Below the pieces are notes generated by a model. The model was not told where the DNA came from, searched no databases, and saw nothing but the letters and a program-made list of their open reading frames with translations. The translations under genes and the position numbers were made by a program. A stretch of 64,000 nucleotides of DNA from contig DCWA01000011.1 in NCBI GenBank assembly GCA_002327445.1, positions 13,945-77,944 on the forward strand. Reading direction: 5' to 3'. Positions within the stretch are counted from its first letter, which is position 1. Each line of letters starts with the position of its first letter. Shown here one piece after another: positions 1 through 64,000 of the stretch. This stretch comes from Desulfobacteraceae bacterium UBA2174 (GTDB lineage: Bacteria > Desulfobacterota > Desulfobacteria > Desulfobacterales > UBA2174).

Positions 1-688
1 GGTCCCCGCTGCCCATGAGGGCAAAGAGCAGGATCGGCAGGGTCAGGACGCGGCCGCCGCCGATGATCAGGGTGCTCAGGTACTGGGACCAGGAGAGCAG
101 AAAGGAAAAGAGACCCGCCACCAAGATGCCCGGCCACACCAGAGGCAGGGTCACCCGCCACGCCACGGCCAGGGCGGAGGCCCCCAGACAGCGGGCCTGG
201 GCCTCGAAGTCGGGATCGTAGTTGGCGAAGACGCCCCACATGACGAAAACGGTGTAGGGGAGGCAGACGGTCAGGTGCACCAGGACGACCCCGGCAAAGG
301 TTTCCGCCAGTCCCAGGCGGATGAACCACAGGTGCAGTCCCATGGCCACCGACAAGGGCGGGACGATGAGCGGCAGGACCACCAGCAGGACTGCCAGGGC
401 TTTGCCGCGAAAGGCGTACAGCCCCAGCGCCCGGCCGGCGGGCACGCCCACCACCAGGGAGACGGCCGCGGTGGCGGCGGCCAGGGCCGTGCTGTGGGCA
501 AGCCCGGAAGCGATTTGGCCGCCGGCGGCGTCGAGAAGGTGCTGCCAAGCGCGAAGGCCCCACTGCTGGGGCCAGAGTCCGGGAAAGAACCACCGCTCGC
601 TCAGCGACCAGAGCACCAGGGGCAGAAACGGCACTGCCACGCTCAGGATGATACCCGCCGCAAGGGCTTTCGGGCGCCAGCGGGTCAT
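1..688 (-). CDS. ABC transporter permease, second membrane subunit of the YnjB-type importer (3' end runs off the window)
   Basis: My own reverse-strand translation from ATG 688-686 reads MTRWRPKALAAGIILSVAVPFLPLVLWSL...FEAQARCLGASALAVAWRVTLPLVWPGIL. It is multi-TM with a binding-protein-dependent permease loop. ATGA start/stop overlap with the upstream permease (685-688). Absent from the ORF track because there is no stop inside the window. Confidence 0.8.
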   Translation of the reverse strand, partial: MTRWRPKALAAGIILSVAVPFLPLVLWSLSERWFFPGLWPQQWGLRAWQHLLDAAGGQIASGLAHSTALAAATAAVSLVVGVPAGRALGLYAFRGKALAVLLVVLPLIVPPLSVAMGLHLWFIRLGLAETFAGVVLVHLTVCLPYTVFVMWGVFANYDPDFEAQARCLGASALAVAWRVTLPLVWPGILVAGLFSFLLSWSQYLSTLIIGGGRVLTLPILLFALMGSGD

Positions 689-1599
689 CGGATCGCCTCC
701 CGGCTTCCGGCCAGCCGGTTGAGCCAGACGGCCAGGGCCACGGCCCCCATGACCACCAGGGCGATGATCAGGCCGATGGCGATCCCCTCGGGCCGGGCGG
801 CCAGGTCCACATCCGCGTAGCTCTTGTACCCCCGTACGGGCAGGGACATGGGATAGGTGCGGCCCAGGAGCCAGGGAACCTCGAAGGCGCCGAAGGTGAA
901 GGCGAAGACGATGAGGCAGGCCGCGGCCAGGCTCGGGGCGATGACCGGCAGGAGGATGAAGCGAAAGCGCTGCCAGGGACCGGCCTTGAGGGTGCGGCCG
1001 ACCTCGATCAGTTCGCCGCCGGCGTTCTGGAGCACCGACAGGACCATGAGGGCGATGAAGGGGATCTCCTTCCAGATGTAGACCAGCAGGATGCCGATGG
1101 ACCCGCGATCGTTGACCAGGAGGGGGAACTCCCCCGGCGAGGCGATCAGCCCCAGCGCCGCGGCCAGGCGGGCCGCCAGCCCGGCCGGCGCCAGCAGGAA
1201 CAGCATCGACACCGCCACCACCAGGTGGGGTACGGTGAGGGGGACCTGGAGGACAAAATGCACCAGGCGGCTGCGGATGGACCAGCGGGTGAGCGCCAGG
1301 GCCAGGGCGACGCTGACGACGGCGGCGATGACGGTGCTGGTGAGGGCGATATGCAAGGTCAGGCCCAGGCTGGTGAGAAAGTCGGGGTCTTGGAGCACCC
1401 GGGTGAAGTGGGCGGCCGTCAGCTCGGTCATGCCCGCGCCGGGCAGATACCCCAGGGCCTGAAGCCCTCCCAGGGTCAGTCCGCCGCCGAAGAGCAGGAG
1501 CATCACGGCCAGAGCCGGTGCCAGCAGGCCCGCCAGGCACAGATCCCATCGGGCGGCACGGGTGCGCGCATCGCGGCCGCCGATCTGCCCGGAGACCAT
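685..1599 (-). CDS. ABC transporter permease (first membrane subunit)
   Basis: This is the last 304 codons of track ORF 685..2367; the upstream part of that ORF is R/P/G-rich junk overlapping the binding-protein gene. Real start is ATG 1599-1597 (MVSGQIGG...), which overlaps the stop of the binding-protein gene. Hydrophobic throughout, with the permease loop EVGRTLKAGPWQRFRFILLPVIAPSL. Confidence 0.85.
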   Translation of the reverse strand: MVSGQIGGRDARTRAARWDLCLAGLLAPALAVMLLLFGGGLTLGGLQALGYLPGAGMTELTAAHFTRVLQDPDFLTSLGLTLHIALTSTVIAAVVSVALALALTRWSIRSRLVHFVLQVPLTVPHLVVAVSMLFLLAPAGLAARLAAALGLIASPGEFPLLVNDRGSIGILLVYIWKEIPFIALMVLSVLQNAGGELIEVGRTLKAGPWQRFRFILLPVIAPSLAAACLIVFAFTFGAFEVPWLLGRTYPMSLPVRGYKSYADVDLAARPEGIAIGLIIALVVMGAVALAVWLNRLAGSREAIR

Positions 1600-2846
1600 C
1601 AGCGCCCCTTCAGCACGCGGGTTTCCCACCCCTTTTCCAGGCGGACGAGCAGGTCGGCGGGCAGCTCGGGCAGGCGGCGGGCCTCCAGCTCGGCCCGGGG
1701 CAGGGTGGCGGGGCCGCGGGCGATGACGTCCTGGAAGCGTTTCTGCCACTCGGGTGCCAGGCGGGCGGCATCGATGGCCGGCAGATCGCCCCAGACTTCG
1801 GGATCGGCTTTTTGGAGCTGGGCCTCGGGAGAGAGGAGAAAATCGGCCACCACCATGGCCCCGGCCCGGTGGGCGGCGTTGAAGGGGATGGCCACGAAAT
1901 GGGTATTGGCGATGGTCCCCTCGTCGAAGACGAAGGTGCGTACCGTCGGGGGAAAGAGGCCGTCGAGGATGTTTCGCGATGCCTCGGCCGGGTGGTAGGA
2001 GAAGGCGAAGTCGATTTCGCCGTCGGCAAAGAGGGTGTTGAGGCGCACCGGCGATTCGGGGTAGGTCTTGCCCTCGCGCCAGAGAAACGGCGCCAGGTCC
2101 TTGAGAAGGGCGTAGGTCCGGTTCGCGGCAGCGTCGAAGCCGGCACTTTGTTCGCCGGCCTGCCAGGGATCCGGGCCGCCGGCCAGGTGGTAGAAGACGT
2201 GGCGCACGAAGACCGAGCCGGTGAAATCCGGCGGCGCCGGGTAGGCGAAACGGCCGGGGTGTTGCCGGATCCAGTCGAGCAGGGCCGCGACGGTGCGCGG
2301 CGGCTCCGGCGTGCGGGCGCTGTCGTGGATCATCACCACCTGGGCGCTGCCCCAGGGCGACTCCCATCCGTCAACCGGGGTGCCGAAGTCCTGGCGCACC
2401 GAGGGCCGGGTCCCGTCCACCAGCCGCTGGTTGGGCAGCCGCGGGGCAAAAGGGCCGAAGAGCAGTTCGTTCTTGCGGGCGGTGCGGAAATTTTCCCCGT
2501 TGATCCACATCAGATCCACCCCGCCGCCGTCGGTCTTGCCGGCCTGGCGTTCGATGACGAGCTTGCCCACTACCTCGGCGATGTCCTGCACCGGCACCTG
2601 GCGCAGCGTGATCCCGTAGCGCTCCCGGACCTGATCGGCGATGTACCCGTTGACCAGGGCGTTGACGGCCGGCGATCCGCCCCACATGTACCAGTCCACC
2701 GTCTGGCCGCGGGCGGCGGCCAGCACCGATGACCATTCGGCGGTGAGCAGAGGATCGGCGCCGAATGCCGGCGGGCCGGCAAGGAGCAGCGGGAGCAGAC
2801 AGCAGATGAAAGCCCATCGCGGGAAAGATCCGGATCTTGCGTTCAT
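1599..2846 (-). CDS. Periplasmic substrate-binding protein, YnjB-like
   Basis: 415-aa ORF with an AGGAG RBS upstream of ATG 2846. Signal peptide MNARSGSFPRWAFICCLLPLLLAGPPAFG. Motifs such as VDWYMWGGS and DLMWINGENF recall the E. coli YnjB family. First gene of a three-gene operon with two permeases. Confidence 0.8.
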   Translation of the reverse strand: MNARSGSFPRWAFICCLLPLLLAGPPAFGADPLLTAEWSSVLAAARGQTVDWYMWGGSPAVNALVNGYIADQVRERYGITLRQVPVQDIAEVVGKLVIERQAGKTDGGGVDLMWINGENFRTARKNELLFGPFAPRLPNQRLVDGTRPSVRQDFGTPVDGWESPWGSAQVVMIHDSARTPEPPRTVAALLDWIRQHPGRFAYPAPPDFTGSVFVRHVFYHLAGGPDPWQAGEQSAGFDAAANRTYALLKDLAPFLWREGKTYPESPVRLNTLFADGEIDFAFSYHPAEASRNILDGLFPPTVRTFVFDEGTIANTHFVAIPFNAAHRAGAMVVADFLLSPEAQLQKADPEVWGDLPAIDAARLAPEWQKRFQDVIARGPATLPRAELEARRLPELPADLLVRLEKGWETRVLKGR

Positions 2847-2984
2847 GATGCCTTTCTCCTGTCGGCGTCTGAATGCCAGCGGTGCCGGGCTTGGGCAAAC
2901 TTCAAAAACATTCGGGCATCACGGGCCGGATGTCAAGGCGATGAGTGAGCTTGATGAAGTTCGCCAACGTGGCCGGCCGGTCGA

Positions 2985-3023
2985 GTTTTCCCCGTCCGAC
3001 AAGTCGGACAAGTCGGACCGGTC
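2985..3023. repeat. Upstream copy of a ~39-bp direct repeat (9-nt GTCNGAYAA periodicity) that also ends the four-helix-bundle gene
   Basis: gttttccccgtccgacaagtcggacaagtcggaccggtc here matches gtttgccccgtccgacaagtctgacaagtccgatcagtc at 3873-3911 with about 5 mismatches. In frame it would read ...GRPVEFSPSDKSDKSDRS, like the gene's C-terminus ...GRPPERFAPSDKSDKSDQSDR. Confidence 0.85.
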
Positions 3024-3250
3024 CGTCCCTGTCCGGTCGAATCCCGGGTGCCCGTCAAGGGTGGCCCAAATGCTTGCAGTCATTGTCGCTGACCTGCCGC
3101 ATTTGACACGGATTGTAACTTTTGCTAAGCGCCGATCGATTTCTCGAGAAAACCTCCAACCCGGAGGATACTGGAAATGCGTGGTGGCAGCTGAACCCCC
3201 CTCTCTTTGCAACGGATGGCGGGGTTTTGTATTTTTCTGAGGCGAGCGCG

Positions 3251-3921
3251 ATGGAAACCAGCAATACGCCGCTGCTTTCCCACGGAGGCTACCGCGGCCT
3301 CCGCAGTTACAAGGTGGCCGAAGCGGTGTACGATGCCACGGTGGCCTTTTGCCGGCGCTTTTCCCCAATGACCGGCGTATGATCGACCAGATGGTGCAGG
3401 CGGCCCGCAGCGGGGTGCGCAACATCAGCGAAGGCAGCGGGGCGGCGGCCACCTCGCGCAAGAGCGAGTTGAAGCTGACCAACGTGGCCCGCGCCAGCCT
3501 TAGCGACGAGCTGCTGCCCGACTACGAAAGCTTCCTGCGCCAGAAGGGGCTGCGGATGTGGGCCAAGGAATCGCGGGAAGCCCGGGCCATGCGTCTGCGG
3601 TTGGCAAGCGACCATGTAAAGCATCTGCCGCCGCCTCCGCCCGGTGGCGTTCGCCTGAGCGGCCTGGCCGGCCTGGCGGATTTCGTGGCCAAGGCCTCGC
3701 CCGAACTGGCCGCCAATGCCATGATCTGCGCGGTGAACCAGGCGGCCTACCTGCTCAAGCGCCAGATCGAGAGCCAGGGCAGGGCGTTTCTGAAAGAAGG
3801 CGGATTTACCGAAAACCTTTACCGGCAGCGGATTCAGGCGCGGAACCGGGCGACAGGGAGACCACCGGAACGGTTTGCCCCGTCCGACAAGTCTGACAAG
3901 TCCGATCAGTCGGACAGATAG
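3251..3921 (+). pseudogene. Four-helix-bundle protein (23S rRNA intervening-sequence-protein-like, with suffix domain), apparent -1 frameshift
   Basis: The N-terminal part is METSNTPLLSHGGYRGLRSYKVAEAVYDATVAFCRRFSP (frame 2, track ORF 3122..3382). It continues as NDRRMIDQMVQAARSGVRNISEGSGAAATSRKSELKLTNVARASLSDELLPDYESFLRQKGL... in frame 1 (track ORF 3349..3921). Adding one base at the TTTT/CCCC run 3359-3366 joins them. The motif pattern is typical of four-helix-bundle proteins. Confidence 0.7.
3873..3911. repeat. Downstream copy of the ~39-bp direct repeat (encodes the PSDKSDKSDQSD tail)
   Basis: See 2985-3023. It consists of tandem 9-nt units gtccgacaa/gtctgacaa/gtccgatca/gtcggacag. Confidence 0.85.
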
Positions 3922-3927
3922 GACAAG

Positions 3928-4830
3928 TCAAAGATGAAAAAATCTACCGGTTTTTTCGATCTTGGGATTGAGTTCTTCGCGCAGCCAGTCGGCAAAGAGG
4001 TTGATGCCCACCACCAGCAGGACCAGGGCCGCGCCGGGAAAGACGATCATCCACCACATGCCGGCGTAGATGTAGTTCTTGCCGATGGAAATCATCATCC
4101 CCAGGCTCGGTTCGGTCAGCGGAACCCCGACTCCCAGGAAGCTCAGGGTCGCTTCCAGCATGATCACCACGGCCAGGTCCACCGCCACCACGACGAAGAT
4201 GGGGGTCAAGGCATTGGGGAGGATGTGGCGGAACATGATGCGCAGGTCTCCGGCGCCGGCGGCCCGGGCGGCCGTGATAAAGGCTTCCTCCTTGACCTCC
4301 AGGACGCTGCCGCGCATGGTGCGCGCGTAGCGCACCCAGTCGGCGATGCAGATCGCCAGGATCACCACCCCGATCCCGCCGTGCTTCATGATGCCCAGCA
4401 GCAGGAAGGCCAGCAGGGTGGTGGAAAAGGAGAAGACCGTGTCGGCCAGCCGCATGGTGACGACATCCAGCCAGCGGCCGTAGTAGCCGGCCATCAGGCC
4501 GATCAGGACCCCGAAGGTGCCGGAAATCAGGACCACCGAGAAGCCGACGATCAGGGAGGTGCGGCAGCCGAAGACAATGGTGCTCAGGATGTCGCGGCCC
4601 TGGTCGTCGGTGCCGAGCAAAAAGGGCGACAACCCGCCTTCCATCCAGATGGGCGGCTTGAGAAAATGCTCCAGGCTCAGGGTGGTCAGGTCGTAAGGGT
4701 TCTGGGGCGTGATCCAGGGCGCGGCCACGGCCGCGGTGATGAACAGCACGAGGAGCAGACTGCCCGCCAGGGCGGACGGGTCGTGGAGGTAGTTCCACAG
4801 CAGGCGCGATTTGATGCGTCGTTCAGTCAT
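3928..4830 (-). CDS. Peptide/opine-type ABC transporter permease (DppC/OppC-like), operon 1
   Basis: 300-aa ORF. N-terminal ...PYDLTTLSLEHFLKPPIWMEGG...LLGTDDQGRDILSTIVFGCRTSL and the permease loop AARAAGAGDLRIMFRHILPNALTPIF. 8-nt overlap with the upstream permease. Confidence 0.9.
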   Translation of the reverse strand: MTERRIKSRLLWNYLHDPSALAGSLLLVLFITAAVAAPWITPQNPYDLTTLSLEHFLKPPIWMEGGLSPFLLGTDDQGRDILSTIVFGCRTSLIVGFSVVLISGTFGVLIGLMAGYYGRWLDVVTMRLADTVFSFSTTLLAFLLLGIMKHGGIGVVILAICIADWVRYARTMRGSVLEVKEEAFITAARAAGAGDLRIMFRHILPNALTPIFVVVAVDLAVVIMLEATLSFLGVGVPLTEPSLGMMISIGKNYIYAGMWWMIVFPGAALVLLVVGINLFADWLREELNPKIEKTGRFFHL

Positions 4831-5788
4831 AGCGGATCTTGGGGTTGAGCAGGGCGTAGAGGATGTCCACCACCATGTTCAAGGTGATGATGATGGCGGC
4901 CGCCAGCATGATGTAGGTGACGATCACGGGCTGATCGTTTTCATAGATCGAGGTGAGCAGCAGGTTGCCCATCCCCGGCCACTGGTAGATGGTTTCGGTG
5001 ACGATGGAAAAAGCGAGCAGCTCGCCGAACTGCAGGCCGGTGATGGTCACCACCGGAATCATCACGTTGCGCAGGGCGTGTTTGAGCACCACCGTGTGCG
5101 GCGCCAAACCCTTGGCCCAGGCGGTCTTGATGTATTCCTGGGTCAACACTTCGCGCATCCCGGCGCGCGTGAGGCGCAGCAGGACCGCCAGTTGATAGCT
5201 GGCCAGCGTCAGGGCCGGCAGGATCAGGTGCTTGAGGCCTTCGACGGTGAGCAGGCCGGTTCGCCAGAACCCCACCTGGACCGTTTCCCCCCGGCCGAAG
5301 GAGGGGAGCAGCTGCCAAAAGACCGAAAAAATCATGATCAGCAGGATTCCGGTGAGGAAGGTGGGCATGGAGATCCCGCCCAGGCTCAGGGCCATGATCA
5401 ACCGGTTGCGCAGGGCGTAGGGCTTGAGCGAAACCAGGACGCCCAGCCCCAGCCCGGTGCCGAAGGCGATGCAGACGGCGCAGGCCGCCAGCTCGAAGGT
5501 GGCCGGGAACCGCTCCAGGATCAAGCCCAGGGCCGGCACGCGGCTGACGTAGGATTTGCCGAAGTTGCCCTGCACGGCATTCCAGATGAACAGCGCGTAG
5601 CGTTCGTGGATCGGCTTGTCCAGGCCGAAAGCCCGGCGCACCTCCTCCTGCTCCTGGAAGGTGGCGTAGCGGCCGGCCATGGTGATCACCGGATCGCCCA
5701 TGAACTGGAAGATGAAAAAGCAGATCATCGAAACGGCCAGCAGCACCACGATGCCCTGCAAGAATCGTCGGGTGATGTAAGTGAGCAT
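4823..5788 (-). CDS. Peptide/opine-type ABC transporter permease (DppB/OppB-like), operon 1
   Basis: 321 aa. MLTYITRRFLQGIVVLLAVSMICFFIF...YIKTAWAKGLAPHTVVLKHALRNVMIPVVT...DILYALLNPKIRYD is the canonical DppB signature. Confidence 0.9.
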   Translation of the reverse strand: MLTYITRRFLQGIVVLLAVSMICFFIFQFMGDPVITMAGRYATFQEQEEVRRAFGLDKPIHERYALFIWNAVQGNFGKSYVSRVPALGLILERFPATFELAACAVCIAFGTGLGLGVLVSLKPYALRNRLIMALSLGGISMPTFLTGILLIMIFSVFWQLLPSFGRGETVQVGFWRTGLLTVEGLKHLILPALTLASYQLAVLLRLTRAGMREVLTQEYIKTAWAKGLAPHTVVLKHALRNVMIPVVTITGLQFGELLAFSIVTETIYQWPGMGNLLLTSIYENDQPVIVTYIMLAAAIIITLNMVVDILYALLNPKIRYD

Positions 5789-5860
5789 TGTCTTCCGCCG
5801 GCGGAGAAAAAGGGCCGGAAGGCCGCACTGGAGACGGCCTTCCGGGCCGGTTGGGCCGAG

Positions 5861-7384
5861 TTACTTGAAGCTCAGTTCCTTGTAGATCATCCAGCGGTCG
5901 GGGCGCGGCTGGAAATTGAGCTGGCTGTCCTTGCGTACGGCGTAGACGTCCATCTGGTAGTGCAGCGGGATCCAGACGATCTTGTCCACCATGGCCATGC
6001 GGTTGAGCTTCTGGAGCTGTTTCTCGCGCTCCTTGGCGTCGAGAATCACGGCGGTGGACTCGATGAGGGCGTCGATTTCCGGATCGCTGTAGCTGGCGCC
6101 GTTCAGTTCGCCGAAACCGCGATCCTTGTCACGGGTGTGGCCCAGTTTGGCATAGGTGCGGCCCATGTCGAAGGTGCCGTCGAACCAGCCAATCAGGTAG
6201 AACTGCAGGATGCCCTCGTTGACCTGGGGGAAGAAAATCGACTTGGGCTTGACGTCCAGGGTGGCCTGGATCCCGACCTTGGCCAGGTACTTGGCCACCG
6301 CCTCGGCGATCTTGGCATCCTGGATGTAGCGGTCGTTGGGGCCGGTGACGGTGATGGCGAACCCCTTTTCGTATCCGGCCGCCTTGAGCAGTTCCTTGGC
6401 CTTTTGCGGGTCATAGGGCAGGCGCTTCAATTCGGCATCGTAGCCGATGGTGGGCGGATCGGGGATCTGGGCCGCCGGGGCCGCCTGGCCGCGCATCACC
6501 TTGGCGATGATCTCGTCCTCGTCGATGGCCATGTAGATGGCCTGGCGGACCCGGATGTCCGCCATGGGCGTTCCCGGGGCGTTGGACAGCGCCAGGAAGA
6601 TCGCCCGGCGCGCCGGTTTGCTGACGATCTCGAGCTGGGGGTTCTTGCTGATCTGGTCGTAGAGTTCCACCGGGACGCCGGTGAGCATGGCCACCTGGCC
6701 GGAGACCAGGGCGGCGAACCGGGTGGACGATTCGCTGATGGGGCGAATTTCCACGTTCTTGATGGGGGGCGCGCCCTCCCAGTAATCTTCGTTGGCCGCC
6801 ATCTTCACGTAGGAACCCTTGACCCATTCCACGAACTTGTAGGCGCCGGTGCCGATGGGCCGCACCATCACGTCGCCCGGGTCGCGGGTGGTGGTGTCTT
6901 CCTTGTCCATGATGAAGATCTGGTGCAGGTTGTTGACAAACCAGGGCACCGCGGCTTTGGTCTTGATGGTGAGGGTGTAGTCGTCATGGATGGTGATGCT
7001 GTCGATGGACTTGCCGGTGTTGACCATCTCCGAGACGTTGGGATCCGAGAGGCGCTCGAAGGTGAACTTGACATCCTCGGCGGTGAAGGGGTTGCCGTTG
7101 TGAAATCTCACCCCTTGGCGAAGCCAGAATTTCCAGTTCAGTTCATCCAGCCGCTCCCACTTGACCGCCAGGGCCGGAGACAGGATGCCGTCGGGGCCCT
7201 TGCGCTCCAGCAACCCATCGAAGAAATTGGCAAAATACTGCAAGCCGGCGTCCGAGTCGTCCCCGTGGGGATTCATCATGCGGGGTGAGTCGTCCTGGGC
7301 CGCCACCAGGGTTTTCTGGGCCCGGGCGTCGCCTGCCGCAAGCAGGACGACCATTGCCAAAAGAATGGTGAGCGTTCTTTTCAT
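5861..7384 (-). CDS. Family-5 (DppA/OppA-like) substrate-binding protein, operon 1
   Basis: Track ORF 5861..7468, trimmed to ATG 7384. This start is preceded by AAGGAGG and gives the signal peptide MKRTLTILLAMVVLLAAGDARA. ...WKFWLRQGVRFHNGNPFTAEDVKFTFERL... is typical of SBP family 5. Confidence 0.9.
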   Translation of the reverse strand: MKRTLTILLAMVVLLAAGDARAQKTLVAAQDDSPRMMNPHGDDSDAGLQYFANFFDGLLERKGPDGILSPALAVKWERLDELNWKFWLRQGVRFHNGNPFTAEDVKFTFERLSDPNVSEMVNTGKSIDSITIHDDYTLTIKTKAAVPWFVNNLHQIFIMDKEDTTTRDPGDVMVRPIGTGAYKFVEWVKGSYVKMAANEDYWEGAPPIKNVEIRPISESSTRFAALVSGQVAMLTGVPVELYDQISKNPQLEIVSKPARRAIFLALSNAPGTPMADIRVRQAIYMAIDEDEIIAKVMRGQAAPAAQIPDPPTIGYDAELKRLPYDPQKAKELLKAAGYEKGFAITVTGPNDRYIQDAKIAEAVAKYLAKVGIQATLDVKPKSIFFPQVNEGILQFYLIGWFDGTFDMGRTYAKLGHTRDKDRGFGELNGASYSDPEIDALIESTAVILDAKEREKQLQKLNRMAMVDKIVWIPLHYQMDVYAVRKDSQLNFQPRPDRWMIYKELSFK

Positions 7385-7412
7385 CTTGCCTCCTTTGGTT
7401 GGGTGCTCGGTT

Positions 7413-8438
7413 TCAAGTTCCGGCGGGGGTTCCCGCCGGCGATTCGTACAGAAAACACGCCACGGCATGGCCGGCGGCCACCTCCTTGAGCATCGGGGTT
7501 TCCTCGCTGCACCGGGGCATGCGGTGGCGGCAGCGCGGGTGAAAGGCGCATCCGGACGGCGGTTGAATCGGGCTGGGGACGTCGCCGCCGAGCAGGATGC
7601 GCTGGCGCCGGTTCCGCGGATCGGCCACGGGGACCGCCGAGAGCAGGGCCTGGGTGTAGGGGTGCTTGGGGTTGCCGTAAATATCGGCGTAAACGGCTGT
7701 TTCCACGATTTTTCCCAGATACATCACCGCGATGCGGTCGCAGAGGTGCTCCACCACCGCCAGGTCGTGGGCGATGATGATGTACGAGAGGCCGAATTCG
7801 GCTTGCAGGTCGATGAGCAGGTTGATGATCTGGGCCTGGATGGAGACGTCCAGGGCCGAGACCGGTTCGTCGCCGATGACCATGTCCGGATTGAGGGCCA
7901 GCGCCCGGGCGATGCCGATGCGCTGGCGCTGGCCGCCGGAAAATTCGTGGGGGTAGCGACGGCCCTGTTCGGGGGTCAAGCCGACCTTCTTCAGCAGAAA
8001 GGCGACCTTGTCGCGCCGTTCGGCCGGGGTGTGCACCCGGTGGATCACCATCGGCTCGGCCACGATCTGATTGACGGTCATGCGGGGGTCCAGGGAGGAG
8101 TATGGATCCTGGAAGATGAACTGGATGTGGCGCTTGAGCAGGCGCAGGGCGTCCTGGTCCAGGGCGGTGACATCCTGCCCGGCAAACTGGATCCGGCCAC
8201 CGGTGGGTTCGATGAGGCGCAGCACCGCCAGGCCGGTGGTGGTCTTGCCGCAGCCGCTTTCACCCACGAGGCCGAGGGTTTCCCCCTTGCCCAAGGTAAA
8301 GGAGACGCCGTCCACGGCATAGACATGCCCGACGGTGCGTCCCAACAGCCCTCGGGTGATGGGAAAATGGACTTTGAGATGTTCGACGGTCAGCAAAGGG
8401 TCCATGGATTTCGGGTCGTTTCCGTTGAGAGCGGACAT
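7413..8438 (-). CDS. ABC transporter ATP-binding protein (DppF/OppF-like), operon 1
   Basis: 341 aa. Walker [10 protein letters not shown], signature [15 protein letters not shown], Walker [13 protein letters not shown]. The C-terminal oligopeptide-ATPase extension carries a CxxxC-type tail. Confidence 0.9.
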
Positions 8439-9422
8439 TCAGACATACAGCCAACAGCGCACGGCGTGCCCGGCGCCGGTGTCGAGCATTTCCGGCAGTT
8501 GCGTGCGGCATATTTCCAGCCGTTCCGGGCAGCGCGGATAGAACCGGCAGCCCTCCGGCAAATCGTAGAGGCTCGGCACCATCCCCTTGATTTCGCGAAG
8601 CCGGCGGCGGCCGTGGCGCGCCCGTTCCCCCAGCTGGGGGATGGACTGCAGCAGGCCGCGGGTGTACGGGTGCTTGGGGTCCTCGAACAGAACCGCGGTG
8701 GATGCGGTTTCCACCACCTTGCCAGCGTACATCACCACCACCCGCTGGGCCATTTCCGCAATGACGCCCAGATCGTGGGTGATCATCATGACGGCCGTCT
8801 GGTAATCGGCCCTGAGCTGCAGCATCAAATCCAGAATCTGGGCCTGGATGGTGACATCCAGGGCCGTGGTCGGTTCGTCGGCGATGAGGATTTCCGGGTT
8901 GCAGGCCAGGGCCATGGCGATCATGGCGCGCTGGCGCATGCCTCCCGACAGCTGGTGCGGGAAGGCCTGCACCCGTTTTTCCGGTGCCGGAATCTGCACT
9001 CTGCGCAGCATCTCGACAGCCCTGGCCAGGCTTTCGCGGCGCGACAGGCCCAAATGACGCCGGAACATCTCCCCGATCTGATCCCCCACGGTGTAGACCG
9101 GATTCAAGGAACTCATCGGCTCTTGGAAGATCATGGCAATGCGCCGGCCGCGTATGGTGCGCATCTGCTCGGGCGCCAGGGTGACGAGATCCCGGCCATC
9201 GAAGCGGATATGGCCCTGGACGATCCGGCCGGGGGGTTCGGGGATCAGCCGCATCACCGATTGGGCGGTCACGCTCTTGCCGCACCCCGACTCGCCCACC
9301 ACCCCCAGGATCTCTCCCTTGGCCAAGTCGAAGGAAACGTCGTCCACGGCTCTGGCCACACCCTCGAAGGTGAAGAAGTAGGTTTTGAGGGACTCGATCT
9401 GAAGAATGGGGACGTCGTTCAT
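8439..9422 (-). CDS. ABC transporter ATP-binding protein (DppD/OppD-like), operon 1
   Basis: 327 aa. Walker [10 protein letters not shown], signature [15 protein letters not shown], Walker [13 protein letters not shown]. The start ATG 9422 overlaps the stop of the M20 gene (ATGA). Confidence 0.9.
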
Positions 9423-10507
9423 TGGCCTCGCTGTCTGGCGGCTTCGGATAGAAAGGACGCCAGGGCGTCATGCACCTGCTGGATGCTTTCGATGACCACG
9501 TGTTCGTTGGCCGAGTGCTGGCTCATTTCCCCGTCGCCGCCCCAGACGACGCCGGCCATGCCGTGGGCCGAGAGAAAACGGGCATCGCTGGCGCCATGTT
9601 CGAAAACCAGTTCGGCGCCGGCGGCCTGCTGCAAGAGATCGAGGTAAGGGGAGTCGCCGGAGGTGAACAGCGGCCACCGCTCCTGGACCTCGATATCTCC
9701 TGCGATGGCGGCGCGCAGTTCATCCAGGAGCGCGTCCATGTCGTCGGTTTCGGTGAAGCGGATGTCGAGCCAGGCCTCGGCCAGGTCGGGGACCTGGTTC
9801 ACCGATTCGCCGGCCCGCACGATGCCCCAGTTCAGAGTGCGGTGCCAGTGGTCCGGGGTTTCGCTCTGGAAAAAGGCCTTGATCTTCCGGTAGTCGGCCA
9901 CCAGCGCCTCGATGGCGTTGGTGCCCAGCCAGGGACGCGCGCCGTGGGCGGTTTTGCCGCGGGCGGTGAGCTTCAGGCGCATCACGCCCTTCTCCTTGAC
10001 CACGATGCGTTTGGGGCTGCCGCCGTCCAGGGCGATGCAGAAGTCGGTGCGGATGCGGGCGAGGGCCTGCTGGGCGCCGTTGATCCCGCCCACCTCCTCG
10101 TCGCCGGTGAGCAGGATGCCGAAGGACGCATCCGCCTGGCCCCTGCCCTGGTCCTTGAGCCGTCCCAGTTCATTTTTCATCATCACCAGCGAGAGGGCGG
10201 CGGCGTATTTGTCGTCGATGCTGCCGCGCCCGTAGAGGCGGCCGTCCTGGATGCGGGGGGCGAACAGGTCATCCGGACCGGCCACCACGTCGAAATGGGC
10301 CATGAGCAGCACCGGCGCGAAGTCCTTGGCGGGCAGGGCGGCAATGGAGGGGACGCCGTTGTGTTCGGTGCGGTCAAATCGAATCCCGTGTTGCGTCAGA
10401 TAGCCGCAGATGAAATCGGCGCATTCCCGGATCTGGTCCGGGCGCGCGGCGGTGGATGGGTAGCGGATCAGCGATTGGGTCAGCTCGACAATTTCGTTGA
10501 TGGCCAT
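9419..10507 (-). CDS. M20-family metallopeptidase / deacylase (ArgE/DapE/ACY1-like)
   Basis: Track ORF 9419..10768, trimmed to ATG 10507 ([18 protein letters not shown]...) with a GGAG RBS. Motifs [27 protein letters not shown] and a C-terminal SQHSANEHV. Translationally coupled to the ABC operon. Confidence 0.85.
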
Positions 10508-10694
10508 GAATATCTCCGTTGGTTGAAGTAAGTCCCGCCGCTGGCGGTATTTTTTTATCCCCATTAAACAGCGCCGCCTTGATTTCTTCAATATGATTTT
10601 TTCCGGCATGACGATAACTTGAAGTGATAACAGAAAATCCTTTCCGGCGGAGTCGGCGTGAACCGGCAGGGCCGGCGCCGGGAGATCGAAAAGA

Positions 10695-12035
10695 TCAAAA
10701 GCGCTGCGCGCCGTCGAGAAGGCTGAGGAGATCGGTGAAACCGCCCGATCCCAGGCGCCCGGCGGCATCCCCGATGGCTTGCGAAAACGCCGGTGAAAGC
10801 GAGGCAGCGCCGGCGAGGCGGCGAAACTTGGCTTCCAGCGCCGCGTCGTCGAGGGGGTTGGCCGGATCGCCCCGAGGGGTCAGGACGGTTTTTTCGATCC
10901 GCCGGCCGCCGGTTTCCACCGCGACCCGGGCGGGGGTTTGAGCGGGGAAAAGGGCGTCCAGGGCAGGGTCAACGGTCAGCACCACGCGGCGTGCCAAGGC
11001 CACGGACCGCGGATCGTGAAGACTGGTCCAGGAGAGGGGCAGGAGGGCTTCGGCCCCGTGCAAAGCCGCCACGGCGAGGCAGAAGGGGATGCTGTACTGG
11101 GCGCCTTCGATGGTGTCCGGATCGGTTTCGTTGTTGAGGCGCAGGGCACGGGCGAAAGTGTCGACGGTGATCCTTTCGATGGCGGAAGGGTCCGGATGGT
11201 GCTCCGCCAGGATGGCCAGCAGGGCATCGAGGGCCGCATGGCTCCAGCGGCAGCTCGAGTAGGGCTTGAAATAAACGGACTCGACGGCCCGGCCGAAGTC
11301 TTTTCCGGCGAGGATCCGCCGGGCATCGAACCAGTCGGGATGATCGAGAATGTCCAGGGGCCCGGTGAATCCCTCCCGGGCCAGGGCCACGGCGCTGATG
11401 CCCAGCAGCACGGCCCAGGGGATGCCTTCCTTGACATGGTTGCCCATCACCCGCGAGTAGCCCGAGGCGGCGAGATCCGGCGCCTGGACTCCGGCAATGG
11501 CCAGTGCCTGGGCCAGCAAGGACTTCGGAACGCCGTGCAGCCGGCCCACGGCGGCCGCCACCCCGTAGGGGGCCCAGCGTCCCGTGGACAGGGTCGGCAG
11601 GCGGTCGATGTCCCGGGCGGCGGCCACCTGGCAGCCGACCTCGTAACCCACGGCGATGGCCGCCAGAATTTCCGGAGTGGAAGATTCCAGGATCGGCGCC
11701 ACGGCGAAGACCGCCGGAATGACGGCTGCACCCGGATGTCCGGCCGCACCCCGGTGCCCGTCGTCCAGATCCAGGGCGCTGGCCGCGGCGGCATTCACCA
11801 TGGCGGCCGCCGCGGGGGGAAGCCGGTCGCCGGTGAACCAGACGCCGCCTTGCCCCGATCCGAAGGATTGCAGGGCCATGCGGCGCAATGCCCGGGCCGA
11901 GGCGGCCCGGTGGCCGGCGATGGCGGCGCCGATCAGGTCCAGGATGCAGCGTTGGATCGCCTTGCCCGTGGTCCGGGTCAGGTCCCCGGTCTGGAATGCC
12001 AGGGCCGCTTCAGCCAGTTTTTCGGTGGTGTCCAT
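10695..12035 (-). CDS. MmgE/PrpD-family protein (2-methylcitrate-dehydratase-like)
   Basis: 446 aa. ...AASALDLDDGHRGAAGHPGAAVIPAVFAVA... and ...YFKPYSSCRWSHAALDAL... are characteristic of MmgE/PrpD. Confidence 0.85.
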   Translation of the reverse strand: MDTTEKLAEAALAFQTGDLTRTTGKAIQRCILDLIGAAIAGHRAASARALRRMALQSFGSGQGGVWFTGDRLPPAAAAMVNAAAASALDLDDGHRGAAGHPGAAVIPAVFAVAPILESSTPEILAAIAVGYEVGCQVAAARDIDRLPTLSTGRWAPYGVAAAVGRLHGVPKSLLAQALAIAGVQAPDLAASGYSRVMGNHVKEGIPWAVLLGISAVALAREGFTGPLDILDHPDWFDARRILAGKDFGRAVESVYFKPYSSCRWSHAALDALLAILAEHHPDPSAIERITVDTFARALRLNNETDPDTIEGAQYSIPFCLAVAALHGAEALLPLSWTSLHDPRSVALARRVVLTVDPALDALFPAQTPARVAVETGGRRIEKTVLTPRGDPANPLDDAALEAKFRRLAGAASLSPAFSQAIGDAAGRLGSGGFTDLLSLLDGAQRF

Positions 12036-12098
12036 GATCCGGCGTGTTCGCCCATCCGGTGAGGGATGGCGTCTCGTTTGGGTCTATCGTGTCTTGCC

Positions 12099-12389
12099 GT
12101 CATTGCGGACGCAGAGAGACATCTTGCCGGCGCCTGGAGATCCCTCGTCGCGTTCCTCGGGATGACAGCAGGATTGAGCATGGGCGCCCCGGGATGACAT
12201 GGGTTGTTCCTCGGGATGGCGTTTTTTTCCCGTTGTCATTCCGAGCGTCGGCGAGGAATCTGCAGTCGGGAATACGGCGGGAAATGGCGGTGGATTCAAA
12301 GAGACCCCTCGTCGCGTGGCGCCGCGGAATGACAGCAGGATTGAGCATGGGCTCCTCGGGATGACAGCAGGATTGGGCGTGGGCGCCCC
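12099..12389. repeat. Cluster of short GC-rich interspersed (REP/MITE-like) repeats
   Basis: There are three copies of GGRATGACAGCAGGATTGRGCRTGGGC (about 12160, 12326, 12357). There are also arms gagatccctcgtcgcgttcctcgggatgac (12137-12166) and gtcattccgagcgtcggcgaggaatct (about 12236). Both arm types recur as an inverted pair at 62596-62687. Confidence 0.85.
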
Positions 12390-13540
12390 GGTGCGGATTT
12401 TATCGCTTCCCACAAGGTGCGCGCAGTGGGCGCTTCGGCGATCAGCGCCTCGGCCACGCGCCGGCTGGCATCGATCCACGGCTGGGGGTCCACATCGAGG
12501 TAGCTCACCCCGTAGCGGCGCACGTTGGCCGTCTCGTTCTCCGGCTCGGCCCGGGCCACTTCGGCACTGAAAAAATCTCCCGCCTCGTCGCAGGCCTCCG
12601 CCAGGCCGGCTTGCAGCGCCGGGGGGAGGCAGGCGTGGCGCGCTTCGTTGACGGCCACCATCAGGACGGGGGCCACGTCGTTCAGGCAGGAGACGAAGCG
12701 CCCGCGCCGGCAGAACCCCAGGGGATACAGATGCGCCTTGTGGGTGGGCAGCAGGTCCACTTCCCCCCGCAGCCAGGCCCGGCGCACCCGGGGCCACGGA
12801 ATCACCACCGGCCGGGCGCCCAGGCTTTCCCAGAATTTGGCCAGGAGGGCCGATTCGAAAATCCGCACCCGCAAACCGCGCACCTGGTCCGGATGGGTGA
12901 TGGGCCGGGTGGCCAGGATGACCCACTCCAACCCCCGGCGCCAGTTCCAGCGCCGGTTGATCGGCCGGACCCCCTGCTCGATGAGCGGCTGGCGGACCCA
13001 TCGATGGAAGTCGCCGGACTGGAGAAAGGCGGCCTGTTCCGCCGCATCCCTGAACACGTACGGCAGGCTCAAGAGGTCCAGCGCCGGCACCAGATCGCGG
13101 AAGGCCGGCAGATCCTCGATGAACAAATCGATGAGCCCTTCCCGGAGCATGGCGGCCTGGCGGGTCTGGGTGCCCAGAACGTTGGCCTTGAGGGGCACCA
13201 GGGACAGGCGTCCCCGGCTGCGGCGGGCCACCTCCTCGGCGAACCAGGCCGTGCCCCGGCTCTCGGGGCCGGCCACGGTGGTCATGGTCCCCAGGACCCG
13301 CGGGATTTCCGCCTCCTTTTGAAAGAGGTAGCTCAGGGGGCGGCCCAGTACCCGGCACAACTCGGTGAGGGCGGCGATAGAGATGGCCGCCTTGCCGGTC
13401 TCGATCTTGGAAAGCTGCCCCTGGGAGAGCCCGGCTTGCCGGGCCAGCGTCACGGCGGTCATCTCGGCGGCCAGGCGCAGTTCCCGGATCTTGGTGCCCA
13501 CCTGGCGGCGGACCGCCATTTCTTCCGTCGACGAATTCAT
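12296..13540 (-). CDS. Transcriptional regulator: N-terminal XRE-type HTH fused to a TRAP DctP-like solute-binding domain
   Basis: 414 aa. N-terminus is VGTKIRELRLAAEMTAVTLARQAGLSQGQLSKIETGKAAISIAALTELCRVLGRPLSYLF (Cro/C1 HTH). The rest looks DctP-like (...LSLPYVFRDAAEQAAFL..., ...HPDQVRGLRVRIFESALLAKFWESLGARPVVIPW...) with no signal peptide. The last ~30 codons are encoded by the REP cluster. Only a 6-nt gap from the upstream gene. Confidence 0.7.
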   Translation of the reverse strand: MNSSTEEMAVRRQVGTKIRELRLAAEMTAVTLARQAGLSQGQLSKIETGKAAISIAALTELCRVLGRPLSYLFQKEAEIPRVLGTMTTVAGPESRGTAWFAEEVARRSRGRLSLVPLKANVLGTQTRQAAMLREGLIDLFIEDLPAFRDLVPALDLLSLPYVFRDAAEQAAFLQSGDFHRWVRQPLIEQGVRPINRRWNWRRGLEWVILATRPITHPDQVRGLRVRIFESALLAKFWESLGARPVVIPWPRVRRAWLRGEVDLLPTHKAHLYPLGFCRRGRFVSCLNDVAPVLMVAVNEARHACLPPALQAGLAEACDEAGDFFSAEVARAEPENETANVRRYGVSYLDVDPQPWIDASRRVAEALIAEAPTARTLWEAIKSAPGRPRPILLSSRGAHAQSCCHSAAPRDEGSL

Positions 13541-13546
13541 GCCGGC

Positions 13547-14692
13547 TCAGGAAAGATCCTCGACCCGTCTGGACACGTGGATGCCGCGGTCCTCGAGCTG
13601 CGCCAGCACCCGTTCCGCGGGGACATCGACTATGGGCGACAGCACCCCCGGCCGGCGGATTTCCCCTGCCAGCACCATCTGGGTGGCGATGCTGGCGGTA
13701 AACCCCACCGTGCGGTTCATGGCGAAAAGGCCGGTTTCCAGGTCCCGGTAGTCGATCACCTCGTAGGTCAGCCGTTTTTTGACACCGTCCTTCACTCCCC
13801 AGGACTGGACGCGCAGCACGGCCACGTCCCGTTCGTTGTCCCGGTATTGGAGGCGCGGGGCGAGATGGCACACCAGAAACTGGAGTGGTTCGTCTTCCAG
13901 GAGCCCCAGATCCGCCATGACGCGCCAGAAGGCGCAGTGGCCGGGCCAGCGGGCGGCAAAACGGGCCATGTCCCGCAGTTCGGCCCCCAGGCCGAAGCGC
14001 TGGATGAATTCCAGGGCATCGCCGTTGGGATAGGCTTCCATTTCACCCAGGCCGTCCACCGCGATGGTGTGGATATTCTCGGGGCGGAAAATCTGCGTGC
14101 CGGGGATCTCCACGGTTTGCCCGTCCTTGAGGATCCGGGCCGGACGGCGGTAGGCGTTGAGGACGCCTTCCAGGGTCCAGGTGATCTTGTACTTGAGGGC
14201 ATTGTCGGCCGCCGCCGGCTCCGGGACGCCCAGGCCGTAGCTGTAAAGGCCATGCACCGTGTCCAGGCCGCGCACCGCCAGGGCTCCCAGAAACAGGTCG
14301 ATGCCCGGATCCATGCCCATTTCCGGCAGGATGGTGATGCCGTTCTCGCGGGCCTGCCCGTCCAGGTCGGCCACCCAATGGGCGTAGCTGGTGTTGACGA
14401 AGGGGATGCCGACGGCGATGCAGGCTTCGGCCACGGTGTGCGCCAGGAAGGTGGGCAGCATGCACACGGCGATGGCCGCCCCGGTGCTGCGCATCAGCGC
14501 CACCAGATCATCCTTCTTTCGGGCGTCGATCTTCTGCAAACGAACCTTGGGATAGCGGCCCCGCTGGAGAAAGGCTTCCGCCGCGCCGGTGTCCATGTCC
14601 GCGCCGATGATGGCCTCGATCGAATCGCTTTGCGACAGATCGTGGATCACGGCCCTGCCTTGAAGCCCGAGACCGAGCACAAGTACTTTCAT
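13547..14692 (-). CDS. Saccharopine-dehydrogenase-family NAD(P)-binding oxidoreductase
   Basis: Track ORF 13547..14704. I prefer ATG 14692 (MKVLVLGLGLQGRAVIHDL, a Rossmann GxGxxG) with AAGGAG upstream; the first codon of the track ORF is TTG. Length and C-terminal pattern fit saccharopine dehydrogenase-like proteins. Confidence 0.75.
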   Translation of the reverse strand: MKVLVLGLGLQGRAVIHDLSQSDSIEAIIGADMDTGAAEAFLQRGRYPKVRLQKIDARKKDDLVALMRSTGAAIAVCMLPTFLAHTVAEACIAVGIPFVNTSYAHWVADLDGQARENGITILPEMGMDPGIDLFLGALAVRGLDTVHGLYSYGLGVPEPAAADNALKYKITWTLEGVLNAYRRPARILKDGQTVEIPGTQIFRPENIHTIAVDGLGEMEAYPNGDALEFIQRFGLGAELRDMARFAARWPGHCAFWRVMADLGLLEDEPLQFLVCHLAPRLQYRDNERDVAVLRVQSWGVKDGVKKRLTYEVIDYRDLETGLFAMNRTVGFTASIATQMVLAGEIRRPGVLSPIVDVPAERVLAQLEDRGIHVSRRVEDLS

Positions 14693-14716
14693 GTCAGGTT
14701 CCAACTCCTTTCCGGG

Positions 14717-15622
14717 TCAGCCGGGAATGTTTCTCAGGCGCGGGTCCAGGGCATCCCTCAGCCCGTCGCCCAAGAGGTTGATGGACAGGATGGTGAGCAT
14801 GATGGCCAGCCCCGGCAAGGTCACCAGCCACCAGGCATCGGCGATGTACACCCGTCCTTCGGCCAGCATGCGGCCCCAGGTGGGCATGGGCGGCGGCACG
14901 CCCATGCCGAGAAAGGACAGCCCGCTCTCCCAGATGATGATATTGGCCACCCGCACGGTACCCAGCACCAGAATCGGCGACAGCACGTTGGGAAAGACAT
15001 GGCGCAGCAGGATCACCCGGTGGGGCGTGCCCACGCTGCGCGCCGCCATGACGAATTCCTTCTTCTTGATGCTCAGGACGCTGCCGCGAATGGTGCGGGC
15101 GTAGGTCACCCAGTCCGAGAGTCCCAGGACCAGGATCAGGTTGAAGATCGAGTTTCCGAGCACCGCGATCACCGAGATGGTGAGCAGCATGAACGGGTAG
15201 GCCATGAAGACATCCGCCAGGCGCATGATGAAATGGTCCACCCGCCCGCCGTAATAACCCGAGATCAACCCCAGGGCGATCCCCGCCACGCTGGCCACCA
15301 GGACCGCCGAGAAGCCCACCAGGAGGCTCACCCGGCTGCCGTAGAGGATGCGCACCAGCACGTCGCGGCCCAGGTTGTCCGTGCCCAGGGGGTAGGCCAG
15401 GCTGCCGCCTTCCTGCCAGAAGGGTGGGATCAGGCGGGACAGCAGTTCCTGGGCCAGGGGGTCGCGCGGGTAGAGAAGCGGAAAGCCCAAGCTCACGGCG
15501 ATGATGGCGACGAAGAGCAGGCCGCCGATCACCGCGCCGGGGGAACGGCTCAGCGCCTGGAAGGTCTCGGCCCACAAGCGCCAACTGGCGCTGAGGTGGC
15601 GGAAGCGGCCGGCCCCTTTCAC
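14717..15622 (-). CDS. Peptide/opine-type ABC permease (DppC-like), operon 2
   Basis: This is the C-terminal 301 codons of track ORF 14717..15901. The start GTG 15622-15620 (VKGAGRFRHLSASW...) overlaps the stop of the DppB-like gene (GTGA). ...LGTDNLGRDVLVRILYGSRVSL..., AARSVGTPHRVILLRHVFPNVLSPIL. Confidence 0.85.
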   Translation of the reverse strand: MKGAGRFRHLSASWRLWAETFQALSRSPGAVIGGLLFVAIIAVSLGFPLLYPRDPLAQELLSRLIPPFWQEGGSLAYPLGTDNLGRDVLVRILYGSRVSLLVGFSAVLVASVAGIALGLISGYYGGRVDHFIMRLADVFMAYPFMLLTISVIAVLGNSIFNLILVLGLSDWVTYARTIRGSVLSIKKKEFVMAARSVGTPHRVILLRHVFPNVLSPILVLGTVRVANIIIWESGLSFLGMGVPPPMPTWGRMLAEGRVYIADAWWLVTLPGLAIMLTILSINLLGDGLRDALDPRLRNIPG

Positions 15623-16545
15623 TTGGCCTCCAGGTAGCTGATCTGGGGATCGAGGTACAGGTAGACCAGGTCCGTGATCAGGTTGATCAGGACGAAGAGG
15701 ACGGCCAGCACCAGCACCGCCGCCTGGACCAGGGGATAGTCCCGGCTGAAGATCGCCTGGACCACCAGGCGTCCCACCCCCGGCCAGGCGAAGACGGTCT
15801 CGATGATGACCGTGCCGCCGATGAGAAAGCCGAACTGCATGCCGGCCACCGTCACCAGGGGAATCAGGGCGTTCTTGAGGGCATGCTTGCCGATGACCCA
15901 TTGCTCCCGCAGCCCCTTGGCCCGGGCGGTGCGAACGTAATCCTGGCTGAGGACCTCGAGCATTACCGAGCGGGTCAGGCGGGCGAACATGGCCATGAGG
16001 CTCAAGCCGAGGGCCAGTGACGGCATGATCAGGTGCGCCAGGGTCCCCCGGCCGGAGGTGGGCAGCCAGCCCAGGTGGACCGAAAAGAGCAGGATCATCA
16101 TGATGCCCAGCCAGAAATGCGGCATGGAGAGCCCGAAAAGGGCCCCGAGCATGGACGAGACGTCCCAGAACGAGCCGCGCTTGACCGCCGAGACGATCCC
16201 CAGGGGAATGGAGACCACCAGGGCGATGAGCATGGCGGCGCCGGCCAGTTCCAGGCTGGCGGGCAGACGCTCGAAAATCAGGTCGATGGCCGGCACCCGG
16301 TGGTAGAGGGAAGTGCCCAGGTCCCCGCGGACGGCGTGGCTGGCAAAGCGCCAGTACTGCACCGGGAGCGGGTCGTTGAACCCGAGCTGCTCGCGCAGGG
16401 CCTCGACCTCCGCATGGGAGGCGTCCGGGGGCAGCATCAGCATCACCGGGTCGCCGGACAGGTGGATGAAAAAGAAGCTGATGATGGAGATGCCGACGGC
16501 CACGTAGACCGTGTGCCAGAGCCTTTTGAGGATGTAACGGCCCAT
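15619..16545 (-). CDS. Peptide/opine-type ABC permease (DppB-like), operon 2
   Basis: 308 aa. MGRYILKRLWHTVYVAVGISIISFFFIHL...YVRTARAKGLREQWVIGKHALKNALIPLVT... Confidence 0.9.
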   Translation of the reverse strand: MGRYILKRLWHTVYVAVGISIISFFFIHLSGDPVMLMLPPDASHAEVEALREQLGFNDPLPVQYWRFASHAVRGDLGTSLYHRVPAIDLIFERLPASLELAGAAMLIALVVSIPLGIVSAVKRGSFWDVSSMLGALFGLSMPHFWLGIMMILLFSVHLGWLPTSGRGTLAHLIMPSLALGLSLMAMFARLTRSVMLEVLSQDYVRTARAKGLREQWVIGKHALKNALIPLVTVAGMQFGFLIGGTVIIETVFAWPGVGRLVVQAIFSRDYPLVQAAVLVLAVLFVLINLITDLVYLYLDPQISYLEAK

Positions 16546-16703
16546 GGGTCAGGATCCGGGTTCAAGGTTCAAAATTCCAGGTTTCGGGTTTGAAAGGACC
16601 CAAAGGACCCGGTTTCGAATTTCGAGTTTCCAGGTTCCGCCGGGTGCCGGATGATTTTCCCCCCATCCGGCGCCCGAGCGCTCAAGACGTCGACCCGCCC
16701 CGC

Positions 16704-18200
16704 TTACTTCTTCGGCTTGGCGGTGCTCATGATGAGGTAGCCATCCCGCAACCCCTTGTAATCGACGGCGTTGGAGACGGCAAAGACCTCCGGAATCACG
16801 TAGAGGTACACCCAGGGAGCGTCCTCGTACAGGAAGCGGTCCAGCTCGTTGTAGACCTTGACCCGGGCCGCCGGATCCATGGTGGAGCGGCCCTTGTCCA
16901 GGAGCTGGTCCACGGTTTCGTTCTTGTAGTAGTAGTCGCGGCTCTTGGAGTGGAACAGCGAATACATGTAGCGGTCCGGCTCCGGTGCGTCATCCCAGAA
17001 GTAGATGTACATCTGGTGCAGCTTCTTCTTGTAGCGGTCCCACATCACGGCGCGCTCGAAGGGCTCGAGGGTCGCCTTGATGCCCACCTTGGCCAGGTCC
17101 GCGGCGATGGCTTCGGCCTGCTCCTGGATCTGGGGCATGTAGGTGCCGTAGGCCAGCCGGGTCTCGAAGCCATTGGGGTAGCCCGCGTCGGCCAGGATCT
17201 TCTTGGCTTTTTCCGGATCATAGGCATAAGGCTTGAGGGACGGGTCGGCACCGAGGGTCCGCGGGCTGATGGGGCCGGCGCAGAGGATGGCCTTGCCGTT
17301 GAAGAGGGCCTTGTTGATCAGCGGCCGGTTGACGGCGTGGTTGACCGCCTGGCGCACCCGCACATCGCTGAAGGGCTTCTCGTAGGTGTTGAGGCCCAGG
17401 TAGTTCATCGAGCCCATCTGGTCGGTCAGGTACGCCTTGCCCGAATCCAGAATCTTCTGGCGTTGGTGTACCGGCACACCGCTGATGACGTCCGCTTCCC
17501 CGGTGAGCAGGGCGGCGATGCGGGACGACTCTTCGGGGACCCCCTTGAAAATCAACTTCTTGTACGCTGGTTGGGGGCCGTAGTACTTGTCGTAGGCCGA
17601 CATCACGATCTCCTGGCCCTTGACCCACCGATCCAGCTTGTAGGCCCCGCAACCCACGGGTTTGAGGTTGAACTCGGCGTCGCCGACCTGTTGGACGTAT
17701 TTGGGCGGAACGATGAACAGGTACTGGGCCAGCATGTAGAGGCCCGGGGCGTAGGGTTGGTGCATGGAGATGGTGAAGGTGCGGTCGTCGATCACCTTCA
17801 CTTCCTTGAAGCTGTTGAGTTTCCCCTTGTGGGGGCTCTTGAGGGTATCGCTCATGATGCGATCGAAGGAAAATTTCACCGCTTCGGCGTTGATGGGTTC
17901 GCCGTTGTGAAAGGTGGCCCCTTTGACCAGGGTGAATTTCCAGGTCAGATCGTCCACCGCCTCCCATTTTTCGGCCAGCCCCGGTTTGACCGTGGCGTCT
18001 TCCTGGGGCTTGAGCAGGGTGTCATGGATGTTGTAGCCGACGCTCATGGTGGTCTGGATGGAACTCTGCATGATGTCCAGCCCCACCGGCTCCGCCTCCT
18101 GAACCACCACCAGCGTGTCTCCGGCCGCTGCTGCCGGCCCGGCGTAAAGCAGGGCGGCGATGGCGAGCGACACGATGATCCACATCCCGTTCCGTTTCAT
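16704..18200 (-). CDS. Family-5 substrate-binding protein, operon 2
   Basis: Track ORF 16704..18269, trimmed to ATG 18200 (AAGGAG RBS). Signal peptide MKRNGMWIIVSLAIAALLYAGPAAAA. ...WKFTLVKGATFHNGEPINAEAVKFSFDRI.... Clearly paralogous to the operon-1 SBP but divergent, roughly one-third identical by eye. Confidence 0.9.
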   Translation of the reverse strand: MKRNGMWIIVSLAIAALLYAGPAAAAGDTLVVVQEAEPVGLDIMQSSIQTTMSVGYNIHDTLLKPQEDATVKPGLAEKWEAVDDLTWKFTLVKGATFHNGEPINAEAVKFSFDRIMSDTLKSPHKGKLNSFKEVKVIDDRTFTISMHQPYAPGLYMLAQYLFIVPPKYVQQVGDAEFNLKPVGCGAYKLDRWVKGQEIVMSAYDKYYGPQPAYKKLIFKGVPEESSRIAALLTGEADVISGVPVHQRQKILDSGKAYLTDQMGSMNYLGLNTYEKPFSDVRVRQAVNHAVNRPLINKALFNGKAILCAGPISPRTLGADPSLKPYAYDPEKAKKILADAGYPNGFETRLAYGTYMPQIQEQAEAIAADLAKVGIKATLEPFERAVMWDRYKKKLHQMYIYFWDDAPEPDRYMYSLFHSKSRDYYYKNETVDQLLDKGRSTMDPAARVKVYNELDRFLYEDAPWVYLYVIPEVFAVSNAVDYKGLRDGYLIMSTAKPKK

Positions 18201-19243
18201 ACGCTTTCTCCTTTGTCTTGGGGTTGAAGCCGGATTTCCGTTCGGGAAGCCGGCGGCTGCACGATCCATTCCTCGTGGTCGTTGTACAGGTGACAGCAGA
18301 CGCGATGGCCCGCGGCCAGACGGCGCATGCGGGGGGGCTCCTCCCGGCAGATGGCCATGGCTTCCGGGCAGCGGGGGTGAAAGTGGCAGCCCGGTGGCGG
18401 ATGGATGGGCGAGGGGACATCCCCCTGCAAGACGATGCGCCGGCGCCGGCGCCGGGGATCCGGCAAGGGCACCGCCGAGAGCAGCGCCCGGGTGTAGGGG
18501 TGGGCCGGTTGGTCATAGATGGTTTTCACATCCGCCATTTCCACCAGGCGGCCCAGGTACATGACGCCGACCCGGTGGCTGACGTAGCGGATCACCGACA
18601 GGTCGTGGGAAATGAACAGGTAGGAGAGCTTGAGTTGCCGCTGCAACCGGACCATGAGGTTGAGCACCTGGGCGCGCACCGACACATCCAGGGCCGATAC
18701 CGGTTCGTCGCCGATCACCAGCCGGGGCTGGAGCACCAGGGCCCTGGCCACGCAGATTCGCTGGCGTTGACCGCCGGAAAACTCGTGGGGAAATCGGGTC
18801 ATGTATTCGGGCAGCAACCCCACGGTTTCCAGCGCTTCGGCTACTCTTTGCTTGCGTTGGCCGCTGGCGAGGTCTTCGTAGTTCAGCAGCGGCTCCTCCA
18901 CGATGCGTTCCACCGTCATGCGCGGATTGAGCGAGCCGAACGGATCCTGAAAGACGATCTGCATCTTGCGCCGATGGGTACGCAACCGCTCGGGGGACAA
19001 TGCCGGCAGGTTTTCGCCCTCGAACCAGACCTCGCCGGAAGTGGGTTCGATGAGCCGCAGGATGCTGAAGCCGGCGGTGGACTTGCCGCATCCGGATTCA
19101 CCCACCAGGCCGAGGGTTTCGTTTTCCGCGATGTTGAAAGAAATGTCGTCCACCGCGCGAACCGCAGCTCCCTGGCGGCCCCAGAAGCCCTGCCGCAGGG
19201 GAAAATGCTTCACCAGGTGGCGCACCGCGAGCAGCTCAGCCAT
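18197..19243 (-). CDS. ABC ATP-binding protein (OppF-like), operon 2
   Basis: 348 aa. Walker [10 protein letters not shown], signature [15 protein letters not shown], Walker [13 protein letters not shown]. Confidence 0.9.
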   Translation of the reverse strand: MAELLAVRHLVKHFPLRQGFWGRQGAAVRAVDDISFNIAENETLGLVGESGCGKSTAGFSILRLIEPTSGEVWFEGENLPALSPERLRTHRRKMQIVFQDPFGSLNPRMTVERIVEEPLLNYEDLASGQRKQRVAEALETVGLLPEYMTRFPHEFSGGQRQRICVARALVLQPRLVIGDEPVSALDVSVRAQVLNLMVRLQRQLKLSYLFISHDLSVIRYVSHRVGVMYLGRLVEMADVKTIYDQPAHPYTRALLSAVPLPDPRRRRRRIVLQGDVPSPIHPPPGCHFHPRCPEAMAICREEPPRMRRLAAGHRVCCHLYNDHEEWIVQPPASRTEIRLQPQDKGESV

Positions 19244-20204
19244 GGGTCACCGCCCAGCAGGCCACCCGGTGGTCGGGGGCCACGGCGACCAGCGGCGGCA
19301 CTTCGGTGCGGCAGACATCCATCACCCGGGGGCAGCGCGGCGCGAAATGGCATCCCGGCGGCAAATTTCCCAAGCCGGGAACCACGCCCTGGATTTCGGT
19401 CAAGGCCTCGGTTTCGAAGGTAGCGTCCGCCCTCGGAATGGCCCCCATCAGTCCCAGGGTGTAGGGATGCAAGGGGTTGTCGAAGAGCGTGACAGTGGAG
19501 GCTTCCTCCATGATGCGGCCGGTATACATCACCGCCACCCGCTGGGTCATCTCCGCCACCACGCCCAGATCGTGGGTGATCAGCATGATGGCCGTGCCCA
19601 TGTCCTCCTTGAGGGCGATCATCAGCTCCAGGATCTGGGCCTGGATGCTCACATCCAGGGCCGTGGTGGGCTCGTCGGCCAGCAGCAGGTCCGGGTTGCA
19701 GGCCAGGGCCATGGCGATCATCACCCGCTGGCGCATGCCACCGGAGAGCTGGTAAGGGTATTCCTTCACACGCCGCTCCGGGGCCGGGACGCCCACTTTG
19801 GCCAACATTTCCACCGATTCCCGCAGGGCCTCGGCCCGCCCGAGGTTGCGGTGGACGCGAAAAACCTCCATGAGCTGGTTGCCGACGGTAAAGACGGGGT
19901 TGAGGGCCGTCATGGGCTCCTGAAAGATCATGCCGATGGCGTTGCCCCTCAGCCGCCGCCAGGCATCGCCGGGAAGCTTCAGCAGGTCTTGATCCCTGAA
20001 CAGGATTTTGCCTCCGGCCACGAAGGCCGGCGGCTGGGGCAGGAGACCGAGAACAGAAAGGGCCAGCACCGACTTGCCGCAGCCGGATTCGCCCACCACC
20101 CCCAGGACCTCTCCCTCGTCAAGGGACAGGCTGACGCCGTCCACCGCGTGGATGGTCCCCCGGGGGGTGTGGAATCCGATGACCAGGTCGGTGATTGAAA
20201 GCAC
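19236..20204 (-). CDS. ABC ATP-binding protein (OppD-like), operon 2
   Basis: 322 aa, GTG start at 20204. Walker [10 protein letters not shown], signature [15 protein letters not shown], Walker [13 protein letters not shown]. Confidence 0.9.
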
Positions 20205-20384
20205 GGGAAGGCGACGCTCCGGAAATGAAATGAATGATGTTCATTAATTCTAATCGAATTACTTTTCGTATGGCAGAGAAAAATATGCCTGTCAAGAATA
20301 TCCTCCTTCCGGAATCTCGCCTGAAAGCGCCCCGATTTTTCAAATCGCTTGACCCCTCGGGCGGTCCGGTCTAACAGAGCCGGG

Positions 20385-21706
20385 ATGGAACCCCTCCCGA
20401 AAAGGCACAAATCGCCCGCTGCGCGACACCTGCCGCCCCTGCGCACCGCCTGGTGGGTTTGGGGCATGGCGGCACCGCTTTACCTGATCGGGTTCTTTTA
20501 CCGGGTGGCCCCCGCGGTGATGACCGCCGAAATGATGCGCACGTTTTCCATCGGCGCGGCGGCGCTGGGGAACCTGTCGGCCTTCTATTTTTACAGCTAT
20601 GTGTTGATGCAGATCCCCACCGGGGTCCTGGCCGATCGGTGGGGGCCGCGCCGGCTGCTCACCACCGGGGCGCTGGTGGCCGGGGCGGGAGGGGCGCTCT
20701 TCGCTTTGGCCCCCTCGTTGGGTTGGGCCTATCTGGGGCGTTTTCTCATCGGTGCCTCGGTGGCCGTGGCTTGGATCGGGTTGCTGAAGGTGGCCTCCGA
20801 CTGGTTTCCGCCGCGGCTGTTTGCCATGGTGACCGGGGTGGGGCTGCTCGGTGGAATTCTGGGGGCCGTGGGGGCGGGACCGCCGCTGCGCCTGCTCATC
20901 GACCACGTTCACTGGCGCATCGTGATGCTGGCGGCGGCCGGCGTCACCCTGGCGGTGGGCGCCGCGGTCTGGATGGTGGTACGCGATACCCCCGCGCAAA
21001 AGGGGTTTGTCAACTATTCGCACAGCGGTCCGGCCAAGACCCATCGGCCGGTGCGGGAAGGCTTGGCGGAGGTGTTGCGTTTTCGCAACGCCTGGCTGCT
21101 CTTCGTGATTCCCGGAGGCTTGGTCGGCGCCATCCTTACCTTCGCCGGACTCTGGGGAGTGCCGTTTCTCACTTCTCAATACGGGATGTCCACCGCCCGG
21201 GCATCGGTGTTGACATCGGTCCAATTGGTGGCCTGGGCCCTGGCCAGCCCCCTGTTCGGATGGTTTTCCGACCGCCTGGGGCGGCGCAAACCGCTTTACC
21301 TGGCCGGCCTGGTCACCGATTTGGCCGCCTGGGGGGCACACTGGTCTATCTTCCCGGTCTGCCACTGGCGGCGGTGGTGGGGCTTCTGGTGGTGACCGGC
21401 TGCGCATCCGGAGCCATGATCGTCAGTTTTGCCTTCGCCAAGGAATCGGTCCCGGCGGACCTGGCCGGCACGGTTTCGGGCCTGGTGAACATGGGAGTGA
21501 TGCTCGGCCCCATGCTGTTGCAGCCCCTGGTGGGCTGGGTTCTGGATACCTGTTGGACCGGCACCCTGGTGGACGGGGTGCGCCGATACGATGCCGCCGC
21601 CTACCGGGCGGGCTTTTCATTGATGATCGCCTGGCTGGCCCTGTCTTTGCTCCTGATTCTGTTCACCCGCGAAACCCGCTGCCGCCAATATCCGGCCACG
21701 CCTTGA
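20385..21706 (+). pseudogene. MFS transporter with an apparent -1 frameshift at a G6 run
   Basis: Frame 3 (track ORF 20349..21395; ATG at 20385) reads MEPLPKRH...FYFYSYVLMQIPTGVLADRWGPRRLL...FSDRLGRRKPLYLAGLVTDLAAWG. The protein continues in frame 2 (track ORF 20453..21706) as GTLVYLPGLPLAAVVGLLVVTGCASGAMIVSFAFAKE.... The break is at GGGGGG 21331-21336, and one extra G restores a 12-TM MFS. Confidence 0.8.
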
Positions 21707-22045
21707 CAGCCGAAACGATCTTCCGTTCCGGTCGCCGCCGCATATTAAATGAATGGAATTTGGTTTTTCTTGACGCTTCTATCCGATGAATTGTAATATT
21801 CACTACACTATCGTTTTGTCGTCTCTGAAAAAATCGTTCCTCAGAGGCGCCGCGCCGGCCGGATCCTGCGCCGGCGCGGCGAATGCGGATTCAGAGCTTG
21901 CAAGAGGATGCCGTTTCCCTGGTGGGCATGCGTAAGCGTCCGGGGAACCGCATCTTCTCAAGCCCATGAAAATTTCTCACAGATGGTCTCCACAGGCCGT
22001 GAACTATTTCAGCCAAGGAGGAGACATCGTGACAAGCGTTACCGT

Positions 22046-22308
22046 CGGCCACGGTGGTGTCCGGTTTGATCAAGGAGGTGACGACTGCATTGGTAATTTC
22101 CGGATGCGCTTCCGCCGTCTCGTCCCGATGAACATGGATTCCGGATCAAGTCCGGAATGACGGAACGGGGCCGGACGAATCCGGGTTCCTTCAGCAGGCC
22201 GTCACCCCGGTCCCGGATCAAGTCCGGGATGACGGACCCGGGGTCCATTTCGAACGGCTGAAGAATTCCAGGAGTATTTCCAGGCAATTGAGCGTAGTCA
22301 CATATAAG
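22046..22308. repeat. Copy A of a ~250-bp direct repeat bounding the TetR/radical-SAM cassette (contains MITE-like cores)
   Basis: cggccacggtggtgtccggtttgatcaaggaggtgacgactgc...gagcgtagtcacata(t/c)aag is near-identical to 26075-26318, with three substitutions seen. Copy A has a 25-nt segment (tcccggatcaagtccgggatgacgg, a second MITE core) where copy B has 6 nt. Confidence 0.9.
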
Positions 22309-22314
22309 GAGGTC

Positions 22315-22343
22315 TTGACAATTTTGGCCCGATGGACTAAATT
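22315..22343 (+). promoter_or_regulatory. Candidate sigma70-type promoter of the tetR gene
   Basis: TTGACA (22315-22320), a 17-nt spacer, then TAAATT (22338-22343). It sits 34 nt upstream of the tetR ATG and starts immediately after repeat copy A ends. It is followed by the direct repeat TAGTCATATAGTCAT. Confidence 0.45.
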
Positions 22344-22376
22344 AGTCATATAGTCATTTCCAAAAGGATTCGAGCT

Positions 22377-22976
22377 ATGGGGACAAAAGAGGCGAATACC
22401 TTGCGTGAGAGCATACTCGCTGCATCGAAAGAATTGTTTGCCCGGCTTGGTTTTAAGAAGACTGCGGTGGATGAGATCGCCAAGAAGGCGCGGGTAGCAA
22501 AAGGCACGATCTACAATTATTTCCGAAGCAAGGAGGAAATTTACCGGGCTATTTTGCAGCGAGAGGGCAAGATCATGATTGTCAAAATGCGTGAGGCGAT
22601 GGGGAACCAGAAGACTTCCCAATTGAAGGTAAGGGAGATGATCATTGCCAAGATCAAATATTATAAAGATTTGAGCCTGTTATACGAGATCAACCGCCAG
22701 CGGGCGGAGGATCTCCTACCTTTTATAGAGAAAGAGCGGGCGGAGATCGCCAAACAGGAGTTGAACCTCATCAAGGAGATTCTGGAAGAAGGGGTGAACA
22801 ACTCAGCACTCCAGGCAATAAATATCCCTGCTACAGCAAAGGCAATCGCGGCGGCAATTAACGGGCTTGAATTTGGATGGACTCTGGAAATGGAGTTAGA
22901 GGGGGCAACCGCCGAGATAGACGATCTCCTTCAAATCCTTTTTCATGGCCTTGAGCTCCGTAACGCAAGGGAGTAA
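22377..22976 (+). CDS. TetR/AcrR-family transcriptional regulator
   Basis: 199 aa. The N-terminal HTH is ILAASKELFARLGFKKTAVDEIAKKARVAKGTIYNYFRSKEEIY. G+C is visibly lower than the flanks (28/60 on line 22381-22440). Confidence 0.9.
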   Translation: MGTKEANTLRESILAASKELFARLGFKKTAVDEIAKKARVAKGTIYNYFRSKEEIYRAILQREGKIMIVKMREAMGNQKTSQLKVREMIIAKIKYYKDLSLLYEINRQRAEDLLPFIEKERAEIAKQELNLIKEILEEGVNNSALQAINIPATAKAIAAAINGLEFGWTLEMELEGATAEIDDLLQILFHGLELRNARE

Positions 22977-22991
22977 TTTTTTTTTACCTGT

Positions 22992-23020
22992 AAATGACCA
23001 AACGACCAATTTGGTCATTT
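22992..23020. promoter_or_regulatory. Perfect 11-bp inverted repeat, candidate TetR operator
   Basis: AAATGACCAAA-cgaccaa-TTTGGTCATTT lies between the tetR stop (22976) and the ATG of the fusion gene (23049). An AAAGGAG RBS follows at about 23036. Confidence 0.55.
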
Positions 23021-23048
23021 TTGGGGATAGAGGAAAAAGGAGCACTAA

Positions 23049-25436
23049 ATGTTTTATTTAAATTACTTCGTTATCTTTTCTATTATGGGGTGGATACTGG
23101 AAGCGCTTTTCCGTTCGGTGAAAAACCGTCGAATGATCAACCCTGGTTTGCTGAAAGGCTTCTACCTGCCAATTTACGGCTTCGGAGCCCTCTTTGTTTT
23201 AGGGGGTCATGTTATTTTTGATACATACAGCCTGCCGATCCGCTCCCTTTTTTATCTCATTTGTTTGTCGGTTCTCGAATTAATCACGGGAGCAGTCATA
23301 GAAAAGATTTTTCATGTACGTCTTTGGGATTATAGAGACGACCGCTTCAACATCCGAGGGCACGTTTGCCTGCTTTTTTCGATTTATTGGATGTTGCTGG
23401 CGACCGGGCTTGATGTTGCTCTCGATTTCCTTATTCCCTGGGCGTTACATGTTTATGAACGATTCGATTTCCTTATTGACGTTGTTCTTGGCTCGGTAGG
23501 GCTGGCAATGCTTATGGATTTCATCTTGGTTGCGCGCAGGAGGATAAGAGAACGCAGCGGGCTGGTGGATCAGGATACAGCCCGACGGAGATTTATTGAG
23601 ATCGCCCGGCCGCTGCTTGAACATCCGGGCGTTATCAAGTTAAAGGATTTTAACCACCATTTCGGTAAATCCCGCCTTGACCACGTCCTGGACGTTTCCT
23701 GGAAGGCGTTTCGGATATCAAAGCGCTTATCGCTCGACTCCGAAGCCGTAGTCAAAGGCGCCCTTTTACACGATCTTTTTTATTACGACTGGCTCCGGGA
23801 AGGACCGCGATGGCACGGCATCAGACACCCCCTCATTGCCCTACAAAACGCGCGGAAGATTACCCCCCTCTCCGCCAAGGAGGAAGACATCATCAGGAAA
23901 CACATGTGGCCTTTAACCGTGATTCCCCCTCGATATCCCGAGTCCTGGGTGGTGTGTTTCACGGATATCTATTGTTCGTGGCGCGACTATCTGGCACCGA
24001 TGGCGCTGTTTTGCGTGGGCAGGCGCAAGGAGTGGCTCCCGAGCGAAACGTCCCGTTTTCCTTCATATCGCGTTATAAACAATGGCTTTTTGCTCAACGT
24101 GGAAAAGGTCTCCAGCCTTCCCGGGCCGAAGCTCGCCGGCCGCTCTCTGAATATTTTGCTGATTGACGCGCAACCGCGCGCCTTACCGTTCACCAAGTTC
24201 AGAACCCTCACCCTGCCGCGATTGGCCGGAGCGACTCCGGGTAAGCACAACGTGCGGATTATCGATGGCCGGGTGGAGAAGATCGAGATCCCTTCGGGTA
24301 TGTTTGACTTGGCGGGAATCACCTTCTCGACCAATAACGTTCCAATGGCTTACGAGCTTGCCCAAAAGGCTAAGAAGACCGGCCTATTAACCGTGGCGGG
24401 AGGAACCCACGCCACCGCTGTTCCCGAAGAGGTTCTCGAACATTTCGACGCTGTTCTTATCGGCGAGGCCGAGGGCGGAGCATGGGAGAGTTTGCTGAAA
24501 GACGCAGAACTTGGTTCGTTGAAAAGAGTTTATCGTAATGCGGAGCCGCCGGATCTGCGCAATTTAGCGCCGCCTCGTCTTGACTTACTGCACGGACTTT
24601 ATCTGCCGGTCTACCCGGTGGAAGCCACCCGAGGATGTCCCAATCGTTGCTCCTACTGCTTCAATCGATATATTCATCCGACCTATCGTAAACGCCCCAT
24701 TGACGAGGTGGCAGCCGATGTGGCGCGTGCCGACAGCCGTCATATTTTCTTTATGGACGATAACCTCTGCGCTGACCGCGAGTATGCAAAGGAACTGTTC
24801 GCGGCCTTAGCCCCCTTGAAGAAAAAATTATGGATGCAAATGGAGCTGAGGTCCGCCCAAGACGAAGAACTGCTGCGCCTGGCTGCGGAGGCCGGCTGCA
24901 AGGGCGTTTTTGTCGGGTTGGAAAGCATCAATTCGGCAAGCCTGAAATCCGTCGATAAGTCCTTTAACCACGCGCAAAAATACAAGGAACAAATATCGGC
25001 TTTAACCCGGCATGGGATATTAGTCGGCGGCGGCCTGATCTTTGGGCTTAACGGCGATGGTCCTGAAGTTTTTACGCAGACTCTGGAGTTCTTCAAAAAC
25101 AGCGATATTACTTCCCTTGCGCCCAATCTTGTCATTCCATACCCGGGCACGGCCTTTCACAGACAAATTACAAATGAGGGGCGGTTATTGAATCGTGATT
25201 ATAAGCGCTACACAGGCTATAGCGTGCTCGTCCAGCCGGAGCGCATGACAGCCGATCAATTGGAAATGGAATACGACAAATTCAACCAGGAATTCTTTAG
25301 CATCAAAAACATCACCAGTCGATTTCGGCATCAGAATCTGCCCCTTCGGGTTCTGCCCTATTATCTTGTTTTTAATATGGCCTATCGTGTCCCGCGAAAA
25401 GCGAAATCACGGACTCATTGGGCGGAACTGGGGTGA
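23049..25436 (+). CDS. Tri-domain fusion: CmpB-like (PF06541-type) membrane domain + HD phosphohydrolase domain + B12-binding radical SAM domain
   Basis: 795-aa uninterrupted ORF. Residues 1-150: FSIMGWILEALF...LKGFYLPIYGFGALFVL...EKIFHVRLWDYRDDRFNIRGHVCLLFSIYW. Residues ~175-310: ...SRLDHVLDVSW...GALLHDLFYYDW...IIRKHMWPL. Residues ~360-795: ILLIDAQP...GGTHATAVPEEVLEHFDAVLIGEAEG (B12-binding-like), then EATRGCPNRCSYCFN (CxxxCxxC) and ...GVFVGLESINSASLKSV.... Confidence 0.8.
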   Translation: MFYLNYFVIFSIMGWILEALFRSVKNRRMINPGLLKGFYLPIYGFGALFVLGGHVIFDTYSLPIRSLFYLICLSVLELITGAVIEKIFHVRLWDYRDDRFNIRGHVCLLFSIYWMLLATGLDVALDFLIPWALHVYERFDFLIDVVLGSVGLAMLMDFILVARRRIRERSGLVDQDTARRRFIEIARPLLEHPGVIKLKDFNHHFGKSRLDHVLDVSWKAFRISKRLSLDSEAVVKGALLHDLFYYDWLREGPRWHGIRHPLIALQNARKITPLSAKEEDIIRKHMWPLTVIPPRYPESWVVCFTDIYCSWRDYLAPMALFCVGRRKEWLPSETSRFPSYRVINNGFLLNVEKVSSLPGPKLAGRSLNILLIDAQPRALPFTKFRTLTLPRLAGATPGKHNVRIIDGRVEKIEIPSGMFDLAGITFSTNNVPMAYELAQKAKKTGLLTVAGGTHATAVPEEVLEHFDAVLIGEAEGGAWESLLKDAELGSLKRVYRNAEPPDLRNLAPPRLDLLHGLYLPVYPVEATRGCPNRCSYCFNRYIHPTYRKRPIDEVAADVARADSRHIFFMDDNLCADREYAKELFAALAPLKKKLWMQMELRSAQDEELLRLAAEAGCKGVFVGLESINSASLKSVDKSFNHAQKYKEQISALTRHGILVGGGLIFGLNGDGPEVFTQTLEFFKNSDITSLAPNLVIPYPGTAFHRQITNEGRLLNRDYKRYTGYSVLVQPERMTADQLEMEYDKFNQEFFSIKNITSRFRHQNLPLRVLPYYLVFNMAYRVPRKAKSRTHWAELG

Positions 25437-25704
25437 ACGCGGGCTACCTGGAGCGATGAACAACTGAACCGTTGCTTTTCAATTGTTCCAGAATTTGAGA
25501 GGGAAATACATCGAAGAAGAGCACCCACATTATGCTTGGGCTTCTTGCGGCAATCGGATTGATGGCGCTGCACGGCTGTGCTTCCGTGCGCCCCAATGTC
25601 ATAAACTTAGGCTAAAACCTGCTGAATTACTTGACTTTTCAGCGTATTCTGCTATCCTGTGAACAGCTCAAAAACCCATCTTTTTTTCATCGAAAGGAGA
25701 AAAA

Positions 25705-25906
25705 ATGTCAAAAAATTCTTTGAAAAACGATAATGTTGGCACGGAGGTTGCTTTGCCAATCCTATGCCAAACTTATTGAATTTTTTAGAAATATCGTTAC
25801 CAGCCCCGAATTCTGCATCAAGCACCGCAACTCGGGAAAAGACTTCTCCAGAAACCGCAAGATTCCTTTTGTTGCCTTCCGCATTAATCCGCAGAAAAAT
25901 TCCTGA
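25705..25906 (+). pseudogene. Degenerate 5' remnant of an IS4-superfamily transposase gene
   Basis: An AAAGGAG RBS plus ATG 25705 gives MSKNSLKNDNVGTEVALP... and then a stop. Another frame continues with ...EFFRNIVTSPEFCIKHRNSGKDFSRNRKIPFVAF.... This resembles the conserved N-terminal box (F..HR....FTR.R.LPF) of IS4-like transposases. It is only ~65 codons and needs at least 2 frame changes. Confidence 0.35.
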
Positions 25907-26074
25907 TTAATTCGACCTTTGCTGGACAATTTCAGATTAAATCGGCGAGCCGCGGAAGCGGCCCGACGTGAGCTGAGTCAGTTGGCGGTTAGAACGGGAT
26001 GTTGTCTCGCATGGGGCAATGGTCTTTATAGCAGATCACCGGCGGACGCAACTTTCGATTGTCAGCGCCGCCGC

Positions 26075-26318
26075 CGGCCACGGTGGTGTCCGGTTTGATC
26101 AAGGAGGTGACGACTGCCTTGGTAATTTCCGGATGCGCTTCCGCCGTCTCGTCCCGATGAACATGGATTCCGGATCAAGTCCGGAATGACGGAATGGGGC
26201 CGGACGAATCCGGGTTCCTTCAGCAGGCCGTCACCCCGGGCAAAGACCCGGGGTCCATTTCGAACGGCTGAAGAATTCCAGGAGTATTTCCAGGCAATTG
26301 AGCGTAGTCACATACAAG
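26075..26318. repeat. Copy B of the ~250-bp direct repeat
   Basis: See 22046-22308. It contains the MITE core ggattccggatcaagtccggaatgacgg. Confidence 0.9.
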
Positions 26319-26588
26319 CCATGCCGCCGGCCGCAGGTGCGGCCTGATTGATCGTAGAAGAAGCTTTTACTTGAGCATGGGACGATTCACCTTTATGAGC
26401 ATGGCTGTTTTTTGGAACGGTAGCAGTCGAGACCCTTTTATCACTGGAGCATCTTGCCCCTATGACAAGCATGGTTCCGGGCCGCCCATGATCAATGATG
26501 AGGCAACCGCACTCACCTAAATTTTCCAGCTTCCTGTCAACTCAATCTGAAATCAACCCGCGGGTTCAAGACACTTTATTGTGGGACC

Positions 26589-26801
26589 CTACAGCGGATC
26601 GCTTGCTTGTCGGCGGTGACAGGGCAAGTCGCTCTTGATGACATAGCAGCCGTCGAGCTCGGCCACCTGCGCGATGTACGCCGTGTCCACGTTGACAGTG
26701 ATATGCCGGTCCGAGACGGTCACTGTCACCATGGAGCCCGAAACCAACCGCTCGGCCTTCTCCACGACTTTCATCCGCTTCCCCGGGAACATCCGTTCCA
26801 C
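26589..26801 (-). pseudogene. Internal fragment of an IS1634/IS4-type transposase
   Basis: The 70-aa track ORF reads ...FPGKRMKVVEKAERLVSGSMVTVTVSDRHITVNVDTAYIAQVAELDGCYVIKSDLP. The ...LDGCYV(I/L)K(S/T)DL box is characteristic of IS1634-family transposases. The downstream conserved (RYKDL...VE.AFR) part is missing. Confidence 0.4.
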
Positions 26802-26967
26802 CTCCGATCCTCGTCTTGGCCCGGCTCGAAAGGGCGGTTCTGCACGGCGAGGTGCCCGAAGATGTGCACATCGCCCTCGGGCGTCGAGGACTCTGGCATG
26901 GCCTCGATGCTTCCGGCAGGCTCGGTTGGGCGCGGCTGGCCCGGGCGGCCGGCGAGAAAGAGATATA

Positions 26968-29400
26968 TCAATGCCAGTTGATCAGTTTTTTGCGTGCTTT
27001 TGCGAGGTCTTCGGCTTCTTCCGGGAAGGTCGCCGGCAGTTTGAGGGCCTGCCGCAACTGGGCGAGAGCGGCTTCGCGCCGTCCCATGGCATGGTAGACC
27101 TTGGCCAGGCTGTACCGATGGGATATGCGATCTTTTGTCGCAATTGCCCGCAGCAGGAGGCTTTCCGCTTTTTCCAGCGAGGCGGGGGGGAGTCCACCAT
27201 AGACAAATCCGACGAAAGCCCCGGTCCAGGGCGGCAGGGAAGCAACCTTGTAATGCCAGCGGCTGAGCACAAGCAGGGAAATATCATCGTCGGGATCGAG
27301 GGAGAGGGCTTTCTCGATGTTTTCCTTAACCTTGCGAGAGAGGCGGATCCGCTCCCTTACATTGACATCTTCGGCCCGGGCTCCCAAGGCGACCGCCAGC
27401 CATTTGTATCCTTCGTCATTGCGCAGGTCCGCCTTGATGGCCTGTTGCGCCAATGCCTCCGCACGGCGGAAATGAGCGGATTTTTTGCGCGGGTCGCTGC
27501 TTGTCCGGCCAAGTTCGTACTGGTCGTACGCCTGGCGCCATAGGGGTATCGCCTGAGTTTTAACGGCTGTAACCGTGGAAGAGGGGGGCTGAATGACTCC
27601 CCCTACCGAAGGGGTGCCGGATAGAAAGCTCAAAGGTATGGACAGGACGGCAGACAAGAGAAGCATGTGAAACGGTTTCACTGGCGCTACCGTTCCGGTG
27701 GAAACCCTCGTGGGTTCGCTGCGATCGAGAACCACGGTCTTGTCCTTGATGCCGTAAACCCGGTCCGCAACTTTGACCAGCGCGGGCTGATGAGATATGG
27801 TAAGCATTGTGACTTTACCGCGGAGGCCGGCCAGAGTTTCGCAAATTGCTTTTTCGCTCTCGGGATCGAGGGCGCTTGTCGCTTCGTCGAGAATCAGGAG
27901 AGCCGGCCGATGGGCAAGCGCGCGGGCAATGGCGATACGCTGGCGCTGGCCGCCCGACAGTTGGGAACCGCGTTCCCCGACAATAGTCTGCAGCCCTTCC
28001 GGCATTGCCGAGACAAAATCCCGGGCTCCAGCGGCACGAAGCGCTGCTTCTGCATCGGTCGCATCGAGCCCGGAATCCCCCAGGGTGATATTGGCCAGAA
28101 TGGAATCGTGAAGAAGGACCGTGTCCTGGGGAACGTAGCCGATTTTGCTGCGCCAGTATTTCACGTCCATGTCACTCATGGGCACGCCGTCCACCAGCAC
28201 CTCCCCCTGCTGTGGACGCAGGAGGCCGGTCACAAGATCCACCAGGGTGGTTTTGCCGGCCCCCGAAGGCCCGATTACCGCAATGGAGGCTCCGGCGGGG
28301 ATCTCAAGGGATACCGATTTCAGAATCTGGACTTTGCCATAACTGAAGCTGACCCCGTCGAAACGCAGATTTTTTTCCAGCTCCACCTTTTTCTGACCGA
28401 GGTTCGGCTCTTGTTGCAGGTTGGCATCGTCGATTTTTTGTTGCAGCGACCAGAATGCACTTTCGCAGGTGCCCATTTCCTGGAGCTTGCGCTGCATCTT
28501 GCCGAATTCGCCGAGAAGCCGCGCCAGCAGAAAAACCATTACCATGACGCTCGGCAGATCATAGTTCCAAAGGACCAGCGTTGCATAGAGCCCTGCCACT
28601 ATGATGAGAATCAGGAACGGTTCCTGGAGGCTTTTCAGTATGGCTTTGCTGTAGACCTGTTTGCGCAGCGCCTTATTGAGCTTGAGGGTATCCTTCTCGA
28701 GCATTTTTTCGGCCAACTGCTCCCGTCCCATCGCTTTCAGCGGTTTTACCGATTGCAGGCAATCGGTTAAGCGGGAAAGCAGGGACTGCATCAAAGAGGT
28801 TTCCTGTCTGCCGGCCTTTTTTGCTTTGCGTATGAGGCGATTGAGTAAAACCATCAGCAGGCACCCGGCCGCAAAGGCCACGACACTGGCTTTCCAGGAG
28901 ATCATCAGGGCGACCACTGCATAAACGAAACACGTTACCATGTAGGTAACGGCCAAAGTCCCGTGCACGTAGGCAGTAGAGGCCCGTATGACTTCGCTGG
29001 CGGCAGAATTAGCCAGGCTGCCTATGGGGTGGCTAATATAATACTCCCAGCGGGTTCCAAGAATGGCACGCAGCAATGTAAGGCGCAGGTCTGTTGCCAC
29101 CAGGGCAACGGTGTACCCGACTTTGCGGTCGGCCAGCAGCACTAAAGCGCTTTTGAGAAGAACGCCTGCAACCACAACCATCAACAAGGAGGAGGCTGTC
29201 GGCGCAATACCCATGGCATGCAGTGCGGAGGTGACGGTTTTCCCGATCCCGGAATTCTTGGTGCCGCCAACGGCGATGTTAAGCATCGGCAAAAGGGCGG
29301 TCAGGCTGATTCCCTCCATTAAGCCGGCGAGAAGCTGGGCCAGGAGCATGGTGAGGGTATGCCGGGGGTAAGTCCGCAAAAAGTGAAGCATAAGTCGCAT
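26968..29400 (-). CDS. MsbA-like ABC exporter (6-TM domain + NBD) fused in frame to a hydrophobic anchor and a ~210-aa TPR-like domain; possibly two genes
   Basis: 810-aa ORF. The TMD covers residues 1-300. The NBD has [25 protein letters not shown] and LILDEATSALD, and ends ...ADRVYGIKDKTVVLDRS. With no stop, it continues as ...VKPFH-MLLLSAVLSIPLSFLSGTPSVGG (signal-peptide/TM-like; internal ATG at 27666). A helical-repeat domain follows (...AHFRRAEALAQQAIKADLRNDEGYKWLAVALG...YHAMGRREAALAQLRQALKL). Confidence 0.75.
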   Translation of the reverse strand: MRLMLHFLRTYPRHTLTMLLAQLLAGLMEGISLTALLPMLNIAVGGTKNSGIGKTVTSALHAMGIAPTASSLLMVVVAGVLLKSALVLLADRKVGYTVALVATDLRLTLLRAILGTRWEYYISHPIGSLANSAASEVIRASTAYVHGTLAVTYMVTCFVYAVVALMISWKASVVAFAAGCLLMVLLNRLIRKAKKAGRQETSLMQSLLSRLTDCLQSVKPLKAMGREQLAEKMLEKDTLKLNKALRKQVYSKAILKSLQEPFLILIIVAGLYATLVLWNYDLPSVMVMVFLLARLLGEFGKMQRKLQEMGTCESAFWSLQQKIDDANLQQEPNLGQKKVELEKNLRFDGVSFSYGKVQILKSVSLEIPAGASIAVIGPSGAGKTTLVDLVTGLLRPQQGEVLVDGVPMSDMDVKYWRSKIGYVPQDTVLLHDSILANITLGDSGLDATDAEAALRAAGARDFVSAMPEGLQTIVGERGSQLSGGQRQRIAIARALAHRPALLILDEATSALDPESEKAICETLAGLRGKVTMLTISHQPALVKVADRVYGIKDKTVVLDRSEPTRVSTGTVAPVKPFHMLLLSAVLSIPLSFLSGTPSVGGVIQPPSSTVTAVKTQAIPLWRQAYDQYELGRTSSDPRKKSAHFRRAEALAQQAIKADLRNDEGYKWLAVALGARAEDVNVRERIRLSRKVKENIEKALSLDPDDDISLLVLSRWHYKVASLPPWTGAFVGFVYGGLPPASLEKAESLLLRAIATKDRISHRYSLAKVYHAMGRREAALAQLRQALKLPATFPEEAEDLAKARKKLINWH

Positions 29401-29599
29401 TTATTCGTCCTTGAGCAGCCCCGGGAAGAGTACGATGATATAGCCCTTTTTTATAACATGATACACGGATCGAGGGAAGCGGACACGGTTTTCGGGCAAA
29501 AAAACCGGTTGAAAACGCACCGGCAGATAACCTATTCTGTTAAATTCGCACCTGTTCTTCCGTCGCTACCGCCATCCCCAAGGAGATTTTTCGGGCATC

Positions 29600-29775
29600 C
29601 AGGCAGACCTGTGGCTCTCGCAGGATGGTCGAGGAGTTGGGAGAGGCCGGCTACCGATGTTGGCCGCTATCGGGTCCGCAGCCTGATGCGCAGGTTGGGT
29701 CTCGGGGCCAAGACGCCGAGGCGCTACAAGGTGACCACCGACAGCAATCACAAGCATCCGGTGGCCCCTAGGATA
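29600..29775 (+). pseudogene. Short fragment of an IS3-family transposase (OrfB N-terminal region)
   Basis: Two frames read ...GSRRMVEELGEAGY and DVGRYRVRSLMRRLGLGAKTPRRYKVTTDSNHKHPVAP. This is the classic IS3 OrfB box (R.MR..GL....RR...TTDS.H...VAPN). It is about 60 codons and frameshifted, and is embedded in the spurious 5' part of track ORF 29359..30987. Confidence 0.6.
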
Positions 29776-29829
29776 AATTCTGTCTTCGTTTTGAACGGGT
29801 CACCATGCCGTAGAAGGGGATTTTGTATC

Positions 29830-30987
29830 GTGGTTCGAGTTGGATTCCTTTTCAATCATTATTTCATTCATCAAGTGCCTCATGCGGCTCCTTATGCTTT
29901 TGAGTTGTCGAGGCGTTATCCGAATATCGATGTCTTTATCGCATGCTCCTCTCGTCAAGAGATGAACTTTGCACAAGCCATCGCATCGCTCTATCCCGGA
30001 CATCGCTGCCAATTCACGAAACTTAAGATCCCCTGGTATTACAGATGCGTCGATCCGATCATATCCAAGTGGATATTCATGCGCAAAAATATCGTTCTCC
30101 GTCATAATCTCAATTTTTTTCGGGGACTGGACGCGCTTGTGTCGCCGGAGCGCCATTGTGTCAAGCTGCGCACCAAATATGGCCTGAAAGATTTGATCCT
30201 GATCAACACCCGTCATGGCGCAGGTGATAGGGAGGGGAGCTTCGATGACCGATCCGGTTCCTTTGATTTTACCCTTTTGCCGGGACAAAAATATGTTGAT
30301 CGGCTCAAAGACTTGGGCTACCTGGCGAAAGGGCGCTATGCCGTGGTCGGCTACCCGAAATTCGAAGTCGTCCGTGGCCTGAGGCGGAACGTTCCGCGAC
30401 TTTTCAACAATGATAATCCTACTATAATATATAATCCCCATTTTGACCCATCGGTCTCCTCCTGGAAGCCGATGGGGGTGGATGTTCTTGAATTTTTCAA
30501 TAAAAACAGAGCTTTTAACGTGATTTTGGCCCCCCATGCGGTGCTTTTTAAAAGAACCCACCGGCATCATGCCTCGCTTCCCGGCAAATACCGTTTAATC
30601 CCGAATATTCATGTCGATACAGGCAGTAACGCTTTAGCCGATATGACCTATACGCTTGCAGCCGATATCTACCTTGGGGATGTCAGCAGTCAAGTCTATG
30701 AATTTCTCCTGGAACCCCGTCCCTGTATTTTCCTTAACGGACATAAAGTCGCATGGCAGGGCAATCCATACTATGCGCATTGGAGGCTGGGGCAGGTAGT
30801 CGATAAAATTCAACCGGATTTGGGCCAGGCCCTGGAGCGGGCATTTACCGCACATCAGCAGTTTTTGGAAAAACAGCATGAGGCTTTCGTTTACACTTTC
30901 TATACTGAGGTAGGGACTACGGCGGCGGAGAGGGGAGCCGACGCCATAGCCAACTTTATTCTGACTTCGTCTAGTTTCCATCCATAA
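29830..30987 (+). CDS. TagB/TagF-like (CDP-glycerol glycerophosphotransferase-like) protein; start uncertain
   Basis: This is the 3' 385 codons of track ORF 29359..30987. The candidate start is GTG 29830, 9 nt after AGGGGA. Patterns PTIIYNPHFDP..., NVILAPHAVLF, ...LADMTYTLAADIYLGDVSSQVYEFLLEPRPCIFLN resemble the Glyphos_transf family (..DvlITDYSS...dfl.l.kPiif). It has the lowest G+C seen (21/60 on line 29821-29880). Confidence 0.45.
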   Translation: MVRVGFLFNHYFIHQVPHAAPYAFELSRRYPNIDVFIACSSRQEMNFAQAIASLYPGHRCQFTKLKIPWYYRCVDPIISKWIFMRKNIVLRHNLNFFRGLDALVSPERHCVKLRTKYGLKDLILINTRHGAGDREGSFDDRSGSFDFTLLPGQKYVDRLKDLGYLAKGRYAVVGYPKFEVVRGLRRNVPRLFNNDNPTIIYNPHFDPSVSSWKPMGVDVLEFFNKNRAFNVILAPHAVLFKRTHRHHASLPGKYRLIPNIHVDTGSNALADMTYTLAADIYLGDVSSQVYEFLLEPRPCIFLNGHKVAWQGNPYYAHWRLGQVVDKIQPDLGQALERAFTAHQQFLEKQHEAFVYTFYTEVGTTAAERGADAIANFILTSSSFHP

Positions 30988-31035
30988 CTGGCTTACCGAT
31001 CATGGAAGGCGTTGTATCCCCGTTTGGGTGTCGAT

Positions 31036-32238
31036 TCAGGCGGGAGCATGCCGCAAACCGACATTTGCGGCCAAATCTCCGAACAGGGATACAATCCGCT
31101 CGATCTGCTCCTCCGTATGGGCCGCGCTGACGCTGCAGCGCAGCAGGCTTTCCCCCTTGGGGGCTGCCGGCGGCCATACCAGATTGACATAGATGCCGTT
31201 TTCGAGGAGTTCTTTCCAGCAAGCGAGGGTTTCTTCCTTCGATCCCATGTACACGGCAACCACCGGTGTCGGTTCGGGGCCGAGGCGGTATCCCAGCTCC
31301 GAAAGCCCCTCATAGAGCCTGTGGGCGTTTGCCCAGAGACGCTCGCGCAGATTCGCTCCGGCGGCAAGAACCTGAAGCGCCCGGCGCACCGAGGCGATGG
31401 TGGCCGGGGACGGAGACGCGGTAAAGAGGTAGGAGCGGCTCGCATAGCGTACCAGGTCGAGCTCGGGATGGTTGCTCACGCAGAATCCGCCGATGGCCCC
31501 GAGGCTTTTGCTGAAGGTGCCGATGATGAAATCGACGTCATCCATACAGCCGCACTCTTCCCCGAGCCCTCTGCCATTTTGGCCGAGAACCCCCAGCGAA
31601 TGGGCCTCGTCGACCAAGAGCCAGAAGCCGTATCGCTTCTTCAGGGAGACGATTTTGGCCAGAGGCGCCCGGTCGCCGAGCATGCTGTAGATTCCCTCGA
31701 CGATGATCAGGGTATTCTTTGCCCGGTCACCCAGGCGGCGCAGGCGCTTTTCGAGGTCGACGGTATCGTTGTGCCGGAAGCGGAGGATGTCGGCTCCCCC
31801 CATCCGGCAGCCGTCGTAGATGCTGGCATGGGAGTCGCCGTCTATAATTAAGGTGTCCCCGGGGCCGGTGAGGGTGGAGATGACGCCCAGGTTGGCGACG
31901 AATCCCGTGGAGAAGACGATGGCTTTGGCGCAGCCGAAGAACTCGGCCAGTTCCCTTTCCAGGGCACGATGCCCGGCGAATGTGCCGTTGGCCGTTCGCG
32001 AGCCGGTGGTGCCGGTCCCTTCAGATCGGGTAGCCTGGCAGGCCGCTTCGATGCACCGGGGATCGAAGGTCAGCCCGAGGTAGTTGTTGGTACCCGCCAG
32101 AAGCACCTTGCGGCCGGCTATGCGGGCTTCGGTTGGCGAGAGGATCTCCTCAATCTCCACGTTGAATGGATCGATCCCCATCTCATCCAGCGCCTGGCGC
32201 GCTTGGGCAACGAATGCGAGTTTATCGAAGAGTCCCAT
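31036..32238 (-). CDS. spt: Serine palmitoyltransferase (alpha-oxoamine synthase, PLP-dependent)
   Basis: 400 aa. It aligns by eye block-for-block with Sphingomonas SPT as I remember it: SPTEA.I.G...GTNNYLGLTFDP, GTGTTGSRTANGTF, AIVFSTGFVANLGVISTL, DSHASIYDGC...ILRFRHND, VEGIYSMLGD, LVDEAHSLG..GQNGRG, GTFSKSLGAIGGF (PLP lysine), LLRCSVSAAHT. An ACP gene lies immediately upstream. Confidence 0.9.
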   Translation of the reverse strand: MGLFDKLAFVAQARQALDEMGIDPFNVEIEEILSPTEARIAGRKVLLAGTNNYLGLTFDPRCIEAACQATRSEGTGTTGSRTANGTFAGHRALERELAEFFGCAKAIVFSTGFVANLGVISTLTGPGDTLIIDGDSHASIYDGCRMGGADILRFRHNDTVDLEKRLRRLGDRAKNTLIIVEGIYSMLGDRAPLAKIVSLKKRYGFWLLVDEAHSLGVLGQNGRGLGEECGCMDDVDFIIGTFSKSLGAIGGFCVSNHPELDLVRYASRSYLFTASPSPATIASVRRALQVLAAGANLRERLWANAHRLYEGLSELGYRLGPEPTPVVAVYMGSKEETLACWKELLENGIYVNLVWPPAAPKGESLLRCSVSAAHTEEQIERIVSLFGDLAANVGLRHAPA

Positions 32239-32241
32239 GTC

Positions 32242-32499
32242 TCAGGCCTCGATTTCTTTTTGAATCCGCAAAACGAAATCCCTCACCGTCCGGATTTCGG
32301 CTAGCTCGTTCAAGGTGAAGGAAATATCGTAGGCATCCTCCACTTCCTGAACAAGTTCCATCACCCGAAGGGAGTCCAGACCAAGATCGTTGACAATTTC
32401 CATTTCCTCCCGGATGCATTCCGGAACCTTGTCGAAGCGCTCGAGGATCGCCTTGACCGCTTCAAATATCTCCGCATAGTCTTTTTGGGGCACAGCCAT
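32242..32499 (-). CDS. Acyl carrier protein (dedicated, sphingolipid-type)
   Basis: 85 aa with the phosphopantetheine site LGLDSLRVMELV. 3-nt gap to spt. Confidence 0.9.
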   Translation of the reverse strand: MAVPQKDYAEIFEAVKAILERFDKVPECIREEMEIVNDLGLDSLRVMELVQEVEDAYDISFTLNELAEIRTVRDFVLRIQKEIEA

Positions 32500-32530
32500 G
32501 TTCCTCTACATTAAGAGCTTGATGAACGCG

Positions 32531-33499
32531 TCACCCGAGCGTGCGAAGCAACCCTTCGCGCAGCCCGACTTCCGGAGCCCAGCGGGTGACGCGCCTGAAA
32601 TCCGAATGATCGCCGACCCAGTCATCGTGGCACAGTTCTCCAACCTTGCCCGGCGTCAGCATCGGCAGGTATCCCGTGAGACGGGAAAAGGCCAAGTTGA
32701 CATGGGCCGCGGCATCCAGGGCGATCCGCGGAACATCGATACGCCTGACGGGACGCCGGTAGAGCTCGGAGGCTGTTTCCCGGACCTCTTCCCAGCAGTA
32801 CCCTCCCGCCTTGCCGTCGTGCAGCTCGAAGCAGCCGCCGCTGCCGGCGCCGCTCACCAGCCAGCTCAGGACCGCCTCCGCAAGGTCGTCGATGAAAATC
32901 AGCGAAAAGCGCCCTCGCCCACCTGCCGGGACAAAGGCGATTCCCCGCCGGAGCCATCGCAGCAGGGGAAGCATTTCGCGATCTCCGGGGCCATACACCG
33001 CCGGCGGCCGGATGATCGTCCAGTCGAGCCCGTCCGCCGCGCCGCGCAGGACCTCTTCCCCTTGCCGCTTGCTTGCGGCATAGCAGGAGAGTTGCGGCGA
33101 TCTGGCAGCCAGGGAGGAGATCAGAAGAAGGCGCGGAGAGTCCACCGAATTCCGCGCCATGGGTACGATCTTTGCCACTCCGGAAACGTTGGCCGGCACA
33201 AAGTCGGACACCGATGCGCCGCGCACGGATCCGGCACAATAAATAACGGCCGAAGCTCCGTCGAGAAGTTGCCTCAGACTTTCCTCACGGTTCAACTCGC
33301 CATGAATCCATGACAGCCCCGGCGCGTTGAAGCACGACGATATGGAGGCCGGGCGTACCAGCGCCCTGACGCGAATATTTTCCCGCAGGAAGCGATGAAT
33401 GAGGGATTTGCCGATGAAGCCGGTCCCGCCGGTCATGGCGACGGTTGTGACGTGGGCGGGCGCGGCATCATTGCGCGACTCGCGTACGGGTTCGACCAT
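32531..33499 (-). CDS. NAD(P)-dependent epimerase/dehydratase-family reductase (CerR-like candidate)
   Basis: Track ORF 32531..33787, trimmed to ATG 33499 (GGAG RBS; lies just after the ligase stop at 33504). The Rossmann motif is VAMTGGTGFIGKSL, and YAASK provides the catalytic YxxxK. Its position between the ACP and acyl-AMP ligase genes matches the Caulobacter spt-acp-cerR-ACP-synthetase order. Confidence 0.7.
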   Translation of the reverse strand: MVEPVRESRNDAAPAHVTTVAMTGGTGFIGKSLIHRFLRENIRVRALVRPASISSCFNAPGLSWIHGELNREESLRQLLDGASAVIYCAGSVRGASVSDFVPANVSGVAKIVPMARNSVDSPRLLLISSLAARSPQLSCYAASKRQGEEVLRGAADGLDWTIIRPPAVYGPGDREMLPLLRWLRRGIAFVPAGGRGRFSLIFIDDLAEAVLSWLVSGAGSGGCFELHDGKAGGYCWEEVRETASELYRRPVRRIDVPRIALDAAAHVNLAFSRLTGYLPMLTPGKVGELCHDDWVGDHSDFRRVTRWAPEVGLREGLLRTLG

Positions 33500-33503
33500 G
33501 CCC

Positions 33504-35270
33504 CTATCTCCCGGTTCGGCCGGCACACTGCAAGGGGGCTGAGAACAGATCCCGGTTCCGCCGGAGGAAATCGGCCCGCGCCATGCTTCTCGATATCTTC
33601 CCGGATGACGTTTGCGGCAGGGTGTGCGGGGGGACGAGCTCGACCATGCAATCGATGCCGAACTCTTCCCTGACGCGACCGCGCAGGGCCTGCACCAGGC
33701 GGTCGCGTTCCGTCCCGTCGAACTGACGGCACTGAACGACCAGAACCACGGTCTCGTCTTCTCCAGCCTCGCCGATGGAAAATGCAACAGCGTCCCGCGA
33801 ACGGATTCCCGGCATCTGCTCGGCTATGCATTCAATATCCTGCGGCCATATATTCCGGCCGTTGACGATGATCATGTCTTTTTTGCGGCCGGTGATAATC
33901 ATTTGGCCGCCGGCCAGATAGGCGAGGTCTCCGGTATTGAGCCAACCGTCGGGAGACAGGACTTCCCTTGTGGATTCCCGGTCGCCGAAGTATCCGCTCA
34001 TGACGCTGGGTCCGCGCACATGCAGCACCCCGCAGCGCCGCTCGGGCAGGACCATCCCCCGCTCGTCGCGGATCTCGATCTCGTACCCGGGAAGGGGCGC
34101 GCCGCAGAAGACGAGTTCTCTCGTCTTTCCATTGCTTTTGCTATCTTCAACGGGCATGGCTGTTCCGTTTTTCGCGAGCGTCTCGGCACTTATCCGGTCG
34201 ATCACCAGACCTTCGCCCAGGGGGGCGAAACTGACGGCAAGGGAACATTCCGCCAGGCCGTACGAGGCGACAAAGGCCCGGGAATGGAAGCCGGCCGGTT
34301 CCAGCAGCCGGGCGAAACGTTCGAGGATATCCGCACGGATGGGCTCGGCACCGATCCCGGCAATGCGCCAGGAGCTCAGATCGTACGGTTCGATTTCGGT
34401 GGGGCGGATGCGCCGCGCACATAGGGCGTATCCGAAGGTGGGGCTGTAGGAAATTGTGGCGCGGTTCCTGGAAATCAATGCCGGCCAGAGCCGCGGTCGC
34501 ATGGCGAAATCCCGCGTGCTCAGGTAATCGATGGAAAGCTGCGAAGCCATCGGCGCGAGAAGAAAGCCCACAAGCCCCATATCGTGGTAGAAGGGGAGCC
34601 ATGAGGCGCACCTGTCTCCGGGGCGGACACCGAGCCCGTTGCGGATGATCCCTTTCAGGTTGGCCATGACCGCTTTCTGCGTGATCACGACCCCGCGCGG
34701 GAAACGGGTGCTGCCCGAAGTGTATTGCAGGTAGGCGACTTCATCGCGATGAGGATGCTGCAGCGGCAAATCCGTCTCCGGAAGGGCGTCGAAGCAGGCT
34801 GGTTCCCCGACATGGACCAGATTCAGACCGTCAACGGCATCGGCCAGGAAGGGGCAGAAGGAGCTGGAACTCATTGCGGCCTTGGCTCCGCAGGAGACCA
34901 GGAGTTTGCGCAAATTTTCGCTAACGGCCTGGCGGCCGCCCAGATGGACTGCCGCGGGGAGAGGGACGGGAACCAGTCCGGCATACTGGCAGGCGAAGAA
35001 AAAGCGCACAAAATCGGCATCGGTACCGGCGATCAGGGCCATGCGCTCGCCCCGCTCGAGGCCCAGCCCCAGGAGCTTGCCCGCCAGCGACCGGGCACCG
35101 TCTCGCAACCGCGCATAGGAGAGGGAGGCTTCAAGCGCCCCTTTGCCGGAATAGAAATTGATCCCCGTCGTGCCTTCGGCTGCATAATCGAGGGCCTCGG
35201 CCAGGGTCTGAAAATCGCCTTGACGCAAGGCGATGGAGTTTTCGGTCGGCGTCATTTTAAGTTCATTCAT
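33504..35270 (-). CDS. Fatty acyl-AMP ligase / acyl-ACP synthetase
   Basis: 588 aa. AMP-binding motifs YLQYTSGSTRFPRGVVITQ, LPFYHDMGLVGF, ...YGLAE..., TGDLAY, and C-terminal ...PQTSSGKISR. The FAAL-type N-terminus is ...DFVRFFFACQYAGLVPVPL. Confidence 0.85.
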   Translation of the reverse strand: MNELKMTPTENSIALRQGDFQTLAEALDYAAEGTTGINFYSGKGALEASLSYARLRDGARSLAGKLLGLGLERGERMALIAGTDADFVRFFFACQYAGLVPVPLPAAVHLGGRQAVSENLRKLLVSCGAKAAMSSSSFCPFLADAVDGLNLVHVGEPACFDALPETDLPLQHPHRDEVAYLQYTSGSTRFPRGVVITQKAVMANLKGIIRNGLGVRPGDRCASWLPFYHDMGLVGFLLAPMASQLSIDYLSTRDFAMRPRLWPALISRNRATISYSPTFGYALCARRIRPTEIEPYDLSSWRIAGIGAEPIRADILERFARLLEPAGFHSRAFVASYGLAECSLAVSFAPLGEGLVIDRISAETLAKNGTAMPVEDSKSNGKTRELVFCGAPLPGYEIEIRDERGMVLPERRCGVLHVRGPSVMSGYFGDRESTREVLSPDGWLNTGDLAYLAGGQMIITGRKKDMIIVNGRNIWPQDIECIAEQMPGIRSRDAVAFSIGEAGEDETVVLVVQCRQFDGTERDRLVQALRGRVREEFGIDCMVELVPPHTLPQTSSGKISRSMARADFLRRNRDLFSAPLQCAGRTGR

Positions 35271-35358
35271 TCATAGAACCCCTCTGTCCGGGAACCCCTC
35301 TGACGGGCCTTCGCCTTATCTCCGCGGGGGCTCCCGGCGACGAGGCGGATCCGTTGTA

Positions 35359-36204
35359 TTATTGCACAGGTTCAATTCCATAGGAAGGCTTTCCTATCAC
35401 GCTTTCCCGACGTCCTGAAAGGATTTTCTCCGTAAGAGCCCAGTCCTCGACCTTGTCGACGTCCACCGCCGCTTCCGCCTCGGGCATCCAGACCACGCCG
35501 GCGCGGGCATCCATCACGGACGACATGCGGGCCAATCCTTCTTCAAGGGTCAGGCGGCCGAGAAGATAGCGCAGGACAGCCATCAACCCGAGGGATTTTA
35601 CGATTCTAAGGGGGTGCTTGCGCTGCTCTTCGACCCGCCGCCAGAAGATTACCGCATTGCCGGCCCGGGGCGTGAGCAACGCAAAGAGATTGCATCCGCA
35701 GTATCCGCCATCGCGCAGGCGCGTTACGGTCCGGCGGCTTTCGGGAAAGGCTGCCGCCACCATCTCGGAGCGGGCGAGGCCGGCAACGACGTCGCATCCC
35801 GATTGGGCGGCCTTGGTGCAGAAACGATCGACCATCTCCGGCGTGAGGAGCGCGTGATCCGCCGTGGTCACCAGCACCGGCCGGTCGGGCGGCAGTTCGC
35901 CCAGGGCCGCTTGGGCGCTACGGCTGGGCGATGGTTGGTTCTCGATCCAGCGAACCTTTGCGGAAGCGATCCGGGCATCGAGCTCGGGGGATTTGCCCGG
36001 GAGGCGGTCCGAGGAGCCGCATACAAGGCATGAATCTATGACGGCCGCACCTTCGAGGGCATCGAGCACGCGCAGGATCATGGGCCGCCCGGCAACGGGG
36101 ACCAGCGCCTTGCAACTGACGCCGGCCGCCTTGACGAGGGGGTCTTCGGCGCCGCGGTCGCCGGCGAGAATAACGGCGACAAACTTTACGGGAACAGGGT
36201 TCAT
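35359..36204 (-). CDS. Nucleotidyltransferase-family protein (MobA/CobY-like NTP_transf_3 fold)
   Basis: Track ORF 35359..36225. I prefer ATG 36204, which overlaps the stop of the upstream gene (ATGA), giving MNPVPVKFVAVILAGDRG...KALVPVAGRPMILRVLDAL. Confidence 0.65.
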   Translation of the reverse strand: MNPVPVKFVAVILAGDRGAEDPLVKAAGVSCKALVPVAGRPMILRVLDALEGAAVIDSCLVCGSSDRLPGKSPELDARIASAKVRWIENQPSPSRSAQAALGELPPDRPVLVTTADHALLTPEMVDRFCTKAAQSGCDVVAGLARSEMVAAAFPESRRTVTRLRDGGYCGCNLFALLTPRAGNAVIFWRRVEEQRKHPLRIVKSLGLMAVLRYLLGRLTLEEGLARMSSVMDARAGVVWMPEAEAAVDVDKVEDWALTEKILSGRRESVIGKPSYGIEPVQ

Positions 36205-37403
36205 GTCAGCGGATCTCTCGCGCAAGCGAGGTCCTTGCGGTAAATGCGATAGCGCTTGTAGGACTTTCCGCCGATCGACTCGATGATCGCGCGCATTCCG
36301 ATGTTGTTCTCAAGTATCCAGGACGCCTCTACTTCTTCCAGGCCGCGGCGGCGCGCCGAATCCTGCAGCGAGGTGATCAGCAGCAGAGCCAGGATGGCCC
36401 CGAGACGGTTCCCCTGATAACGCCGCCGAACTCCCATCAGCGGCACACGGCCGGTTTTCACGCCGCCGACCTTGAGCCGCCAGAGCAATTTGAGCCAGCC
36501 CAGGGGGAACAGCCTGCCGTCCAGATCCCTGATCGCTTCGTTGAGATTGGGGAAAACCACCATCATTGCCGCCGGTTCGCCGTCAACTTCGGCGATGCGG
36601 ACAAAGTCGGTCGGTACGAAGAGTTTGAGGCTTTTCCCCAAATCGTTGAACTCCTCCGTGGTAAATGGCAGGAAGCCCCAGTTGTTGGCCCAGGCATCTT
36701 CGAAGATGTCCTTGAGGATTGCCAGGTCTTCCGTGAATTCCCGGCGACGCATCGGTCGCAGGCGTACCTGTCCGGCAACGCGTGAGTTCAGTGACTCAAG
36801 CTGACGGGGCGCGGCAAAGTCCGACCGGATGCGATAGGCCAAGAGATCCTGCTCGGCGGTAAACCCCTGTTCTTCGATACGCCGGGAATAATAAGGCAGG
36901 GCATGCCCCATCATGATGACAGGGGGCGTGTCGAAGCCTTCGACGAGCAAGCCGCATTCCTGATTGATCGAAAGGTTGAAGGGCCCCCGGATGCGTTTCA
37001 TGCCCCGTTCGCGCAGCCAGGCTTGAGCGGTATCGAAAAGGGCTTGAAAGACCTCCGGATCATCCTGTGCCTCCAGCATTCCGAAAAAACCGGTATGGTC
37101 GTCGTAGCGCTGCAGATGGAGCTGGTCCACCTGGGCGCTGATGCGTCCGACGGTTTTGTTTCCGCGCCGGGCGATCCACGCCTGAAACGTGGCGTGTTCG
37201 AAATAGGGATTGTTCTTTGAGAGATGCGCCCTGCGTTCGAGGAGCAGGGGAGGAATCCAGGCCGGGTCATGGGCATACAGCGATCCGGGAAGATGCAGAA
37301 ATTCGCGGCGTGCGGCCTTGTCGCCTACTGGCAGGATTTGCAGCCGGGCGGTTGAGGAAGTGTCCTTTTCGGCCGTTGCCGATTCATGGGGTCGGGTGGT
37401 CAT
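36201..37403 (-). CDS. GNAT-fold N-acyltransferase, bacterial ceramide synthase (bCerS)-like candidate
   Basis: 400 aa. ...FLHLPGSLYAHDPAWIPPLLLERRAHLSKNNPYFEHATFQAWIARRGNKTVGRISAQVD...GFFGMLEAQDD...GPFNLSINQECGLLVEGFDTPPVIMMGH.... The C-terminal GNAT core is ...GVRRRYQGNRLGAILAL.... The call rests on the fold pattern plus its position in the spt operon. Confidence 0.6.
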   Translation of the reverse strand: MTTRPHESATAEKDTSSTARLQILPVGDKAARREFLHLPGSLYAHDPAWIPPLLLERRAHLSKNNPYFEHATFQAWIARRGNKTVGRISAQVDQLHLQRYDDHTGFFGMLEAQDDPEVFQALFDTAQAWLRERGMKRIRGPFNLSINQECGLLVEGFDTPPVIMMGHALPYYSRRIEEQGFTAEQDLLAYRIRSDFAAPRQLESLNSRVAGQVRLRPMRRREFTEDLAILKDIFEDAWANNWGFLPFTTEEFNDLGKSLKLFVPTDFVRIAEVDGEPAAMMVVFPNLNEAIRDLDGRLFPLGWLKLLWRLKVGGVKTGRVPLMGVRRRYQGNRLGAILALLLITSLQDSARRRGLEEVEASWILENNIGMRAIIESIGGKSYKRYRIYRKDLACARDPLT

Positions 37404-37505
37404 GGGTATCCGAAAGTACCTTTCCTTGGAGGTCCGGGGAAGCAGCTCGGGGCATGGCCCGCAACCGCTTTCTCAATTTATTTCACCGAACCGGGACAGC
37501 GATCT

Positions 37506-38264
37506 TTATACCGCTCCGCGCATGGCGCCGGCCTGTCTTTCCGCGATGGCGCGCACCACTTTTGCGGCATGTTTCAGGTCCGCGGGGCAGTCGACCTCGC
37601 CCCAGAGCAGCCCTTCGATGCAGCAGGTCCAGACGGGCGTCTTCCGGGCCAGTTCGTCGATAACGGACAGATACCAGCGCTTGAGGGCGGCGGGATGACG
37701 CATGACATCTTCCACGGCTTGCCGGAACAGCTCCGGCCCCTCTCCGCGGAACAGCAGCATGCCGATGGACTCGGCGCGAACCTGGTCGAGGGGGAGGTCC
37801 TTGCCGATGCGTAGCAGGCGCGCGCCATCCAGAATGACCTTCATGTCATCGTCGTCATAGCGGTTTTTGCGATCGATGGTTACCGTTACCGGGCGCGGCT
37901 CGGAGGCAAGGAGGGTTTCCAGGACAGGGGCCTGAAAGAGGGTGTCGCCGTTCAGGAGGATGAAATCCTCCGTCATCTCGGACCGGGCGATCCAGCAGGT
38001 GCCCAGGTTGTCGGCCACGGAGTGGAAGGGATTGAAAAGGATGCGTACGCCGTCTTGTCCGTAGCGGTCCTTGAGCCGTTGCTCGACCTTGTCGGCCCCG
38101 TACCCGACCACGACGCAGATGTCTTCGACGCCGCACTTGATCAGTTCATCGATCTGCCATTCAACCATGGTCCGGCCATGAATGGGAACGATACACTTGG
38201 GCCGTTCAGCGGTATAGGGAAGCAGTCTCTTGCCCTGCCCTGCGCTGAGAATAATGGCTTTCAT
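37506..38264 (-). CDS. LicC-like phospho-alcohol cytidylyl/nucleotidyltransferase
   Basis: Track ORF 37506..38303, trimmed to ATG 38264 (GAGGAG RBS). MKAIILSAGQGKRLLPYTAERPKCIVPIHGRTMVEWQIDEL is a G-rich NTP loop. The C-terminal ...WYLSVIDELA...LWGEVDCPADL resembles LicC/IPCT-type enzymes. First gene of the minus-strand lipid operon. Confidence 0.7.
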   Translation of the reverse strand: MKAIILSAGQGKRLLPYTAERPKCIVPIHGRTMVEWQIDELIKCGVEDICVVVGYGADKVEQRLKDRYGQDGVRILFNPFHSVADNLGTCWIARSEMTEDFILLNGDTLFQAPVLETLLASEPRPVTVTIDRKNRYDDDDMKVILDGARLLRIGKDLPLDQVRAESIGMLLFRGEGPELFRQAVEDVMRHPAALKRWYLSVIDELARKTPVWTCCIEGLLWGEVDCPADLKHAAKVVRAIAERQAGAMRGAV

Positions 38265-38307
38265 GCTGTTTCGATCTCCTCTTCGTCTTGCGATAACCGG
38301 CAATTTC

Positions 38308-38337
38308 TTGTCGCCGGTAGCTTTAGTATGTTATAAT
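38308..38337 (+). promoter_or_regulatory. Candidate sigma70 promoter for lptF/lptG in the divergent intergenic region
   Basis: TTGTCG (38308-38313), an 18-nt spacer, then a perfect TATAAT (38332-38337). It lies in an AT-rich 165-bp gap between divergent operons. Confidence 0.4.
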
Positions 38338-38428
38338 CAAATTTTAACAATCTAGAGAAAATGTTGGTAAGAGTCAAGGGAATTGCCGTTGCGGGAACTT
38401 ACATTTATCTCTTGCAGACTCATTTGAA

Positions 38429-39523
38429 GTGTTTGGAGCCGCTTTGATTCTGGAGCGCTATATCGTAGGGGAAATTATGGCCCGCCTGGTGGCGGTCTGC
38501 GCGGTTTTGATCATGATTTTCGCCGGCTACAGCGCCGTCCGCTTTCTTAACGATGCGGTCAACGGCCTGCTTTGCGGCGAAACGGTTGTCGTCCTGGTCG
38601 GGCTCAAGGTACTCATAGCCCTTGAAGTGCTTCTTCCGGTCACGCTTTATCTGGCGGTTGTCCTTGCCTTGAGCCGCCTGCATGCCGACAGCGAGATGAC
38701 GGCCTTGGAGGCATGCGGCGTGGGTCCGGGGCGAATCGTCATCTCGGTTTTTTCCCTGGCGCTTTTCCTAGGCCTCGTGGTTGCCACCCTTTCGCTCTTC
38801 GTCCGTCCCCGGGCTTATGAGAAAATCTATGCCCTGGAAGCCAAGGGGAAGAATGACTTCGACATCGCCAAGGTTGAGGCCGGGCGGTTCTACGAGTTGG
38901 GCGAGGAAGTGGTCTTTTTTGCCGAAAAGCTCGATCCGGCTGGTAACCGGGCCGGCAATGTGCGGGTATGGGAGTTGGAATCGGACAGGCGGAAAGTGAC
39001 AACGGCCCGCGACGCCCACCAGATCGATGGTCCGGGAGAGGGACAAAAGGCCATCGTTTTCCGGGATGGCTACCGCTATGTGCTGAATCGGAAGACGGGA
39101 GCCGACCTGATTACCCACTTCAGCAAAAGCGTATTTCGGCTCGATACCGACCGGACCCCTCCCGCCGAATATCGCCGCAAGGCCGCATCGACGCTGCATC
39201 TGGCCCGCTCACCGGCGCCGGAGGATATGGCGGAGTTCCAATGGCGGCTTTCTACGGGCATTTCCACCGTCCTGATGTCCCTGCTGGCGATCCCCCTGAG
39301 CCGGGTTGCCCCGCGGCGCGACAAATACGGCAAAGTGACCCTAGCCATCGTGTTGTTCTTCGCCTTTTACAATCTTAACTTGATAGCCAAGACCTGGGTC
39401 GAAAAACAGGTGGTCGGCGCCGTGCCCGGCATATGGTGGGTGACGGCCCTGCTCGGCGTTCTGGTTCTGATCATGCTTCCGGGACGCAATCCCTTTCGCC
39501 GTCTTTTGGGGCGCCGCCCCTGA
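38429..39523 (+). CDS. lptF: LptF-like permease (YjgP/YjgQ family)
   Basis: 364 aa. ...ILERYIVGEIMARLVAVCAVLIMIF...LEVLLPVTLYLAVVLALSRLHADSEMTALEACGVG... is followed by a periplasmic beta-jellyroll-sized insert and C-terminal TMs. The GTG 38429 start is uncertain; a TTG at 38444 gives the typical MILERY... N-terminus. Confidence 0.7.
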   Translation: MFGAALILERYIVGEIMARLVAVCAVLIMIFAGYSAVRFLNDAVNGLLCGETVVVLVGLKVLIALEVLLPVTLYLAVVLALSRLHADSEMTALEACGVGPGRIVISVFSLALFLGLVVATLSLFVRPRAYEKIYALEAKGKNDFDIAKVEAGRFYELGEEVVFFAEKLDPAGNRAGNVRVWELESDRRKVTTARDAHQIDGPGEGQKAIVFRDGYRYVLNRKTGADLITHFSKSVFRLDTDRTPPAEYRRKAASTLHLARSPAPEDMAEFQWRLSTGISTVLMSLLAIPLSRVAPRRDKYGKVTLAIVLFFAFYNLNLIAKTWVEKQVVGAVPGIWWVTALLGVLVLIMLPGRNPFRRLLGRRP

Positions 39524-39542
39524 TCGGTGGGGAGTTTTTGCC

Positions 39543-40607
39543 GTGAAAATTCTCGACCGTTATCTGGCAGCCGTTTTTTTGCGCACATGGCTCAATGTCA
39601 ATCTTGTCCTGGCCGGGCTGCTCAGCTTTCTTGAGCTGGCCGGCCAACTGGACGACGTCGGCAAGGGGAGCTACAGCTCGAGCGACGCCCTGCTGTACGT
39701 TGCTCTGACCCTGCCGGACCGCATGATGGATCTGGCTCCGCCGAGTGCTCTGCTCGGAAGCATCGTCGCCCTTGGGCTGTTGTCCAAAAACCTCGAACTG
39801 CTCGCCATGCGGGCCAGCGGAATCTCGATCCAACGTGTCGGGTGGGCTTTTGCGAAACCTGCGCTTCTTACCCTTCTTGCCCTCCTGCTTGGCGCCCAGT
39901 TCGTCATTCCGTCCCTGGAGCAGACGGCCTGGACCCTGCGTGAAACCGCGCTTTCGGAGGCGGGAACCATTCTGCCGCGAGGGGATTTCTGGACGAGAAG
40001 CGCAAGGCGCTTTATAAACCTGCGCACCAGCAGGGAACACGGGACTCAGGCGGCCGACATCTACGAGTTTGACGAGGAGAGGAGGCTGACGCGCTATATC
40101 CATGCTCGGGAGACAAAGATCGGCCCCGAGGGGGAATGGGTATTGCACGGAGTGCGGCAGAAGATGATCACGGACCGGGGAGTGGCGGTGCGCGAAATCC
40201 CCCAGCTTGCCCTTCCCGGCCTGCTCACCAGCAAGGAGGCGGCTCAACTGGCGCTGCCACCGCAGACCCTCTCTTTGACGGAACTGGCCAGGGTCATCGG
40301 CAATCGGCAGAAACGGGGAGAAAATCCGGGGCGCTACCGGCTGGCGCTCTGGCAGAAGCTGAGCCTTCCGGTGATGACCGGCGCGATGATCATGATATCG
40401 CTTCCGTTTGTGTGCCGCTCGACCCGCGGTTCCGGTCTCGGCTGGCTCATCATGGTCGGGGCCATTACCGGTGTGGCGTTCTTCTTTCTCAATCAGATTC
40501 TTGGCTATACCGGCCTGATCCTCCAGATATCGCCCGCCTGGACAACTCTCGTTCCTGCTCTGGCGGTTCTGGCCGGCGGGGTTTTCCTGACGCGAAGGAT
40601 CCCCTGA
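39543..40607 (+). CDS. lptG: LptG-like permease (YjgP/YjgQ family)
   Basis: 354 aa, GTG start. MKILDRYLAAVFLRTWLNV...LPDRMMDLAPPSALLGSIVALGLLSKNLELLAMRASGIS.... No lptB-type ATPase is adjacent. Confidence 0.7.
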   Translation: MKILDRYLAAVFLRTWLNVNLVLAGLLSFLELAGQLDDVGKGSYSSSDALLYVALTLPDRMMDLAPPSALLGSIVALGLLSKNLELLAMRASGISIQRVGWAFAKPALLTLLALLLGAQFVIPSLEQTAWTLRETALSEAGTILPRGDFWTRSARRFINLRTSREHGTQAADIYEFDEERRLTRYIHARETKIGPEGEWVLHGVRQKMITDRGVAVREIPQLALPGLLTSKEAAQLALPPQTLSLTELARVIGNRQKRGENPGRYRLALWQKLSLPVMTGAMIMISLPFVCRSTRGSGLGWLIMVGAITGVAFFFLNQILGYTGLILQISPAWTTLVPALAVLAGGVFLTRRIP

Positions 40608-40634
40608 AAAGAGAGCCGACTTGCGGAGGATTCG

Positions 40635-41600
40635 TCAGGGATTGCGGGCAGGCAGGCGGATTTCCTTCTCCGCGCCGGCTATGAATGCGTGCTGCACTGG
40701 AGCATAGGCGCGAACGGCGAGACGCAGCCGCCAACCGTCTGCCGTGCGTTGAAAACGGCAAATGCGATAACGGGCCGTGCGCTTCGGGATGGGGCCGGCA
40801 TTGGATGCCGAGGGAACCCCGAGAACGGGGATAGGATGCCTCCCGGCGACGAGTTCATCCTCCTTGGAGACGTGGGCATGCCCGTGAAGAATCAGTTCCG
40901 CCCCTTGGCGGGCAACAACCTCGCCGAAAAGGCGGGCGTCGGTCAACCGCTTGCGCCAGGAGATACTGCCGGGAATCGGCGGATGGTGGATCAGGACAAT
41001 GCGCAGCAGGCCGAGCCGGCCGGTCCGCTCCAGCATTTCTTCGAAGCGCGCCAGTTGCCGGCGGCCAAGACTGCCCACGGCGACAAACGGCATGCTGGGG
41101 CGGGCGGATGAAAGACCGATCAATGCCACCGGACCTCGCACTCTCAAACTCGGATAAGCCCCGGCGCCGTCATCGTCTCCCGCCAGATAGGGGGCCCACC
41201 GGCTGAATGTGTCCTGCCATGAGGTGGCGACGTAGGCGTCGTGGTTGCCGGGGACCACCGTAACCTTTTCCGGCGGGCCAAGGCGCTTGAGCCACAGGGC
41301 TGCCTGACGGAACTCGTCCGGCAACCCCAGGTTGGTCAGATCTCCGGTTACGGCTACATGGTCCGGCGCCGCTTCGGCCAGGTCCAGCAGCAGCGCGTCA
41401 AGAACGTGCGGCGAGTGGATGTGGCGGCGGCGACACTGCCAGGAGAGATAGCCGAGCAGGCGTTTGTTGAGCAGCAAGGTGGGGCGTACCCCGGTCGGAG
41501 AAGAGAGATGCAGGTCCGATATATGGGCAAGAACAAACGTTTCTTTCTCCTTGTTCCCGGAAGTAGGGGCGGTTCGCGAACCGCCCCCTACGCGAAACAA
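40635..41600 (-). CDS. Calcineurin-like metallophosphoesterase; start codon unresolved
   Basis: Motifs are FVLAHISDLHL, AVTGDLTN, VPGNHD and ...LIHHPP...HGHAH. A strong AAGGAG (41552-41547) precedes the domain, but there is no ATG/GTG/TTG between it and HISDLH. The nearest in-frame start is TTG 41600, upstream of a palindromic hairpin. The track ORF extends to 41711. Confidence 0.7.
   Translation of the reverse strand: MFRVGGGSRTAPTSGNKEKETFVLAHISDLHLSSPTGVRPTLLLNKRLLGYLSWQCRRRHIHSPHVLDALLLDLAEAAPDHVAVTGDLTNLGLPDEFRQAALWLKRLGPPEKVTVVPGNHDAYVATSWQDTFSRWAPYLAGDDDGAGAYPSLRVRGPVALIGLSSARPSMPFVAVGSLGRRQLARFEEMLERTGRLGLLRIVLIHHPPIPGSISWRKRLTDARLFGEVVARQGAELILHGHAHVSKEDELVAGRHPIPVLGVPSASNAGPIPKRTARYRICRFQRTADGWRLRLAVRAYAPVQHAFIAGAEKEIRLPARNP
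41564..41590. repeat. GC-rich near-perfect palindrome (hairpin) in the 5' region of the phosphoesterase gene
   Basis: taggggcggttcg|cgaaccgccccc-ta has 12-13-bp arms and one extra C in the right arm. Confidence 0.8.
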
Positions 41601-42002
41601 CGGACACCCAATCGCAGGAAGGGTGAAGGATATTCTCAGACAGTGTCTTACGGCCGGACCAGGCGCCGAAACCCCTCCCCGCCTCGAGACTCCCCTTGCG
41701 AGAGGTACCAACCGCGGGTCCCGTCGTTTATCCGCGCCATGGAAGGAGTCTACCTATAACTATACCAGCTTGAGCCATAGATCAAGAGTCGCTTTGCTTT
41801 AAATTCGGTGCCATAATAGAAAAAAACCCGGCCTGCTTCGCCTTGACATATAAGGAACCTCTTGCTATGTCTTTCCTCAATAAACCGGGGTGACTCCACA
41901 GACTTTCCGGATTCCGGCGAAGGCCGGATCCAGAGGGGTTACCCATGGTTATTGAAATATTACCTCGCTGTGCTCTTGCATCAGCAAAACAGATAAAGAA
42001 AG

Positions 42003-43229
42003 ATGTCATCAAACATGGCCTTTAAACTGAATCATCTTGAGTACTACAGGCTTCCGTGGAATTACGCGGATAACGGCATTTCCTGGCTGGAGCCGACCAG
42101 TCTATGCAATCTGAGATGTAAGGGATGTTACAGAGACCCGAAAGGCCATAGGTCTCTGGAAGAGGTCCGTTCCGACTTGGCGGTCTTCCGAAAATTGAGG
42201 AAAAGCGACTGCATGAGTATCGCCGGAGGTGAGCCTCTCGTCTACCCTCATATTGTCGAAACGGTAAGAATGGTCAAGGAAATGGGTTGGAAGCCCATTG
42301 TGAACACGAATGGAGTTGCACTCACGGAATCTCTATTGAAGGACCTCAAGAAAGCGGGTGTCTTCGGTTTCACCTTCCATATCGATACGAGCCAGAATCG
42401 ACCCAATGTAAACGCGACAACAGAAACGGAGCTGAATGACCTGCGGTATCATTACACAAGCATGCTGGCCAGGGCCGGCGGGATCGCCTGTTCCTTCAAT
42501 GCCACGATATCGGAGAAGACCCTTGCGGAAATACCCAATATGGTGCGTTGGGCTCAAGAACACGCGAATATCGTCCATACCATGGTGTTTATTCTTTATC
42601 GATCCCCCAACCTGACAGGGGATTTCGATTTCTATGCACAAGGTCAAAAAGTCGATCCGGGCCTCATGTACCATGAAAGCGAGTGGGGAGGAGCGAAGCC
42701 GCTGATGGCGGAAGATGCCGTGGAGATGATTCGAAAAGCGGACCCTGCGTATGAACCTGCGGCCTACTTGAATGGGACCGCTAATCCGGATTCTCTCAAG
42801 TGGCTTTTGGCCAACCGAATCGTTTTCAATGGGAAGGTCATGGGGTACATGTCTCCCAAGCTCATGGAGTTGATCCAGACCTTTAACCATATCTTTACGG
42901 GCACTTACTTGTCTTACGCCACTCCCAAAAGCATGGCGCGAGGGAAACTTGCCTCGCTTTTCGGGCTTGTGGATCGAAAAATGAGGAAGGCCCTGGTCAA
43001 TGTAATGAGGGAGATCGTCTCCAAGCCGGCGACCATGTTCCGCCCGGCCCACCTTCAGAGCTTCATGATCATCCAACCCGTAAACTTCGAACCGGACGGA
43101 CGGCAGGACATGTGCGATGGTTGCCCGGATATCACCGTCCACGAGGGCAAGCTTGTCTGGAGTTGTCGGCTCGAAGAAATGAACCGGTTTGGTGCGTTTT
43201 TGCAAACCGTCCCCAAGAATAATCCATAA
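42003..43229 (+). CDS. Radical SAM protein (non-B12), HpnH/DUF3463-like C-terminal Cys motif
   Basis: 408 aa. WLEPTSLCNLRCKGCYR is the CxxxCxxC motif, and MSIAGGEPLVYPHIVE is SAM-binding. The C-terminus is ...DMCDGCPDITVHEGKLVWSC.... G+C is lower than its neighbours. Confidence 0.8.
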   Translation: MSSNMAFKLNHLEYYRLPWNYADNGISWLEPTSLCNLRCKGCYRDPKGHRSLEEVRSDLAVFRKLRKSDCMSIAGGEPLVYPHIVETVRMVKEMGWKPIVNTNGVALTESLLKDLKKAGVFGFTFHIDTSQNRPNVNATTETELNDLRYHYTSMLARAGGIACSFNATISEKTLAEIPNMVRWAQEHANIVHTMVFILYRSPNLTGDFDFYAQGQKVDPGLMYHESEWGGAKPLMAEDAVEMIRKADPAYEPAAYLNGTANPDSLKWLLANRIVFNGKVMGYMSPKLMELIQTFNHIFTGTYLSYATPKSMARGKLASLFGLVDRKMRKALVNVMREIVSKPATMFRPAHLQSFMIIQPVNFEPDGRQDMCDGCPDITVHEGKLVWSCRLEEMNRFGAFLQTVPKNNP

Positions 43230-43255
43230 AGCAGGACGACTTGGTCATGGAGCTT

Positions 43256-44323
43256 TCATAATCTGAAGAATTTTATTTGCCCTCCACTTCTGAGCGACAG
43301 CTCTCCACGCTGAGGGTCGGGAAGGTACAGTTGGCCGTCAAGTGTGAAGCCGCTTTGCATGAGAAGTCTAACGTCGCGGACGTTATGGCTTATGTACCCG
43401 TGGTCAGGGCTTCCCAGCCGACTCCTTCGACCCCTGATCAGGGATGGAATCGCCCGAAGGAGATGTTCTGCATCGGAGCGAACTACGGTAAGGTGCAAGG
43501 GGCCGGATTCGCTGCCCCAGTAGGGACGAATTCCCAGAAACAGACGCTCCAGAGTGGTGGCAAGGATGACCAGGGCATTTATGGGCCGCATCGGCATGCC
43601 GTCCAGGCTCATTCGAATGGCGGCCGGTGGGATGGTTCGTTTGTCATCGCCGACCGCGGCCAATAAGAACCGGCCCAAGGTAAGCCCTGCCGCCAGTTCA
43701 CCCCGCACGCCCGCCCGGTGTATCCGATTCAGGCAAAATTCGATCCCCTGATAAATCCCGCCGGCGCCGAAAAACATACCGTATAGGGGCTGAGCGCCGA
43801 CCGCCCCTTCTAAACGCAAGACGGGCCGTTCTACAATGGACGGCGCACCACGCCCGGAAGAGGACCACTCCAGAAGCCGAGACAAGGCCCGTAACCCTGA
43901 ACCCCTCAGCCCCACGTCTCTGGCAATCATGCTGGCCGTTCCCGCACGTAGGAGCGCCAACACCGGCAACCGATGTGGGCATCCGGTAGTAAACAGGGCG
44001 GTCAAGACCGCATGAATGGTCCCATCGCCCCCGTTCACCACCAGGAGATCCACCCCACGGCAAGCGAAATCTCGTACCGCCGCCGTCACTTGTTCGGGAT
44101 CAACGGCCTTTCGGTGCAAGACCCGGCGGTACCCGGAAAGGATCCGCTCTACAGGCTGCAACCCTTTTCGGTTCCCACCGCTCAATGGATTGCTGATGAC
44201 CCCGATACGGGGCCTCGTGGCGCCGGCAAGCCATTCGGGATCACCTGTGATCAAACACCCCGCATGGTTGAGCCTTCCGGTGTAAATCGTATCCTCCATA
44301 ATCCGATCACTCACGGGTTGCAT
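43256..44323 (-). CDS. DAGK-catalytic-domain lipid kinase (YegS / sphingosine-ceramide kinase family)
   Basis: 355 aa. RIGVISNPLSGGNRKG...DLLVVNGGDGTIHAVLTAL contains the GGDGT motif. ATG 44323 lies inside the first 83-bp tandem repeat unit, so the alternative ATG 44299 (MEDTIYTG...) may be the true start. Confidence 0.75.
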   Translation of the reverse strand: MQPVSDRIMEDTIYTGRLNHAGCLITGDPEWLAGATRPRIGVISNPLSGGNRKGLQPVERILSGYRRVLHRKAVDPEQVTAAVRDFACRGVDLLVVNGGDGTIHAVLTALFTTGCPHRLPVLALLRAGTASMIARDVGLRGSGLRALSRLLEWSSSGRGAPSIVERPVLRLEGAVGAQPLYGMFFGAGGIYQGIEFCLNRIHRAGVRGELAAGLTLGRFLLAAVGDDKRTIPPAAIRMSLDGMPMRPINALVILATTLERLFLGIRPYWGSESGPLHLTVVRSDAEHLLRAIPSLIRGRRSRLGSPDHGYISHNVRDVRLLMQSGFTLDGQLYLPDPQRGELSLRSGGQIKFFRL

Positions 44324-44487
44324 TTATGCCATTGGCTTGTTTTTAAAGATGAACGTCGAACATCGAACATTGAACGTTGAACATCGAATGAAAACTCGGG
44401 TTGCATCTATGCCATTGGGTTGTTTTTAAAGATGAACGTCGAACATCGAACATTGAACGTTCAACATCGAATGAAAAACCGGGTTGC
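44314..44487. repeat. 83-bp tandem repeat (2 units + 8-nt start of a third), each unit carrying five GAACRTY heptads
   Basis: The units at 44314-44396 and 44397-44479 differ at about 5 positions. Heptad arrays gaacgtc gaacatc gaacatt gaacgtt gaacatc lie at 44348-44390 and 44431-44473. Confidence 0.9.
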
Positions 44488-44492
44488 TTCTT

Positions 44493-44694
44493 GTTCCCAA
44501 GCTCCAGCTTGGGAACACAACTGTGCAGAAGCTCCAGCTTCGGTGACGCCGTTACCAAGCGAGAGTTTGGGAACGAGGGGAAAGACCACTTCGAGATCCT
44601 GGCGAGCTCCCTAGAAAGAAAGCGCGTTTCAGCTGTAGAAGGAGGGAAGCTGGAGCTTCCCGGGCAGGGCGTTCCCAAGCTGGAGCTTGGGAAC
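44493..44694. repeat. Segment with palindromic GTTCCCAAGCT(C/G)(C/G)AGCTTGGGAAC motifs and repeated TTGGGAACGAGGGGAAAG
   Basis: The palindromes are at 44493-44516 and 44671-44694. gggaagctggagcttccc is at about 44645-44662. TTGGGAACGAGGGGAAAG occurs at about 44566-44583 and 44686-44703. Confidence 0.85.
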
Positions 44695-44750
44695 GAGGGG
44701 AAAGTTTTAACCATCGCTGGGTCTCCCTAAGTTCCTTTTTCCCCATTCAC

Positions 44751-44813
44751 CATTCGATGTTCGATGTTCAATGTTCGATGTTCGATGTTCGATGTTCAAT
44801 GTTCAATGTTCAT
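44751..44813. repeat. Inverted array of eight RATGTTC heptads (reverse complement of the GAACATY arrays)
   Basis: The sequence is cattc gatgttc gatgttc aatgttc gatgttc gatgttc gatgttc aatgttc aatgttc at. Both ends (ATGAAC... / ...CATCGAATG) match the forward arrays. Confidence 0.9.
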
Positions 44814-45280
44814 TTTTCCAGTCGATACCGGGCAAAAACAACTTGGCGCTTATTGTGGCCAGCCCCGCGGAAGCAAAAGCGGGCGGCGCGAGGCCAAGTT
44901 GCGGGGGCGTACAGCGCCCACCCCAAACGGTGGTACTGCCACCGGACAACCGCAGGCGGGAATCCTCCAGGGCGATACCGCGACCAATGATACAGGCATC
45001 CGTTTTCAGTTTCAACTCGCCGCGGCTTCCGGCCAAATCCATCCGTATATCAATCTCCTCTGGCACTCCCAGCCGTTTTCCTTGCCGTCGGCCGAGCAAT
45101 TTGCTAACCTGTACCGCTAAATTTGGTTGATCGTGATTCCAGCTATCCTGGCATCGTGAAGTGGAAGAGGACCATCGCCGAATCATCGTAGGAGCGGCGC
45201 CCTCGCCGCGATGAACCAACTTTTTTTGTATCGGCTCCGATTGTGGCCGTCGATTCCAATATTTTTCCGAGAGCATAACA

Positions 45281-46480
45281 ATGACCGTCCATGCGTTGAT
45301 CCTTGCGGAGACCCCCATCCGGTTGTGGAGCCTTTCCAGCCGCCAGCGTCTCGAGCGTATCCTGAAAAGAATGAATATCACCAGTGTGATCGATGACCTC
45401 GCATCCGTCTCCAGTGAAGATTCGGTCCTGCTCCTGCGAGGCGATTACCTCTATGATGAGCGTGTCATCGGGAACCTGGTCCGGAAACCCGGAACCGTTC
45501 TCCGGACTGCCACGGAAGCGGGGAGCAGGCCCGTCGCCGCCCACGTGGCGGTGGCCGATGCTCTCCTGGTTCGCGATGTGCTGGAGGGGAAGCCCGGCAG
45601 CGCGTTGCCTCCGTCCCTTTCATTCGAGACCCCTCAGACCCTTGCGCCGACATACATGGAGCAGTTGCACAAGATCGACCCTCCCTATCTTCTGCCCATT
45701 GCCGATGGGAACAGGGAAACTCTGGAACGACGCCTGTTTTCCGGGTCGTACAAGGGCGTTACCGATCTGGTCACAAAATGGCTCTGGCCCGGGCCGGCGC
45801 GGGTGGTGACCCGCTTCTGCGCCGACAGAGGCATTACCCCCAATATGGTAACCTCCCTGAGCCTGGTTCTGGTCATCATCGCCGGTTTCCTCTTCTACCA
45901 TGGCCACTTCGCTCTCGGCCTGGCAGCCGCCTGGGCGATGACCTTCCTTGATACCGTCGACGGCAAGCTTGCGCGGGTCACCGTCAATTCCAGCCGTTTC
46001 GGGCACATTTTCGACCATGCCATCGATCTGATCTCGCCCCCCTTGTGGTACCTTGTCTGGGGTCTCGGATTGACAAGCTGGGATCCGGGAATGCCTCTTT
46101 CCCTGGTGGACGCCTTCTGGGCGATCTTCATCGGCTACATTGCCGGCCGCATGGTTGAAGTTATCTTCAAGAAATACCTGGAGCCTTCGGGGATTTTCTG
46201 CTGGCGGCCCATCGATTCCTATTTCCGCCTGATAACGGGGCGGCGCAACCCCAACCTGATCCTTCTCACCCTGGGGCTCATTGCCGGACGGCCAGACCCG
46301 GGGCTGGTGGCGGTTGCCTTGTGGACGGTCATTTCCAGCATGTTCCTGGTAGTGCGGCTGGCAACCGGTTTTGCCTTCCGGATCGCCAAGGGCCCTCTGA
46401 GGTCCTGGTTTCTTGACATCGACCCCGACGAAAAAAATCCGACTCTTGCCCAACGATGCTTTTCGAACAACCGCCTGTAA
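45281..46480 (+). CDS. CDP-alcohol phosphotransferase with a ~150-aa N-terminal extension
   Basis: 399 aa. It carries the complete family motif DTVDGKLARVTVNSSRFGHIFDHAIDLISP (D-x2-DG-x2-AR-x8-G-x3-D-x3-D) and multiple TMs. The N-terminal MTVHALILAETPIRLW...LLLRGDYLYDERVI looks like a decayed nucleotidyltransferase fold lacking the G-x-G-x-R loop. Confidence 0.85.
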   Translation: MTVHALILAETPIRLWSLSSRQRLERILKRMNITSVIDDLASVSSEDSVLLLRGDYLYDERVIGNLVRKPGTVLRTATEAGSRPVAAHVAVADALLVRDVLEGKPGSALPPSLSFETPQTLAPTYMEQLHKIDPPYLLPIADGNRETLERRLFSGSYKGVTDLVTKWLWPGPARVVTRFCADRGITPNMVTSLSLVLVIIAGFLFYHGHFALGLAAAWAMTFLDTVDGKLARVTVNSSRFGHIFDHAIDLISPPLWYLVWGLGLTSWDPGMPLSLVDAFWAIFIGYIAGRMVEVIFKKYLEPSGIFCWRPIDSYFRLITGRRNPNLILLTLGLIAGRPDPGLVAVALWTVISSMFLVVRLATGFAFRIAKGPLRSWFLDIDPDEKNPTLAQRCFSNNRL

Positions 46481-46618
46481 ACGGGGAAATCCACGGACAG
46501 CCAGGCCCCCCGGACCATGCCCGGTGCCATGACCATCGGCATGGTCACGAACCCCGGAGCTGAAGTAAGAGGTCGGCCCGGTTTCTGAGAATCTGAGCCG
46601 GCGAGGCCAAGGTTCCCC

Positions 46619-47566
46619 ATGAAGAACGACGCGAACGTAAAGAAAATCATTCAGCATTGGAACACGCGCGCGCTCCCGCCGGAGATCACTGCGTTGTCCG
46701 ATGCCGCCAGGCGACGGCACGACGGGGTGGCCGCCGTGCTTTTCTATGGCTCCTGCCTGCGTAGCGGCCGCGTGGATGAAGGGATGGCCGATCTTTACCT
46801 GTTGGTCGACGATTATAAGGTGGCGTTTCATTCGCGATTGCAGGCATGGATGAATCGCCTGCTGCCGCCGAACGTCTTTTACCTGGAGCTTCCCCATGGG
46901 GAGCGAACCCTGCGGGCCAAGTACGCCGTTCTGACCCTCGACGATTTTGCCAAAGGAACCGCCACGTGGTTTCATTCCTATATCTGGGGGCGTTTTGCCC
47001 AGCCTTCCGCCCTGGTTTACGCCCGCGACGCGGAAGCCTTCGGGCAGGTTCAGGATTCCTTGGCTCGTGCTCTTTATACCTTTGTGGATCGCGCCCTGCC
47101 CCAGGTTCCGGAAATCTTCACGCCCCGCGAACTTTGGGGTATCGGGCTGAGCCTGAGCTATCGCTGCGAGCTCCGGTCGGAAAAACCGGGCACCGCGGTT
47201 CGCCTCTATGACGCCGCTCCGGACTATTATGAAGCAGTTACCATTGAAGCTTTGAAAGCCCGGGGGCTTGCCGCGGAACCCGTTGCCGGCCGGGCCCCCG
47301 GCACTTATCGGACCTTGATTTCCCGGAGGGAAAAATATCTCAACCGTCTTGGCTGGCACCTGCGCAAGGTGCAGGGCAAGGTGCTCTCCGCCCTGAGACT
47401 CCTCAAAGCTCCCCTTACCTTCGACAACGGTCTGGATTACATCCTCTGGAAAATCGAGCGGCACTCCGGCATCCACGTTGAGCCCGGTCCCTCCTTGCGC
47501 CGTTTTCCCGCATCGGCGGTATGCGTCACTTTCTGGAGACTGTTCAGGAAAGGGGGGTTCCGGTAA
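46619..47566 (+). CDS. Tam41/Mmp37-like nucleotidyltransferase (mitochondrial-type CDP-diacylglycerol synthase family)
   Basis: 315 aa. By eye it parallels yeast Tam41 blocks. LFYGSCLRSG matches FGYGSGVFEQ, DLYLLVDD matches IDIILGV, LRAKYAVLTLDDFAKGTATWFHSYIWGRFAQPSALV matches VKYGVVSMETLLKDIATWNTFYLAGRLQKPVKIL, and LSLSYRCELRSE matches ALSYAGDIRYKL. Confidence 0.65.
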   Translation: MKNDANVKKIIQHWNTRALPPEITALSDAARRRHDGVAAVLFYGSCLRSGRVDEGMADLYLLVDDYKVAFHSRLQAWMNRLLPPNVFYLELPHGERTLRAKYAVLTLDDFAKGTATWFHSYIWGRFAQPSALVYARDAEAFGQVQDSLARALYTFVDRALPQVPEIFTPRELWGIGLSLSYRCELRSEKPGTAVRLYDAAPDYYEAVTIEALKARGLAAEPVAGRAPGTYRTLISRREKYLNRLGWHLRKVQGKVLSALRLLKAPLTFDNGLDYILWKIERHSGIHVEPGPSLRRFPASAVCVTFWRLFRKGGFR

Positions 47567-47582
47567 AGCCGTTCTTCGCGGC

Positions 47583-48775
47583 GCCATCGGATTCGAAAAG
47601 ACAAAGGCGAAAAATTTTGGTAATTACCGTGGACGGCCGGGTTGTTCCGGTTGCGGTCGCAAAAGGCCCGGTTATGACGTTTTGCCGCAGCGACGCTTCG
47701 AGTTTGTACCCTATGGGGCATCGCCGTGTTCTTTGTGTACGCCATGCGCCGGGTCAACTGCCCGGGTTGCGGGATAAAGGTTGAGCAAGTGCCCCGGGCA
47801 CAAGGCAAAAACCATCTGACCACCACCTACAGTTGGTTTTTGGCCAGGTGGGCCAGGCTTCTTTGCTGGAAGCAGGTGTCCGAAGTTTTCAATACCAGTT
47901 GGGACAACGTTTGGCGTTCGGTCAAAATGGCCGTGGCTTGGGGTCTTGAGCAGCGGGATTTTGAAACCGTTACGGCCATCGGCATCGACGAGATCTCCAG
48001 AAAGCGAGGCCATAAGTACGTGACGCTGGTCTACCAGATCGATGCGGGTTGTCGGCGGTTGCTGTGGGTTGGCAAGGAGCGCACGGCAAAAACCCTGCGA
48101 CAGTTTTTCACCGAGTTCGGCCCGCAGCGCACGGCCCGCCTTTGCTTTATCTGCAGCGACATGTGGAAGCCGTACCTGCGCATCATTGCTCAAGAAGCCG
48201 GCCATGCGCTCAATATCCTGGATCGCTTCCATATTATGACTCATGTGAACAAAGCGATTGACAAAATCCGCGCCAATGAGGCCAGAGCCCTGAAGGCTGA
48301 CGGACAAGAGCCGATCTTGACCGGCAGCCGCTGGTGCCTGCTCAAACGCCCCGAGAACCTGACAACCAATCAAACCGTAAAACTCAAGGAGCTGCTGGGT
48401 TTGAATCTGAAAACCGTCCGGGCCTACCTGCTCAAGGAAGACCTGCAACGTTTTTGGAACTACCAGACAGCCGGTTGGGCTGGCCGCTTTCTGGATCAAT
48501 GGTGCCAGCGGACCATGCGCTCGCGCTTGGAGCCGATGAAAAAGGTGGCCTTGATGCTTCGCTCCCATCGACCGCTTCTGCTCAACTGGTTCAAGGTCAG
48601 GGGGCGCCTCGCCCCGGGCGCAGTTGAGGGCTTTAACAACAAGGCGAAACTCACATCGAGAAAAGCCTACGGCTATCGTAGCTTCGATGTACTGAAAATC
48701 TCCTTATATCATACACTTGGTGATCTCCCAAAACCGAAGTTCACCCACAAATTCTGCTGACGAGCCTCAAGATGA
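47583..48775 (+). mobile_element. Degenerate ISL3-family insertion sequence (ends not confidently defined)
   Basis: The transposase coding signal starts at about 47583 (frame 3, ...RPGCSGCGRKRPGYDVLPQRRFEFVP) and runs to the stop at 48760. The right end ...cccacaaattctgctgacgagcc resembles ISL3 IRs that overlap the transposase C-terminus. Only a weak left-end match was seen (gcgaaaaattttggtaattaccgtgg, about 47606). Confidence 0.6.
47726..48760 (+). pseudogene. ISL3-family transposase, main frame (N-terminal zinc-ribbon part displaced to another frame)
   Basis: 344 aa. FFVYAMRRVNCPGCGIKVEQVP...IGIDEISRKRGHKYVTLVYQID...FICSDMWKPYLRII...LDRFHIMTHVNKAIDKIR...VEGFNNKAKLTSRKAYGYRS is the ISL3 DDE pattern. 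Upstream LWGIA continues in this frame, but RRFEFVP is in frame 3. The break is at the CCC run 47709-47711. Confidence 0.85.
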
Positions 48776-48952
48776 TGCTGATTTGTTATTGTGATTTTTT
48801 GACCAATGGCCCATTTTACAAAGAGATCACTCGTGGGACTTTGGCCGGAAAATCCGTTAGCCCCGACCCATAGCCGCGACCATCACGGTTCTGAAACTCG
48901 AAAACGATGGAGGGATGCATTGAGCTCAACGGTCAAAAAATAGGGTACCGGC

Positions 48953-49995
48953 GTGTTGGTTCTTGGTGCGGCGGCAGTTCTGATTCTGTTTCTTTGGCGT
49001 CATTTCGCCGGTGACGAACTGGATGGGCGTATCGCCAGCGCCAACGGCCGGATTGAAGCGGTCGAGATCGATATCGCGGCCAAGACCGCGGGCCGGGTCA
49101 AGGAGATCCTGGTGGACGAAGGCGACTTCATCCGTGCCGGGCAGGTTCTGGCGCGAATGGACACGGCTGTGCTGGAGGCGCAACAAAGAGAGGCGGAGGC
49201 CCGCCTGCGACAGGCGGAGAACGCGGTGCAGACCGCCAACAGCTTGGTCGTGCAGCGCCAATGGGAGAAAAAAGCCGCGCAGGCGGTGGTTGAGCAACGC
49301 CTGGCCGAGGTCGAGGTGACCAGAAAACGGCTGGAGCGTTCCCAAGTGCTGGCGCCTCGCAATGCGGTTTCACAGCAGAAATTGGAAGACGACCGCGCCT
49401 CTTTTCTCAGCGCAAAGGCCATGCTCCGTGCCGCCGAGGTCGATGTAGCAAGGGCGGATGTGGCAATTGCCACGGCAAAATCCCGGGTGCAGGAGGCTCA
49501 ATCGGATGTCAGTGCCTACACGGCGATGCTTGAAAGAATCCAGGTGGAGCTTGACGACAACGTGTTGACCTCGCCGCGCGACGGCCGCGTCCAGTACCGC
49601 ACCGCCCGGCCCGGCGAGGTGCTCTCCCCCGGCGGCGTGGTGCTGAACATGGTCGATCTTTCCGATGTCTACATGACCTTCTTCCTGCCCACGGCACAGG
49701 CCGGGCGGGTCACGCTGGGCACCGAGGTCCGTCTGGTGCTGGATGCCGCCCCCCCCAATACGTGGTCCCGGCCGAAGTCTCCTTCGTCGCCGACGTGGCC
49801 CAGTTCACGCCCAAGACGGTGGAGACGGCCGAGGAGCGGCGGAAGCTGATGTTCCGCATCAAGGCGCGGATCGACCCGGGCCTGCTCAGGCAGCACCTCC
49901 ACCAGGTCAAGACCGGTCTGCCGGGCATGGCCCATGTGCGGCTCGACCCGCGGGTGGATTGGCCGCCTGAACTGCAAACGAGGCTGCCGCAATGA
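48953..49995 (+). pseudogene. HlyD-family membrane fusion protein (YhiI/YbhG-like) with a -1 frameshift at a C8 run
   Basis: Frame 2 (track ORF 48953..49849) reads ...GRIEAVEIDIAAKTAGRVKEILVDEGDFIRAGQVLARMD...coiled coil...[10 protein letters not shown]. The protein continues in frame 1 (track ORF 49762..49995) as [37 protein letters not shown].... The break is at CCCCCCCC 49749-49756. GTG start, with an in-frame TAG 12 nt upstream. Confidence 0.8.
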
Positions 49996-52787
49996 CCGGC
50001 GATCTGCATGCCGAGATCGAGAATGGCGGCGGCCCGGCGGCGGTTGCGCGCCTGCGGGATGTGTCCCTGCGCTATGGCAAGGTGCGCGCGCTCGAGGCCG
50101 TCGATCTGGATATCCCGGCCGGGTGCCTTGCGGGGCTGATCGGCCCGGATGGCGTCGGCAAGTCGAGCCTGCTGGCGCTGGTCGCCGGCGCCCGCAAAAT
50201 TCAAGAAGGGACGGTCGAAGTGCTCGGCGGCGACATGCGCAATGCCCGGTATCGCCGTGCGGCTTGTCCGTGCATCGCCTACATGCCGCAGGGGCTGGGC
50301 CGCAACCTCTACCCGACGCTTTCGGTCTTCGAGAACCTCGATTTTTTCGGCCGCCTGTTCGGCCACGACGGCGGCGAGCGGAGGCGGCGCATCGCGTCTC
50401 TGACCGAGGCCACGGGGCTGGCGCAATTCATCGACCGGCCCGCCGGCAAGCTCTCCGGCGGCATGAAACAGAAGCTCGGCCTGTGCTGCGCGCTGATCCA
50501 CGACCCGGACCTCTTGATCCTCGACGAGCCCACCACCGGCGTCGATCCCCTCTCGCGGCGGCAGTTCTGGGAGCTGATCGCCGGCATCCGCCGCACCCGG
50601 CCCGGCATGAGCGTGCTGGTGGCCACCGCCTACATGGAGGAGGCGGCGCGCTTCGACTGGCTGGCGGCGATGGACGGCGGGCGGGTGCTGGCCACGGACA
50701 CCCCGGAAGGGCTGAAACGGCAGACCGGCACCACCTCGCTGGATGCGGCCTTCATCGCCTTGTTGCCGGAGGAAAAGGGCCGGGCCCATCGCCCGGTGGA
50801 GATCCCGCCCCGCACGGCCGACGACGAGACCGTGATCGAGGCGCAGGATCTGACCATGCGCTTCGGCGATTTCACCGCCGTCGACCATGTCTCCTTCCGC
50901 CTCCGCCGCGGCGAGATCTTCGGCTTCGTCGGCTCCAACGGCTGCGGCAAGACGACGACCATGAAGATGCTCACCGGCCTGCTGTCGCCGAGTGAAGGCC
51001 GCGCCTGGCTGTTCGGCCAGGAAGTGGACCCGCACGACCTGGCGACGCGCCGCCGCGTCGGCTACATGTCGCAGTCCTTCTCACTGTATACCGAGCTGAC
51101 CGTGCGCCAGAACCTGGCGCTGCACGCCCGACTCTTTCAGGTGCCCGCCGCCGAGATTCCGGAACGGGTCGAGGAAATGATCGACCGTTTCGATCTCGCC
51201 GCGGTGATCGACACCCTGCCGGACAAGCTGCCCCTCGGCGTGCGCCAGCGCCTGTCGCTGGCCGTCGCCATGATCCACCAGCCGCAGATGCTGATCCTGG
51301 ACGAGCCCACCTCCGGCGTGGACCCCGTGGCGCGCGACGCCTTCTGGCGCATCCTGGGAGAGCTCTCCCGCCGTGACGGTGTCACCATCTTCCTCTCCAC
51401 CCACTTCATGAACGAGGCCGAGCGCTGTGACCGCCTCTCGCTGATGCACGCCGGCCGGGTGCTTGTCACCGGCGCGCCGGCCGATATCGTGCAAAAGCAG
51501 GGTGGAGAGAGCCTCGAAGAGGCCTTCATCCGCTACCTCGAGGACGCCGCCGGCGAAGGGGCCGCCGCACCGGACGGCGCTGATGATAGCCCGGTAACCG
51601 CCGGCATGGCGAGCGGGGGCGCGTGCGGCGACGATGGCGGGTCGGGTGGCGCACGCCGGTGGTTCGATCCCCGCCGCATGGCGAGCTACGCCCGTCTCGA
51701 AGCGCTGGAGCTGCGCCGCGACCCGATCCGCCTGATCCTGGCGCTGGTCGGCAGCGCCCTGCTGATGTTCGTGATGGGCTACGGCATCAGCCTCGATGTG
51801 GAGGATCTGACCTTCGCGGTCCTGGACCGCGACCAGACCACCGTCAGCCGCGACTACACGCTCAACATCGCCGGTTCCCGCTACTTCATCGAGCAGCCAC
51901 CGATCACCGATTATGAGGACATGGATCGGCGCATGCGCCGCGGCGAGCTTGGTCTTGCGATCGAAATCCCGCCGGGCTTCGCGCGCGACCTCGCCCGGGG
52001 CCGGCCGGTGGAGATCGGCGTCTGGATCGACGGCGCCATGCCGACGCGCGCGGAGACGATCCGCGGCTATGTGCAGGGCATGCACGCCCACTGGCTCGCG
52101 ACCCGGGCGCGGGAAGCCGGGCAGGCGCGCGCCTTGGCCGGGCTCGGCGACATAGAAACCCGCTTCCGCTACAACCCCGACCTCGAGAGCCTGGTCGCCA
52201 TGGTGCCGGCCGTCATCCCGCTGCTGCTCATGCTGATCCCGGCCATGCTGGCGACGCTCAGCGTGGTGCGGGAGAAGGAGCTGGGCTCGATCACCAACTT
52301 CTACGTCACGCCCACCACGCGGCTTGAGTTCCTGCTCGGCAAACAGTCGCCCTATGTAGTGCTGTCATTCCTGAGCTTCCTGCTGCTCACGCTGCTTGCG
52401 GTGACGATTTTCGGCGTGCCGCTGGAGGGCGATTTCCTGACCCTGGCGGCCGGCGCCCTGCTCTATGTCGGCGCCGCCACCGCGCTGGGGCTCTTGATCT
52501 CCACCTTCATGCGCAGCCAGATCGCGGCACTTTTCGGCACGGCGGTGCTCACCATCCTGCCGGCGGCGAACTTCTCCGGCATGATCGACCCGGTTTCCTC
52601 GCTGGAAGGGGCGGGCCGGCTGATCGGCGAGATCTATCCGACCACGCATTTCCTGACCATCGCCCGCGGCACCTTTTCGAAAGCGCTGCATTTCTCCGAT
52701 CTGCTGGCCGCCTTCGTCCCGCTGGCGCTGGCCGTGCCCGTCCTGATCGGGCTCGCCGCCGCGCTGCTGCGCAAGCAGGAGACCTGA
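49992..52787 (+). CDS. RbbA/YhiH-like fused ABC protein: two ATPase domains + ABC-2 permease domain
   Basis: 931 aa. NBD1 has [10 protein letters not shown] / [15 protein letters not shown] / [14 protein letters not shown]2 has [10 protein letters not shown] / [15 protein letters not shown] / [13 protein letters not shown]-terminal ABC-2-type TMD follows. ATGA overlap with the HlyD gene. Confidence 0.85.
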
Positions 52788-52791
52788 AGCC

Positions 52792-53913
52792 ATGCGCGCG
52801 GACAACGTCCTGCATCTCGGCATCAAGGAGCTGCGCAGCCTCGCCCGTGACCCGATCATGCTGGTGCTGATCGTCTACGCCTTCAGCTTTTCCATCTACA
52901 CGCGGGCGACGGCGATGCCGGAAACCCTCAACCAGGCGCCGATCGCGGTGGTCAACGAGGACCGCTCGCCGCTGTCCTGGCGCATCGTCAGCGCCTTCTA
53001 TCCGCCCTACTTCCTGCCGCCAAAACTGATCACCCAGGCCGAAATGGACGCCCGCATGGACGCCGGCCTCGATACCTTCGCCCTCGACATCCCGCCCGGC
53101 TTCCAGCGCGACCTCCTGCGCGGACGCCGGCCGGCGATCCAGCTCAACGTGGACGCCACCCGCATGAGCCAGGCCTTCACCGGCAGCGGTTACATCCGGA
53201 CCATCGTCGAGGGCGAGGTGCGCGGCTTCGTGCAGCGCTACCGCGACGTCGCCGAGCCCGCGGTCGGCCTCGCGCTGCGGGCTCGGTTCAATCCGCTGCT
53301 CGACAAGTCCTGGTTCGGCGCCGTCATGTCGGTCATCGACCACATCACCATGCTCGCCATCGTGCTGACCGGCGCGGCGCTGATCCGCGAGCGCGAGCAC
53401 GGCACGGTCGAGCATCTTTTGGTCATGCCGGTCACGCCCTTCGAGATCATGAGCGGCAAGGTCTGGTCCATGGGCCTGGTGGTGCTCGCCGCGTCCGCCT
53501 TTTCGCTCCTTTTCGTGGTGCAGGGGCTGCTGTCCGTCCCGATCGAAGGCTCGCTCGCGCTGTTTTTGGCCGGGACGGCCTTGCATCTGTTCGCCACCAC
53601 GTCCATGGGCATCTATCTTGCGACCCTGGCCCGCTCCATGCCGCAGTTCGCCCTTCTGCTCATGCTGGTGCTGCTGCCGCTGCAGATGCTCTCCGGCGCC
53701 AGCACGCCGCGCGAGAGCATGCCGGAGGCCGTCCAATACATCATGCTCGCCGCGCCCAACACCCATTTCGTGATGCTCGCCCAGGCCATCCTCTACCGTG
53801 GCGCGGGGCTTGCCGCCGTGTGGCCGCAGTTCCTCGCCATCGCCGCCATCGGCACCGCCCTGTTCGGTCTGGCGCTGGCGCGCTTCCGACGCACCATCGG
53901 CACCATGGCCTGA
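52792..53913 (+). CDS. ABC-2-type transporter permease (YhhJ-like)
   Basis: 373 aa. MRADNVLHLGIKELRSLARDPIMLVLIVYAFSF..., a large periplasmic loop, then 5 C-terminal TMs. Starts 4 nt after the RbbA-like stop. Confidence 0.85.
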   Translation: MRADNVLHLGIKELRSLARDPIMLVLIVYAFSFSIYTRATAMPETLNQAPIAVVNEDRSPLSWRIVSAFYPPYFLPPKLITQAEMDARMDAGLDTFALDIPPGFQRDLLRGRRPAIQLNVDATRMSQAFTGSGYIRTIVEGEVRGFVQRYRDVAEPAVGLALRARFNPLLDKSWFGAVMSVIDHITMLAIVLTGAALIREREHGTVEHLLVMPVTPFEIMSGKVWSMGLVVLAASAFSLLFVVQGLLSVPIEGSLALFLAGTALHLFATTSMGIYLATLARSMPQFALLLMLVLLPLQMLSGASTPRESMPEAVQYIMLAAPNTHFVMLAQAILYRGAGLAAVWPQFLAIAAIGTALFGLALARFRRTIGTMA

Positions 53914-54029
53914 GCGTGCAGATGAGATGGGAACAAGTCCGCTGGACGAGGGCCGGGACATCTCCCCCAACATGCTGGATGCCCTGGAGCCTGACGGCCC
54001 CTGTTTCAGAACAAGCCCTCAAAAAATTG

Positions 54030-54058
54030 TTGACAGCTCTTACTTTCGCACATATCCA
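54030..54058 (+). promoter_or_regulatory. Candidate sigma70 promoter of the TetR-RND operon
   Basis: TTGACA (54030-54035), a 17-nt spacer, then TATCCA (54053-58). It is followed by the near-palindrome TGAGTGCTCA (54061-54070). Confidence 0.4.
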
Positions 54059-54098
54059 AGTGAGTGCTCAATCAAAAAAAACTAGGGGGACTTCATTG

Positions 54099-54704
54099 AT
54101 GAGCCGGAAAGAAACCATTTTGGCAGCGGCAACGGCGCTTTTTGCCCGGAACGGCTTTTCCGCTACGCCGACTTCCGCCATCGCCAAAGAGGCGGGGGTG
54201 GCGGAAGGCCTGATCTTTCATTATTTCAAGAGCAAGGTAGGGATTCTGCTCTGTATTTTAGAAGACGTCACCGAGCGCTATCTCTCCGGTTGCCGCGCCC
54301 GGTTTGAAAATTGCCGGACCGGCCTCGACGCCGTCAAGGCCCTGATCGGCTTTCATTTCGAGTTCGGCACAGAAAATACGGATGCACTCCTGGTATTGAT
54401 CCGGGATGTTCCAGGTTCTTTTTGCCAGAATTTAGCCCCGACGAATCAGAACTCATCCAATGGGATGTACAAGATCCTTTGCATATGGGAGAAATGCATA
54501 GAGCGCGGGAGGCGGGACGGGAGCCTCAGGCACGATCTTCCTCCCCGCGAAACAGCCTTCGTCATCCAGGGGATGTTAATCGGCATAAGCCGGCTCAGAC
54601 TTCTGGCGTCTCTGGATGTATCTTTTTTATCGACGCAGGCAACCGATTTCTGCATAAGAGCGCTCCGCCCCGGGGCAGAAAACGAGCAAACCATAAGTAA
54701 ATAA
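54099..54704 (+). CDS. TetR/AcrR-family regulator
   Basis: Track ORF 53820..54704, trimmed to ATG 54099 (AGGGGGA RBS). MSRKETILAAATALFARNGFSATPTSAIAKEAGVAEGLIFHYFKSK. Confidence 0.9.
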   Translation: MSRKETILAAATALFARNGFSATPTSAIAKEAGVAEGLIFHYFKSKVGILLCILEDVTERYLSGCRARFENCRTGLDAVKALIGFHFEFGTENTDALLVLIRDVPGSFCQNLAPTNQNSSNGMYKILCIWEKCIERGRRDGSLRHDLPPRETAFVIQGMLIGISRLRLLASLDVSFLSTQATDFCIRALRPGAENEQTISK

Positions 54705-54727
54705 TAAAACGGTAAGAGGTATAACAA

Positions 54728-55840
54728 ATGAGAGTATTTCTATCCATTGTGGCGGCTTGTTTCATGTGGCTTCCGGTGTACGGCTTTGCCGGACCTGGCG
54801 ATGATGGCGGCGGGGCTCCTCCGCCCCTGGTTGGAGTAGCAAAAGTAGGGCTTGAGCCCGCAAATCCCCCGGAAAAATATATCGGCCATGTGGAATCCAT
54901 GGAATCCATCGATCTCAGGGCCCGGGTGGAGGGATACCTGGAAAAGCTCGATTTCAAGGAAGGCTCCTTTGTCCGGAAGGGACAGGTCCTTTATGTCATC
55001 GAGCAGGCCCCCTACAAGGCCCGGGTCGCCGTAGCCAGGGCGAAGGTGGCCCAGGCGGAGGCGGATCTTTTCAAGGCGGAGACCCGTCTCGAGCGCCTCC
55101 GTTCCGCACAGCCGGAGAGCGTGCCCAAGACCGATCTCGATGATGCCGTGGCGGCCCGGGATCTGGCCCGGGGCAGGCTGGACGAGGCCAGGGCCAACCT
55201 GGAGCTGGCCGGGATCGACCTGGACTATGCCACCGTGGAAGCCCCGATAACCGGCCGGATCGGAAAGAGCCGCTATAAGCCGGGAGACCTGGTCGGCCCA
55301 TCGTGCCAGCCGCTGGCGGAAATCGTGCGCATGGACCCGATCAGGGTGGTCTTTTCGGTGAGCGAAAATCAGGGGGAAATGATCATGCATGCCCTGGAGG
55401 ATGCCGAAAAAGGGGATACCGCCCCCTTTTTGACCGTCGGTTTGGAGTTCCCCGGCGGTCCGGCCTATCCCCGGAAGGGAGAAATCGATTTCGTGGACAA
55501 CCGGGTGGATCCGGATACGGGGACCATTGCCATTTGGGTCAGGTTCGAGAATCCGGACGGGCGTCTTGTACCGGGCGAATACGTGAGGGTCTTTTTGGGA
55601 GAGGCCAAGCCGGAGATGGTCCCCGCGGTTGCCCAGGCCGCAGTGCAAAGGGACCGGGAAGGGGCCTTTGTCTATGTGGTTGATGAAAAGGACAGGGTGG
55701 AACAGCGCCGGATCGCAACAGGCCCCGTCCTGGACGGCAAGTTCACCGTAACTTCGGGGTTGAAGCCGGGCGAAAAGGTGATCGTTCGGGGGATCCAAAA
55801 GGTGAAACCCGGAATAACCGTGCAGATCGAAGGAGAATAA
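54728..55840 (+). CDS. RND efflux periplasmic adaptor (membrane fusion protein)
   Basis: 370 aa, signal peptide present. ...VESMESIDLRARVEGYLEKLDFKEGSFVRKGQVLYVIE... is followed by a coiled coil, then ...ATVEAPITGRIGKS.... Confidence 0.9.
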   Translation: MRVFLSIVAACFMWLPVYGFAGPGDDGGGAPPPLVGVAKVGLEPANPPEKYIGHVESMESIDLRARVEGYLEKLDFKEGSFVRKGQVLYVIEQAPYKARVAVARAKVAQAEADLFKAETRLERLRSAQPESVPKTDLDDAVAARDLARGRLDEARANLELAGIDLDYATVEAPITGRIGKSRYKPGDLVGPSCQPLAEIVRMDPIRVVFSVSENQGEMIMHALEDAEKGDTAPFLTVGLEFPGGPAYPRKGEIDFVDNRVDPDTGTIAIWVRFENPDGRLVPGEYVRVFLGEAKPEMVPAVAQAAVQRDREGAFVYVVDEKDRVEQRRIATGPVLDGKFTVTSGLKPGEKVIVRGIQKVKPGITVQIEGE

Positions 55841-55847
55841 ACAGACG

Positions 55848-58800
55848 ATGTTTTCCAGGATCTTTATCGAACGTCCCAGGCTGGCCATGGTCATCTCCAT
55901 CCTGATCACCCTGGGAGGACTCATAGCCATATTTAATATTCCGGTGGCCGAGCTGCCCCACATCACACCACCTGCCGTCCGGGTCAGCACCGCCTATCCC
56001 GGGGCCAGTGCCGAGGTGGTCCGGGACACGGTGGCCGCCCCCATCGAGCAGGAGATCAACGGGGTGGAGAACATGCTCTATATGGAATCGAGCTGTTCAG
56101 ACGACGGAAGCTACAGCCTGGTGGTTACTTTTTCCGTGGACTCCAACCCCGATATCGATCAGGTCAATGTACAGAACCGGCTCCAACTGGCCCAATCCCG
56201 GCTTCCCCAGGAGGTGCTGGATCAGGGGATCGATGTGCGCCGCCGTTCCGAGGATATGCTGGGGGTCGTCACCTTTACCTCGCCCCGGGGCACCCGGGAC
56301 CGGATCTTTATGAGCAATTATATCGACCGGACCATTAACGATGCCCTGGTGCGTATTCCCGGGGTCAGCGATGTGAATGTCTTTGGCGAGTATACGTACA
56401 GCATGCGCATCTGGCTGGACCCGGACCGGCTGGCGGCCCTGCGGATGGGACCGGACGATGTGGTGCGGGCCATTCGCCGGCAGAATATCCAGGCCACCCT
56501 GGGCTCGGTGGGGACCGCTCCCGCCCCCCCGGGGCAGGAACTCCAGTACACCTTAAAGGCCAAGGGCCGGCTGGAGAGCCCGGAGGAGTTCGAAAATATC
56601 GTGATCCGGAGCAATGAACAAGGAGGGCTGGTGCGGGTCAAGGATGTGGCCCGGGTGGAGCTGGGCAGCGAGTCCTACGGCACCGAGGGGAGCGTGGACA
56701 ACCGCCCCACGGTGGGTGTAGCGGTGTACAAATCCTCTGAGGCCAATGCCTTGAACACCATGAACGCGGTGAGAGAGGAGCTCAAACGCCAGGCCGAGTT
56801 CCTGCCCGAGGACATGGACTATTTGGTGATGTACGATACCAGCGACTATGTGCGCGAAACGATCAAGGAGATCGTTTTTACCCTGGGGCTGACCTTTTTG
56901 CTGGTGGTTCTGGTCATCTTTGCCTTTTTGCAGAACGTGCGGGCCACCATGATTCCCGCGGCCGCCATACCGGTTTCCATTATCGGTACCTTTGCCGTCC
57001 TGCTCGCCCTGGGATTTTCCGCCAACACCATCAACCTGTTCGCTCTGATTCTGGCCATCGGGGTGGTGGTGGATGACGCCATCATCGTGGTGGAGAATGT
57101 CTATCGCATCCGGGAAGAAGGAGCAGCCGGCGACCGCAAGGAAGCGGCCATCAAGGCCATGGAGGAGATTACCGGGCCGATTGTGGCCACCACCCTGGTC
57201 CTTCTGGCGGTCTTTGTCCCGATTATCTTCATGCCAGGAATCACCGGAGGGCTCTATAGACAGTTCGGGGTGACCCTGTGTGTCTCGGTGGTCATCTCGG
57301 CCATCTGTTCCCTGACCTTGAGCCCCGCCCTGTGCGCGATTTTTTTGAAAAAAACCGAACCCCACCGGCGCGGCCCTTTTGCCTGGTTCAACAGGTTTCT
57401 GGGGGGCTCGCGCACGGTTTATACCTCTGTGGTGGGCTGGCTGATCCGGCATCTGGCCGTAGCGATGTTTTTCTTTCTGATTATTGTCGGCGGGGCCTGG
57501 TTCTTCGCCGGACACCTGCCCACCAGTTTTTTGCCCCAGGAGGACAAGGGCGGATTCTTCTGCGATGTTCAGCTGCCGGAAGGGGCGACCCTGGAGCGGA
57601 CCAACCAGGTCCTGACCCGGGCGACCCAAAAGCTTCTGGAGATGGAAGGAGTGGAGCACGTGCTCTCCGTGAGCGGTTTCAGCCTGCTCAGCGGCCGTTC
57701 GGAAAACGTGGGCTTTGTGATCTGCGATCTGAAGCCCTGGGAAGAGAGGACCAGGCCGGAACTGAGCTTGGATGCCATAGTGGGCAAGGCGGGCAGGGAA
57801 TTCAGCGCCATCACTACGGCCAACATCATCTCCTTTGTACCGCCACCGATTCAGGGTTTAGGGACCACCGGCGGGTTCGATTTCCGGTTGCAGGCCTTGG
57901 CGGGCCAGAGCCCGGCGGAACTGGTATCCGTGGCCGGGGGACTGGTGGCGGCCGCCAATCGGGAGCCCTCCCTTTCCCGGGTCTACACCACCTTTACCGC
58001 GGATACCCCGCAGATTTTTGTGGATCTGGATCGGACCCGGGCAGAACAGATGGGCGTTCCCGTCAGTGAAGTGTTTGCCGTGCTGGGCCAGCAGACGGGG
58101 TCCAGGTATGTAAACGATTTCAACTTGTTCGGCCGGACCTACGACGTCAGGGTCCAAGGTCGGGCCCCATACAGAGCCAAGCCGGAAGATATCCGGGATT
58201 TGTATGTGCTGAGCGGCAAGGGGGCAAAGGTCCCCCTGGAGAGCCTGGTGGATCTGTCCTACAGACTGGGACCCAAGGTGGTCAAACGCTACAACCTGTT
58301 CACCAGCCTGGACATAAAGGGTGAGGCTGCGCCGGGCTATTCTTCGGGCCAGGCCATGGCCGCCATGGAGCGCCTGGCCCGGGAGAAACTGCCTTCGGGT
58401 TATGGGTTTGAATGGTCCTCCATGAGTTATCAGGAAAAACAGGCCAGCGGCACGGTGGTCTATCTGTTCGCCCTAGCCATGATTTTTGCCTATCTCTTTT
58501 TGGTGGGGCTCTACGAGAGCTGGAACCTGCCCGTATCCATCGTCCTTTCCGTCTTGGTGGCCACGCTGGGTGCCTTTATCGGGCTTTGGATATCCGGGCA
58601 TCCCCTGTCCCTGTACGCTCAAATCGGGGTTGTCCTCCTGGTCGGCCTGGCGGCCAAAAACGCCATCCTGATCGTGGAGTTTGCCAGGGACCGCAAAAAC
58701 CAGGGCGCCTCCACCTATGAGGCTGCGGTGGGGGGAGCCGGAACCCGTTTCCGGCCGGTGCTCATGACCGCCCTGACCTTTATTCTGGGGGTTGCCCCCC

Positions 58801-58994
58801 TGGTCGTGGCGACCGGCGCAGGGGCCTCAAGCCGCACCCATATCGGCACCGTAGTTTTTGCCGGCATGATCGCGGCCACCACCCTGGGAATACTGATCAT
58901 CCCGGCGCTGTATTACATTTTTCAGCAGCTGGGTGAAAAGGGACAGGCCCTGCGATGGAAAGGCCGCGGAAAGCGGCGGATGCAAGACGAATAG
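55848..58994 (+). CDS. RND multidrug efflux permease (AcrB/HAE1-like)
   Basis: 1048 aa. MFSRIFIERPRLAMVISILITLGGLIAIFNIPVAELP..., 12-TM/2-loop architecture, ...LAIGVVVDDAIIVVENV.... Confidence 0.95.
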   Translation: MFSRIFIERPRLAMVISILITLGGLIAIFNIPVAELPHITPPAVRVSTAYPGASAEVVRDTVAAPIEQEINGVENMLYMESSCSDDGSYSLVVTFSVDSNPDIDQVNVQNRLQLAQSRLPQEVLDQGIDVRRRSEDMLGVVTFTSPRGTRDRIFMSNYIDRTINDALVRIPGVSDVNVFGEYTYSMRIWLDPDRLAALRMGPDDVVRAIRRQNIQATLGSVGTAPAPPGQELQYTLKAKGRLESPEEFENIVIRSNEQGGLVRVKDVARVELGSESYGTEGSVDNRPTVGVAVYKSSEANALNTMNAVREELKRQAEFLPEDMDYLVMYDTSDYVRETIKEIVFTLGLTFLLVVLVIFAFLQNVRATMIPAAAIPVSIIGTFAVLLALGFSANTINLFALILAIGVVVDDAIIVVENVYRIREEGAAGDRKEAAIKAMEEITGPIVATTLVLLAVFVPIIFMPGITGGLYRQFGVTLCVSVVISAICSLTLSPALCAIFLKKTEPHRRGPFAWFNRFLGGSRTVYTSVVGWLIRHLAVAMFFFLIIVGGAWFFAGHLPTSFLPQEDKGGFFCDVQLPEGATLERTNQVLTRATQKLLEMEGVEHVLSVSGFSLLSGRSENVGFVICDLKPWEERTRPELSLDAIVGKAGREFSAITTANIISFVPPPIQGLGTTGGFDFRLQALAGQSPAELVSVAGGLVAAANREPSLSRVYTTFTADTPQIFVDLDRTRAEQMGVPVSEVFAVLGQQTGSRYVNDFNLFGRTYDVRVQGRAPYRAKPEDIRDLYVLSGKGAKVPLESLVDLSYRLGPKVVKRYNLFTSLDIKGEAAPGYSSGQAMAAMERLAREKLPSGYGFEWSSMSYQEKQASGTVVYLFALAMIFAYLFLVGLYESWNLPVSIVLSVLVATLGAFIGLWISGHPLSLYAQIGVVLLVGLAAKNAILIVEFARDRKNQGASTYEAAVGGAGTRFRPVLMTALTFILGVAPLVVATGAGASSRTHIGTVVFAGMIAATTLGILIIPALYYIFQQLGEKGQALRWKGRGKRRMQDE

Positions 58995-59026
58995 CCAGCC
59001 AAAAGGCGAAAAGCGGGATGCGGAAT

Positions 59027-60532
59027 ATGACCATACCAAACAAAGAAAAGCGGGATCTGCGTGCGGGACGCATGCGGTTTATACCCTGGCTGCTCGTGCT
59101 TATTTCTCTGCTCGCGGGCGGCTGCGCCATGGTGGGGCCGGATTATGAAGAAGTCCGGCCCGAGGTTGACGGAAGCTGGACCGCCCAGATGGAGAAGGGC
59201 CTGGAGGCCTCCGGGCCGGACCGGGACGTTCTGGCCGAGTGGTGGAAGGTATTGGATGATCCGGTGCTCACGGCGTTGGAAGAAAAAGCGGTCCAGGGAA
59301 ATCTGGACCTGCAGACCTCCCTTTCCCGTCTGCGGCAGGCAAGACTCCTCAGAGGCATCAGCGAATCCGACCTCTATCCCACGTTGAATGCCTCGGGTGC
59401 GGTTCAAGAAGAACGAGGCAGCGAGTCCCTGCGGGCGGGAGTCGGCGGAACGGAAGAGGAGTACTACCTGGTTCGGTTCGATTCCGCCTGGGAACTGGAC
59501 CTGTTCGGCGGGATCAGGCGCTCGATCGAGGCCGCCCGGGCCGAGATCGAGGCCGGCCGGGCCGATGTAAGGGATGTCCTGGTCAGCTTGATGGCGGAAG
59601 TCGCCGTAAATTACATAGAGGTACGGACCTATCGGCAAAGATTGGATATCACCCTGGCCAACATAAGGACCCAGGAAAAAACACATGAATTGAACAAGTC
59701 GAGGTATGAGGCCGGTCTGATTGACGAGTTGGCCGAGCAGCAGTCCCTTCGGAACCTGGAGACCAGCCGCTCCCAGATTCCCCGACTGACCAGCGGCCTG
59801 CGGGCGGCCAAGAACCGCCTGGCCGTTCTTTTGGGCCAGGCGCCCGGTTCGATAGATGAACTGCTTGCCGCGGACAAAGGAATCCCCCGGGTTCCCCCCA
59901 GGGTGGCCGTTGGGATCCCGGCCGAGGCCATGCGCCGGCGGCCGGATATCCGCAGGGCCGAAAGGCAACTTGCGGCCCAGACCGCCAGGATCGGAGTGGC
60001 CACGGCTGAGCTCTATCCCAAGTTTCGTTTATCGGGCACCATCGGGCTGGAGGCCATTGAGAGCAATTTCCTCGACGCCCAGAGCCGGTTCTGGGGCATT
60101 GGACCCGGCGTGTCCTGGAATATCTTCCAGGGTGGTGCTCTTCGGCTGAACATTGACCTGCAAACGGAAAGACAAAAAGAGGCCCTGCTTTTCTATAAGT
60201 CCACGGTATTGCAGGCCTTGCAGGAAGTAGAAAACGCGCTGACCGCCTATGCCAAGGAGCAGCTACGGGAAGAATCCCTGGAAAAGGCGGTTGCCGCCGC
60301 CAGGCGGACCGAATTTTTGGCAAGAGACCGCTACGATACAGGGTTGACGGATTTCTACAACGTCCTGGATGCCCAGAGAGCCCTGCTTGAACTGGAGGAT
60401 CAGTTAACCTTGTCCAGGGCGGAAGTGGCCTCGAACCTGGCCCGGCTTTTCAAAGCCCTGGGCGGTGGCTGGGAGTATTACGGAAATCTTTTAGGGCAGT
60501 CGCAACAGCCCGAGGCGATAGGGAGCGACTAA
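59027..60532 (+). CDS. Outer-membrane efflux lipoprotein (NodT/OprM family)
   Basis: Track ORF 58955..60532 overlaps the RND gene. The start is ATG 59027, or 59072 (MRFIPWLLVLISLLAGGCA, a lipobox). ...GPDYEE..., with two repeats of the OEP fold. Confidence 0.85.
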   Translation: MTIPNKEKRDLRAGRMRFIPWLLVLISLLAGGCAMVGPDYEEVRPEVDGSWTAQMEKGLEASGPDRDVLAEWWKVLDDPVLTALEEKAVQGNLDLQTSLSRLRQARLLRGISESDLYPTLNASGAVQEERGSESLRAGVGGTEEEYYLVRFDSAWELDLFGGIRRSIEAARAEIEAGRADVRDVLVSLMAEVAVNYIEVRTYRQRLDITLANIRTQEKTHELNKSRYEAGLIDELAEQQSLRNLETSRSQIPRLTSGLRAAKNRLAVLLGQAPGSIDELLAADKGIPRVPPRVAVGIPAEAMRRRPDIRRAERQLAAQTARIGVATAELYPKFRLSGTIGLEAIESNFLDAQSRFWGIGPGVSWNIFQGGALRLNIDLQTERQKEALLFYKSTVLQALQEVENALTAYAKEQLREESLEKAVAAARRTEFLARDRYDTGLTDFYNVLDAQRALLELEDQLTLSRAEVASNLARLFKALGGGWEYYGNLLGQSQQPEAIGSD

Positions 60533-60556
60533 TTCAACAAACAGGGAGACGCAAGC

Positions 60557-61372
60557 ATGGAAAGCAAGATAGCTCGATCGCTTAACTTGAAATACCATCC
60601 TGTGGCCATCCTCTGGAGTGATGATAGGCCCGAGAAGGCCGTGAGCTTCAAAGAAGGCAAATGGGGTTGTGTCATGTGGATGCTGGTGGCCGCGGCCAAA
60701 GGGAGAACCGCGGCCTTCGATGAAAAGACCTACGGCTGCTGGGGCGGCGGAGTCGGGCTGGGATTCGGAAACCAGTATCTCAACTTCCCCGGCGGCATCG
60801 AATGTTTCAATCATTTCCTGTCCACGGGCAACGAGAATTGGCAGGAAGGCCGCGATATGGCGGAAAAGCTGGAATCCGCCGCAGGCAGGGAATTTTTGGA
60901 GGAATTCCGCCACGGGGAAGGCTATATGAAGTCCCCTGAGCTGGTCAAAAGGTTCATTGACAGCCTGCCTATCATGGATGTGCCTGCAAAATACGTGGTC
61001 TTTAAACCCCTGAATCATCTCGATCCGACCCGGGAACAACCCCGGGTGATGATCTTCCTGGCCGATCCGGACCAACTCTCCGCCCTGGTGGTGCTGGCCA
61101 ACTACGGCAGGGGGGCCAACCAGAACGTGATCGCCCCCTTTGCCGCCGGGTGCCAGCAGATCGGGATCTTACCCTACCAAGAGGCACGCTCCGAGCATCC
61201 CCGGGCGGTTATCGGCCTCACGGACCTTTCCGCAAGAAAGAATCTCAAGAAACAGCTTGACCGGAATGTGCTCTCCTTTGCCGTTCCCTGGCGGATGTTT
61301 GAGGAGATGGAAGACAACGTTGAGGGGAGCTTTTTACAGAAAGAGACCTGGAGGAATCTCCAAGCTACGTAA
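60557..61372 (+). CDS. DUF169-domain protein
   Basis: 271 aa. ...LNLKYHPVAILWSD...KWGCVMWML...GCWGGGVGLGFG... and ...PRVMIFLADPDQLSALVVLANY... are typical of DUF169. Confidence 0.7.
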   Translation: MESKIARSLNLKYHPVAILWSDDRPEKAVSFKEGKWGCVMWMLVAAAKGRTAAFDEKTYGCWGGGVGLGFGNQYLNFPGGIECFNHFLSTGNENWQEGRDMAEKLESAAGREFLEEFRHGEGYMKSPELVKRFIDSLPIMDVPAKYVVFKPLNHLDPTREQPRVMIFLADPDQLSALVVLANYGRGANQNVIAPFAAGCQQIGILPYQEARSEHPRAVIGLTDLSARKNLKKQLDRNVLSFAVPWRMFEEMEDNVEGSFLQKETWRNLQAT

Positions 61373-61549
61373 CGGGTTTTGAAGAATCATTCGGGTTTCC
61401 AGTATCATGAGTCTTTTGAATAAATGATAGACACGGTGCCGGAGGAATATTCAAAGCTTTTTCGGAGCCCGAGATGACCCCGCCCGGGTCTGCGAAAACG
61501 GAATCCTTCAAGGCCCGGTTTTCAGCATTTACATGGGCGTAGAGAATTT

Positions 61550-62569
61550 ATGACAAGAAGGGAGGACAAATCCGTGAATTCCAAAATGGAACGTTACCAT
61601 ATTGTAGTAACTTTTGACATTGACGAAAAAGAAAAAGAGTTGTTGGTTAAAACAATTCCGGAAGGAACATTCTTTTCTTTCCTGGGTGATCTGAACGAAG
61701 AAAACAGAAAGAAAGCGCTGCAAGCGGCAGATGTGCTTTTTTCCTGGAACCCTCCAAAAGAACTATCCAAGGATGAATACCCGCTGCTTACGCGGCTGCG
61801 CTTCCTGCAGCTTCTTTCGGCCGGCGCCGATCATGTTCCCTTCGACGATGTCCCCGAAGGGGTGAAGATCGCAAGCAACGTCGGCGCCTACGCCGAACCG
61901 ATGGCGGAGCACGTACTGGCCATGGTGCTTGCCCTGGCAAAGCAGCTGCTGAAAAATCACGACAAGCTGGCACGCGGCGAATTCAACCAGTTTGAAATCA
62001 ATAAGATGGTGTCCGGTTCAACGGTCGGCATTATCGGTTTCGGTGGCATAGGGCAAGCCGCGGCAAAGCTCTTCCGATGTCCGGGATGCAGAATATACGC
62101 CATAAACTCAAGCGGCAGGACGCGGGAAGCGGTGGATTTCATCGGGACGCTGAAGGACCTCGACCACGTTTTAAAGGAATCCGACATCGTTGTTCTTTCC
62201 ATTGCGCTAAACAAGCAAACACGCAACCTCATCGGTCGTCGCGAGCTTGAGTTGATGAAACCGGACGCTGTTTTGGTAAACGTGGCGCGAGCCGCACTCA
62301 TAGACGAGGCCGCTCTTTTCGAACACCTTGTGAATAACCCTCATTTCAAGGCAGGCATCGACGCCTGGTGGGTCGAACCTTTCGGCGCGGGCACATTTAA
62401 GATGGATCATCCTTTCTGCGGGCTTCCCAATTTCATCGGCTCGCCGCACAATTCGGCGATGGTTCCCGGTGTCATTGAAAGAGCCGTCGAATTGGCGGCT
62501 TTAAATGTTCGTAATTTCATCCAGGAGAATCCGATTCGCGGGGTGGTATCCCGCGAGCAATATAGATGA
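61550..62569 (+). CDS. D-isomer-specific 2-hydroxyacid dehydrogenase family protein
   Basis: 339 aa. The NAD site is VGIIGFGGIGQAAAKL, followed by ...LVNVARAALIDEAAL... and ...GSPHNSAM. In-frame GTG 61574, 7 nt after GGGAGGA, is an alternative start. Confidence 0.85.
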   Translation: MTRREDKSVNSKMERYHIVVTFDIDEKEKELLVKTIPEGTFFSFLGDLNEENRKKALQAADVLFSWNPPKELSKDEYPLLTRLRFLQLLSAGADHVPFDDVPEGVKIASNVGAYAEPMAEHVLAMVLALAKQLLKNHDKLARGEFNQFEINKMVSGSTVGIIGFGGIGQAAAKLFRCPGCRIYAINSSGRTREAVDFIGTLKDLDHVLKESDIVVLSIALNKQTRNLIGRRELELMKPDAVLVNVARAALIDEAALFEHLVNNPHFKAGIDAWWVEPFGAGTFKMDHPFCGLPNFIGSPHNSAMVPGVIERAVELAALNVRNFIQENPIRGVVSREQYR

Positions 62570-62595
62570 TGCCTTCGTAGTAAAAAATCCGAATT

Positions 62596-62687
62596 GTCAT
62601 CCCGAGCGCAGCGAGGGATCTCTTCGTAAAACGAAATGCATAATAATAGCGGATGGTTGAGATCCCTCGTCGCAAGCTCGGAATGAC
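62596..62687. repeat. REP/MITE-like inverted repeat (27-29-bp arms, 36-nt AT-rich loop)
   Basis: gtcatcccgagcgcagcgagggatctc (62596-62622) pairs with gagatccctcgtcgcaagctcggaatgac (62659-62687). It belongs to the same family as the arms at 12137-12166 and about 12236. It may double as a terminator-like hairpin after the dehydrogenase gene. Confidence 0.85.
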
Positions 62688-62766
62688 AATGGCTGTTTTC
62701 GGCTTTTTTACGACGCTATCATTTATGGATGGAAAATAGATAACGTTTAATAAAAGGAGGACGTCT

Positions 62767-63546
62767 ATGCGATGCGAACGTTTGGAAGGGCATGTAGCAC
62801 TCATTACCGGAGGTGCGAGGGGAATCGGCAAGGCCATAGCCAGGCGTCTTTACTCCGAAAAGGCCGATATTGCAATTTGCGGAACCACCGAGGACGTATT
62901 AAAAAAGGCCGCAGAAGAAATAGCCTCCGAAGACCGCGAGGTATTGCCCATGGTCTGTGATGTTTCCGATTCCGGGCAGGTCAAGGCGATGGTGGAAAAG
63001 GCCCGCCGGCGCTTCGGAAAAATCGATATCCTGGTAAACAATGCTGCCGTAATGCTCAGACATATCGGTTACGAGCGGGCAACAAAGCCTTTTTACGAAC
63101 TGGACGAGGCGGACTGGGACCGTGTCATGGACGTAAACGTAAAAGGGATGTGGTTGTGTGCCAGAGAGGTCTTTTCCGACATGCGCGCCCAAAACTGGGG
63201 CCGTATCATCAACATATCATCAGACACCGTTTTTATGGGACGGGGTAACGGCGTTCAGTACATCATCTCCAAGGCGGCGGTTGTCGGCCTTACCAGGGGG
63301 CTGGCGTTTGAAGTGGGCCGTCACGGAATTACCGTAAACGCAATCTCTCCGGGGCTTGTTCAAAGCGAAACGGTTCAGGAACATGATTTCAAAGAGATGA
63401 GCGAGGTACTTGCAAACAGTTCCGCCATACCGAAGCTGGAATACCCGGATGACCTGGCAGGTGCCGCGGCATGGCTGGCCTCGGATGACGCGGCTTTCGT
63501 GACAGGGCAGAACATCAGCGTGTCGGGAGGCCTGAGTTTGCATTAA
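62767..63546 (+). CDS. SDR-family oxidoreductase (FabG-like)
   Basis: 259 aa, AAGGAGG RBS. ALITGGARGIGKAIA, ILVNNAAV, and S...YIISKAAV as the catalytic triad pattern. Confidence 0.9.
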   Translation: MRCERLEGHVALITGGARGIGKAIARRLYSEKADIAICGTTEDVLKKAAEEIASEDREVLPMVCDVSDSGQVKAMVEKARRRFGKIDILVNNAAVMLRHIGYERATKPFYELDEADWDRVMDVNVKGMWLCAREVFSDMRAQNWGRIINISSDTVFMGRGNGVQYIISKAAVVGLTRGLAFEVGRHGITVNAISPGLVQSETVQEHDFKEMSEVLANSSAIPKLEYPDDLAGAAAWLASDDAAFVTGQNISVSGGLSLH

Positions 63547-63696
63547 CCGATAAACGAAGTGGAAGCGTCTCACTGACCGAGACAAAACCGCTGGGACGTC
63601 GCGCTGCGGCTCCATGGATGCATAAAGTCGAGCTTTGAATGCAACCATGCGGCCGTAAACTGTCATTTTCGAATTTGGGCATGGGGCTTGTAAGGC

Positions 63697-64000
63697 ATGG
63701 ATAAGAAAGGTGCGATCGATTCGGTCAGGCTAAATGTTGTTCATCATCCGGGCCGGCATTGTGCAAGCACTGGCATTCGAGACTTAGTCAACTTTCATGG
63801 CATTGATTTTTCAGAAGCCATGTGTTTCGGTATCGGCGCCGGTCTTGGGCTTTGGTATCTGGATTTTGAGGGACTTCCAGTTTCCCGCATGATGCATGTT
63901 CGGTCCATGGATTTTGAAGCCCAATTTTTCAGCCGCATGGGGATGGCCTTTGAATGGGAACAAACAAATGATCCAGCGGCGGGCGAGGCCGCCCTTTGCC
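63697..64000 (+). CDS. BtrH_N-like (peptidase C39-like fold) domain protein, 5' part only
   Basis: My translation from ATG 63697 reads MDKKGAIDSVRLNVVHHPGRHCASTGIRDLVNFHGIDFSEAMCFGIGAGLGLWYLDF.... The H-C-x-S/T-x-x-(I/L)-x-x-L...G.G.G pattern recalls butirosin BtrH N-terminal domain proteins. It runs off the window, so it is absent from the ORF track. Confidence 0.5.
   Translation, partial: MDKKGAIDSVRLNVVHHPGRHCASTGIRDLVNFHGIDFSEAMCFGIGAGLGLWYLDFEGLPVSRMMHVRSMDFEAQFFSRMGMAFEWEQTNDPAAGEAALC

Follow-up and report, generated by a model that had tools for sequence, protein, structure and literature searches.

The window, a stretch of 64,000 nucleotides from contig DCWA01000011.1 of Desulfobacteraceae bacterium UBA2174, contains four genes that a first-pass annotation had singled out beside a ceramide operon. 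These encode a calcineurin-like metallophosphoesterase (40635-41711, minus strand; Metallophos, E=3.8e-13), a DAGK_cat lipid kinase (43256-44323, minus; DAGK_cat, E=1.7e-13), a CDP-alcohol phosphotransferase (45281-46480, plus; PF01066, CDP-OH_P_transf, E=2.8e-12) and a Tam41/Mmp37-like nucleotidyltransferase (46619-47566, plus; Tam41_Mmp37, E=3.7e-6). An ORF check, Pfam and sequence reading found each open reading frame in place with its motifs intact, and the four gene identities are right. All four are part of an island of ~20.6 kb (26968-47566), whose right-hand edge is marked by an ISL3-family transposase (47726-48760, plus; DDE_Tnp_ISL3, E=9.2e-75). Genes that had been omitted lie between and beside them: LptF/LptG paralogues, and MobA-like, radical SAM, TagF-like and ABC exporter genes. 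The published Azotobacter vinelandii DJ orthologues Avin_44290-44370 (S2E table) served as the reference for identities.

The adjoining ceramide operon is indeed present, on the minus strand. It comprises serine palmitoyltransferase (Spt; 31036-32238; Aminotran_1_2, E=3.1e-56), 55-67% identical to the Spt genes of 9 related loci, a dedicated AcpR-like acyl carrier protein (32242-32499; PP-binding, E=3.3e-11), a CerR-type NAD-dependent reductase (32531-33787; Epimerase, E=1.1e-21), an AasR-like acyl-ACP synthetase (33504-35270; AMP-binding, E=2e-54), 56% identical to its A. vinelandii counterpart, and a GNAT-type bacterial ceramide synthase (bCerS; 36201-37403; weak Acetyltransf_1 match), 57% identical to Avin_44290 (E=2e-132). 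Because its ORF overlaps the next gene, the CerR-type gene probably begins some 100 codons after the ORF start; the Epimerase domain begins at residue 117 and tblastn matches at residue 115. On the same strand are a MobA/CofC-like NTP transferase (35359-36225; NTP_transf_3, E=1.4e-18), the counterpart of Caulobacter crescentus CC_1153, which is 48% identical to Avin_44300 (E=4e-74) and present in 44 of 82 related loci, and a LicC/IPCT-like cytidylyltransferase resembling CpgD (37506-38264, within ORF 37506-38303; NTP_transferase/NTP_transf_3). The best PDB match of the latter is LicC (1jyk, E=2.7e-15), and it is predicted to form CDP-glycerate from CTP and phosphoglycerate. It shares 58% identity with Avin_44310 (E=1e-83), and Avin_44310 in turn shares 54% with the characterised Caulobacter CpgD. 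Judged from spacing and not from an alignment, its residues R13, N86, T89, N105-G106, S166 and W197 are placed as R16, N90, T93, N110-G111, S170 and W201 of Caulobacter CpgD, where N90, N110 and S170 contact the glycerate.

Several genes point to export. LptF2 (38429-39523, plus; LptF_LptG, E=5.8e-63), an LptF paralogue annotated as a sphingolipid-specific permease, and the LptG paralogue LptG2 (39543-40607, plus; LptF_LptG, E=1.2e-62) are 36% and 34% identical to their A. vinelandii orthologues and occur in 45 and 47 of the 82 loci, respectively; the function of the Caulobacter pair has been described in a preprint (10.64898/2026.04.12.717747). At the left end, an MsbA-like ABC exporter (26968-29400, minus; Pfam ABC_membrane and ABC_tran), carrying an RMD1-3/TPR-like part as a C-terminal fusion, is a candidate for flipping the sphingolipid across the inner membrane. 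In Pelobacter propionicus two neighbouring genes, directly after the Tam41-like gene, encode these parts separately, and at least 10 related loci have the ABC part, with 47-71% identity, beside spt or cpg genes. Next to it lies a 385-aa TagB/TagF-like protein of the CDP-glycerol glycerophosphotransferase family (29830-30987, plus), the counterpart of Caulobacter CC_1167, which has IPR007554 (PMC11324152). Its homologues bear that family name, some with PF04464 (Syntrophus orthologue, E=6.5e-4), and its AF2 model (pLDDT 80.6) retrieves the GT-B fold in Foldseek, with TagF 3l7m at rank 4 (TM 0.59). The gene is conserved in 6 related loci. A longer ORF from 29359 was rejected as the gene; public data hold a 100% identical 385-aa protein (P0269).

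The phosphoesterase, counterpart of CC_1158, retains by sequence reading all metal-binding motifs (DLH, GD, GNHD, HH and GHAH). Its start codon is uncertain and homology starts near residue 44 of the ORF, so that the end at 41600 given earlier is plausible. It is 63% identical to the neighbouring P. propionicus gene and occurs in 52 of the 82 loci, nearly always divergent from a cpgA-kinase-cpgC operon; no orthologue was detectable in the A. vinelandii cluster at E<=1e-5.

The kinase is of the CpgB (ceramide kinase) type, with GGDGT at residue 98 by sequence reading and 37% identity to Avin_44360 (E=5e-50). A kinase gene adjoins the one for the Tam41-like protein in 75 of the 82 loci, usually between cpgA and cpgC, whereas in the window it is inverted and displaced from that site. 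Its identity to the kinases of Pelobacter and Geobacter is only 43-46%, against 63-75% for neighbouring genes, and its nearest relative is a Syntrophus kinase (61%). The displacement and the unusual divergence both count against reading the island as an orthologous cluster. Beyond it, self-BLAST and sequence reading outline a repeat-rich non-coding spacer (44324-45280) with two copies of an 84-bp direct repeat, CGAACAT-type simple repeats plus an inverted copy, and short palindromes. The two ORFs at 44343-44714 and 44764-45120 have no Pfam or NCBIfam match and no homologue in the 82 loci, and are unlikely to be genes. On the other side of the kinase is an accessory radical SAM enzyme (42003-43229, plus; Radical_SAM, E=1.8e-15), with CxxxCxxC at residues 35/39/42 and GDGT-MAS/Tes (7tol, E=4.8e-7) as its best PDB match. 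The gene was found in only 3 of the 82 related loci, at three different cluster positions and with 67-72% identity, and its arrangement with the inverted kinase is seen in three independent assemblies.

The CpgA-type transferase combines an N-terminal cytosolic domain of ~170 aa with a transmembrane catalytic domain, hydrophobic segments starting at residue 184. Its motif DTVDGKLARVTVNSSRFGHIFDHAID at 224-249 is an intact D-x2-DG-x2-AR-x8-G-x3-D-x3-D. The best solved relative by profile is AF2299 (4o6m, E=3.1e-11; N-terminal match weak), and identity to Avin_44350 is 45% (E=5e-98).

The CpgC-type nucleotidyltransferase has a marginal Pfam match (26.9 bits versus a curated cutoff of 24, over residues 74-187 only), which profile and fold searches establish as true homology, bearing out the likeness to Tam41 proposed earlier. 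A 31-homologue profile matches Schizosaccharomyces pombe Tam41 (6ig2, E=8.7e-8), and the AlphaFold model (pLDDT 89.8) has Tam41 structures as its five best PDB matches (6ig4, 6ig2 and 7ecd; E 6e-11 to 6e-9; TM-scores 0.50-0.60 over ~280-294 columns), the next fold family being ANT(4') (3.5e-5, TM ~0.3). Residues invariant among the homologues (Y43-G44-S45...D58, K101, R125, P129, Y181, R186 and E188) align with YGS...D, KY, RF..P, SY and D.R..E of S. pombe Tam41, and the single-aspartate signature is conserved. No TM segment is predicted; the protein, with its basic and aromatic C-terminal tail, is predicted to be soluble or peripheral. With Avin_44370, published as the orthologue of CC_1161, it shares 43% identity (E=4e-59). 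Relatives occur in at least 584 species genomes, and natural fusions join the domain to a DAGK_cat kinase (P0183), a CDP-alcohol phosphotransferase (P0223) or a MobA-like transferase (P0264).

These features point to the Caulobacter crescentus CC_1152-CC_1168 cluster, for which papers of 2022-2026 describe how ceramide (di)phosphoglycerate is made and exported by an Lpt-type route. By Pfam and homologue names, the domains of the window genes correspond one-to-one to the 17-gene cluster of PMC11324152 (S1 Text), a link made through A. vinelandii orthologues and published tables and not directly through Caulobacter sequences; the radical SAM gene is absent from the Caulobacter cluster. Compared directly, the window and A. 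vinelandii orthologues show the same gene order and 34-58% identity. The order bCerS-MobA-CpgD-LptF2-LptG2-phosphoesterase (minus)-CpgA-kinase-CpgC recurs in Desulfobacterota, Gammaproteobacteria, Nitrospirota, Myxococcota, Calditrichota and Alphaproteobacteria, and cpgA-kinase-cpgC forms a single operon in most related loci. Of 49 well-covered loci, each with 9 kb or more of upstream sequence, 44 have a ceramide-synthesis gene no farther than 10 kb from the Tam41-like gene; this and the other co-occurrence counts are confined to that 10-kb range, with related genomes counted as independent. We consider it highly probable that the island is the orthologue of the Caulobacter cpg cluster, making ceramide and from it an anionic, phosphoglycerate-type (CPG/CPG2-like) sphingolipid that is exported to the outer membrane. 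A head-group pathway starting from ceramide-1-phosphate and using cytidine nucleotides, with the phosphoesterase in its gene set, had been correctly recognised.

Under this reading, Spt, AcpR, AasR, bCerS and CerR would produce ceramide, and the kinase would convert it to ceramide-1-phosphate, an activity biochemically shown for the Caulobacter orthologue. Caulobacter genetics suggests that the Tam41-like enzyme would act on ceramide-1-phosphate to enable the first glycerate attachment. By analogy with Tam41 it may transfer CMP from CTP to give CDP-ceramide, a route that would need a transferase other than CpgA, because deletion of cpgA, the PF01066 gene, keeps CPG and abolishes only CPG2 (PMC9393093). 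The LicC-like enzyme would form CDP-glycerate from CTP and 2-phosphoglycerate, as biochemistry and structure show for Caulobacter CpgD, whose product is the proposed donor for CpgA. From genetics and inference, the CpgA-type transferase would use this soluble donor to add a second phosphoglycerate to CPG, the MobA-like transferase and the phosphoesterase helping CPG2 formation on genetic grounds. Flipping through the inner membrane would fall to the ABC exporter, and LptF2/LptG2 would pass the lipid to the Lpt bridge. A Kennedy-like alternative, in which the LicC-like enzyme supplies a CDP-alcohol for transfer to ceramide, amounts to the latter half of this pathway, but with CPG and not ceramide as acceptor.

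In an alternative scenario, the kinase product is activated to CDP-ceramide, to which the transferase attaches a head-group alcohol, the phosphoesterase then trimming a terminal phosphate. The shared operon, the CpgA-CpgC fusion and the parallel with CDP-DAG, PgsA/PIPS and phosphatase logic speak for it, as do the transferase's nearest NCBIfam models, PIP and archaetidylinositol-phosphate synthases, which use a phosphorylated acceptor and require a later phosphatase. This order keeps the ceramide-1-phosphate start and the cytidine nucleotides, but its transferase step on CDP-ceramide misfits Caulobacter genetics, because the cpgA deletion loses CPG2 only and CpgD, whose deletion gives the same phenotype, makes CDP-glycerate. 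Furthermore, the transferase co-varies with CpgD and not with the Tam41-like gene (31 loci with both, 12 with neither and 6 discordant; Fisher p=7.6e-7, uncorrected for phylogeny): 12 well-covered loci have the kinase, Tam41-like, MobA and phosphoesterase genes and lack both CpgA and CpgD. The soluble CDP-alcohol donors of the AF2299 family, which includes DIPPS, add little weight, as PIP-synthase matches, with lipid CDP-DAG as donor, score almost equally. We regard this scenario as unlikely.

Quite improbable, in our view, is the same architecture serving another head group, such as inositol-phosphate, glycerol-phosphate or another CDP-activated alcohol. In its favour, the CpgD-like enzyme is similar to inositol-1-phosphate cytidylyltransferases as well as to LicC, the transferase shows a likeness to PIP synthase and DIPPS, and the island has an extra radical SAM gene and a TagF-like gene, whose family donors are CDP-glycerol or CDP-ribitol. 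Against this stand the CpgD identities and candidate glycerate contacts given above, and Pfam revealed no inositol-phosphate synthase or glycerol-phosphate gene within the island. Ordinary glycerophospholipid synthesis by a CDP-DAG synthase, a PgsA/PIPS-type enzyme and a DAG kinase lying beside ceramide genes by chance is strongly disfavoured: a Tam41 from one Firmicute makes CDP-DAG and Caulobacter CpgB can phosphorylate DAG too in vitro (PMC11324152), but several phyla keep the genes linked to bCerS, spt, cerR and aasR, Caulobacter mutants specifically lose sphingolipid species, and the gene set moves as a unit, even on a Pseudomonas IncP plasmid together with spt.

The tie between a Tam41-like enzyme and sphingolipids, put forward in the first-pass annotation as new, is already known. 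CC_1161/CpgC is genetically needed to convert ceramide-1-phosphate to ceramide-phosphoglycerate (Zik 2022, PMC9393093), and both its Tam41/Mmp37 InterPro domain and its making of an NDP-activated ceramide have been put on record, the latter as an explicit proposal (Olea-Ozuna 2024, PMC11324152). The window island is a new, Desulfuromonadales-type copy of the published Caulobacter "cpg" cluster, in which we propose that the radical SAM and TagF-like genes are lineage-variable accessories and whose head group could differ from that of Caulobacter.

The four genes that the first-pass annotation had placed beside a ceramide operon are all present as open reading frames carrying the proposed domains: a calcineurin-like phosphoesterase (Metallophos, PF00149; 40635-41711, minus strand; Pfam E=3.8e-13), a lipid kinase (DAGK_cat; 43256-44323, minus strand; E=1.7e-13), a CDP-alcohol phosphotransferase (CDP-OH_P_transf; 45281-46480, plus strand; E=2.8e-12) and a Tam41_Mmp37 protein (46619-47566, plus strand; E=3.7e-6, 26.9 bits against a cutoff of 24). 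The stretch 43256-47566 thus contains the kinase, the transferase and the Tam41-like gene. As first read, the DAGK catalytic domain of the kinase has an intact GGDGT nucleotide loop, and the transferase motif D-x2-DG-x2-AR-x8-G-x3-D-x3-D is complete at residues 224-249. The phosphoesterase has its full set of five metal-binding motifs (DLH 66, GD 123, GNHD 155, HH 242, GHAH 277). The adjacent ceramide operon proves to be one of five genes (31036-37403), assigned by Pfam to serine palmitoyltransferase (Spt), an acyl carrier protein, a CerR-type reductase, an acyl-ACP synthetase and a GNAT-type ceramide synthase (bCerS). A LicC-like NTP transferase follows at 37506-38303 (minus strand; Pfam).

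This composition matches, family for family, that of the 17-gene Caulobacter crescentus cluster CC_1152-CC_1168 (CCNA_01210-01226), through which ceramide is made, turned into ceramide phosphoglycerate (CPG) and ceramide diphosphoglycerate (CPG2), and exported; orthologous clusters have been published for A. vinelandii, P. luteola and N. eutropha. The Caulobacter genes include the NTP transferase CC_1152/CpgD, the MobA/CofC-like transferase CC_1153, bCerS (CC_1154), the LptF/LptG paralogues CC_1155 and CC_1156, the calcineurin-like phosphoesterase CC_1158, CC_1159/CpgA with PF01066, the DAG/sphingosine-type kinase CC_1160/CpgB, CC_1161/CpgC with a Tam41/Mmp37 InterPro domain, and the CDP-glycerol glycerophosphotransferase-like CC_1167 (PMC11324152 S1 Text). 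The window holds a counterpart of each of them, and the two clusters have in common Spt, AcpR, CerR, AasR, bCerS, the CpgA-D types, LptF2/G2, a TagF-like gene and the core order. Unlike in Caulobacter, the kinase is relocated and inverted, a radical SAM gene is found in addition, the Wzx-type flippase CC_1166 is replaced by an MsbA-like ABC exporter with a fused RMD1-3 domain, and the host lineage is Desulfuromonadales/Geobacter-like, with Geobacter sp. UBA5735 and Pelobacter propionicus as nearest named relatives. Among the window genes scanned we found no counterpart of HIT (CC_1157) or LptC2 (CC_1168).

The link to Caulobacter was compared through A. vinelandii DJ (Avin_44290-44370) together with published orthologue tables; Avin_44370 was reached by homologue search from a plasmid copy and is given as the CC_1161 orthologue in the S2E table. 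Window proteins are 34-58% identical to those of Avin_44290-44370 (E 2e-47 to 2e-132) and the gene order is alike. Individual values are 43% for CpgC (4e-59), 37% for the kinase against Avin_44360 (5e-50), 45% for CpgA (5e-98), 58% for CpgD (1e-83), 48% for the MobA-like protein (4e-74), 57% for bCerS (2e-132), and 36% and 34% for LptF2 and LptG2. Having no A. vinelandii orthologue with which it could be compared, the phosphoesterase is matched to CC_1158 solely by family and position.

The weakest of the four family calls, the predicted Tam41 relationship of the CpgC-type protein, holds up in both profile and structural comparisons. The PF09139 match is just above the gathering threshold and partial (residues 74-187), and the same domain is precomputed in most homologues. 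A 31-sequence profile matches Schizosaccharomyces pombe Tam41 at E=8.7e-8. With an AlphaFold model (pLDDT 89.8) as query, the five best PDB matches found by Foldseek are all Tam41 (among them 6ig4, 6ig2 and the Firmicutes enzyme 7ecd), at E 6e-11 to 6e-9 and TM 0.50-0.60 over 276-294 aligned columns; they span the full length and share the two-domain fold of nucleotidyltransferase plus winged helix. The next-best fold family trails by four orders of magnitude in E and has a TM of about 0.3. Invariant residues in the homologue alignment (Y43-G44-S45, D58, K101, R125, P129, Y181, R186, E188) align with YGS...D(-F-I), KY, RF..P, SY and D-x-R...E of S. pombe Tam41. D58 is the single acidic residue of this active-site signature, with no second one at position +2; Tam41 likewise retains only one of the three canonical nucleotidyltransferase acidic residues (PMC11646218). 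The fold and single-Asp signature are thus those of the mitochondrial and Firmicutes Tam41/Mmp37 CDP-diacylglycerol synthases, which the protein also resembles in having no predicted transmembrane segment and a basic C-terminal tail. It differs in being only about 15-17% identical to the solved Tam41 structures and in a genomic context of sphingolipid rather than cardiolipin or PG synthesis, and the substrate implied by Caulobacter genetics is ceramide-1-phosphate (C1P) instead of phosphatidate.

The best solved relative of the transferase is AF2299; IPCT-DIPPS, which uses a soluble CDP-alcohol donor, is a further match that scores below the PIP synthases. Hydrophobic segments lie at residues 184-216, 278-296 and 339-368, preceded by a conserved N-terminal extension of about 170 residues with no Pfam match and a 6-bit match to the AF2299 N-domain. 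Like AF2299 and IPCT-DIPPS (4o6m, 4mnd), the window transferase has the complete motif, a putative cytosolic N-terminal domain before the membrane domain, though one of weak similarity, and a separate or fused cytidylyltransferase partner predicted to make a soluble CDP-alcohol; unlike in those enzymes, the presumed donor is CDP-glycerate and the presumed acceptor a lipid-bound glycerate, not inositol phosphate. Moreover, when counted within 10 kb of the Tam41-like gene, CpgA and CpgD are both present in 31 loci, both missing from 12 and discordant in six (Fisher p=7.6e-7, uncorrected for phylogeny). This likeness and co-variation favour CpgD, and not the Tam41-like enzyme, as the partner of the transferase. 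The CpgD-like protein itself has residues spaced like Caulobacter R16, N90, T93, N110-G111, S170 and W201, a correspondence of spacing only.

Two routes to a sphingolipid head group had been set against each other in the first-pass annotation, and published Caulobacter phenotypes bear on both. In the linear one, the kinase makes C1P, the Tam41-like protein makes CDP-ceramide, and the transferase uses the latter. Its first half fits the genetics: CpgB is a ceramide kinase by biochemical proof, and deletion of cpgC causes ceramide phosphate to build up while CPG and CPG2 are both absent (PMC9393093). A transferase using CDP-ceramide clashes with the cpgA deletion, which keeps CPG and loses CPG2 (PMC9393093). 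In the Kennedy-like route, the LicC-like enzyme supplies a CDP-alcohol that the transferase places on ceramide. Here the CpgD and CpgA steps fit, since deletion of cpgD likewise keeps CPG and loses CPG2, and CpgD, for which crystal structures exist, is a Mg-dependent CTP:phosphoglycerate cytidylyltransferase that forms CDP-glycerate; the acceptor, by contrast, is CPG and not ceramide. The supposed rivals are in effect complementary parts of a single published pathway. Further members have phenotypes of their own: CC_1153 mutants accumulate CPG and make no CPG2, the CC_1158 mutant has only somewhat less CPG2 and more CPG, and the LptF2/G2 complex uses LptB and is required for lipid movement (preprint 10.64898/2026.04.12.717747).

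Transferred to the window, the kinase would produce C1P, and the Tam41-like protein would most plausibly transfer CMP from CTP to it, yielding CDP-ceramide, as homology and the conserved active-site signature suggest. The CpgD-like enzyme would make CDP-glycerate, from which the transferase would add the second phosphoglycerate. The statements that no Tam41-family enzyme had been tied to sphingolipids and that CDP-ceramide was undescribed are outdated: Olea-Ozuna et al. (2024, PMC11324152) noted the Tam41 domain of CC_1161 and proposed an NDP-activated ceramide. The 2025 CpgD paper calls the mechanism of CpgC "yet unidentified".

To place the locus in a wider frame, we examined the distribution of the Tam41-like family, which comprises 1194 representative clusters at 50% identity (E<=1e-3). 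A genome scan with a 13-sequence alignment found a relative in at least 584 species-representative genomes, and gene neighbourhoods were compared for the 80 closest loci of these plus P. propionicus. The recurring order in this set is bCerS-MobA-CpgD-LptF2-LptG2-phosphoesterase(-)-CpgA-kinase-CpgC. Carriers include Geobacter and other Desulfuromonadales, Syntrophobacterales, Desulfobacterales, Desulfobulbales-like taxa and many Gammaproteobacteria, as well as Nitrospirales, one Myxococcota MAG, one Calditrichota MAG and two Alphaproteobacteria. A canonical cpgA-kinase-cpgC operon is found in most of the 82 related loci, and in 75 of them the kinase adjoins the Tam41-like gene. The expected association with spt was borne out, extending to bCerS and across phyla: of the 49 well-covered loci (9 kb or more of sequence upstream), 44 carry a gene for ceramide synthesis no more than 10 kb away. 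Natural fusions also tie the cluster components together, the Tam41-like domain being joined to a DAGK_cat kinase (P0183, 662 aa), to a PF01066 CDP-alcohol phosphotransferase (P0223, 757 aa) and to a MobA-like NTP transferase (P0264, 594 aa).

A subgroup of loci, mostly from Gammaproteobacteria such as Thiogranum (L043, L044, L052-L055, L059, L062, L072, L077-L079), retains five genes (bCerS, MobA-like, phosphoesterase, kinase and Tam41-like), with CpgA, CpgD and usually LptF2/G2 missing nearby. These species may make only the first head group. The retention of MobA-like, phosphoesterase, kinase and CpgC genes where CpgA and CpgD are missing suggests a core module and an add-on module. Together with the fusions and the CpgA/CpgD co-variation, such loci constrain the step from C1P to CPG by CpgC.

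The kinase lies inverted and upstream, away from its usual slot between cpgA and cpgC. Its identity to the kinases of Pelobacter and Geobacter is only 43-46%, whereas the flanking genes reach 63-75%; its nearest relative is a Syntrophus kinase (61%). These comparisons suggest that a kinase copy of different lineage has taken the place of the original. A repeat-rich non-coding spacer of 957 bp (44324-45280) contains two 84-bp direct repeats, GTTCCCAAGCTGGAGCTTGGGAAC-type palindromes, and short CGAACAT-type repeats in runs, one copy of which is inverted (at about 44750-44810). Two open reading frames here (44343-44714 and 44764-45120) were dismissed as genes, being embedded in the repeats and lacking homologues. 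Between the phosphoesterase and the kinase is the radical SAM gene (42003-43229, plus strand), whose product has the archaeal tetraether lipid synthase GDGT-MAS/Tes as best solved relative (7tol, E=4.8e-7) and may be a modifier of sphingolipid tails. Among the 82 related loci listed it occurs in only three (L003, L034 and L038), at 67-72% identity and at three different cluster positions. The combination of radical SAM gene and inverted kinase is present in three independent assemblies (L086-L088) and is thus no assembly artefact.

Next to spt is a highly conserved TagB/TagF-like GT-B protein of 385 residues (29830-30987, plus strand), whose family has over 5000 members in the database. A longer frame of 542 aa (29359-30987) with a weak HTH_21 match was considered as a transposase and rejected; conservation starts at about residue 158, so the real gene is the 385-aa TagF-like one. 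A sequence-only PDB search with this protein gave nothing useful, and Foldseek returned a GT-B fold in which TagF and UDP-GlcNAc 2-epimerases are not separable. In wall teichoic acid synthesis TagD makes CDP-glycerol, and TagB and TagF transfer glycerol-phosphate; the island similarly encodes a cytidylyltransferase and a TagF-family GT-B protein together, an analogy also made in the published CpgD papers. Given that CpgD makes CDP-glycerate, the TagF-like protein is a candidate second user of it. Unlike teichoic acid TagF, it is weakly similar to PF04464 and its role is a candidate one only; its Caulobacter counterpart CC_1167 has been judged probably unrelated to CPG synthesis.

The island spans 26968-47566, and its left end is formed by the MsbA-like ABC exporter (26968-29400, minus strand), fused in frame to the RMD1-3/TPR-like domain. 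In P. propionicus (L001, 11090-13560) exporter and RMD1-3 are two neighbouring genes directly after the Tam41-like gene, and an MsbA-like exporter lies beside spt or cpg genes in at least ten loci. Putative glycosyltransferases of the ELM1/GtrOC1-like type (PF06258) occur a few genes from the cpg genes in Pelobacter (L001 13717-17131), Azotobacter (L085 13507-15846) and a Pseudomonas plasmid (L084 12554-14896), and genes resembling Asp/Asn beta-hydroxylases also recur nearby in the latter two; no counterpart was found among the window ORFs scanned against Pfam.

Insertion and repeat sequences mark the island edges, with an ISL3-family transposase (47726-48760) directly after the Tam41-like gene. 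The cluster is also mobile. The 125-kb IncP plasmid pPNP1 of Pseudomonas sp. JS425 (L084, NZ_CP073662.1 62838-83683) carries a complete spt-plus-cpg-type cluster, comprising spt, ACP, cerR, an acyl-AMP ligase, MobA-like, LptF, LptG, kinase and Tam41-like genes, together with a metallophosphoesterase, a CDP-alcohol phosphotransferase and a cytidylyltransferase; it is broken by an IS5 transposase and adjoins a class 1 integron integrase. A Tam41-like homologue is found on 16 further plasmids or chromids (13 from Roseomonas and one each from Pseudomonas, Diaphorobacter and Qipengyuania).

To the right of the island, 48953-58994 is an efflux block unrelated to the cluster (an HlyD-like adaptor, ABC-2 transporter genes, a second HlyD and an AcrB-type RND pump), and the first 22 kb of the window hold ABC permeases and PrpD, equally unrelated. 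At 22377-25436 the GC fraction is low (0.49-0.51, versus about 0.6 in the surroundings); the genes in this stretch specify a TetR regulator and a protein of 795 aa combining a CmpB-like membrane domain with B12-binding and radical SAM domains; a counterpart of these two genes was found in none of the related loci.

Taken together, we put forward a joint reading. The CpgC-type Tam41 homologues, encoded in at least 584 species genomes from Desulfobacterota, Nitrospirota, Gammaproteobacteria and other phyla, would be C1P cytidylyltransferases and CDP-ceramide a real liponucleotide; kinase, Tam41-like, MobA-like and phosphoesterase genes would form an ancient core, to which CpgA, CpgD and LptF2/G2 would have been added for the second phosphoglycerate and for its export; and the Tes/GDGT-MAS-like radical SAM enzyme would modify the sphingolipid in this lineage. 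We offer this whole tentatively, judging it somewhat more apt to fail than to stand. The pathway is not a new one, having been dissected by the Klein, Geiger and Airola laboratories since 2022, and with CpgC chemistry already pursued in Caulobacter a specialist would find little surprise. If demonstrated, CDP-ceramide would be a new liponucleotide; the hypothesis is already published, and since the NDP-ceramide idea is in print, novelty would be confined to demonstrating it and to the view of a modular cluster.

The cluster does lie in a lineage where a cpg-type system was previously undescribed. Desulfobacterota have been known only as metagenomic "potential sphingolipid producers", CC_1161 homologues in deltaproteobacteria were mentioned in passing (PMC11324152), and none of the papers searched connects Geobacter with spt. 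The value of the finding is comparative, and what it adds is breadth of distribution, fusions, module co-variation and plasmid carriage: the cpg-type anionic sphingolipid system reaches well past the alpha-, beta- and gammaproteobacteria of its description, into anaerobic metal- and sulfur-cycling Desulfobacterota, Nitrospirota and other phyla, and can be plasmid-borne too.
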